Below are positions 1 to 32,000 of a stretch of 32,000 bases of DNA, one piece after another; positions within the stretch are counted from its first letter, which is position 1, and each line of letters begins with the position of its first letter. Both the position numbers and the translations under genes were made by a program. Source of the DNA: Promethearchaeota archaeon (GTDB lineage: Archaea; Asgardarchaeota; Lokiarchaeia; Sigyniarchaeales; SOKP01); assembly GCA_030606485.1 (NCBI GenBank), contig JAUWGH010000002.1, forward strand, positions 330,001-362,000, given 5' to 3'. The notes beneath the pieces are model-generated. The model saw only the letters and a list, made by a program, of their open reading frames with translations, was not told where the DNA came from and did no database searches.

Positions 1-359
1 ATTCCACCGGGTCCTAGTGTATCCCCAACAGTTTGAGACACTCCATATTTGAAGGGTATTTCAACATCTAATTTAAAGGCCTCAAGCCCACCTATATGTA
101 CTGTATTGATAATATACTTCGAATCCTGAATTGCTTTCTTCTGATTAGTAGTTTTTTCGAAAACAATTCCCTCTAGCTCTTGAGAATAATTATCCTTATA
201 TTTTTGCATGTAATTAAACATTAAATCTAAACGATGAGAATCTAAATCTTCAAGACAAATTATTGTATCCTTCTGAAGCGCAGGAAATGAAGCAATATCG
301 GTGAGTAAATTTTGCCCAAATACTAAAGAACCTGCACCAATAAATGCAATTTTTAACAT
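1..359 (-). CDS. GH4 family NAD+-dependent glycosidase, alpha-galactosidase (MelA)-like; N-terminal part only, runs off the window edge; not in the ORF track
   Basis: Manual translation from ATG at 359: MLKIAFIGAGSLVFGQNLLTDI...CLEDLDSHRL...VHIGGLEAFKLDVEYPFKYGVSQTVGDTLGPGG. It has the Rossmann IGAGS motif and the GH4 signature QTVGDTxGPGG. The frame stays open to base 1. Confidence 0.93.
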   Translation of the reverse strand, partial: MLKIAFIGAGSLVFGQNLLTDIASFPALQKDTIICLEDLDSHRLDLMFNYMQKYKDNYSQELEGIVFEKTTNQKKAIQDSKYIINTVHIGGLEAFKLDVEIPFKYGVSQTVGDTLGPGG

Positions 360-387
360 AATCAGTGGATTGAATTTTTTCTGATTC

Positions 388-1464
388 TTAATATTTTCCA
401 TATTTTAATGCTGCGGTCATAAAAGTCTTGACATTTTCAAGAGGAATTTTTTTAAAAATGACCGTGCTGGGACCTAATATGAAATGTCTGTTATCTTTAA
501 GCGCATCCATTAATTTTTTTACATGATTATCAACATGCTCTGGGGTGCCGTATGGAAAAACATCACTAACATCTCCAAAACCAATAACTACAAAATCGGG
601 AAAATGCTCATTTATATAGAAAGGATCGCAGCCACCTTCCCAGCCTTGTAATCCTCGAAATCCTGCCTTCTGAAGAGATGGAATCAATTCTGTTGGATCA
701 CCATCAGTATGAACTTGAGGGATCATTCCTGCGTCCGATATAATAGAATTAATTTCTTTATAATAATTTAAAAAATCCTGTTCCCAACGTTCAGATGAAA
801 TCATAGTTCGACCTTTGTATGCGACATCATCTAATATATTTAAGATCTTTCCTCTTCTACCAGTTGCCTCAATCAAACCTTCAATTTTTAGTTTCATTAT
901 TTCCGCATAAAATTTTATTAATTCTCTATAAAGCTTGGTTTTTTTCCGAAAATTACGGCTAAATATAGGCATCCCCATACTCTGCCAAACCCTATCAAAA
1001 ATCCCGTCAACCATTAATACCGGAAATATTAAAGGAGAAAACTTTTCATATTGTGAGATCACCTTTTTAATTTGCTTGCTTCTATCAACTTGTTTTAAAT
1101 TTGCCCGGAGTTTATCCAAAATCTCCATGGTATGTATGTACCCTCCTTGATAATAAGGAGAATCACTATGGAAAGCTTCTCCACTTGCCTTAATCCTAAA
1201 TTTATTGCCTTTACTATCTTTTATCTTAATTGAATTGATTTTAACACTTGAAGGAAATGACGCAAAAATTGCATCAAATCCTAAAACGAACGGAATATCA
1301 AAATATGGGATATTAAATAATTTTCCTTTATAATTTTCCAGTAACTCATCCTTATATTGGATAACAAACTCATCTCTAATGTATTGAACATGAGTAGGAA
1401 CGCGATCTATTTTTTTTCGTTCATCATCATTAAAAACAGCAAGATATCGTTCACAGGCATTCAT
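388..1464 (-). CDS. Uroporphyrinogen decarboxylase (URO-D)/MtaA-CmuA-like methyltransferase superfamily protein
   Basis: N-terminal ERY..A......DRVP; DDVAYK...MIS..RWEQ.F..YYK; HTDG; GG.DP; G.GDV..V..YGTPE.V...VKKL; FILGPS. These follow the pattern of the URO-D-like TIM barrel family. Confidence 0.85.
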   Translation of the reverse strand: MNACERYLAVFNDDERKKIDRVPTHVQYIRDEFVIQYKDELLENYKGKLFNIPYFDIPFVLGFDAIFASFPSSVKINSIKIKDSKGNKFRIKASGEAFHSDSPYYQGGYIHTMEILDKLRANLKQVDRSKQIKKVISQYEKFSPLIFPVLMVDGIFDRVWQSMGMPIFSRNFRKKTKLYRELIKFYAEIMKLKIEGLIEATGRRGKILNILDDVAYKGRTMISSERWEQDFLNYYKEINSIISDAGMIPQVHTDGDPTELIPSLQKAGFRGLQGWEGGCDPFYINEHFPDFVVIGFGDVSDVFPYGTPEHVDNHVKKLMDALKDNRHFILGPSTVIFKKIPLENVKTFMTAALKYGKY

Positions 1465-1780
1465 GATATATCCCCATTTTATAATTAATTCTCAATATGT
1501 ATTTCTGAATTATTAATAATAAAAAGGTGAGAGCAATTACTAAATATATTATTAATTTAATATCCTCTAAATTTGGAACTTATTTTAATATTATTTAATT
1601 CTAATATAGAAAATTGATAATTAAATATTAATTTAATAAGATAAATATCGTTTTTTTACAAATGTCAATTTAAGAAAAAGTAGATGTTAGAAGACTTTCC
1701 ACTTTAATAAAATAAAATAGAAATAAATAGAATTTAGTTTTATTTATTTTATTGAAAACATATTTAAGTGATTTCTAATA

Positions 1781-2851
1781 GTGAGTTTAGACTATACAAA
1801 AAAAAAGATGGCAAAGGATAGATTAAGATTTTTTATTTATGAAATTTCAATATCGTTAATTTTTATATTTTTACTTATGATTATCGTTTGGGGATTATTT
1901 ACTTTTATTGTAAATATAGATTCGATTTTTTTTGGGCCATTATTTTATTTAATAAGAGCTCTAATGACATTTTTCGCAATACCATTAGTTTTATTATTAT
2001 CTTATAAATTTTTATTGGGATCTGAAAGTAGAAATACAATTTTAGAACAAGATATTTCTCCTTCTATTGGGCATTTGAGACTTTATAAAATAACAAAAAA
2101 TAATTACAAATATCAGATAATAGATGGGATTTTGATTTTTTTTTTAGTCTTTTTACCAATAGATTTTCTTACATATATCTTAATTCCCGAAATAATTGAA
2201 TATCAAGCCTCCGCATTAAGTCTTTATGCACAAAATTCTTATTTATTATTGGATAACTATTTTCTATTTCTAATATCTGTAATTATTATTCAAATTTCTA
2301 TTTCAATCTCTGAAGAAACAATTTGTAGAGGTCTTCTTACTAAAAGAGGGAGTGAGCATTTTCACAAAATGTCGGCTGTTATAATCTCATCTTTATATTT
2401 TGGATTATGTTCTTTTACTTATTATTTTGAACCTTTTAGTAGATTTTATCCATTTTGGTTTCCTTTCATTTGGTTTTTAGAAGCATTCATAATAGGATTA
2501 ATTCTTTCCCTAATATTATTAAGGAAGAAATGGATATTGCCAGCGATTTTCGCACACTCATTAAATAATATAATTTCGATACATACAATTTGGAATTTCT
2601 TGCAAGGAAATGAATTTATTGTCGTATTTTTATATCTTTATCTTCCTTTATTAATTATCAGTTGCATTATATTCATCTGGCAACTTCCTAGAATTAAAAA
2701 AAGTGTGTCGTTAGGATTTAAAATTTTTAAAACTTATTTTAAAAATGATGATCTCGTCCCAGAATTTAATAATAATAAATTTTTTCGCATATTTATTGAT
2801 TTGCTTATCGCAATCCTAGTTTTTTTAATGAGCTTCTTGATTACAATATAA
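1781..2851 (+). CDS. CPBP (Abi/Rce1-like) intramembrane glutamic endopeptidase family protein with a degenerate motif 2
   Basis: Multiple TM helices. Motif 1 is EETICRG and motif 4 is IFAHSLNN, but the motif 2 FxxxH reads FGLCS. The start could be GTG 1781 or ATG 1808. Confidence 0.85.
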   Translation: MSLDYTKKKMAKDRLRFFIYEISISLIFIFLLMIIVWGLFTFIVNIDSIFFGPLFYLIRALMTFFAIPLVLLLSYKFLLGSESRNTILEQDISPSIGHLRLYKITKNNYKYQIIDGILIFFLVFLPIDFLTYILIPEIIEYQASALSLYAQNSYLLLDNYFLFLISVIIIQISISISEETICRGLLTKRGSEHFHKMSAVIISSLYFGLCSFTYYFEPFSRFYPFWFPFIWFLEAFIIGLILSLILLRKKWILPAIFAHSLNNIISIHTIWNFLQGNEFIVVFLYLYLPLLIISCIIFIWQLPRIKKSVSLGFKIFKTYFKNDDLVPEFNNNKFFRIFIDLLIAILVFLMSFLITI

Positions 2852-2998
2852 AAGAAGTTATGACTTATTGAAACTTGGGATTATTCTAAAGTTCTTAGAT
2901 TTTTATATTAAGATTATTAATCGAAAAATTCTAGAATTATAATAATAAAAATTAATTAATGAAAAATTATTTTTTTTAAAATACTGAAGGTATTTAGA

Positions 2999-3832
2999 AT
3001 GGATATTCAAGTATCAAAGTTACGAGAAGATTTTACTGATAAACACTATTTAATCACCACATCAGATAATATAATTTTGTTTTTAAGAGCATGGGAACCT
3101 CCTAAAAAATCTAACAAGGCAATTCTGATTCTACATGGTATAACAGCTTATAGTGGGCCGTATGAAATAATGGGTAAGAATTTATCAAAGTTGGACTACA
3201 CCGTATTTGGGTTAGATTTGAGAGGACATGGATTATCAGATGGAAAAAGAGGTGATTATCCAAGTAGAAAGAGATTAATTATGGATCTTACTGAGACAAT
3301 AGCTTTTTTAAAGCAGAAATTTTCAATACTTATCTTATTAGGTCATGGTTTGGGTGTTTTATCCGCCTTCATTGCTCTTAATTATTGTTTAGAAGATATT
3401 AATGGCCTAATACTTATGAGTGTTGGAACGGAGAGAAAACCTGGAGTATATACTCAATTATCAATTAAAGAAAAACTAAAAATTCAATTTAGTTCAATTT
3501 TTTCCCCAAGTAAGCCAGTTATATCATATAAACGCGATGGTATGATTGGTTTAGATGATCCACTATTCAATTTTAAGTATACACTTCGTTTTATGAAAAT
3601 ATTTAAAATATTTGATGCAAAAAGTCTAAAAACGACCGAGAAATTAAAGATTCCTATAATTCTTGGAGTTGGCGACCAAGATCAAATTTTTACTGTTGAA
3701 TCGGCTCAGAAATTATTAGATGAAATTCCCGGCGATAACAAAAAATTTTTTGTAATATCAGGTGGAACTCACACTGATTTTCCCGAAGAAGGGTTTGTAC
3801 CTCTTATAAATTGGCTAGAAGAAACTTTTTAA
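2999..3832 (+). CDS. Alpha/beta hydrolase, lysophospholipase/monoacylglycerol lipase-like; nucleophile Ser replaced by Gly
   Basis: ILHG, GLDLRGHGLSDGKRG, GHGLG (expected GHSLG), G..D..F for the acid residue, GGTH for the His. Confidence 0.9.
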   Translation: MDIQVSKLREDFTDKHYLITTSDNIILFLRAWEPPKKSNKAILILHGITAYSGPYEIMGKNLSKLDYTVFGLDLRGHGLSDGKRGDYPSRKRLIMDLTETIAFLKQKFSILILLGHGLGVLSAFIALNYCLEDINGLILMSVGTERKPGVYTQLSIKEKLKIQFSSIFSPSKPVISYKRDGMIGLDDPLFNFKYTLRFMKIFKIFDAKSLKTTEKLKIPIILGVGDQDQIFTVESAQKLLDEIPGDNKKFFVISGGTHTDFPEEGFVPLINWLEETF

Positions 3833-3865
3833 TAGTAAGAGCTAGAAAAAATTCAAACAATAATT

Positions 3866-5425
3866 TTATTTTTTATTTAGTTTTAGAACCATAACTGAAT
3901 GTGCAGGTAATTTAAACATCATTCTAGGTTTGATATTGTCAATTTCCTTTTTTTTTAGTTTAATTTTATTACGATTTTCTATTGTATTATAATCAAATGG
4001 AGATTGGCTGTTTAATTCAATAATATTTCCCTGCTCTTTAGGCACAAATCTATTTATTTCGAGTTCGACGGTTAAATCATTCGTAAAATGTTTATTAATT
4101 AACATTATCGAAAGTTTATCACCTTCATTGTTAATAGTGGCATTACATTCAATATAGGGAACATTATTTGTTTTCGGGATACATCCAAACTTATTAGAAT
4201 CAAATGTCTCACACTCAATGTCCAAACTAGTTATTAAATTATTATATGTATGATCAACAAAAAATTTAAATGCTAAATAAACTGGAGTCAAGATTAAACC
4301 AGCTGGATCTGTTTGAATAGTTCCTATACAATTAATAAGTTGGGCCCAATTAGCCATTGGGCATTTATCCGACATTTTCTGGAAGGTTAAAAGTATATCA
4401 CTAGTACAAAGCCCATCTTGAAGGTAATAATTTGTTTTTACTATCTGTCTCATTTTTTCCCAGACACCCCATTCATCAAAAGCTATACGTACATGGCTAT
4501 TTTTTCCTAAAATCGTTGTAATATCTTCCCATGTGTCATTTATAACTTTCTCAATTAATCGTGCTGCTGTCATCAGTGAATAATAAGATTCTTCTGTTGT
4601 TTTCCGTTTTTTCCCCACAATAGTAGATAATTTTAATGGTAATGGGACATATTTATGCACACTCAAATAGTCTACCCATTCTTCACCTATCCCTTCTAAA
4701 ACAGCTTGATTCCACGCCGATTTCACCCAACCGACAGCAACAAGTTTAATATTCGAATCTTTTTCCCTCATTGCTTTTGCAAACAAGAGGTATCTTTTTG
4801 CATAATTTTCTGGATGTCTTTCACGTCCTACTTCTTGACGCCCCCATATTTCATTAGCAATTCCCCAAAATTTAACATTATATGGTTTTTCTCTTCCATT
4901 TTTTGCTCTTAAAGCCCCATATTCTGTATTAATTGACCCATTGCAATATTCAACCCATTGGGCTGCTTCTTCAGGTGTGCCTGTCGAATAATTTATATTT
5001 AAGTATGGTTCAGCCCCAATAGCTTCGCAAAAATGACAAAATTCATCTGTTCCAAATTGATTTTCAATTTTAGGACCTAGTCCCTTATATAAACTTATAG
5101 GGAACCTTGCCCATTGCTTATTTTTTACTATTTTTCGAGATTCTCTTGGACCTATAGCGTCTTTCCAATGATATACATCACTATAGCAACCTCCAAATGC
5201 TCTAAGGACTGAAACTTTTAAATCTTTAACAGATTCTAATATATCTTTTCGTACTCCTACTAAAAATGGATTTCCCTCAACTAAAGGAACATTAACAGGA
5301 TCATATGTCCATAATCCATTATGAATACACTCACCTAAATGCTCAATGAAATTACTATATATCATGGGGTCTATATGTTTTTTATGCGAATCTACATTGA
5401 TACTAATCCTATTTCCATTTATCAT
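3866..5425 (-). CDS. abfA: GH51 alpha-L-arabinofuranosidase
   Basis: IDPMIYSNFIEHLG.CI..G.W, LRAFGGCYSD.YHWKD.IGP, NQFGTDEF, WGIANE (acid/base), AFDEW (nucleophile), MANWAQLIN. Confidence 0.93.
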   Translation of the reverse strand: MINGNRISINVDSHKKHIDPMIYSNFIEHLGECIHNGLWTYDPVNVPLVEGNPFLVGVRKDILESVKDLKVSVLRAFGGCYSDVYHWKDAIGPRESRKIVKNKQWARFPISLYKGLGPKIENQFGTDEFCHFCEAIGAEPYLNINYSTGTPEEAAQWVEYCNGSINTEYGALRAKNGREKPYNVKFWGIANEIWGRQEVGRERHPENYAKRYLLFAKAMREKDSNIKLVAVGWVKSAWNQAVLEGIGEEWVDYLSVHKYVPLPLKLSTIVGKKRKTTEESYYSLMTAARLIEKVINDTWEDITTILGKNSHVRIAFDEWGVWEKMRQIVKTNYYLQDGLCTSDILLTFQKMSDKCPMANWAQLINCIGTIQTDPAGLILTPVYLAFKFFVDHTYNNLITSLDIECETFDSNKFGCIPKTNNVPYIECNATINNEGDKLSIMLINKHFTNDLTVELEINRFVPKEQGNIIELNSQSPFDYNTIENRNKIKLKKKEIDNIKPRMMFKLPAHSVMVLKLNKK

Positions 5426-5446
5426 TACTAATCCTATAAAATAATT

Positions 5447-6052
5447 TTAATCTTTGTAAAATGAATTTTTTTCGATTAAAATTTTTAATTCGGCGAGTAA
5501 CCAGCAAATTTCTTCATACGTTGAGGAGGATTTATAAATCTCCTTGGTTTTTTTCTTAATTTCTGCTTCTGAAGCTTTAACTTTACCTTTTAAAATAATT
5601 AATTGTGTTTCAGCTAGTTCTCTACATAATTCATCATAAGTTTTTTTCTCTTGAGAAATGTTATGTGCTGCAACAGTTATTTCGGCTTCGAGATCTGGGT
5701 CTAACCCCGCATCAATAAGTTCCATTGTATCTTCTATTTCAATATATAACTCGGGTCGTTTTTTAATGGGAAGATTCTGCTTTATACCTTTTTTTAAAAT
5801 ATCCATCATTGCAAGGAAAGCGCCAAATTCCTTATTTTGATTTATTATTTGTATTTTAACGGTGTTTTTTCTTTTATCATTTAATATATTTGCCTTTTTT
5901 ATACCAAAATTCTTTTTCTTTTTAGTAGCTTTTAGTCCAACCCATAAGTATATTGTTTTTAAATCATCAATTAAATAAACTTTATTTTCAGCAAAATCAA
6001 CTTTGATAATTTTTCTTAAAGCTCCATTTTCACTTACACTATACAGTTGCAT
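5447..6052 (-). CDS. Asgard gelsolin-domain protein: one gelsolin/villin repeat plus a helical C-terminal domain (1DGelX-like architecture)
   Basis: DF..NKVYLIDD.KTIYLWVG.KAT...K..GIKKA..LND.R.....IQIINQNKEFGAF matches the gelsolin-repeat pattern. The C-terminal half has an internal repeat, TYDELCRELAE / TYEEICWLLAE. Confidence 0.8.
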   Translation of the reverse strand: MQLYSVSENGALRKIIKVDFAENKVYLIDDLKTIYLWVGLKATKKKKNFGIKKANILNDKRKNTVKIQIINQNKEFGAFLAMMDILKKGIKQNLPIKKRPELYIEIEDTMELIDAGLDPDLEAEITVAAHNISQEKKTYDELCRELAETQLIILKGKVKASEAEIKKKTKEIYKSSSTYEEICWLLAELKILIEKNSFYKD

Positions 6053-6177
6053 TGTATTTCTCTATTTAGTTTGTGATAATAATATAGTAAAACTAAATAA
6101 TTTAATATTATTAATATTAACTTTTCGGTTTTTTTATTAAGAGGGCTATAAATCTTTAACTTTGATTTGGTTGACTT

Positions 6178-7416
6178 TTATTTTTTATATTTTAGAATAA
6201 TTTGTTCAAATTCAGGTTCTGTGGCAAATTTCTTTTTTGAAATAATATCTCGGAGTTCCTGTTTGATATTATTAAGGTATTTTTCATATTCATCAAATTT
6301 TAATTCTTCACATTTAAACCTAATTGCATCTCCATGCAATGTTGTAGGACCAAAAATTAATTGTTCCCTTTGTCCTACAACTTTATCTTTATACGGTGTG
6401 AAACACATCCAAAATTTATCTTTTTTGATAGCACTCATTACATGTAGTTCACTTTCATGTAAGAAAGTATTTTCACCAACCACTGGTTTATTTGGTGGTA
6501 TTTTTATACCAGATTTTTCTTCAACAAGTTTAGAAAGTTCATAAAGTTTTGAGAGGTCAATTCCCGTGTCGATTCCATATAAGATTTTTAAAGAAACAAC
6601 AACTTCTTCCAGTGATGCATTACCAGCTCGGTCACCTAACTGATTCACGACAAGATCCATAAATTCTGCCCCTTGTTCGACTGCTGCAATAGAAGATGCT
6701 GTTGCAAGACCGAAGTCATCATGGATATGAATTCCTAATGGAATATCTCCACAAATTGGTTTAATTTCCTTAATCATATGGGAAATTGCACGAGGATGAC
6801 ATGCTCCCACTGTATCATATAAAAGGACCTTTTTTACTCCATGTTTTATACCCCTTCTAATTGCCTCTTTTAGGAAAGTTAAATCTGATCTTGTTGCATC
6901 CACACAATCCAATATAGCAGTTCCACCATATTTTCTGATTTTTCTTAAAGTTAAAGGGATAATATTTAACATAACTTGGGGTGAAACTCTACTATCTCCT
7001 GTAAATAATTCTAATAACCATGGAGTTAAAACAATTCCATAACCGATATAATCAACCTTGGCATCTAATGCTTTTTGTATTTCTTCATCCCATTTTATTG
7101 GATTGGAGCTAAGATGGCTATATGTTTTAATTTTTAATCCCAATTCTTTAATTTTATTAGCTAAATCCCATTGTTCTTGAACTCTTCCAATGTATCCAAC
7201 ATCAATGTCGCCAACTCCGACTTCCTCTAATTTTTCGACAATATCAATTTTATCATCTAATGTATAATAAACACCTGGTGTTTCTTCTCCTTCACGAATG
7301 GTACTATCACGGACATAAACTTTTTTAGGAAAATTAAAATCTTTTAAAACATTTTCACTAAAATTGAATGGAGAAATCCACCACTTATCAGTGAACCATC
7401 TATTATATTCTGACAT
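6178..7416 (-). CDS. DRE-TIM metalloenzyme (homocitrate/isopropylmalate/citramalate synthase-like) without a regulatory domain, paralog A
   Basis: DSTIREGEETPG, DTVG, HIHDDFGLA.A, GDRAGNASLEE, PPNKPVVGEN.F.HES.LH. Confidence 0.9.
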   Translation of the reverse strand: MSEYNRWFTDKWWISPFNFSENVLKDFNFPKKVYVRDSTIREGEETPGVYYTLDDKIDIVEKLEEVGVGDIDVGYIGRVQEQWDLANKIKELGLKIKTYSHLSSNPIKWDEEIQKALDAKVDYIGYGIVLTPWLLELFTGDSRVSPQVMLNIIPLTLRKIRKYGGTAILDCVDATRSDLTFLKEAIRRGIKHGVKKVLLYDTVGACHPRAISHMIKEIKPICGDIPLGIHIHDDFGLATASSIAAVEQGAEFMDLVVNQLGDRAGNASLEEVVVSLKILYGIDTGIDLSKLYELSKLVEEKSGIKIPPNKPVVGENTFLHESELHVMSAIKKDKFWMCFTPYKDKVVGQREQLIFGPTTLHGDAIRFKCEELKFDEYEKYLNNIKQELRDIISKKKFATEPEFEQIILKYKK

Positions 7417-7452
7417 ATTAAATCACTAAAGAATTCATATATTTTTTAAAAT

Positions 7453-7479
7453 TAGTATTTAATATAATAATTAATACTA
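7453..7479. promoter_or_regulatory. Candidate operator: inverted repeat TAGTATT-N13-AATACTA between the two divergent DRE-TIM genes
   Basis: Perfect 7-bp arms at 7453-7459 and 7473-7479 in the 117-bp divergent intergenic region. The AT-rich background makes a chance match plausible. Confidence 0.25.
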
Positions 7480-7533
7480 TCTAATGCTATAAATGTTTAA
7501 TATAGTCAAAAAATAAAATCCAAATGATTAATT

Positions 7534-8751
7534 ATGTGGGTAAATCCTTGGGCATATATGAGAATGGATAAAAACCAACGTTGGTGGAGTTTTGAATGGA
7601 ATTTTATTGACCGTGTTAGAAACCAGATGAATTTGCCACAAAAGGTAATAATTAAAGATGATACATTAAGAGAAGGGGAAGAGACTCCTGGAACATATTT
7701 TACAATAGACCAAAAAGTAGAAATTGCTAAAATTCTTGAAGAAATGGGAATCCCAGAAATTGAAGTAGGATATGCTGCTGGGATTAAAGAACATGCTGAA
7801 ACTTTTAAAGTATTAAAAAAAGAAGGGATAAAGATGAAATTGTCCTCCCATGCACGCCTATATGCAAAAGATGTTATTAAAGAAGTTGATGATATTATCG
7901 CTGCAGAAGCGGATATAATAAACTTTTTACTTGTACCTGATCCCGTATTAAAGAGTAAAAATGATGTTTTTAACAGAATCACTGAAGGTATTGAATATGC
8001 AAAATCACAATCTGCTTATGTAGCATTTGGATCAGGGCGTGTAGCTCCACGTTATTGGGATAAGTTTTGCAATCTTGCATTGGATGCTGGTGTTGATAGA
8101 ATAGTAGTTTATGATGGAAATGGATGTGCCCTTCCTACAGCTTTTAGAGACCAAGTAGCATTTACTAAGAATATTGTTAAAGAAACTCCAATAGAAGTCC
8201 ATTGTCATAATGACTTGGGCTTAGCTGTTGCAAACACACTTGCGGGAGTAGAAGGTGGTGCAGAAGTGGTTGATGTCGTGTTTAACGGTCTTGGGGATAG
8301 AGCGGGAAATGCAGCTACTGAAGAAGTAATTATGGGACTTGAAATTTTATATGGAATAAACTTAAACCTAAAGCTTGAGAAAATTAAGGAAATATCACAA
8401 CTAATTGAAAAATACAGTAGAACCAAATTACAGCCACATAAAGCTATTGTGGGAAAAAATTGTTATATTCATGAATCAGATTTACACGTAGAACAAATCT
8501 TAACGGGTAATTGGGTTACTTGGGAATTAATTCAACCACATGTTATAGGACAAACTCGAAAATTGATATTTGGTGCTACCACACTTCAATCTCGAGCAAT
8601 AAAAGCAAAATTGAGTAAAATGGGATTAAACCCAACTGATAAAGAAATTCAAACTCTACAAACCGAAATCAAAACCTTAATTAAGACCAAGGAATTTATT
8701 TCTGAAGAAGAATTTGAGAAATTAGCAAAAAAAATTGTAAAAACGGATTAA
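7534..8751 (+). CDS. DRE-TIM metalloenzyme (homocitrate/isopropylmalate/citramalate synthase-like) without a regulatory domain, paralog B
   Basis: DDTLREGEETPG, EVGY, HCHNDLGLAVAN, GLGDRAGNAATEE, PHKAIVGKN.Y.HES.LH. Confidence 0.9.
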   Translation: MWVNPWAYMRMDKNQRWWSFEWNFIDRVRNQMNLPQKVIIKDDTLREGEETPGTYFTIDQKVEIAKILEEMGIPEIEVGYAAGIKEHAETFKVLKKEGIKMKLSSHARLYAKDVIKEVDDIIAAEADIINFLLVPDPVLKSKNDVFNRITEGIEYAKSQSAYVAFGSGRVAPRYWDKFCNLALDAGVDRIVVYDGNGCALPTAFRDQVAFTKNIVKETPIEVHCHNDLGLAVANTLAGVEGGAEVVDVVFNGLGDRAGNAATEEVIMGLEILYGINLNLKLEKIKEISQLIEKYSRTKLQPHKAIVGKNCYIHESDLHVEQILTGNWVTWELIQPHVIGQTRKLIFGATTLQSRAIKAKLSKMGLNPTDKEIQTLQTEIKTLIKTKEFISEEEFEKLAKKIVKTD

Positions 8752-8833
8752 AAAATTTTCCTATCGTTCATTCGCCAGACAACATTATTCCACTAAATAA
8801 TATTATTTGATAATAAACTGAGATGATCTCTCT

Positions 8834-9556
8834 ATGGATGATGAAAAACTCAATAAACTTAAATTGTTGGCGGTAATTTTTATTGTTATTTCAGGAATAA
8901 CCCATGTTATTGAGGGTTTCTTAGCAATTGGATTATTAGATCTTTCGGTAACGGTATTTGTGTATAGTTTCTTTCTTATTCCTATAGGTTTTAGGCTATT
9001 AATGCTATTAAAAAAAGAGGAATTAGATGAGAAAAAACAAACTATAATTTTCGCGTCAGTTGTTATTTTTCTTAATGGATGCGCATCCTTAATATTTTTA
9101 ATCACAACAGATGTAGGGCAAAAATTCTTTCTTTATGTTTTTATAGTATGGCATCTAATAGTAGATATTTATGTATTTTCAGTTCTATTTATCTCTAATA
9201 CTATTCTCGATAAAATGGATACTGATGAAAAAATTGGATATTTCTCAAATATTTTAATAAGAGGTTTAGGTTTAAATTATCTTTTTCAAATTCTAGCACA
9301 AATTCTTCCTGGATTATATTACATGATTGTTTATTTGTTAATTTTTGGAATAATAAATTTGATTATAGGTAATTTGTTGTATTTGAAAAAAGAGAATAAA
9401 CAAATTCAGATTTTAAGTATTATTCTTCTTACAATTGGAGGCATTATCGCAGTAATATTACTCATAATCAATACCACGCCAAATTTAATTTTGTTTGTTA
9501 TCTTTCATGTTATAATACTTGTTATTAGAATTTATTATATTAAGAGAAAATTTTAA
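8834..9556 (+). CDS. Hypothetical polytopic membrane protein (about 8 TM), probably two tandem 4-TM repeats
   Basis: About eight hydrophobic segments. The halves begin similarly (MDDEKL / MDTDEKI) and each has a His in its last helix (VWHLI / IFHVI). Confidence 0.7.
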   Translation: MDDEKLNKLKLLAVIFIVISGITHVIEGFLAIGLLDLSVTVFVYSFFLIPIGFRLLMLLKKEELDEKKQTIIFASVVIFLNGCASLIFLITTDVGQKFFLYVFIVWHLIVDIYVFSVLFISNTILDKMDTDEKIGYFSNILIRGLGLNYLFQILAQILPGLYYMIVYLLIFGIINLIIGNLLYLKKENKQIQILSIILLTIGGIIAVILLIINTTPNLILFVIFHVIILVIRIYYIKRKF

Positions 9557-9568
9557 AATAATAAGAGA

Positions 9569-10162
9569 TTAAGAAAAAATTCCACTTAATTTATTTAGTA
9601 GAGTAATAGCTCTTGTGGGATTAAAAATTCCGCACACACAAGGTTTTAATAATTTTTTTGCTGCATTTTCAACAGAAATTTTTCCACTTTTAATTAGTTC
9701 CACATAATATTTTACAGATTGGGGAGATATACAATGATGACCGCACATAGTAGTAATTTCCAATATTTCTTCAGAAGGTAAAAGTCCTTTTCTCCCAAAT
9801 GTACCTAATGAAAGATGTATGGTATGCATTTTCAAACCAGTCTCTTTAACTGCTTCTTGGATTTCGGAAATTAATCCACTAATTACTATCGAAACACCTA
9901 AATCTTCTTGCTTAAGAGTTTGTATAACATTCTTAACCATTTCAATATCAATAAAGGTTGCTGTAATTACTGGAGAAATCTTCCATGCAGGTTTCGGTAT
10001 AATATTTACAGGATTATTTTGATTTAATATTTCAGCTACTCGTAATAGTTTTTGTTTTGCATCCGGGTATTTATCGTTTATTCCAGCTGCAAGCATTGCT
10101 AAGATAATGTAATCACTCTTTAAATCGTTTATTTTTCCCGTTCTATGTAAAGAATGTGTCAC
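9569..10162 (-). CDS. Conserved hypothetical Cys/His-motif protein, partner of the upstream 4Fe-4S protein
   Basis: GTG start with GGAGGA 9 nt upstream. Motifs: MTHSLHR, TTMCGHHC and PCVCGIFNP.RA. It starts 21 nt after the ferredoxin-domain gene. Confidence 0.8.
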   Translation of the reverse strand: MTHSLHRTGKINDLKSDYIILAMLAAGINDKYPDAKQKLLRVAEILNQNNPVNIIPKPAWKISPVITATFIDIEMVKNVIQTLKQEDLGVSIVISGLISEIQEAVKETGLKMHTIHLSLGTFGRKGLLPSEEILEITTMCGHHCISPQSVKYYVELIKSGKISVENAAKKLLKPCVCGIFNPTRAITLLNKLSGIFS

Positions 10163-10171
10163 ATCCCTTGA

Positions 10172-10177
10172 TCCTCC
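10172..10177 (-). promoter_or_regulatory. Shine-Dalgarno site (GGAGGA) for the GTG-initiated gene at 10162
   Basis: Minus strand reads TAA-ATTTAC-GGAGGA-TCAAGGGAT-GTG. Confidence 0.65.
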
Positions 10178-10183
10178 GTAAAT

Positions 10184-10885
10184 TTATACCTTGCCTAAAC
10201 CTATATTAACTTTAGCATTTGGTCTTACTGAAAATTCCTGTTGAGTTAGTAAATCAAGTATTGGAATCGCCCCATCTTTCATTACTTGGGAAATAACACC
10301 TACTGTAAATACGGTATCAATATTTTTTTCTATTTGTTTTATCGCTTGTAAGACCAAAATCGCTTTATTTAAAGGCACTTTAAATTCAATAATTGCAGAA
10401 AGAACACGTTCTTCTTTTATATCTTTCTTAATATGCCCACTATCATCAATTAAAAGTGCTGAAACAGGACTTTCCCTTTCAAAATTTACACCAATAGATG
10501 TTAATTTCGTCGTAAATAATTCTATATTTCCAAGATGAGTTCCTACCCCAGGTCGTCCAATTTCAATAGAAAAACCGATTTCATCCACACCAAAACGATT
10601 GGTTACATCGTTAGTTTTCATCTCTTCTGTCCCTCTTCCGGGTATTCCTGTTAGTCTATGAGTAGAAATTACATCACTAAAGGGACTTCTAATCACTCGA
10701 GGCCATTTTAATCGTCTGGATCTAATTGCATTGACGGGACAATCAGCATTCCTTTTACAAATAGAACATTCTACACAGAGATTCTTATCAATAACTGCAA
10801 TATTATCAATTAATTTGATCGCCTGAACGGGACAAATAATGACGCACTGTCCGCACCCTATACAAAGATCAGCTTTTATTTCCAT
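10184..10885 (-). CDS. 2x[4Fe-4S] ferredoxin-domain protein with a conserved C-terminal domain of unknown function
   Basis: [12 protein letters not shown] and [14 protein letters not shown], followed by the motifs [13 protein letters not shown] and EIGRPGVGT. Confidence 0.85.
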
Positions 10886-10896
10886 TGCATTAATTC

Positions 10897-12195
10897 CTAT
10901 TCTTGCTTTACTTCATTCTTTTTCTTCTGTCTAGATTTAATTTTATCTATGTCTCGAGGCAAAAATTTAAAAATTGGAATTAAAAGTAAATTACTTAATA
11001 AAGCCATAATAGCTAATATAACGTAAGCAGGTCTATATTGATTATTAAAAAATACAAATAGCTGTCCAACCATCAATAAACTTATACTTCGACCAATGGT
11101 GATTGTTAATAAATAATTTAGCGAATAAATAGTTGATCTAATTTGAGGTGGATTAATTTCTCCGAGTGTTGCTTGAGTAAGTGGATCTATACCCCCAAAA
11201 AAGAAAGCACCTGAAATTGTAAGAAGAAGGAATATAATAACCATTAAAATTTCAGTAGATGTAAAAACCAATGAAAATGCTACAATATAAAAAAGTGATC
11301 CAGTTATGAGACAAACCAGAACCATTTTCATTCTTCCTTTTTTGTTTTTTTCATAGCTTTTATCACCAATATATCCGAAAAGGGGTCCACTCGGAATTTG
11401 ACTTCCAAAAATTATAATTAAAAAGATGGTTGCAATTGTGGAGCTAAACTGGTAATCATTTTTCAACATCGCAATCAAAAGGGAGGAAATAGCACCTATT
11501 GCTATAAACATTGCAAAATTAAAACATAATATTAAGAAAATCGATTTAATTTTCCAGATTTGCTTTAAATCTTTAATTCTAATTTTATAACTTAATCCGA
11601 GAAAGCTTTCATCTAAAGTTTCATATAATTTGTCCTTTGCTCCTCTTAATGGTTCTTTAACTGTAAATAATAATATTGAACAAACAAATCCACCAATTGA
11701 AACCACAATAAAAGGTACAATCCATGGACATACCTCAATTAAAAATCCTGAAAGAAATTGACCTAAACCATTACCTAAAACATAAACTGCACTTAATAAG
11801 CCAAATTTTTTCCCTCGTTCTTTCATATCACTTAAATCAACTAATAAAGAGTATGTTAGAGGTATAGCAGCCCCAAAACCTACTGCAGTAATTAGTTGAT
11901 ATATTAATAAAGAATAAAAATCTGTAGCTAAAGTGGTAATAAGGGTAAAAATTGACCATTCTAAAGTAGCAATAATTAATAATATTTTGCGTGAAAATTT
12001 ATCGCCTAGAATTGCCCAAACTAGCGAAGAAACCGCACCAACTATCAAAAACATAGAATTTATATAAATTATTTGTTCTTCACCTGCTAATCCTAAAGCC
12101 AGTGTAATCTCATTAGCCATAGGAGTTAAAATACTAAAAAGAGTTGATGAAAAAAGTATCAATAATACTAAAATAAAAAAAGAATTTTGCTTCAT
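10897..12195 (-). CDS. MFS transporter
   Basis: 12-TM pattern, motif A (LGDKFSRK) and its second-half equivalent (GYIGDK). Confidence 0.93.
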
Positions 12196-12338
12196 GTTTT
12201 ATAGAATTAATTTTAAACTAATATAAATCTTAATTTTTCAACTTATAATTTCTAGTTTATCTATAAAATTTTCCTTCTTTTTTCCAAATATTAAATCTTG
12301 GATAATAACTTTAAAAAATCAAAAGAAAATAAAATATA

Positions 12339-13097
12339 GTGATGGCAAAGAAAAAATTAGGCAACTTTTATACTGACGAAATTTATTGCGGAAATTCCTT
12401 AGAATTAATGAAAGAAATTCCGAATGAGACGATAGATTTAATTGTCACAGATCCACCTTTTGCAATTAATTTCAAGGCTAAAAAAAATAATTACAATCGA
12501 AAACAAGATAATGTTTTAGAAGGATACAATGAAATTCCTCAAGAAAAATATTATGAATTCACATTTAATTGGATTACGGAATGCTTTCGAATAATAAAAG
12601 AATCAGGTAGTATGTATGTTGTTTCTGGATGGACAAATCTCAAGGATATTTTAAATGCATTGGACGAGATTGGGTTTCTTACGATAAATCATCTTATCTG
12701 GAAATACCAATTTGGAGTATTTACGAAAAGGAAATATGTTACAAGCCATTATCATATATTATTCGTGGTTAAAAATAAAAAAAAATACAAATTCAATAAA
12801 ATTGAGCATTATCCAGAGGATGTATGGATAATAAAAAGAAAATACTGGACTGGAAAAATAAAGACACCCACAAAACTTCCAGTTGAGCTCGTGAAAAAAA
12901 TAATTCTATTCAGTAGTGATAAGAAAGACATAATATTTGATCCATTCATAGGCTCAGGAACCGTAGCTGTTACTGCAAAAACTTTAGGAAGGAGTTATTT
13001 AGGATTTGAAATTGTAAAAGATTATTATGATTTTGCAAAAAAGAGAGTTTCAAATGTACAGATGAGCTTGATTAACTGGGTAAATGATAAATCTTAA
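12339..13097 (+). CDS. Site-specific amino-DNA methyltransferase (N6-adenine/N4-cytosine, beta class), orphan
   Basis: Catalytic motif IV (IVTDPPF) precedes SAM-binding motif I (IFDPFIGSGT); also PTKLP and YLGFEI. The likely start is ATG at 12342. Confidence 0.93.
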   Translation: MMAKKKLGNFYTDEIYCGNSLELMKEIPNETIDLIVTDPPFAINFKAKKNNYNRKQDNVLEGYNEIPQEKYYEFTFNWITECFRIIKESGSMYVVSGWTNLKDILNALDEIGFLTINHLIWKYQFGVFTKRKYVTSHYHILFVVKNKKKYKFNKIEHYPEDVWIIKRKYWTGKIKTPTKLPVELVKKIILFSSDKKDIIFDPFIGSGTVAVTAKTLGRSYLGFEIVKDYYDFAKKRVSNVQMSLINWVNDKS

Positions 13098-13273
13098 GAG
13101 AGAAGAAAATCACAGATTTTATTAGATAATCCTATAATTTTTATACTTTAATTTTATATTGCTTTTATTTTTAAAAGAAAAAAGCATCATTATGAAAATT
13201 AGTAAATTTTAACTCCCATAATAAATATATTTTTTTTCCCTTAGTTTTAATTACACACACATAACCTTAACTA

Positions 13274-13341
13274 AAAAAATTTCCCCAAATTTTTTTATCT
13301 GATATTAAGTCTTATCCTTAACCTTCATGGGGAAGTTTTTT
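13274..13341. repeat. 14-bp inverted repeat with a 40-nt structured spacer between the convergent MTase and nikR-like genes
   Basis: AAAAAATTTCCCCA (13274-13287) and TGGGGAAGTTTTTT (13328-13341) match 13/14; the mismatch is a G.U pair on the + strand. There is an inner TTAAG-N7-CTTAA hairpin. Confidence 0.6.
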
Positions 13342-13378
13342 CTCTTTTTCTTAAATAAATAAGTTTTTTTTGCTAGAT

Positions 13379-13897
13379 TTAGTGTTTGTGCTGATGTTTA
13401 TGTTCTTTTTTTTCTGAAATATCTTTTCCTACTATTGAAAAATCAAAGTTGATTGTACTCTGTAATGATGATAATTGTTTATTCATCTCAAAAATTCTAC
13501 TTTTTGGCCCTTTTACTGCGATTATTAGCAAGCAATTATCATCTTCTAAGTGAATGTGCATCGTTGAGATAATAATATCTTGAAATAAATGTTGGATATC
13601 ATTGCTTTTTATAAAATCAGATTGAACAATGGAAGCATATTTGGGTCCTGTCTCATCTTCAGAGATCTTATCAAAATGCTCATGTCTCAAAATATAAGTA
13701 ATACACCCTACAATATCTCCACCTAAATCCATTTCAGCAACTTTATCTACCATATAAGATTGCATAGCCTTTCGAATAGCATCAGAACGACTCATTCCTA
13801 GAGATTCCCTAAAGTGTTCAAAATCATCGTATAAATCTTTAGGAAGAGAAATTGTAAATCGTTCATAGACTTCTTTCAATTTAAACCCTCTAAACAT
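13379..13897 (-). CDS. nikR: NikR-like nickel-responsive regulator (ribbon-helix-helix plus ACT-like metal-binding domain)
   Basis: RFTISLP.DL...F......LGMSRSDAIRKA (RHH). QH.FQD.IISTMHIHL..DNC keeps the equivalents of E. coli NikR H76/H87/H89/C95. It ends in a His-rich tail. Confidence 0.85.
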   Translation of the reverse strand: MFRGFKLKEVYERFTISLPKDLYDDFEHFRESLGMSRSDAIRKAMQSYMVDKVAEMDLGGDIVGCITYILRHEHFDKISEDETGPKYASIVQSDFIKSNDIQHLFQDIIISTMHIHLEDDNCLLIIAVKGPKSRIFEMNKQLSSLQSTINFDFSIVGKDISEKKEHKHQHKH

Positions 13898-13921
13898 TTT
13901 TTAAAAAAATTAGAAGAATTA

Positions 13922-14653
13922 TTATTTTTTGATTAAAATTGCAATAGGTACAGAGGCTTGACGCCATTGAGCAATTTTGCCAGAATATTTTAAATCCATC
14001 TTAAATCTGCCATGATCTCCCAAAATAATCATTAAGGATTTTTTTCTTAATTGTTTATAAGTACTTAATATCCACTTATCAGTTCTATTAATTAATTTCT
14101 CAAGTAATACTTCTGGGGTTTGTTGTCTTAATTTAGAATGTAGTCGATGCAAAGCCTCAAAATCTAAGTAATGAATCCAACTTAAATCGTATCGGTTTAC
14201 AACCTTAGCAGCTTCAATCCATGAACTCATATCTGTCTCTTTCGGAACAGAGTTTGTCCCGCCATCATACCTATCAAGATCTTTCTTTCTACCTATAAAT
14301 ATTGTCTTTTTTCCTTGATTGTTAATTTCTCTCAATAAATGGAAGCCATTAGGCTCCTTTTCAAACCCTCCAAACATTATTTGATGCAAAAAACCTAAGG
14401 TATATGGATTTTTTGTTGACAATAAAATTAAAGCATCAGAATTTGTAATTATGAATTGTGGTTTAAGAAAAGTTATCTCAAACAAGCCAAAATTATCAAT
14501 TAAATTAATTACTATTCGTTCAATTCCTTTAAAATGCTCTATGATTTCACTTACTGGTTCATTTATAAAAGATGGGGGTTCAAGTCCCAATATTTTTAAA
14601 ATTGTGCTCGGTAATTGTGATAAATAACATTTATAACTTTCTAATTCACTCAT
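13922..14653 (-). CDS. Small alkaline-phosphatase-superfamily protein (nucleotide pyrophosphatase/PglZ-like core)
   Basis: LIDNFG, HYLDFEALH and IILGDHG correspond to the metal-binding segments of the AP fold. It lies 24 nt upstream of the nikR-like gene. Confidence 0.6.
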   Translation of the reverse strand: MSELESYKCYLSQLPSTILKILGLEPPSFINEPVSEIIEHFKGIERIVINLIDNFGLFEITFLKPQFIITNSDALILLSTKNPYTLGFLHQIMFGGFEKEPNGFHLLREINNQGKKTIFIGRKKDLDRYDGGTNSVPKETDMSSWIEAAKVVNRYDLSWIHYLDFEALHRLHSKLRQQTPEVLLEKLINRTDKWILSTYKQLRKKSLMIILGDHGRFKMDLKYSGKIAQWRQASVPIAILIKK

Positions 14654-14890
14654 TTTCTATTTTGGGGAATATATGTAATAATAGAATTATAAAATTAAAT
14701 TCAAATTATTTATGAAATATATAGATTTTTGGAATATTAAATTTAATGAAAATTTATTGGTTAATTCATTTAAAAGATTCTATAGCAAGATTGAAACTAA
14801 AAAATTTTAAGAAACTTCTGAAATTAATGAGAAAAAAAAAATAGAGAAATTTTAATAATTCTATTTAGCAAGAATTTCTTATTAAAATTA

Positions 14891-15418
14891 TTAGTTGATA
14901 TGAAATTTTTTTAGTAAATATTCATTTCTATCGAGTTCTTCACTGAATTCTTCAAGTTTTTTGATTTCCCAAGCAATTTTATTTATTTTTTCTTGATTGC
15001 TTAATTCTTGATATATATCTAATGCTCGTCGATAATAGTCAATAGCAAATTCATATTTGCCTAATATTGCAAAGTCACTGGCAATATATTCTATACTCTC
15101 CGCTTCACCCAGTTCATCTCCAAGTTCTTTATGAATTTTCATTGCCTGTTGATAAGATTGCAATCCTTTTGCAAAATCTTTCCTAATTGCATGGATTTGT
15201 CCTAAATTTTTTAATACCTCAGCTTCAAGATTTTTATCTGCTTCCTTTCTTGAATAATTCAACATCTCTGTTAATAAAGTTAGTAATTTATTGCTATCTC
15301 TCTTAGAGTGGACAAATTCCATTGCCATATTGAAGTATTCAAGAGATTTTGTAATATCCTTTTTGTGAAAAAATTCTAAGCTCTTTTCGTATAGATTTGG
15401 TAGATTTGCTGTGGTCAT
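14891..15418 (-). CDS. Tetratricopeptide repeat protein
   Basis: TPR-like helices: EAEVLKNLGQIH...KDFAKGLQSYQQAMKI and EAESIEYIAS.F...GKYEFAIDYYRRALDI. Confidence 0.85.
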   Translation of the reverse strand: MTTANLPNLYEKSLEFFHKKDITKSLEYFNMAMEFVHSKRDSNKLLTLLTEMLNYSRKEADKNLEAEVLKNLGQIHAIRKDFAKGLQSYQQAMKIHKELGDELGEAESIEYIASDFAILGKYEFAIDYYRRALDIYQELSNQEKINKIAWEIKKLEEFSEELDRNEYLLKKFHIN

Positions 15419-15725
15419 TTAAAGCTTCAACCATCTTATGCAAAAAAGTTATGTTTTAATTTGATTTCTTAGATCATTTTTTGATACATAACAAAATGAG
15501 TATCTAAAAAATTTATAGTAAAAAGAATATATAAATTTATCTAGATAACTGTTTATACAAAAAACTTTATTAAAAAATGATAATCAAAAAACCATTAAAC
15601 TTAAGAACTTAACCCTAACACTGAATTAGATTAATATTAGAAAATATTAATTTAGTTTTAATTGAGAAGAGGAATAGAATGTTTTCCTAATAAAATAGTA
15701 AAAACAGAATATCTTTAAATAAGAA

Positions 15726-16754
15726 TTATTTAAATTTTGAGCTCGATTTTCTATATCCTAAATCCATTAACATACCAAAAACAAGAGCTACAAGCATATT
15801 AGAGAATACTGGATGCGTAATATCAAATGTTTCAGACCTCTTTTTGAAATAAGGACCAATTTTATCTACAATATAACGGGTCTCAGGTCTTTCATTATAA
15901 AATTTGATAATTAAAGACCTGTATTCTCTTGTAAACGATTGATCTTCTAAAAGTATCTCTTCGACATTTTCTTTTTTATTTAAAAATCCAAAATGAGAGA
16001 ACCCACATGAGCTTGCTCCTAAGGAGATTATATTTGCTAATGATTCCATATAATCTTGATAATTATATAGGGGAGGCATTGATGTTGGAAGTGTTACCAA
16101 TTTAGAAGAATGATATAAAGTTCCTCCTGCTTCTCCTAAAAAAATAAAATCAACATCACCATCCTTTATGATTGCAGGACATACATGATCTGGAGTATGA
16201 CCAGGAGAATTAAACAAACCTAATTCATACGTATGCCCATTAAAATCGGTTAGATGGATTAAAGCCTCATTTTTATTGAACTTAGCAAAATCCATAATTG
16301 GAGATACAATCTTAAATGCCTCATCGGGAATAGGATTCATTTCACCTACCAGATCACCAAATGTGCTTCTTCCACGTGCCATATGCCAATCTGAATCATT
16401 TAAATAACCTTTTGTTTTTTCATTTGCCAAAATTTTCACATCAGGGTTTTCTTTAGAAATTATTTTATAAATTTTCCAACCCCCTCCAAAGTGGTCAAAA
16501 TGATGATGAGTAGGAACTAAATATTTAAAACTTGAAAGTGGGAGATTATTTAGTTTAAAATATTCTAAAACTTTTTTAACATCATCACTTGTTCCTACAT
16601 CAAGAAGAACGCTGATATTATTAAGATTAAAAATGAAAATACTTAACGTTCGTCTTGCACCATATTGACGCATATCAACATGATGCAAATATTCATTAAC
16701 TTTCTTTGATTCAAGAATTAAATCTTCTCTCTGAAACATAATTAGAATACGCAA
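15726..16754 (-). CDS. Metallo-beta-lactamase fold hydrolase
   Basis: LLDVG, THHHFDHFGG (HxHxDH), SPGHTPDH, FLGEA and FSHFG. The likely start is ATG at 16739. Confidence 0.9.
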   Translation of the reverse strand: MRILIMFQREDLILESKKVNEYLHHVDMRQYGARRTLSIFIFNLNNISVLLDVGTSDDVKKVLEYFKLNNLPLSSFKYLVPTHHHFDHFGGGWKIYKIISKENPDVKILANEKTKGYLNDSDWHMARGRSTFGDLVGEMNPIPDEAFKIVSPIMDFAKFNKNEALIHLTDFNGHTYELGLFNSPGHTPDHVCPAIIKDGDVDFIFLGEAGGTLYHSSKLVTLPTSMPPLYNYQDYMESLANIISLGASSCGFSHFGFLNKKENVEEILLEDQSFTREYRSLIIKFYNERPETRYIVDKIGPYFKKRSETFDITHPVFSNMLVALVFGMLMDLGYRKSSSKFK

Positions 16755-16831
16755 ACATTGAATATTAACGTTATTTTTTTAAAATATGAAAAGGATCTGA
16801 TATATAACGGTTAAAGAGAGATTGTATTTTC

Positions 16832-17305
16832 ATGAAAATCTACGAGATACCCAATTATAAAAGATTAGAAATAAAGAACATCCTATTAGATATAAATGGA
16901 ACTATCCAATTTAATGGAAAGATTTCGGTAGAATTAAAGCAAAAAATAATGGAATTGAAACAAAAATTTAAAATTATTTTAATTTCCGCTGATACAAGAG
17001 GTAATTTGAAAGAAATCGCATCCGAGTTAGATTTAAATTATGAAAAATTGACTGAAAATCGACCAGAACGAGAACAAAAGGGGAAAATTGTCGATAAATA
17101 CAATAAAGAAAACACAATTGCAATAGGAAATGGAAATAATGATGAATTAATGTTAAAAAAAGCAGCTTTAGGCATTGCAATTATTGGTTCAGAAGGCGTA
17201 TCAATAAAAGCAATTAATTCCGCCGATATTATTGTAACCAATCCAATTGACGCAATTGATTTAATTTTAGATGAGAAAAAATTAATTGCCACATTGAGGA
17301 GTTAA
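16832..17305 (+). CDS. HAD-superfamily hydrolase, soluble P-type-ATPase-like (COG4087-type)
   Basis: LLDINGT, ISADT.G, QK, AIGNGNND.LMLKKA.LGIAI...EG. Confidence 0.88.
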   Translation: MKIYEIPNYKRLEIKNILLDINGTIQFNGKISVELKQKIMELKQKFKIILISADTRGNLKEIASELDLNYEKLTENRPEREQKGKIVDKYNKENTIAIGNGNNDELMLKKAALGIAIIGSEGVSIKAINSADIIVTNPIDAIDLILDEKKLIATLRS

Positions 17306-17385
17306 CAGCTATAAATGAACATTATCGCTTGTTAATTTGGTTTTCTAAGAATTAAAAAAAAAAGGAGTTTATAAACTCAATTTAT

Positions 17386-19071
17386 CTATTTAATTTTTCT
17401 GTTTCGGTTCTTTCTTACATACATAATAGAGAGAATAACTACTCCAATCAAGGACCCAATGAACAATGTGGTGATTTGAAAACCAGGAATTTGTAGTCCA
17501 TTTTGAATATTAATCGCTAATGAGGTTTGTTTAACATTATTTGCACTGTCTGTAGCAATGGCTGTAAGATTATGTAATCCATTAATATAACTCGTTGTGT
17601 CTAAACTATAATTTGCTACAGGATATGGAAGATAAGGAGGCATAGATTCTTCTTTTAGCAATCCTCCATCAATCAACAGTTGGATTTTCTCAAGTTGTTG
17701 ATCATCATCTCCTTCCGCTGTAATATTTACAATACCTGTTAAATTCGCATAGGGGCTTGGATTTGTAATTATAACCGTAGGATCAACATTATCTACTGGA
17801 GCAATTCCATCTTCATTAATACCTACTCGAGTGGAAATAATTTGACCACGTCTTCCGTCCACATCTTCAACAAAAAAGGTAAGTATATAGTCAGAATCAA
17901 GTATTGGGGAATTGATCGCTACTCTTCCAGTAAAATTTCCATTCCCATCAGGTGTTAATTCCCATTGATATGAATTTTCATTCTCATCCCAAAGTCCCAT
18001 TGATTCATTATCTCTAGGTTCTGGGGGTGTCCAATCTTCAGATATTACTCTACAAATCACACTAGCAATGTCTGTTGAATTATCAACTCCTATGGAAATT
18101 GGAATATTTATTATTGCGGGATTATATGCCACCCAAAATTTTAATGGAACAAACAGGACTTGTGGAGCCTGAATCAAAATAGGAGGACATCCTTGACATA
18201 AAAAGGTATTTTTTGCATCATTTCCATCTCCTGTACTTGGAAGCTGTCCCCAAGCATTTACTATATGTCCCATACCATCGTGATTATCATCAATACACGG
18301 TTTTTGCACATCTCCGTAGCCTAAAGCGTTAATCTCATTAGTAGCATCCACGAAAGCATCTCCAATGGAATTTCCTGCAAGAATAGATTTAAAAAGACCT
18401 TCTCCAAACATTGAAATATGAGGTGGGATCGGACTCCACCATGCACTATAACCAGGTTCAGTTGATGTCATAACTATTCTATCCGATTTACTTAATTCAT
18501 CTAAGAAAGATCCAGAAGAACATGCTTCATAAACAACAATAATCCGATCACATCCAGAAGCTGCTTCAAAATCATCCAAATATTGATCAAGTTGACTAGC
18601 AGTTAATGAAGAAAAAGGATAATTTGCCATTGCATTGGTTCCACCATGATCATGTATGTACACCATTAAAATTCCATTTGGACCAACTTTATCAGGTGCC
18701 CATGTAGTAAATGCATAATTCATATTACCAGAAGAACTAACCCCATATTCCCGTGAAGTGTATGTGAGAGCAACCATTGGAACTAACATTAATATTTCAT
18801 TATCAGTATTGCCACATGCTAATGCTTGATCATAGACCCATTCGAGTGTCAATAATACTAAATCCCATCCGTGATGATTTGATTTATCTCCCCCGATAAT
18901 GATCCAAGCATCTACACACTCGTATTGAGCAGCACTAGATTTAACCGAAATGTCGGAATTAGTGTTAAATTGATTATAACTCATATTCCCACCAGAATTT
19001 ACCCACCAATACTGAAAATTAGAGAGAATAATATAAGTAAGTAGAATTAGTCCCAGCTTTTTTTTATCCAT
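17386..19071 (-). CDS. Secreted, membrane-anchored peptidase family C13 (legumain/GPI8-like) with an Ig-like domain and a PGF/Loki-CTERM-like sorting tail
   Basis: N-terminal signal-like segment; His-Cys dyad contexts VYIHDHGG and VVYEACSSGSF; DDNHDG; Big-like repeat P.V.ITNP......TG.V.ITA...DD; C-terminal IPGF + TM + basic RKNRNRKIK. Confidence 0.82.
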   Translation of the reverse strand: MDKKKLGLILLTYIILSNFQYWWVNSGGNMSYNQFNTNSDISVKSSAAQYECVDAWIIIGGDKSNHHGWDLVLLTLEWVYDQALACGNTDNEILMLVPMVALTYTSREYGVSSSGNMNYAFTTWAPDKVGPNGILMVYIHDHGGTNAMANYPFSSLTASQLDQYLDDFEAASGCDRIIVVYEACSSGSFLDELSKSDRIVMTSTEPGYSAWWSPIPPHISMFGEGLFKSILAGNSIGDAFVDATNEINALGYGDVQKPCIDDNHDGMGHIVNAWGQLPSTGDGNDAKNTFLCQGCPPILIQAPQVLFVPLKFWVAYNPAIINIPISIGVDNSTDIASVICRVISEDWTPPEPRDNESMGLWDENENSYQWELTPDGNGNFTGRVAINSPILDSDYILTFFVEDVDGRRGQIISTRVGINEDGIAPVDNVDPTVIITNPSPYANLTGIVNITAEGDDDQQLEKIQLLIDGGLLKEESMPPYLPYPVANYSLDTTSYINGLHNLTAIATDSANNVKQTSLAINIQNGLQIPGFQITTLFIGSLIGVVILSIMYVRKNRNRKIK

Positions 19072-19373
19072 TTTTTTTCATTCCTCCAAATTTATTTTTT
19101 ATTATTTTTTTGAAATTTCTCTATTTATTCATATTATGAATATGTTTTTGAAGATAAAGTTAATTCATAATTACAAAATCAACCTTGTTATTTGATGTCT
19201 AGTTATAGACCACTTGATATATATAAATTTATTGATGAATTTCAATTTATAAATTGGAACGTTCAAAATTGTCAAATCTTCTAAATAAAAATATTTTTTA
19301 ATAAAATTTATTAGAATTTCATGTTGATTCATAATTACTTCAAATTCAGAAAGAAAAAAAGTGTATGATACGA

Positions 19374-19541
19374 ATGTCGGAAGAAAATTTCAAAACTGCC
19401 ACTTTTGAAGAAAAAATGAGAATGTTATACAGCAAGATGTCCGAGAAACAACAGAAGAATAGTCGTGAACAAGTAATATATATGTGTAGGGATTATTGCG
19501 GTAAATGTCCAAGTTATGAGGGATCTAATTCGAATCTTTGA
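19374..19541 (+). pseudogene. Truncated remnant of a small Cys-rich (DUF2769-like) protein; not in the ORF track
   Basis: Manual translation: MSEENFKTATFEEKMRMLYSKMSEKQQKNSREQVIYMCRDYCGKCPSYEGSNSNL*. The CxxxCxxCPSY segment resembles the start of DUF2769-type Cys clusters (from memory), but the later Cys residues are missing. Confidence 0.5.
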
Positions 19542-19725
19542 AAATCTTCAAGAAAATATTTTTCTAATGCTTTTTTTATTTCAATGATTGACAATTATAT
19601 AGAAGAATTATTTAATTAAAAAATTCAACATTTTGATATCTGACATTCCATATTTCATTATCAGTAACTAGAATTAATTAATAATAATTAATACAAAAAA
19701 AGATACGCAAAAAATGAAATAAATC

Positions 19726-20778
19726 TTACTGGTTTTTCTCTTTTACTTCTTTAATTACTTCATAAATTCTATGTAATAATTCGAACGCAACAGAGGGTTC
19801 ATCCCATCCATAAAGCCCACAATCTGGACCAATATATTTTAATCGATCTCCGTAATGAGCTATTGCATCAAGCAACATCTTTCGTATCCTATCTTTTGGA
19901 TCTATAAGGGACATAATACCCTCAGGCGTGTTAAGTTTTTCCATAGGAATGCCGGAATCCAGAGATTCAGCGAATATATTATTGAAATTTGTTCGACATA
20001 TTCCGACTCGAATAAATTTATCATAGTCTTCTAAATCTTTCTTGGGGATCACATTTCTCTGATCTGAAGCATATTCACATGTTAAAACATTAATTTTTTT
20101 TGTGTTAAGAGGAATTCGATACGCATTTAAAGTATGCAGGTGAATTAAATTATCAACATCAATTCCATCCAATGATTTGTCAAAAATTTCAATTAATTCA
20201 TCCTCATTTGTATTTACTAAATCTGTATATCCGAAGGAAGGTTCATCAATGGACACTATTTCGGTCTTAAAATACCTATTATCCAGCATTGAATTTTTAA
20301 GAAAACGATTAACTGAAGTTGCATATTTTAATGCAATATCTTTATAAATAGTAAAGCCTCGTTCTCGAATGTATAATTCAACAGGTCCGGTTACGCAGAC
20401 CTTTAATCGTATTGGTTTATTTGTTTGTTCATAAATTTCCTTAGCGAAGTGATTAATTATTTCAACTTCAGGAATTATTGCTTTATCACTACTTATTAGG
20501 AAGGAGTCTTCCTGATAATCATTTAATGGCTTTAAAAATTGAGTGTACATATCAATATGCTGGGGATAATTAATGATTTCAACCCCAGCTTCCATTTTTA
20601 ATTTAAAGGAATTTATAATGGGATTTATAATGAAATTAGTTAAACCTGCATGCCCAAATATATCGTATTTTTTAGTTAAAGCATCATAGGCTTTCCAATA
20701 AAATTGACTAAATTTCTCTTTATCGAGATTCTTTGGTAAAGGGAAACTTCCCACGTCATCATATTGAAATGTATTCAT
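19726..20778 (-). CDS. Core (single-barrel) methionine synthase, MetE C-terminal-like/MesA-type
   Basis: DDVGSFP, YPQH.DM..QF, CVTGP, VSIDEPS.G, IHLH, CEYA and IGPDCGL. Confidence 0.85.
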   Translation of the reverse strand: MNTFQYDDVGSFPLPKNLDKEKFSQFYWKAYDALTKKYDIFGHAGLTNFIINPIINSFKLKMEAGVEIINYPQHIDMYTQFLKPLNDYQEDSFLISSDKAIIPEVEIINHFAKEIYEQTNKPIRLKVCVTGPVELYIRERGFTIYKDIALKYATSVNRFLKNSMLDNRYFKTEIVSIDEPSFGYTDLVNTNEDELIEIFDKSLDGIDVDNLIHLHTLNAYRIPLNTKKINVLTCEYASDQRNVIPKKDLEDYDKFIRVGICRTNFNNIFAESLDSGIPMEKLNTPEGIMSLIDPKDRIRKMLLDAIAHYGDRLKYIGPDCGLYGWDEPSVAFELLHRIYEVIKEVKEKNQ

Positions 20779-20817
20779 TAAGAAAAATAAGAAGTAGTAA
20801 TATAAAAAAAAATAGAT

Positions 20818-23514
20818 TTATCCATAAAGATTTATCTTTTTAACAATAAATCTTATGAATCTACGAGCAAGATGATACATTAAGAGACCCAATAGCCCAA
20901 AGTGATGTTTCAACGCCCCAAGGGTAGAATATATATAGCTTATTGCGCCAAAATAATCTTGTGTTAATGAATACTCGCCTTTTAAAAGATCTGGTTTTAT
21001 TATATCTCCGTTTAGATTCGGAGGACGACCAAATGATTTTACCTTACTCCAGCGCTTATCACTAAAATCGATTTGAGACCATGAATCATTACTAAATTCC
21101 TCTTTTTTATAGCAAACCCATGATTTATCAGAGTAAAATTCTTGTATAGAATTATTATCCAATAAAATTTGACCAAAAATATTAAAAGCTCCTCCAAAAC
21201 CTTGATAATTTATACCCTTTATAGCTATTACATTGTTCCCTTTTTTTAGTAAATAAGTAATATCAAATGTTTTAACTCGTTTTGCGATTGGGACAATATG
21301 GAGCGAAAATCTACTTAAAACTTTCCCGATAATAGTTCCATTTACATATATTTCAATATAATTGCCTGCGATTCCTTGAATAATTGCTTTCTTTATATTT
21401 TGATCAATTTTTATAACCTTTCTAAAATACCTAGGCTTTGGTGGGTTTTCAAATTCTTTTACCCAAATCCACATAGATTCTAAATATGGATCAACAAATT
21501 GTATATTCTGATTGAGTTCTTCTATTTTTTTATTATATGCATTAATGACAAAATCAAAAAGAATGAGAATTTGGTCGAGACAAGGACGTTTTGCAGATCT
21601 AAGCCATAATTCTTCGTATCTATTTTTCAAATAAGTGAATTTATTTTTTATTTCTTCCAATTGTGGGATTATCTTCTCTCTTAACTCATTATTTAAGTCG
21701 TTTGATTTTATTAAATTAGTTATTGATATAGATATTTTAATTTTTTCACTCAAAATCTGAGCCAATTCAGCTCCAAGCTTAATGTACTCAAAATTTTCCT
21801 TGTTAAATTTAACAAAATTCTCAAGTTCTTCATAAATTCTTAGGGATTGAATTGCCATATCTTCCATTAATTCATATTTATCAAAAGGTGGTTTAATTTT
21901 CTCAGAGGTAAATGGATGTTTGAAAAGATACGTAAAAAACAATGGTGGTAATAATATCGAAACCTTTTTATACAATTTTGGCATTGAACTTAGAGTATTA
22001 AACAATTTGAAATAATTTTCAAGATGTTTTTCCTCTAATCCATAAAATAGAAAGCCGTAGGTTTTTACGTTATCTTTATAAATATCAAATTTAGAATTCC
22101 ATGAAACAGCGGCACCTAAGACTCCACCAAAAAGTGTATTATCTCTAAAAGAGTAATAATGTTGATCCCCCCAAATACTATTCAACATACCAATAACGCC
22201 GCGATCTTTGCTATTGACTCCTTGTTTCGTTAAATTGATTATATTTTTACTTGCATGTATATTATCCGGAAAATTTCTGCACCAATTCAACATTGAAGGA
22301 CTTACGATTACTTTAAAACCTGCATCTAATAATTTATCCAAATCTTTATAATAATCCCTTGGAGTATATTCCCAATACATTAATATTATATTTTTATTGA
22401 GATTTTCTAAGATATTTTCATCAGTAATGGGAATATCATGATACATCACAATTTTATCTTTCCCAGCCCCAGTTACCATCTCATAAATTTTATTATAAAA
22501 ATCTATAAGTACCTTCCTCTTTCCCTCCCTTTCTACTAAATCCCTTGACCTTACCGTTCCTAAATCAAAACTCTCATCACATCCGATGTGGAACCATTTG
22601 CTGGAGAATGCCTTACTTAATATTTCTATATAGCTTTTTAAGAAGGGAAATATTTCCGGATTTGAAACATTAACACAGCCACTTCCCGGAAATTCAGCTA
22701 AATTCCAATAATTTTCTATCATAAAAATATTATCTTGATGACCAATACAATTGTAAATAGGAAAGAAGTTTACAAATCTCTCCTTTGCATATTTATCAAT
22801 CTCTTTGATTTCTTCGACTGATAATGCACCCCTATTTTTACCAATATTTGGATAATCAGGATTAATAATCATATCTTGAAGATAACATGGACAAAATGTA
22901 TTCAATTTATAATGGCAATATATTTTTATGAACCGTTTGGCACTTTCAACGGTAAATACTTGCCCTCGAGCAATATCTTCTGTCACGCCTCTCATATCTA
23001 AATCGGGATAATCAATTATTTCAATTTCTGGAAGAATAATGTGTTTTCGATCCTCTTTTTTTTCTGTTAGTTGAATCATATTTTTTAAAAAACCGTTTTT
23101 AAATATTTGAATTAAAGTCTGGACACCATAGAATAACCCCTGATCAGTTTTAGAATAAGTTGCTACCATATTATTCGAAATAATCAACCCATAACTCTCA
23201 TCACCTTTAAGATTTTTCTCATTGATACGATTTTTAAATTGAACACCATTAAATTTTTCAAAAGTGCCAGAATATTCATAATTCAGAGCGCAAAATTGAT
23301 CAAGCGCATCATTTATATCATCTAATATTAATTTAAATTTCTCTGTATTAAAAAAATAAAATTCCGAATCTTCTTTTAATGAATATCCACAATTGTTTTT
23401 ACTATGGATGAGATGCTGAGGTGGTGGAATCAAAATAGGTCTCTCTGAAGATAAATTCTCTAATTTTTCAAGATTTGTAATAATTAAACCCTTTAAATTT
23501 TTCAAGCAATTCAC
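20818..23514 (-). CDS. GH20-like beta-N-acetylhexosaminidase with an N-terminal zincin-like domain and a C-terminal beta-sandwich domain
   Basis: E.Y.L.I.......YSKT.QGLFYGVQTL.Q, I.DYPD...RG...D..RG, IGHQ, FHIGCDES (catalytic DE pair), MYWEY, SIWGD. The C-terminal domain resembles rhamnosidase N-terminal jelly-rolls (P..RYFRK...I, SDKSW). Confidence 0.88.
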   Translation of the reverse strand: MNCLKNLKGLIITNLEKLENLSSERPILIPPPQHLIHSKNNCGYSLKEDSEFYFFNTEKFKLILDDINDALDQFCALNYEYSGTFEKFNGVQFKNRINEKNLKGDESYGLIISNNMVATYSKTDQGLFYGVQTLIQIFKNGFLKNMIQLTEKKEDRKHIILPEIEIIDYPDLDMRGVTEDIARGQVFTVESAKRFIKIYCHYKLNTFCPCYLQDMIINPDYPNIGKNRGALSVEEIKEIDKYAKERFVNFFPIYNCIGHQDNIFMIENYWNLAEFPGSGCVNVSNPEIFPFLKSYIEILSKAFSSKWFHIGCDESFDLGTVRSRDLVEREGKRKVLIDFYNKIYEMVTGAGKDKIVMYHDIPITDENILENLNKNIILMYWEYTPRDYYKDLDKLLDAGFKVIVSPSMLNWCRNFPDNIHASKNIINLTKQGVNSKDRGVIGMLNSIWGDQHYYSFRDNTLFGGVLGAAVSWNSKFDIYKDNVKTYGFLFYGLEEKHLENYFKLFNTLSSMPKLYKKVSILLPPLFFTYLFKHPFTSEKIKPPFDKYELMEDMAIQSLRIYEELENFVKFNKENFEYIKLGAELAQILSEKIKISISITNLIKSNDLNNELREKIIPQLEEIKNKFTYLKNRYEELWLRSAKRPCLDQILILFDFVINAYNKKIEELNQNIQFVDPYLESMWIWVKEFENPPKPRYFRKVIKIDQNIKKAIIQGIAGNYIEIYVNGTIIGKVLSRFSLHIVPIAKRVKTFDITYLLKKGNNVIAIKGINYQGFGGAFNIFGQILLDNNSIQEFYSDKSWVCYKKEEFSNDSWSQIDFSDKRWSKVKSFGRPPNLNGDIIKPDLLKGEYSLTQDYFGAISYIYSTLGALKHHFGLLGLLMYHLARRFIRFIVKKINLYG

Positions 23515-23640
23515 TTCATAATTAAATTCTTTATTTTATTTTTTTCATTTTCATTATATTTAATATTAAACGATTGACTAATTAAAGTATAAAACAATCA
23601 AATGAAATTATTAAAAAACATCAATAAGTGAAAAAATAAG

Positions 23641-24870
23641 ATGTACGACTATAAAAGTTACAAAGATGTGGATTTAAAGGGAAAAAAGGTCTTAATTCGT
23701 GTTGATATTAACTCAAACATTGACACGAGCGGAGAAAAACCAAAAATAAGGGGCGAATCACCAAGAATTAAATTGATAATTCCTACATTAAATGAATTAA
23801 AAGATAGTGCAGTTGTTTTAATCGCTCACCAAGGAAGACCTGGTGGAAAAGATTTCACCTCATTAGATATTCATGCCGAGCAATTAAGGAGTTTTATCCC
23901 GGATAGAACGGTAAAATATGTCGAAGATATTTTTGGAGAAACCGCTATAGATGCAATAAAACAGTTAAAGCCTGGAGAAATCCTAGTATTAGATAATGTT
24001 AGAAAATTCGATTTAGATACTAAAAGCTTTAAGGATTTTAAAGAAGCTCAACAAACCGAATTAATTCAAAAATTGGCACCTTTATTTGATTATTTCATTA
24101 ATGATGCTTTCGGAGCGGCTCATCGCAGCCAACCCAGTATTATTGGATGGCCCACTCTTTTAGCTGGCCCCTTGATCATTAAAGAATTTGAGTATATGGA
24201 AAAAATTATTGAGAGACCAGAAAAACCAGTTGCAATGTTAATTGGAGGTGCTAAAGCAATTGGAAAATATAAAGCAATGAAATACAACTTTGAAAATGAC
24301 AGACTAGATTACGCATTATGCAGTGGTTTAACAGCAATTCTTATAATGGAAGCGATTGGGATGAATATGGGCTCTAAGAATAAAGATATTATCTCTAAGG
24401 ATTTAGAAACAAACAAAGATGACATTATAGCTACCTATAATAAATTTAAAGATAAGATAATACTTCCAAAAGATTTGGTAATTAAGGAGAATGGGGGCAC
24501 GAAAAATGTCTCAACTGAAGAAGCTGGTAAATACAATACAATTACTGGTGATATTGGTCCAGAAACCGTAAAAGAGTTCTCTGATGTAATTATGAAATGC
24601 AAAACCATTATTGCTAATGGTCCTCCTGGAATTTTCGAAGATGAGGTATTTAGAGATGGAACAAAAGCAATGGTTAAAGCAATGGCTGAAGCTTCAGAGC
24701 AAAACAATGCTCTAACTGTGATTGGTGGGGGCGAAATGGGGCTAGCTGCTGAAATGTTTGGTTATGGTGATAAAGTCTCCTTCATTTCTACAGGTGGCGG
24801 AGCAATGTTAGAACTATTATCAGGAAAAGAAGTGCCTTTAGTTAAAGCGTTTAGAGAGAAAAAACCTTAA
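23641..24870 (+). CDS. pgk: Phosphoglycerate kinase
   Basis: DLKGKKVLIRVDIN, AHQGRPG, LDNVR, NDAFGAAHR, GGAK, ANGPPG.FE, GGG, STGGGAMLELL.G. Confidence 0.97.
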   Translation: MYDYKSYKDVDLKGKKVLIRVDINSNIDTSGEKPKIRGESPRIKLIIPTLNELKDSAVVLIAHQGRPGGKDFTSLDIHAEQLRSFIPDRTVKYVEDIFGETAIDAIKQLKPGEILVLDNVRKFDLDTKSFKDFKEAQQTELIQKLAPLFDYFINDAFGAAHRSQPSIIGWPTLLAGPLIIKEFEYMEKIIERPEKPVAMLIGGAKAIGKYKAMKYNFENDRLDYALCSGLTAILIMEAIGMNMGSKNKDIISKDLETNKDDIIATYNKFKDKIILPKDLVIKENGGTKNVSTEEAGKYNTITGDIGPETVKEFSDVIMKCKTIIANGPPGIFEDEVFRDGTKAMVKAMAEASEQNNALTVIGGGEMGLAAEMFGYGDKVSFISTGGGAMLELLSGKEVPLVKAFREKKP

Positions 24871-24894
24871 AAACAATTTTTAAATATTTACTCC

Positions 24895-24909
24895 TTTTTT
24901 TCGTTTTTT
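24895..24909 (+). terminator. Probable archaeal oligo-T terminator of pgk
   Basis: T7-CG-T6 tract 25 nt after the pgk stop. Confidence 0.45.
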
Positions 24910-24916
24910 AATTTAA

Positions 24917-24994
24917 TCCCCAGAAATTAAAGAGGTACGCTCCCATCCGAATACTTCTATAATTTTTAAGTATTCATCATATGTGTCCTGGGAA
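24917..24994 (-). promoter_or_regulatory. Eukaryote-type SECIS-like element in the 3' UTR of the TGA-containing small ORF
   Basis: Minus strand: UUCCCAGGACACAU-AUGA-UGAAUACUU-AAAAAUUAUAG-AAGUAUUCG-GAU-GGGAG...UUCUGGGGA. It has tandem G.A/A.G core pairs (AUGAU/GGAU), a fully paired 9-bp helix II, unpaired adenines at the 5' side of the apical loop and a GC-rich lower helix. Confidence 0.8.
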
Positions 24995-25015
24995 ATATTT
25001 TATATATTAGATTTT

Positions 25016-25165
25016 TTAGCATCATCCTCCACCATTAGGAGGAGGTTGGAATAAAACCGGAGCGAATATTACTAATATAATTACAATTATTATTATTGCC
25101 GCTATAATTGTACCTAAGATAATAAAATTTTTTTGTTTCCGTTTATCTGCAATATTTTGATCCAT
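25016..25165 (-). CDS. Candidate small single-pass membrane selenoprotein (49 aa, C-terminal GGG-U-C); not in the ORF track
   Basis: Manual translation: MDQNIADKRKQKNFIILGTIIAAIIIIVIILVIFAPVLFQPPPNGGG(TGA 25024-25022)C(TAA 25018-25016). There is an alternative in-frame ATG at 25171. A SECIS-like hairpin lies directly downstream. Confidence 0.75.
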
Positions 25166-25204
25166 AACCATACACTTTATTTTTTAGACTTAATTAATCT
25201 AATT

Positions 25205-25240
25205 CAAATTATATATTTCCATTAAATTTTTATAAAATTA
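25205..25240. promoter_or_regulatory. Candidate TATA/BRE elements of the divergent promoter between the small Sec ORF and the multi-Ubl gene
   Basis: Minus strand GGAAATATATAAT lies about 40 nt upstream of the small ORF. A palindromic TTTTATAAAA sits at 25228-25237. Confidence 0.3.
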
Positions 25241-25298
25241 CAATAATAAAATAATTCAATTATTTAAGTTAAATTTAAATCGATGAGAGAATATTAAA

Positions 25299-27137
25299 AT
25301 GATTAGTAAACTTGAATATATAAATGATTTTTCAATAAAGATTGAAGATATAAGTAAAATCTGCTATGATAAATCTACTAAAATATTTTCTGCCGACCTT
25401 TTTGATTTTAAATTTATAGGTCTTTATAGAAAATCGACAAAAATTAGAAAAATCTTGGATGAGCTCTATACTTTATTGATAGACTTACCAGTAAAACGCA
25501 ATGATCTTTTTCTTTTAAATTTAAAAAACTGGAAACCAATCTCTGAAAAAAGTAAAATAAAGAAACTGAATTTGACAAAAAATGATGAGTTTGTATTTGG
25601 AATAAGGTTTAATATTAATATAATCGATGAAAATACTGACCAGCATAAATTATTTAGAGATATTTTCCCTCACAAGATACCTTTTAATATGATTCTACAG
25701 AAATTCACAACAGATGTAGGCATAGATAATAGATCTTTTGAACTTTATGTAAAAGAGAAATCTATGTCTCAGTGGATTTTATTCGAGGATAATGGTGAGA
25801 AACTATTTGAAGATATAATAAGTGAATACGGAAATGTTTTTGAATTACGAATTAAGAAATTCGAATATAAAGAAGAAAAATATCTTGTAATATATTTTGA
25901 AAATAAGTTATCGCCAGAGCCCGAGCTTGTGCCGTTCCCAGTTTTACCTACTTCAACTATAACTGATCTTTTACCCGAATTATCAGAAAAATTTAATATT
26001 CAGCCACAAGATGTATCTATAACAGAAAAATATGGAACTATACTTTCACCAGAAGATTACATGCTGCCAATTAAAGAGTTGAAGGAAAAATATGGAGATA
26101 CGTTTGATATAGTTGAAATCCATTTTGCAGGTGGCGGTCCTCCTCCTCCAAAAGAAAAAGATATGTTTATCGAAGAAATTCATGAGGAAGAGAAGAAAAA
26201 ACTAAGGAAAAAAGCAATGCCTTCAATATTATCACGCCCAGCAGGCCCACCTAAAACTAAAGAAGTTAGTAAACAAGAAGTTCCTAAATTGGCTTCAGTG
26301 AAAGCACCTCCTCTTCCAGAAAGAGCATTATTTAAACGAGATGAAATTCAAATGGAAACTGAAGCTGAGGAAATTGAAGATGTGTTAGCGTATGCACCTT
26401 TAGAAGATCAAGGTATAGAAACTCCCCAATTAATCAGATATGATATCAATATGGGACTCCAATACTACTCAGTGATGATGGAACAGTGTAGTTATTTATT
26501 TTATATATATTTTTCTCATGAAGAATTAATAATAGAAGATGAGGATGGTAAAACAATAGTTAAAACGAAATTTACAATAGAAACAACTAAAAAAGAGCCC
26601 CCAGTATTAGACGTTAGAGTAGAAGGAGAAGGTTTCGAAGTTCATCCTCTTATTGCTAAACTACTTGTTAAAAAAGAAGCCGTGAACCCACCTCTTATGA
26701 TTTTTTCAGTTCTCCCTATAAAAGCAGACAAAAAAGAAAACAAGAAAAAAGATAAAGAACATACTGATACTCGATTTTTGCATGTGCTCATTGATTTTGA
26801 GGATAAAATTATAAACCACACAGTTTTAGCGATAATTGTCCAACCCAAACATTTTCACTTAGATCTTGGACCCATACATATCGATATTGGTAAAACAACT
26901 GCCACTTTTATTTCCTTAATTTCATTAGCCTGGGCAGTGATCTCAGTAATATATTCCCTCATATCTATTGATTTATCATCCACTCTATTTAATGTAGTAG
27001 GGGGATTCACTCCCAGCCTAATATCCATTCTATTTGTCGTCATTTTCTTTTACACATTAATTAAAGGAGTTTATCCACTCAAAAGAATGTGGAGTAATAC
27101 TCTTAATTTCGATAAGACTTCACCAATTTCAAAATAA
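25299..27137 (+). CDS. Membrane-anchored protein with 2-3 tandem ubiquitin-like (beta-grasp) domains, internal Gly-Gly, Pro/charge-rich linker, beta-rich domain and 2 C-terminal TM helices
   Basis: Residues ~195-280 fit a Ubl pattern (V.P.STITDLL..L...F.I.P.D..I....G.IL...D....I.EL...YGDTF.IV...AGGG). Residues ~103-187 repeat it (YGNVFEL). Residues ~30-102 may be a third copy. GGG is at 26130-26138 and is followed by PPPP. Confidence 0.65.
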   Translation: MISKLEYINDFSIKIEDISKICYDKSTKIFSADLFDFKFIGLYRKSTKIRKILDELYTLLIDLPVKRNDLFLLNLKNWKPISEKSKIKKLNLTKNDEFVFGIRFNINIIDENTDQHKLFRDIFPHKIPFNMILQKFTTDVGIDNRSFELYVKEKSMSQWILFEDNGEKLFEDIISEYGNVFELRIKKFEYKEEKYLVIYFENKLSPEPELVPFPVLPTSTITDLLPELSEKFNIQPQDVSITEKYGTILSPEDYMLPIKELKEKYGDTFDIVEIHFAGGGPPPPKEKDMFIEEIHEEEKKKLRKKAMPSILSRPAGPPKTKEVSKQEVPKLASVKAPPLPERALFKRDEIQMETEAEEIEDVLAYAPLEDQGIETPQLIRYDINMGLQYYSVMMEQCSYLFYIYFSHEELIIEDEDGKTIVKTKFTIETTKKEPPVLDVRVEGEGFEVHPLIAKLLVKKEAVNPPLMIFSVLPIKADKKENKKKDKEHTDTRFLHVLIDFEDKIINHTVLAIIVQPKHFHLDLGPIHIDIGKTTATFISLISLAWAVISVIYSLISIDLSSTLFNVVGGFTPSLISILFVVIFFYTLIKGVYPLKRMWSNTLNFDKTSPISK

Positions 27138-27178
27138 AATTAGAGTTAAAGAAAATTAAGTAAAAACTATGTGAGACG

Positions 27179-27407
27179 ATGAAAGTATCGATAGATAAGA
27201 AGATAGCTGAAAATCTAATTCAATTCAAAAAAAGAAACTTACAAAACAATATCAATAACATTTTAAAAAGATGGAATGAAACATCTGCTGATATATTTAA
27301 AAAAAGTTAAAATCGGTGTTTATATTGAGGCAGAGAATGATGCAATTGACTTGAAACAACTTTTACTCGAAGAAAAGAAATTAAATGAGTTATTAGAAAC
27401 TTTATAA
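27179..27407 (+). pseudogene. Frameshifted small helical protein gene (about 75 aa if joined); not in the ORF track
   Basis: Frame 1, 27179-27310: MKVSIDKKIAENLIQFKKRNLQNNINNILKRWNETSADIFKKS*. The +1 frame continues LKKVKIGVYIEAENDAIDLKQLLLEEKKLNELLETL* to 27407. The break is at TTTAAAAAAA (27296-27305). Confidence 0.6.
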
Positions 27408-27504
27408 TTAGAGATATCAAATTAATATTTAATCTTTTTTTGAATAATTTTTAATGAGTGAAAAAATAATAATAAAACATATACAATAGGAGATAGAATC
27501 TCAA

Positions 27505-28554
27505 TTGACAATTTTAGATAGATCAAAGGTTCGTTCCGATGTACTCAAAATTATGGATGCCTACCTTGGTATCCAAAGAAAGGTAAGTGACGAATTTCTA
27601 AAGAAAGAAGAGAATAAGGGGGTTGATTTTGATGCACTTTGGCAAAAAGTGATGGAAGGGAATGAACGTTTTTTTAAAGGAGAAAATATGAGTGGTTTTT
27701 TAACTAAGGATGAGCAGCTCTTTTTGACGAGATTTCATCGATTTGGTACCGAATATGGAGCGAATCTTGTGCAAAAAAGATACCCTATTCCTAAAGATGT
27801 TAAAATAAAGATAATTGATGCGAATGGAGTCCCAGCAGAATGGCAAATAGTTCCAAGCGCAGTAGAAGATAGAGTTTTATTATATCTTCACGGAGGTGGA
27901 TACATAATAGGATCTCCAAATGACCACCGATTACTCACAGTTCAACTAGGAAGGGCTATTAAAATGAGAGTACTGAGCATCGATTATCGTCTTGCACCTG
28001 AATATCCACATCCTGCACCACTGGAAGATTCCATTACTGTTTATAAATGGCTTTTATCAAAAGATATTAAGCCGGAGAATATTATTATCGCCGGAGATTC
28101 AGCAGGAGGTAATTTAACGCTCGTAACACTTATTAAATTACGAGATGATGGAATACCACTTCCTGCTGGAGCAGTTTGTTTATCACCAGTAACTGATTAT
28201 GCAGGCACTGGAGACTCATATTTTAAGAATGCGGAGAGAGATATATTTTTAGCAGATGCCGGGTTGTTTTGGTGGACTGAAGCACATTTAGCAGGAGCAG
28301 ATACTCGGGATCCTTTAGTTTCTCCTCTTTTTGCGGATCTAAAAGGCTTACCACCTCTTTTAATTCAAGCCAGTACAAGTGAAATGCTATATGATGATTC
28401 GAGACTCTTTGTTGAGCGCGCTAAGGCTGCTGGTTTGGATGCAACATTGGAAGTATGGGATGATATGATGCATGTATTTCAAGCTTTTGGATTACCTGAA
28501 TCAAAAGAAGCAATAACTAATATCAGTAAATTTGTACAAACATTATTCATTTAA
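27505..28554 (+). CDS. Alpha/beta hydrolase, hormone-sensitive-lipase-like esterase
   Basis: YLHGGGY, DYRLAPE.PHPA.LED, AGDSAGG, E.LYDD, MMHVFQ. TTG start with AGGAG upstream. Confidence 0.93.
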   Translation: MTILDRSKVRSDVLKIMDAYLGIQRKVSDEFLKKEENKGVDFDALWQKVMEGNERFFKGENMSGFLTKDEQLFLTRFHRFGTEYGANLVQKRYPIPKDVKIKIIDANGVPAEWQIVPSAVEDRVLLYLHGGGYIIGSPNDHRLLTVQLGRAIKMRVLSIDYRLAPEYPHPAPLEDSITVYKWLLSKDIKPENIIIAGDSAGGNLTLVTLIKLRDDGIPLPAGAVCLSPVTDYAGTGDSYFKNAERDIFLADAGLFWWTEAHLAGADTRDPLVSPLFADLKGLPPLLIQASTSEMLYDDSRLFVERAKAAGLDATLEVWDDMMHVFQAFGLPESKEAITNISKFVQTLFI

Positions 28555-28678
28555 AGTTATTTTATTTAATTTTTTTTTTATTATCTTAATATATTTGGCT
28601 TTTGAATTAAATAGATAAATTATAATACATTTTCGATAAAAATTTTATTGAAAAATACTTAATTCTTGAATCGAGGAT

Positions 28679-31321
28679 TTAGATAAGCTCAATATAAATC
28701 TTTTGCCCTTCAGTAAGGGTGATAGAATCAGATAGAACAATTTCAGCAATTTTATACTGATCTAAAAATGAGAAGATCACATTTAAAGGGCTTTTTTTGC
28801 CATCTTGAGATATAATAACACATATATTGCATTCTGTCGGTTGGAAATTACTTAAAGTCTTAAAGTAGATGGATTTTAAATCAATTTTTCCATATGCAAT
28901 AGATATGAAAGCACTGAATTTTCCTTCTGTAATTTTTTGACCTACCTGACCCCATGAAATTCTGGTTATAAAAAAAGTTTCTAAGTTGTTTATATTCATA
29001 CGTGGTTCAAGTGTTAACCGTTTGAGTTCAATTGAATAATTAACTCCTGTTAAGGCGTGAAGTAAAGTCCATGAAGACATAGCTCTGACATAATGATCCC
29101 CACACTCAACTTCGTTCCATGGATTTCGATGTGAACCATCATATCTGTTTCGAATAGATTGAATTATTTTTAAACCATCAGAGATCTTTCCAATAAATAT
29201 ACAAAGTGCGGCGATTTCATATTCGATACCTGTCCATACTTCATCACTGTAATATGTTGGAACATCTGGTTTATTTCCATGTGGCCAAGTGCAGTTCATT
29301 AATGCTGAATCACTTGGAGATGCAAAAATACGCGAAGTTTGTGTGATCCCTTTAAGGGTTTCTTTGAAATTATATTTGATTATGGATTCAATGGCTTTAT
29401 TAACATGTTCAGGTGGAAGTATATATCCGAAACCGAGTTGAAATGCCCACCATTGACCAACGAGTTGATCAGAAAAACAACCAATACCATATTGGAATTT
29501 TTTAATTTCAGTTTCATCAAATTTTTGTATATAGTATTCTCCGTTCCAGCATTCTTTATCGAGAGTTGATTGCCCTGAATTGAAAGTTTTTATTAATTTT
29601 TCCGACCATTCAGATAAGTTTAACTTATTAGCAATCTTTTCACACGCCAAAAGAGAGGTTAAATAGAGAGTGCCAATAAATGTGTTAATCCCGGTAAGAG
29701 AGCAATCATAAGTATTAGGTTGATCGGAATAGATAACTCCATTTAAGTTCTTATCATAGGTGTTAAAGATAAATTTAATTAATTTTTCAATATAGTGCCA
29801 TGATTCTTGAAGAAATTTAAGGTCGTTGGTAATTAAGAAATCCCGATAAATTTTCAGAATCATTCCGAACATTCCATCTATTGCAGGGGGGACATCGCCT
29901 GGATCTGGGATCATTCCAAACTGTGGTAAATATAGAGGAATTACAGAACGATGAGGTAGATATCCATCTTTATTTTGCATTTTGAATTCAGTCTCTCGCA
30001 TCGTCCTTTCAAGCATGGGAAATAAGTGAGCTAAGCTAAACGCATAATTCCAAACATGAGTGCAATCTAAAGGACATGAACCTCCAGATAATTTACCTGT
30101 AGATGCACCATTACATCCTTCGAATCCATGAAACGTTCCATCTCTCATCCAAAAACACGTGGGAGTCCTGATTGTAGAAAACGTAGATGATATGCTAGTT
30201 AATACTTCAGATGGGAGATTACTTGAGAAAAATGCTTCATGAAATTGTTCAGTCTTTTCTAAAAGATATGTCCAATGCTCTCGTGCATATGCGATCACTT
30301 TTAATGAATTACTGAACCATTTATTATAGTAATTTCCAATCCAAAATTCCGTTTGAGTATCAGGTATCATTGCTTTATTTATATTCCAATCAACTACACG
30401 ATTAGGAAAATTCCACGCTAAAATAAATGTTATTACGGCACTCTCTTCGGGATTTAAAATTTTTTTAGTTGCAAGGCTTCCTGCCCATGTTTGGCCAATC
30501 GCACTCATATCTTCAGAGTCAGATTGTGATAATACACCCTCGCGTGAAAAATGAGACCAAAAATCATTCAAATCCCGCCATTGGGTTGTGATTGTTGCTT
30601 CAGACTGATCAATTGCCAATGTTAAATCTCCAAATCTTCTATCTTTTTTTAATATTGTTTTTGATCTCATGTAAATGGCGTGCCAATCACCAATTCGTCT
30701 ATGAACATTAATATTACCACCAAATAAGGGATTAAATTCTCCTTTAATTCGTTTTTCTCCATCCCACCCTAAGAAATTGAGGAGACTACCCATTATAGTT
30801 ATTTCATAGGGGAACTCAGAGTTGTTTTTGAGATAAAATTGAAAAATAATTAAGGGTAAACCCGAATTTTTTGAATCCAAGGGAATGAATGGATTAAAAG
30901 CTACTAATCTAATATTAATCGGGAGTGAATTTTCTTTGAAATTTAAGAAAGAAATGGGATATTCCCCATCAAACTGAATCTCTTCAACACCTGGAAGTAT
31001 TTTGAACATATCTTCCATTGCTGCGGTTATTTTATGATCATTCGTGGTTTTTGGTGGTTTAAAACTAAGATCTTCATGAATATTAGGACAAATTAGAGCA
31101 TGACAATTTATTTTTTCAGAATTATTTCCTACTCTGCGTGTTCCGACCGCAAAAAAACTATTTGGCACAAATGCTGTATGTTTAATAGAATTTGTGATTT
31201 GCCATTGTTTGAGAAAGCCATCACCATCTATAGCAATTGAACCAGTGCCAATACCACCTAATGGCATCGCTGCGCATCGTAGTTTCTTTCCCGTTAATGG
31301 AAGAATTCCTTTTGGTTTCAT
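28679..31321 (-). CDS. GH116 family beta-glycosidase (non-lysosomal glucosylceramidase GBA2-like)
   Basis: MPLGGIGTGSI, GFEGC (nucleophile region), NTYD (acid/base region), DQLVGQW, EVWTGIEY, NPWNEVECGDHYVRAMSSW. Confidence 0.92.
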   Translation of the reverse strand: MKPKGILPLTGKKLRCAAMPLGGIGTGSIAIDGDGFLKQWQITNSIKHTAFVPNSFFAVGTRRVGNNSEKINCHALICPNIHEDLSFKPPKTTNDHKITAAMEDMFKILPGVEEIQFDGEYPISFLNFKENSLPINIRLVAFNPFIPLDSKNSGLPLIIFQFYLKNNSEFPYEITIMGSLLNFLGWDGEKRIKGEFNPLFGGNINVHRRIGDWHAIYMRSKTILKKDRRFGDLTLAIDQSEATITTQWRDLNDFWSHFSREGVLSQSDSEDMSAIGQTWAGSLATKKILNPEESAVITFILAWNFPNRVVDWNINKAMIPDTQTEFWIGNYYNKWFSNSLKVIAYAREHWTYLLEKTEQFHEAFFSSNLPSEVLTSISSTFSTIRTPTCFWMRDGTFHGFEGCNGASTGKLSGGSCPLDCTHVWNYAFSLAHLFPMLERTMRETEFKMQNKDGYLPHRSVIPLYLPQFGMIPDPGDVPPAIDGMFGMILKIYRDFLITNDLKFLQESWHYIEKLIKFIFNTYDKNLNGVIYSDQPNTYDCSLTGINTFIGTLYLTSLLACEKIANKLNLSEWSEKLIKTFNSGQSTLDKECWNGEYYIQKFDETEIKKFQYGIGCFSDQLVGQWWAFQLGFGYILPPEHVNKAIESIIKYNFKETLKGITQTSRIFASPSDSALMNCTWPHGNKPDVPTYYSDEVWTGIEYEIAALCIFIGKISDGLKIIQSIRNRYDGSHRNPWNEVECGDHYVRAMSSWTLLHALTGVNYSIELKRLTLEPRMNINNLETFFITRISWGQVGQKITEGKFSAFISIAYGKIDLKSIYFKTLSNFQPTECNICVIISQDGKKSPLNVIFSFLDQYKIAEIVLSDSITLTEGQKIYIELI

Positions 31322-31466
31322 AATTTTATTAATTCTATTAATAATTTTTATTTTTGATTTGTTTCTATTAAATTTATTTTTTTTGAATATTCTCTAATAT
31401 AATCTTTTAATATTTAGGAAAGTAATTTTCCCAAAATACAGCCAAAAATCTGGAAATTAACAAAAT

Positions 31467-32000
31467 TCAGATTGTTCTGAAAAAAAAATACACTAAAATT
31501 GTTGAGGCGATTACTGAAATTATAATTAATGCACCAAATTCATTTTTAGTTATTGGTTTTAGAATTTTTGTTATTAATGTAAGCAATATTGCAGATAATG
31601 GAATTCCGAGCCAAAATAAAAATGTAGTATTTACCGGAAAATTAGATGATGGTAGTGGGACAAATAATAGGAATAGCGATAATGTTATAAATCTCAATAA
31701 TAGATTGATTAAAAGCCCGTATTGTAATTTAAAGATCCGAATTATTAGAAAGTCTAGACAAAATACAAAAGAAATCAAAAAAATATTAATAAAAAATGTA
31801 GTAGTGAATATCGGGATCCCACCTATGGAGTATATATAATAAGCGAAAACATTATTAACCAATCCGAAGATTAGAAATGAAGAAAAAATCCAAATACAAT
31901 TTTTTATTAAGAATACAATTTCTTTTTTCTCAAATATGGTAAATTTATCTATGGATAGTAAAATAGGTAATTTTAATTTTAAAAATAAGAGAATACCTGA
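31467..32000 (-). CDS. C-terminal part of a polytopic membrane protein; begins outside the window
   Basis: The frame of the listed 31467-31862 ORF stays open to base 32000 (…SGILLFLKLKLPILLSIDKFTIFEKKEIVFLIKNCIWIFSSFLIFGLVNN…). It has several TM segments. Confidence 0.7.
   Translation of the reverse strand, partial: SGILLFLKLKLPILLSIDKFTIFEKKEIVFLIKNCIWIFSSFLIFGLVNNVFAYYIYSIGGIPIFTTTFFINIFLISFVFCLDFLIIRIFKLQYGLLINLLLRFITLSLFLLFVPLPSSNFPVNTTFLFWLGIPLSAILLTLITKILKPITKNEFGALIIISVIASTILVYFFFRTI

Follow-up and report, generated by a model that had tools for sequence, protein, structure and literature searches.

The closest described relatives of the element reported here are the lokiSECIS elements of PrxL, VhuU and HdrA-VhuD, in which an AUGA always precedes a 9-bp stem capped by an 11-nt loop (PMC4989117). 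The first five bases of that loop are mostly A and the last is an ultraconserved G, usually after A; the stem is followed by GA, or by AA in VhuU (PMC4989117). These elements, which also go by the name of Asgard eSECIS-like type I elements (PMC4989117; Huang et al. 2024, PMC11227280), are missed by SECIS models for eukaryotes, archaea and bacteria (Mariotti et al. 2016, PMC4989117), and no SBP2 is known in Lokiarchaeota (PMC4989117). Seven Asgard selenoprotein families have been described, namely SelD, FrhA/VhuU, HdrA, FrhD/VhuD, Prx-like, AhpF-N and DsbA-like (PMC11227280), and the SECIS-first search of Mariotti et al. reported no further candidates (PMC4989117).

The window, by which we mean the whole 32,000-nt stretch of DNA that was analysed, comes from the genome of a Promethearchaeota archaeon. 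This genome is a MAG, like the relatives with which it was compared, and comprises 3.75 Mb in 13 contigs with 29% G+C. The nearest relatives of the pgk gene at the locus are in MAGs labelled Promethearchaeota or Promethearchaeia (Lokiarchaeia-type Asgard archaea), and DNA of the locus is present in cold-seep and marine-sediment metagenomes. A sequence-only reading of the window had proposed a eukaryote-like SECIS hairpin on the minus strand, between pgk and a small ORF with an in-frame TGA, and direct reading of the sequence places the whole hairpin at 24994-24917, as that reading had it. (This feature, and every other feature given by coordinates below, lies on the minus strand.) The helix II and apical loop are likewise as it described them. 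The AUGA core (24980-24977) is followed by a helix II of nine positions, made up of one U.G and eight Watson-Crick pairs, in which the 5' arm UGAAUACUU (24968..24976) pairs with the 3' arm AAGUAUUCG (24956-24948); the first position of the 5' arm is the N.N pair, here U.G, that stands beside the G.A pairs. The 11-nt apical loop AAAAAUUAUAG (24957..24967) was delimited by alignment and by the published loop description, and the core GA (24947-24946) by sequence and alignment. The lower helix, also foreseen by the sequence-only reading, emerges in the minimum-free-energy (MFE) fold as a helix I of 9 bp, in which UUCCCAGGA (24986..24994), placed by both the MFE and centroid folds, pairs with UUCUGGGGA (24917..24925), placed by the fold and by same-genus comparison. 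The MFE fold thus recovers both the lower and the upper helix, and the folding energy taken alone is unremarkable (z = -1.5 to -1.9).

The candidate meets every published lokiSECIS criterion: it has the AUGA, the 9-position stem, the 11-nt A-leading loop ending in AG, and the GA. It shares with the known elements a location in the 3' UTR near the stop and on the same strand, as well as a three-helix fold, and differs from them in that its host gene family is not one of those described, in its A-U closing pair and in the sequence of its second hairpin. Both strands of all contigs were scanned with a strict pattern: an ATGA, a stem of nine pairs in which one mismatch was tolerated, a loop that has four or more A in its first five positions and G as its last base, and a GA or AA directly behind the stem. 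When the loop is set to 11 nt, this pattern occurs at five sites in the 3.75-Mb genome; three are behind HdrA-VhuD, one is behind VhuU, and the fifth is the candidate. (VhuD was identified by a match to FlpD of Pfam, with E 1e-39 to 5e-41, HdrA by Fer4 and FAD domains together with three in-frame TGA, and VhuU by the motif D-C-U-x-x-C-x-x-H.) The pattern with a perfect stem and a GA tail matched four real sites and none in 80 shuffled genomes, in which composition was preserved by shuffling within 50- or 200-nt blocks.

The sequence-only reading had held that the lack of a covariance-model match would speak against the element, and we built two models that bear on this point. Model R1, made from four known elements with 12-nt flanks, returned the candidate as the top match in the window (20.5 bits, E 0.014), a score at the level of the genome's best background; the score is low because the core flanks of the candidate differ from those of the known elements. 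Model R2, made from 30 elements (26 of the new family from other genera and the 4 known ones, with the window's genus left out), matched the candidate at 32.4 bits (E 9e-6 in the window), and the best R2 background in the genome was 19.9 bits among the 150 of ~10,000-11,000 candidates scored. Note that the whole-genome scoring with R1 and R2 was confined to those 150, that our candidate was not among them, and that its scores come from an unfiltered search of the window. (R2 is not fully independent, as it contains orthologous elements from other genera.)

The eukaryotic covariance models gave the opposite outcome, with no Rfam SECIS family found either at the gathering score in the whole window or at E<=10 in the interval 24700-25300; the matches that did appear were sub-threshold noise of snoRNA-like and sRNA kinds. 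The empty Rfam searches can be put down to the published finding that existing models miss lokiSECIS. The candidate has in common with eukaryotic SECIS elements of form 1 (RF00031) the AUGA/GA kink-turn core, the adenines at the start of the loop, the 3' UTR location and the upstream UGA, and differs in a helix II of 8-9 pairs rather than ~12-15. The absence of an Rfam match and the helix II of only 8-9 pairs led us to reject its identity as a eukaryotic SECIS (Rfam SECIS_1). The element, eukaryote-like in the Asgard sense, has no match to the eukaryotic model and fits the shorter Lokiarchaeota variant exactly.

Conservation of the core and stem in relatives, which the sequence-only reading had named as a further check, could be followed in an alignment of 33 SECIS elements, three rows of which come from the window's genus. 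Over all 33, no change is seen in the AUGA, in A3-A5, U9 and G11 of the loop, or in the A of the GA, and the candidate has every one of these bases. Pairing at the eight inner positions of helix II reaches 97%, with changes on both sides of each, and for helix II alone it is 91.6%. Beside the G.A pairs, 18 of the 33 have an unpaired position, as expected for the N.N pair of a SECIS quartet. When the ten pairs of helix II and the closing stem are taken together, 97% of cells are paired, all ten show double changes, and the covariation score is 0.73 compared to 0.22 in shuffles, none of 500 shuffles scoring as high; in slid registers, pairing is 31-54%. Orthologous loci from four or more genera keep the core and the stem, with compensatory changes.

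The flanks of the core merit separate comment. The 5' strand of the K-turn (24977..24983, from the alignment of 33 elements) consists of the closing-stem residues C24983 and A24982, the 3-nt bulge U24981-A24980-U24979 and the 5' sides of the sheared pairs, G24978 and A24977; the 3' strand of the closing stem is U24945 and G24944. Column-pair analysis supports this stem. At column 14/51, 30 rows have a G-C pair and the three rows of the window's genus have A-U, and at column 13/52 the pairs A-U, U-A, C-G and G-C all occur, with 95% of cells paired. Compared with all other elements, the candidate has this A-U pair and a U in place of C after GA, a departure that counts as a point against it. The candidate's unusual flanks are compensatory changes and not decay. 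The covarying closing stem, the 3-nt bulge and the tandem G.A/A.G pairs together argue that the core is a canonical K-turn. The kink-turn-type core of the sequence-only reading therefore keeps its tandem G.A/A.G pairs and is restated with a closing stem of at least 2 bp (A-U and C-G here; G-C and A-U elsewhere) and a 3-nt bulge.

On the 3' side of GA, fold prediction places a small second hairpin, GGAG/CGUAC/CUCU, at 24943-24931 (the register is our own reading). The SECIS elements of VhuD, VhuU and the family are likewise predicted to have such a hairpin, with 87% pairing in the alignment; its sequence in the window's genus is unlike that of the other elements. In MFE folds, the three-helix shape composed of an enclosing helix, helix II and the small hairpin 3' of GA is common to the candidate, three VhuD elements, VhuU and one family member of group g11, and a family member of group g2 forms helix II and the second hairpin in the absence of the enclosing helix. 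Transcription termination in archaea takes place at oligo-T. No oligo-T terminator was seen on reading the minus strand between the stop codon of the small ORF and 24917, and the first minus-strand oligo-U runs are at 24873-24869 (5 U) and 24864-24859 (6 U). These runs, which overlap the pgk stop on the other strand, are likely to mark the transcript end, as read from the DNA and not mapped.

The small ORF that precedes the hairpin spans 25016..25165, as judged from its translation, and matches the profile of the protein family described below with E 5e-23 and one TGA. Its 3' end reads GGA GGA TGA TGC TAA, such that the product has 47 residues, then the UGA (25022..25024, putative Sec), UGC (Cys) and the UAA stop (25018-25016). 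The protein before the UGA has a basic N-terminus (KRKQK), one transmembrane helix and the sequence PPPNGGG, and with 47 residues it is as long as in most of the family. Four genomes of the genus share the ATG at 25165, which is probably the true start on the evidence of this comparison, whereas the ATG upstream of it at 25171 is not conserved. A TATA-like TTTATAAAA at 25228..25236, which lies in the shared divergent intergenic region in a block conserved in the genus, may be the promoter of the small gene, an assignment that is putative and made by inference only. The AUGA lies 41 nt beyond the UGA and 35 nt beyond the TAA, on the strand of the ORF, and the lower helix starts 28 nt downstream of the UGA at 25024-25022. 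The neighbours of the small gene in this genome are pgk and a gene for a 612-residue membrane protein. (No RNA run is listed as containing the locus, and four RNA or RNA-like runs yielded one contig, over the pgk end only, and none over the small gene, which is not evidence either way.)

The locus was recovered from three further genomes of the same genus (G001-G003) at 92-96% identity. All four genomes keep the ORF, the TGA, one more codon and the TAA, and both of the indels within the genus are of 3 nt and in frame. The codon after the UGA is TGC in two of the genomes and GGC (Gly) in the other two (G002 and G003). The single change in the hairpin within the genus is U-to-C, at a position of the loop where the known elements vary as well, and the changes in the helix I 3' arm in G001-G003 preserve pairing. 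(An identity as high as the 92-96% within the genus does not allow selection on the hairpin as such to be shown.) Homology within the genus ends just past the helix I 3' arm, and in G001-G003 an ORF for a 92-residue ribbon-helix-helix-like protein stands between the element and pgk. The presence of this extra gene between hairpin and pgk argues that the hairpin travels with the small ORF rather than with pgk.

A protein search of the order gave weak matches to small ORFs, each of which, on inspection, had a lokiSECIS just downstream. A family profile was made from eight members and run on 161 genomes of the class, giving 63 matches at E<=1e-4, of which 62 have exactly one in-frame TGA, in 61 of the 161 genomes. 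(Note that these family counts come from related genomes, which are not independent samples.) At 30 of 30 loci that were fetched, the same SECIS lies 40-114 nt past the TGA, and this joint occurrence, together with the shared strand, supports the proposal of the sequence-only reading that the element serves the small TGA ORF. The proteins of the family are 49-83 residues long and have an N-terminus of the form M-x-x-K-[IL]-L-x-x-x-R-K-K, followed by one hydrophobic helix, a D/N-rich linker and the motif G-G-G-U-x-C, in which x-C is G-C, P-C, L-C, A-C, S-C, V-C or Q-C. Most members have Cys at +2 from U, and a few have U-P-G, U-G stop, U-P-S-T-C or U-P-K-P-C. In other genera, a hydrophobic tail of 14-34 residues follows U-x-C; the window's genus is without that tail and ends in U-C or U-G. 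One member, G018, is without a canonical start codon.

The U column of the family is nearly invariant, with GGG before it and x-C and a conserved hydrophobic tail after it, such that the criterion of conservation on both sides of the UGA that is applied to selenoprotein families is met. The tail of group g11 has a third-position bias, with 29, 13 and 48 changes by codon position. (Counts of synonymous and non-synonymous changes are informative for the g11 tail only, the other groups being out of register or too divergent.) Openness of the frame after the UGA does not discriminate, frame 0 being open at 25 of 26 loci and frame +2 at 22 of 26. No Cys form of the protein was present among the 66 clusters or 32 representatives matched in searches of 5.8 billion clusters and 1.84 billion representatives, and the absence of a Cys homologue means that the classic argument for a selenoprotein family, from Sec/Cys pairs, is missing. 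In public collections the family appears as 47-residue "hypothetical proteins" that end in GGG, and a few longer library entries have W at the Sec position as a result of gene calls with TGA read as W.

Searches of Pfam with 28 members at E<=1 assigned no family and gave sub-threshold membrane-helix noise (ETRAMP, Sigma_reg_N and others). Membership of SelK/SelG was also considered and set aside, as SelK_SelG was not among the 25 of 37 Pfam families listed for the 28 members. For a tail-bearing member, AlphaFold2 (mean pLDDT 73) predicts a confident helix at 9-38, a low-confidence Gly-rich Sec loop and a helix at 50-64. Neighbouring genes are conserved within genera only (in g2, an FGGY kinase, a TrmB regulator and PepX), and no operon partner emerged from synteny across the family loci. 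Within the literature searched, the family is undescribed: it figures neither among the seven Asgard families with selenoproteins (PMC11227280) nor among the eleven archaeal selenoprotein families of a May 2026 review (PMC13188914).

We asked whether the host has the means to use such an element. Its genome encodes tRNA-Sec (47.1 bits, at the Rfam cut-off), which adjoins SepSecS (E 8e-116), and an EFSec (263.8 bits, above the NCBIfam cut-off) ~3 kb from the two. SelD is present with the usual in-frame TGA (G-U-S-C-K), and its 3' UTR contains a separate AUGA...GA element that is type-II-like. With tRNA-Sec, SepSecS, SelD and EFSec all found, the requirement that the host of a lokiSECIS have the Sec pathway of archaea and eukaryotes is fulfilled.

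The spacing between UGA and core had been given as about 42 nt by the sequence-only reading, which noted that this falls short of the mammalian minimum; the distance measures 41 nt, and its shortness stands. Across the family, the distance from UGA to AUGA is 40-42 nt in the window's genus, 50-57 nt in most g2 genomes and 93-114 nt in g11 and g3. Within the window's genome, the core of a known element is ~80 nt away in VhuU and ~220 nt away, counted from the last Sec, in VhuD, as against 41 nt for the candidate. A minimum of 51-111 nt between UGA and SECIS was reportedly found in mammals by Martin et al. in 1996, and the position of the candidate below this minimum is a point against it. The ribosome shields roughly 15 nt downstream. 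An enclosing helix that begins 28 nt past the UGA in the A site lies beyond the shielded ~15 nt, which argues that the fold can exist during decoding. At nine of the fetched loci the stop of the ORF is a UGA 1-3 nt before the AUGA or a UGA within the AUGA. VhuD and VhuU have the same arrangement, which has been interpreted as a minimal-distance requirement (PMC4989117).

The VhuU of the same genome (~50 residues) is a known counterpart of the small gene in layout, being likewise very short, with a lokiSECIS that comes right after its end or overlaps it; VhuU and some members of the family also have in common that translation stops at the UGA of the AUGA or at one 3 nt before it (PMC4989117). 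VhuU differs in being the C-terminal portion, soluble and with the motif DxUxxCxxH, of a NiFe hydrogenase, and its SECIS has AA, not GA.

Could the hairpin exist without any role in recoding? That it arose by chance in AT-rich intergenic DNA is hardly credible. The 29% G+C of the genome, a folding z of only -1.5 to -1.9 and the lack of an Rfam match would each fit with chance, but in 80 shuffled genomes there is no match to the pattern, the other strict matches in the real genome are all known SECIS elements, the hairpin is conserved with covariation across genera, and eukaryotic and archaeal models also miss lokiSECIS in the published study (PMC4989117). An origin of the hairpin as a K-turn element with no Sec role, that is, an L7Ae-binding regulatory or stability element or a C/D-box-like sRNA, with the TGA simply ending a 47-residue protein, is somewhat less far-fetched and remains very unlikely. 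K-turns generally bind L7Ae, the AUGAUGA at 24980-24974 fits the C-box consensus, and there are weak Rfam matches of the C/D snoRNA type (16.9-20.3 bits, E 3.5-8.4). Those scores are far under the gathering scores of 43-50 bits, however, a CUGA D box is lacking, and other members of the family do not retain the UGAUGA; with nothing more than a C-box-like AUGAUGA and sub-cut-off scores in its favour, identity as an archaeal C/D-box sRNA was rejected. Against any K-turn role outside of Sec insertion, the hairpin shares its apical loop and the length of its stem with the SECIS elements that follow HdrA-VhuD and VhuU, and the element always comes after an in-frame TGA that is preceded by GGG and followed by x-C.

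A different possibility is that the SECIS is real in origin and the gene is decaying in the window's genus, with the tail lost, the UGA serving mainly as a stop and the hairpin kept by recent divergence. Between the UGA and the TAA the genus has a single codon, for Cys or, in G002 and G003, for Gly, compared to 14-34 codons after the UGA in other genera, this codon varies, the core flanks have diverged, and an identity of 92-96% gives little power for detecting selection. Against this, the closing pairs have changed in a compensatory manner (G-C to A-U, and A-U to C-G) and not at random, nothing has been lost of the family invariants, the perfect stem or the enclosing helix, and the TGA, one codon and TAA are found in all four genomes with indels in frame. 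Moreover, a penultimate or near-terminal Sec works in TrxR, SELENOK and SELENOS. We regard such a relic as improbable and do not rule it out: with one codon after the UGA in this genus, the products of read-through and of termination differ by two residues, and products so nearly identical mean that the gene could be decaying.

The reading we favour, with a probability of roughly 0.85, is that the hairpin is a functional SECIS of the Lokiarchaeota type (eukaryote-like, type I) that lies in the 3' UTR of a stand-alone gene for a tiny single-pass membrane selenoprotein and recodes its UGA at 25024-25022. It rests on the observed structure, conservation and covariation of the element, its observed co-occurrence with TGA and the Sec machinery present in the genome; the insertion of Sec itself is inferred. 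Of the refuting conditions set by the sequence-only reading, all that could be examined turned out in its favour. On this functional-SECIS reading, the mRNA would fold into a K-turn made up of the closing stem, the 3-nt bulge and the tandem G.A/A.G pairs, with the 8-bp helix and the A-rich 11-nt loop, framed by the second small hairpin and the lower helix. The K-turn may recruit archaeal EFSec:Sec-tRNASec, either directly or through an unknown K-turn binder, in the manner of the HdrA-VhuD and VhuU elements, and a ribosome pausing at the UGA (25024-25022) would insert Sec, add one Cys and stop at the UAA. The product would have ~49 residues, with a cytoplasmic N-terminus, one membrane helix and a flexible Pro/Gly tail that ends in -GGG-Sec-Cys outside the membrane; this N-in, C-out orientation is predicted from the basic residues that precede the helix (the positive-inside rule). 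The Sec-Cys pair is most likely a redox-active selenol/thiol pair. (Sec insertion, membrane topology and redox role of the product are all inferences, for which there are no RNA, proteomic or 75Se data.)

Redox dyads of closely spaced residues are found in thioredoxin reductase (-GCUG), Mia40 (CPC) and Erv2 (CGC). The family resembles these in the spacing of its chalcogens by zero or one residue (U-C here; U-G-C, U-P-C, U-L-C and U-A-C elsewhere) on a Gly-rich segment, which would suit a selenenylsulfide shuttle, and differs from them in having no catalytic domain, just a bare membrane anchor. SELENOK and SELENOS, eukaryotic selenoproteins of the ER membrane, are similar in being small, with one N-terminal membrane helix, a Pro/Gly tail and a near-terminal Sec, and the ending -PPPNGGG-U-C/G is reminiscent of the Gly-Gly-Sec-Gly type of ending of SELENOK. 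Their Sec tail is in the cytosol, whereas that of the family is predicted to be outside the cell, and most family members have an extra hydrophobic helix. The resemblance is probably convergent, with no sequence support for a relationship. It is conceivable, and we hold it to be a long shot, that the family is a Sec-only, Asgard-specific extracytoplasmic redox relay, membrane-anchored and carrying U-x-C (or terminal U-C), that is ancestral by descent to SELENOK and SELENOS. If so, a UGA 40-114 nt from the core would be read as Sec and a UGA 3 nt before or inside the core as a stop, which would represent an ancestral spacing rule.

The RNA element is of a type that has been described before, and what is new is the host gene family that it marks. 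Gene callers truncate this family to a 47-residue hypothetical protein, and without a Cys form it is missed by homology-based selenoproteome surveys and can be found by a SECIS-first search. The distances of 40-57 nt in two genera are the shortest yet seen between UGA and core for a eukaryote-like SECIS, and the family mRNAs with close UGA stops constitute a natural data set for the minimal-spacing rule. Finally, for comparison with SELENOK and SELENOS, the family would provide a membrane selenoprotein from the archaea most closely related to eukaryotes.

The Loki-type SECIS elements (lokiSECIS) compared here carry a conserved second small hairpin immediately 3' of GA-C-U, with the consensus ACC-C-GCAA-GGGU. 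This hairpin is found in the loci L035, L036 and L037 (positions 3035-3060 of each) and in L038 (positions 40-66, minus strand), and in the loci of the small membrane selenoprotein family it occupies columns 54-67 of the alignment of 33 SECIS elements. An outer helix encloses both SECIS hairpins, resulting in a three-helix shape. In the searched text of the 2016 lokiSECIS paper (Mariotti et al. 2016, PMC4989117), no mention was found of the second hairpin and enclosing outer helix. The gene for SelD (selenophosphate synthetase; L009:1480-2590, corresponding to G000:C1:19390-20500 in the genome under study) has an in-frame TGA within G-U-S-C-K, and its own 3' UTR element is type-II-like, with AUGAUGAC/GCCAUCAU enclosing AUGA, a helix of 7 bp, a bulge of AAA, a mini-stem and GAG.

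In the same-genus genomes G001, G002 and G003, ~560 additional bases separate the SECIS from pgk. The insert, whose breakpoint lies directly beyond the lower-helix 3' arm of the SECIS, is absent from the genome under study, where the equivalent junction is at window ~24915-24880. It contains a 92-residue ORF (L065:1055-1333, minus strand, in G002; the same insert is present in G001 and G003) whose product resembles DNA-binding proteins of the ribbon-helix-helix (CopG/antitoxin-like) type. The divergent neighbour of the small gene encodes a 612-residue protein (window 25299-27137, plus strand) that matches no Pfam family at E<=0.001, and its position beside the small gene is conserved only within the genus. 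Because the neighbours differ in other genera (FGGY kinase, TrmB regulator, PepX), this pairing is not family-wide. Glycoside hydrolases of GH20-like and GH116-like type, together with an alpha/beta hydrolase, are encoded around the locus (window 20818-23514, minus; 28679-31321, minus; 27505-28554, plus); the surroundings are a sugar-degradation neighbourhood with no relation to selenium.

The family member from genome G018 (contig C66, small ORF at L069:1501-1698, minus strand) has the TGA, the U-A-C motif, the tail and the SECIS; ATG, GTG and TTG are all absent from the stretch that separates the upstream stop from the membrane helix. Translation may begin at a non-canonical codon, the assembly may contain an error, or the copy may be inactive.

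In nine family members the terminal stop of the ORF is itself a UGA adjoining or within the SECIS core, lying a few nucleotides upstream of AUGA (L076, L078, L080-L083, L086) or being the UGA of AUGA (L079, L085). The Sec codon in those mRNAs is the other UGA, 53-57 nt upstream. With a stop UGA and a Sec UGA in one mRNA, these members form a natural comparison bearing on the minimal-spacing rule.

Follow-up and report, generated by a model that had tools for sequence, protein, structure and literature searches.

UFM1-like domains, one closed by a conserved Gly-Gly, in the linker of a predicted membrane protein of a Promethearchaeota archaeon

RESULTS

A 612-residue protein combining Ubl-type domains with a predicted membrane hairpin

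The window analysed here is a stretch of 32,000 nt from the Promethearchaeota archaeon assembly GCA_030606485.1 (contig JAUWGH010000002.1, positions 330,001–362,000), and all coordinates below are positions within it. On its plus strand, the gene at 25299..27137 encodes a protein of 612 aa, hereafter P0001, for which the ORF list and the translation agree exactly with the initial annotation. P0001 is ordered as an N-terminal domain, two further domains (units 2 and 3), a GGG site, a P/E/K-rich linker, a β-sandwich and a two-helix membrane hairpin. Full-length orthologues measure 611–612 aa, and independent metagenome contigs from other studies span units 2–3, the Gly-Gly, the linker and the C-domain with zero indels; a single RNA-library contig covers 25760–26241, a type of coverage that cannot demonstrate transcription or processing. 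A Pfam search with the whole of P0001 returned no family at E ≤10. A match to eL13 in the PDB sequence search (E >1) lay inside the low-complexity linker and was discarded as noise, and the 49-aa ORF located upstream, once considered as a ‘Sec membrane peptide’, gave no Sec family match.

The N-terminal domain (aa ∼18–95, 25350..25583, plus strand) is conserved across the membrane family to which P0001 belongs (alignments A1 and A9) and was modelled with a pLDDT of 80–92. It aligned jointly with unit 2 onto tandem-ubiquitin models, and its language-model neighbours were ubiquitin-clan families (0.81–0.86), which is a lead only; from the model, the domain is probably a Ubl-like β-grasp. It has no terminal Gly, and a profile comparison of it with units 2 and 3 detected no sequence similarity. 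At the fold level, the possible third, N-terminal unit suggested by the initial annotation is supported only within the tandem alignments and by the language-model lead, and it showed no sequence relationship to the other two.

Unit 2 is a UFM1-like β-grasp and an old homologue of unit 3

Unit 2 (aa 98–188, 25590..25862, plus strand) is a linker insertion that ends YGNVFEL and bears no terminal Gly; its assignment as a UFM1-like β-grasp is based on the model, the VIA comparison and the orthologue alignment. With the unit 2 model (pLDDT ∼80), the best nine VIA rows were all UFM1 chains (Z 9.7–10.8), superposed at an rmsd of 1.7–3.1 Å with 74–84 of 74–90 residues aligned, while UBX, SUMO and ubiquitin ranked under UFM1 at Z ∼8. 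Among the family members aligned, unit 2 was found, besides P0001, only in P0002–P0009, and it is retained in more distant relatives.

Unit 2 and unit 3, which ends YGDTFDIV, had been described as clearly repeated ∼85-aa units. BLAST aligned them at 19% identity with an E of 0.14, and identities across comparisons ranged from 13% to 19%, so that their raw similarity had been overstated; nevertheless, hhalign of the unit-2 orthologue profile against the unit-3 family profile gave a probability of 85.7% (E 5.5e-6, 61 columns). Since the profiles match despite the weak raw similarity, the repeat is real but old.

Unit 3 derives from a family of Gly-terminated modifiers

Unit 3 (aa 193–277, 25875..26129, plus strand) was traced by phmmer, profile and tree analyses. 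Its phmmer matches (E 5.7e-14 to 1e-4) comprised ∼88-aa standalone proteins, Ubl::UFC1-like fusions and one TIR-Ubl protein. The free ∼88-aa Asgard relatives terminate in ...RG(I/V)VG; 12 of 18 free modifiers end in VG and 2 of 18 carry 3-residue extensions, and the precursors in this source family are E2 fusions and also forms with 3–4 residues past the Gly. In the tree, the embedded unit-3 copies formed one clade (100/100) nested among the E2-fusion-type Ubls, on a long stem of 0.92 substitutions per site, and the tail before the Gly has changed from DRG(I/V)VG in the modifiers to EIHFAG in unit 3. Judged from these sequence relationships, unit 3 is a domain captured once from an Asgard UFM1-like modifier family, and the long stem would fit changed constraints after the capture.

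The model of unit 3 itself was weak (pLDDT ∼60), and its UFM1-like fold is predicted through the profile homology to unit 2. For a free Ubl of the family (P0196, ESM Atlas), the feature neighbours were ubiquitin-clan only. At the sequence level, neither P0001 nor the unit-3 family could be placed in the UFM1 family: Ufm1 (PF03671) was unlisted at E ≤1 for aa 95–290 and for nine unit-3 family members, and the unit-3 family profile matched among PDB sequences only a redesigned ubiquitin (E 0.0046), with UFM1 chains unmatched. Thus, the β-grasp nature expected by the initial annotation was borne out, with UFM1 as the best structural match of unit 2 (Z up to 10.8) and with the homology of unit 3 to Gly-terminated Ubl modifiers. 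Its ‘poly-ubiquitin-like’ description was given up, as the Ubls are UFM1-like and the protein holds three very divergent domains rather than near-identical repeats, of which only unit 3 is Gly-ended.

An invariant Gly-Gly belongs to the tail of unit 3

Unit 3 is followed by GGG (aa 278–280, 26130..26138, plus strand; codons ggt ggc ggt), a site defined from alignment A3, the genus orthologues and the codons. As noted before, AGGG (aa 277–280) directly precedes PPPP and a charged low-complexity linker; this linker (aa 281–375, 26139..26423, plus strand) is recognized by its P/E/K-rich composition (E17 K13 P11 of 93 for aa 283–375), its identity and its pLDDT, which is <50 where modelled. In alignment A3, G278 shares its column with the Gly that closes the free modifiers, and G278-G279 is invariant in 7/7 embedded orthologues (genus orthologues plus P0002, P0004 and P0005), with the sequence just downstream varying; the sole read variant at GGG is a synonymous GGC>GGT. 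Compared with P0004 and P0005, unit 3 is 74–75% identical and the two units span 64–75%, versus 35–39% for the surrounding linker. The GG was hence assigned to the domain tail and not to the fast-evolving linker, although the invariance is a weak test either way because the seven orthologues are close relatives (68–91% identity). The unit-3 Gly is internal, with 332 residues after it. The linker also varies in length among family members, and other members hold different inserted domains there.

A predicted β-sandwich and two-helix hairpin form the C-module

The β-rich domain and two C-terminal TM helices named in the initial annotation reappeared as a predicted β-sandwich at ∼379–530 followed by hydrophobic helices. 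The C-domain was modelled alone, since MAFFT in the mixed 190–612 alignment had put free Ubls onto it (alignment A5), and in this separate model the conserved β-sandwich (aa 376–531, 26424..26891, plus strand) reached a pLDDT of mostly 80–92. It is 59–68% identical across the family. Foldseek matches were generic Ig-like (PapD/FimC, MG and ASH at E ∼5e-5) with no clear winner, and the top VIA rows were ankyrin-B, UNC5b and the CARD8/NLRP1 FIIND (Z 8.7–9.9), with MG, PapD and HAP2 within 1 Z unit; the matched ranges of the ankyrin-B, UNC5b, CARD8 and NLRP1 chains we tentatively take to be the UPA sub-domain. ZU5-type autoproteolysis at the invariant FSH (aa 405–407) was considered and rejected, as the motif lies within the third sandwich strand, not at a domain boundary, and the structural matches are unspecific; a bacterial parallel for such autoproteolysis was not found in the literature examined. 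A likeness of the C-module to PmoB/AmoB extended over ∼260 columns but at an rmsd of 17–18 Å, amounting merely to ‘sandwich plus two helices’. Bacterial C-modules of similar structure bear TIR, CHAT, kinase or EAD11 heads.

The two TM helices (aa ∼533–557 and ∼566–590, 26895..27068, plus strand) were recognized from hydropathy windows and correspond to H168–191 and H207–237 of the C-domain model. They are predicted to form a hairpin with a short uncharged or acidic loop and K/R-rich flanks, which suggest that both protein ends face the cytoplasm. The predicted cytoplasmic tail (27069..27134, plus strand) follows a conserved pattern, YPLK...LNFDK...K, that is nearly always Lys-ended (alignments A1 and A7), and A1 shows no variation at P593, L594, K595, N603, F604, D605 and K612.

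The two UFM1-like units entered a pre-existing membrane family within one lineage

The membrane family is single-copy and almost confined to one Lokiarchaeial GTDB family (f1, 19/24 genomes) plus one sister genome (f3, 1/1), with none in two further families (f2, 0/11; f4, 0/4). In a phylum-wide sample it occurred in 17 of 121 genomes, every strong match falling in f1; a cross-Asgard spread, as the NCBI names Thor-, Hod-, Hermod- and Odinarchaeota would imply, was unsupported by this GTDB-based sampling. The usual family form consists of N-domain, linker, sandwich and hairpin, and it was into the linker of this pre-existing family that units 2 and 3 were inserted, each in a particular lineage; other family members tether other interaction modules to the C-module, e.g. 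WD40 propellers. Unit 3 is limited to the genus of the present genome and its closest metagenomic relatives; because more distant relatives also have unit 2, unit 2 was inserted before unit 3. The embedded gene showed neither a frameshift nor a stop in four genomes and the independent contigs. Wherever the Ubl family occurred in the sampled f1 genomes, the membrane family occurred too; most f1 genomes, however, encode the membrane family alone, and two non-f1 genomes encode the Ubl alone.

The conjugation island of a congener is absent from this genome

In a congener (G001), an island of ∼10.4 kb encodes an E1, a JAMM protein (L028:7283–8509), a Ubl::E2 (UFC1-like), a winged-helix protein and an SPFH protein. 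The flank genes of this island are 90–95% identical in the present genome, where ∼410 bp separate them (C1:429042 and 429454), and from their adjacency the island is truly absent rather than lost in an assembly gap; the genome is 100% complete by marker genes. The sole match in it to the unit-3 family profile is unit 3 itself (E 2.5e-37). A UFC1-like E2 was not found in this genome by the Pfam model or by the Asgard E2-domain profile, the latter of which detects the E2 of the congener at E 1e-75 as a positive control; likewise, the congener's JAMM had no match, and the best-matching ThiF protein reaches only 30% identity with the E1 of the island. A search for peptidase C78 (UfSP) gave no match, but its control was silent as well, so that this result carries no weight. 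A cognate set of E1, E2 and processing protease was thus not found in this genome, although generic genes are at hand, namely six Prok-JAB (JAMM-domain) matches and three ThiF-type E1-like genes. The embedded form also occurs in three further genomes of the genus, one with an E2 and two in which none was found. A UFL1-like protein of 788 aa (G000:C1, L032:424–2790; 55.9 bits) is encoded in the present genome, with no free UFM1-like gene; UFL1-like proteins occur in Asgard archaea (PMC10183829).

DISCUSSION

Relation to known Ubl systems

UFM1 and UFC1 of UFMylation were long considered eukaryote-specific (PMC10183829), and Asgard Ufm1 homologues have recently been reported via structural modelling (PMC12962969); among the published Asgard UFM1-type hits, some are not full-length proteins and some have several hit regions. 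P0001 resembles UFM1 and these homologues in the β-grasp fold, with unit 2 superposing best on UFM1, and the unit-3 family is genetically linked to a UFC1-like E2. The members of that family close with one exposed Gly, in a tail of the form ...R-x-(I/V)-V-G that resembles the ...RDRVG of UFM1. Unlike UFM1, P0001 and the unit-3 family have no sequence match to Pfam Ufm1 or to PDB UFM1 chains, and the domain lies inside a membrane protein of 612 aa, in a genome without the E2; the unit-3 family may coincide with the published Asgard set.

In HERP, a long flexible stretch joins a Ubl at the N-terminus to a hairpin-type membrane anchor, and both protein ends lie in the cytoplasm. Like HERP/Usa1, TMUB1 and the membrane-anchored MUBs, P0001 would present non-conjugated cytoplasmic Ubls on a membrane anchor, its topology being predicted; it differs from this group in having no sequence homology to it, in combining two UFM1-like domains with a third of Ubl type and in placing a β-sandwich before the hairpin, and a link to an Hrd1-type ligase is only hypothetical. 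With the GG-processed precursors, i.e. polyubiquitin, ubiquitin-ribosomal protein fusions, ISG15 and the Caldiarchaeum Ub, whose precursor is cut by JAMM/Rpn11 (PMC6043591), P0001 shares tandem Ubls, a GG closing the last β-grasp and a C-terminal extension, and fusion genes for relatives of unit 3 lie beside a JAMM protease gene; in contrast to them, its domains are highly divergent, the Gly is present on the last one only, the extension consists of a membrane module of 332 residues, and the cognate enzymes are lacking. UFBP1/DDRGK1, which anchors the UFMylation machinery of eukaryotes in the ER membrane and is itself UFMylated, is likewise a membrane-anchored protein, one that bears UFM1 on its cytoplasmic part, but there UFM1 is joined post-translationally to a lysine, whereas in P0001 the UFM1-like domain is encoded in the chain, and the anchors are non-homologous.

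Docking module, precursor, mimic or passenger

The reading that we find most likely, though only somewhat more probable than not, is that the Ubl domains of P0001 serve a membrane scaffold as docking modules and are not conjugated. The family scaffold would begin with a Ubl-like N-domain in the cytoplasm, continue through a P/E/K-rich tether that is long and disordered, and end with the β-sandwich and the membrane hairpin, and in this lineage two UFM1-like domains would have entered the tether, unit 2 and then unit 3, the latter keeping the terminal Gly of the modifier (G278) plus a second Gly. Because the genome lacks the cognate E1, JAMM and E2, we infer that the domains are neither released nor conjugated; they may instead serve as permanent, genetically built-in Ubl marks that recruit Ubl-binding partners on a flexible membrane tether. 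The excess of unit-3 over linker identity, the long stem of the embedded clade and the altered tail, as signs of functional retention, favour such docking, as does the use of the C-module as an anchor for other modules in other family members, but the invariant GG is not obviously needed by a purely structural domain, any of the six JAMM-domain proteins could cleave, and processing at the unit-3 Gly has precedent because precursor forms are routine in the source family. The initial annotation had left the choice between a precursor and a membrane adaptor; the absence of the E1-JAMM-Ubl::E2 island and the missing Gly of unit 2 and the N-domain lean towards the adaptor and away from a released precursor.

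Release would mean that a JAMM or another protease cuts the membrane-tethered protein after G278/G279, as in the ISG15/FAT10 precursors, so that a 278–279-residue tri-Ubl with a free Gly(-Gly) signals in free or conjugated form and the sandwich and hairpin stay in the membrane. This seems rather unlikely to us. It would explain the exact alignment of G278 with the terminal Gly of free modifiers and the 7/7 invariance of the GG beside a fast-evolving linker, it fits the closest relatives of unit 3 being Ubl::E2 fusions beside a JAMM that presumably cuts at the same Gly, and generic Prok-JAB and ThiF-type genes exist in this genome; but the UFC1-like E2, cognate JAMM and cognate E1 were not found here and the congener's island is cleanly absent, two further genus genomes retain the embedded form and likewise yielded no E2, the tail before the Gly has diverged from DRG(I/V)VG, and release would part the conserved N-domain from its anchor at a site that is absent in other family members. 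A distinctly less probable proposal is that the Lys-rich tether is the target of the modifier in island-bearing relatives, and that here an in-frame fusion has replaced modification, making the mark constitutive and the enzymes dispensable. The insertions do sit in the K/E/P-rich tether, the island is dispensable within the genus, its SPFH membrane protein hints at a membrane-linked action, a UFL1-like protein is encoded here despite the absence of a free UFM1-like gene, and all sampled f1 genomes with the Ubl family have the membrane family; this co-occurrence is however unspecific, as the genomes with only one of the two attest, modification of the membrane family is conjectural, and unit 2, which predates unit 3, has no Gly tail, so at least one insertion was never conjugatable in its present form. 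Very improbable, finally, is that units 2 and 3 are functionless passengers of frequent Asgard linker domain shuffling, with the GG as a relic not yet eroded: the linker is indeed a hot spot for differing inserted domains across members and unit 3 is narrowly distributed, but both units are far better conserved than the linker, unit 2 persists in more distant relatives, and the reading frame is intact in all four genomes and the independent contigs.

Implications

A bolder scenario, which we consider unlikely as a whole, is that hard-wired UFM1 marking at the membrane, or an on-demand pro-modifier, has its reader in the UFL1-like winged-helix protein; P0001 would then represent a prokaryotic forerunner of the UFBP1/UFL1 platform, and the congener's island a compact ancestral UFMylation cassette. 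Among the relatives of unit 3, a compact operon comes into view in which the modifier and a UFC1-like E2 are fused, an arrangement that was not found in the literature searched. The domains of P0001 offer concrete constructs for tests of Asgard UFM1-like binding and JAMM processing. With its identity above that of the linker, the captured UFM1-like domain is regarded as kept under purifying selection, and it would provide a natural example of how a modifier can become an integral domain, its Gly-Gly retained, in genomes without the conjugation enzymes.

A membrane protein family with two insertions in its linker

The gene at 25299-27137 (+) encodes a protein of 612 aa, for which Pfam yielded no family even at E ≤ 10 and a sequence search of solved chains gave no match. 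Its GGG (aa 278-280; 26130-26138, +; codons ggt ggc ggt) is directly followed by PPPP at the start of a linker in which E, K and P are abundant over 93 residues, and a pair of hydrophobic helices spans about aa 533-557 and 566-590. Two metagenome contigs from other studies, X6 (25458-26872) and X7 (26004-27055), span units 2 and 3, the GG, the linker and the C-terminal domain without a single indel, so this architecture is genuine rather than an assembly artefact.

A word-indexed search returned at least 394 relatives, mostly of 420-490 aa, and an exhaustive search 78 among 50%-identity representatives. Their alignment revealed a common plan in which a variable linker, charged and rich in proline, joins a conserved N-domain (aa ~1-95) to a strongly conserved C-module (aa ~376-612); the latter comprises a beta-rich domain, a pair of membrane helices and, at the end, a conserved tail with a terminal Lys. 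The predicted cytoplasmic tail (27069-27134), YPLK...LNFDK, is highly conserved and nearly always keeps the C-terminal Lys. Other members carry different domains inserted in the linker, and some distant ones an N-terminal WD40 propeller. The gene is single-copy. Of 24 genomes sampled in the window's GTDB family 19 have the C-module, as does the one genome sampled in a sister family, whereas it was not found in 15 genomes from another two families within the order. Across a phylum-wide sample it occurred in 17 of 121 genomes, the strong matches all within the window's GTDB family; NCBI names had hinted at a spread over several Asgard phyla, which the genome sampling did not bear out.

The typical family member has no counterpart of aa ~96-283. 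Unit 2 (aa 98-188) is also found in four relatives (P0006-P0009), while unit 3 (aa 193-277) is confined to P0002-P0005 and three same-genus genomes; judged from the alignment, both units are insertions in the family linker. Identity to P0004 and P0005, respectively, was 87% and 88% for the beta-sandwich, 75% and 74% for unit 3, 65% and 69% for the N-domain, 64% and 67% for unit 2, and 39% and 35% for the linker. The di-glycine noticed in the initial annotation proved conserved, G278-G279 being unchanged in all seven embedded orthologues (those with unit 3 inside), and reads show a single variant at these codons, a synonymous one. Since the orthologues differ directly after it (G, S, V or I, next P or A), the GG sides with the conserved domain and not, as that annotation had allowed for, with the low-complexity linker. 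The embedded orthologues are closely related, so this invariance is weak evidence of specific constraint.

Predicted folds of the N-terminal half and the C-module

An AlphaFold2 model of aa 1-292 reached a pLDDT of 80-92 in the N-domain, ∼80 in unit 2 and a weak ∼60 in unit 3, whose alignment held five sequences only. Its best Foldseek PDB matches were linear tetra-ubiquitin, the tandem Ubl domains of USP7, ISG15 and di-ubiquitin (E 1.7e-10 to 1e-6), and its shape matches in the ESM Atlas were polyubiquitin-type proteins throughout, some covering aa 25-218, i.e. the N-domain plus unit 2. When Foldseek's matches were realigned with VIA-align, the top nine rows for unit 2 were UFM1 chains (Z 9.7-10.8, rmsd 1.7-3.1 Å, 74-84 residues), with UBX, SUMO and ubiquitin near Z 8; the model thus gives unit 2 a UFM1-like fold, and the same kind is assigned to unit 3 by homology. 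The N-domain showed no similarity to units 2 and 3 in profile comparison; its language-model neighbours, a lead only, are ubiquitin-clan families (0.81-0.86), and it is probably a beta-grasp domain.

Modelling of aa 365-612 (67-sequence alignment, mean pLDDT 73.5) gave a beta-sandwich with two long helices behind it. Its structural matches were all generic: Foldseek listed chaperones of the PapD/FimC type as well as MG and ASH domains (E ∼5e-5), and ankyrin-B, UNC5b, CARD8 and NLRP1 (Z 8.7-9.9) had MG, HAP2 and PapD-like domains no more than one Z unit below them. The modelled sandwich is therefore left without a family assignment. Its shape recurs, among ESM Atlas models, in its own family and C-terminally in bacterial proteins that bear a TIR, CHAT, kinase, EAD11 or TCAD9 head (TM 0.43-0.57), which fits a reusable membrane-anchoring module.

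Unit 3 belongs to a family of free and E2-fused modifiers

Exhaustive searching with aa ~192-280 revealed three kinds of matching protein: small free proteins of 80-96 aa (E 5.7e-14 to about 1e-4); three proteins of ~270-290 aa, which match at the N-terminus and over the rest of their length resemble Pfam UFC1 (29.4, 24.7 and 24.7 bits; cut-off 25); and the C-terminus of a TIR-domain protein. Profile searching added further free members, and 12 of 18 free members terminate exactly in ...(I/V)VG, with two extending three residues more. Their terminal Gly aligns with G278, FDIVEIHFAG standing opposite FDIIDRGIVG. By hhalign, the profile of unit 2 orthologues also matches the unit 3 family (85.7%, E 5.5e-6). 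All embedded copies group together (100/100) as a single clade with a long stem (0.92) in a maximum-likelihood tree, computed from a short alignment and rooted at the midpoint; the clade is nested in the subgroup with E2-fusion-type Ubls, a congener's among them. The family also occurs at the C-terminus of the TIR protein (P0162) and within open frames of 897 aa (G021:C100:35851-36087, L014) and 937 aa (G039:C230:1050-1283), and is thus shuffled into several architectures. Asgard Ufm1 homologues have been detected by structure, some hits being not full-length or having several hit regions (Köstlbacher et al., PMC12962969), and UFM1 and UFC1 were described as eukaryote-only, with UFL1 and DDRGK1 traced back to Asgard archaea (Picchianti et al., PMC10183829).

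A putative conjugation island in a congener is absent from the window's genome

The congener G001 carries the Ubl::UFC1-like fusion (272 aa; ...DRNIVG, then the E2 part with an invariant Cys-His-x-His) in a co-directional accessory island of ~10 kb (L028, G001:C36:30000-47000; ORFs 5323-11912). It encodes, in order, a 365-aa protein of unknown kind, a ThiF E1 (170 bits), a JAMM protease (Prok-JAB, 27.5 bits), the fusion, a winged-helix protein (EAP30-like, 26.1 bits against a cut-off of 26.8) and an SPFH protein, and may be a compact UFMylation-like cassette; the literature searched held neither an Asgard UFC1 nor a comparable operon.

Marker genes put the window's genome, which has 13 contigs, at 100% completeness. 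There the Ubl profile matched unit 3 itself alone, UFC1 was found neither with the Pfam model nor with a profile of Asgard E2 domains that recovers the G001 E2 at E 1e-75, the G001 JAMM had no match, and the best ThiF is 30% identical to the G001 E1. With all ORFs of the island region as tblastn queries, the flanking genes proved 90-95% identical and ∼410 bp apart on contig C1, versus about 10.4 kb in G001; as the flanks adjoin, the island is an accessory element absent here. The E2 was likewise not found in two further genus genomes with the embedded form (94% and 90% complete). Despite lacking a free UFM1-like and a UFC1-like gene, the window's genome encodes, about 86 kb past the window end, a 788-aa protein (L032:424-2790; G000:C1:~447.9-450.3 kb) with N-terminal zinc ribbons and a UFL1-like winged-helix region (E3_UFM1_ligase, 55.9 bits). 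A 175-aa TPR protein in the window (14891-15418, -) borderline matches Pfam CDK5RAP3, the UFMylation adaptor C53 (22.9 bits, cut-off 22.6), probably a helical-repeat artefact.

Genomic neighbourhood

The gene's neighbours in the window, phosphoglycerate kinase on the upstream side and an alpha/beta hydrolase on the downstream side, suggest no functional link. The region is also flanked by a legumain-like Peptidase_C13 with an Ig domain (17386-19071, -), a GH20 hexosaminidase-like (20818-23514, -) and a GH116 glucosidase-like protein (28679-31321, -). In other genera a ~330-340-aa two-TM protein without Pfam match lies directly upstream of the family gene or, at a third locus, nearby (L025:4960-5970; L024:4828-5847; L026:3281-4264); both belong to a conserved segment with genes for an Hrq1-like helicase, LysR, DsrE and TusA. 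This two-TM protein is a possible partner; its homologue in the window's genome, P0208 (L027:1486-2508), is on a different contig from the 612-aa gene. Divergent from the 612-aa gene is a 49-aa single-TM ORF (25022-25171, -), conserved in the genus, at 98% and 83% in two of its genomes, not found next to family members of other genera and without match to Sec families.

A probable scaffold with embedded UFM1-like domains

What the embedded units do can be read in several ways. The GG might be cut by a JAMM protease of the window's genome, which has six JAMM-domain matches and three ThiF genes; we consider this unlikely. An origin of the embedded Ubl as a 'hard-wired modification' would be an attractive special case of lower probability still. 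That units 2 and 3 are a functionless passenger is the least credible, given their conservation.

We lean towards permanent, non-conjugated Ubl domains serving as docking marks, because the cognate enzymes are cleanly absent from the window's genome and were not found in two of three other genus genomes with the embedded form, and because the N-domain and unit 2 have no Gly tail. In this view the family probably provides a scaffold, anchored in the membrane, whose flexible tether displays interaction domains; the genus added two UFM1-like domains to that tether, of which unit 3 was captured from a true modifier with its Gly-Gly retained.
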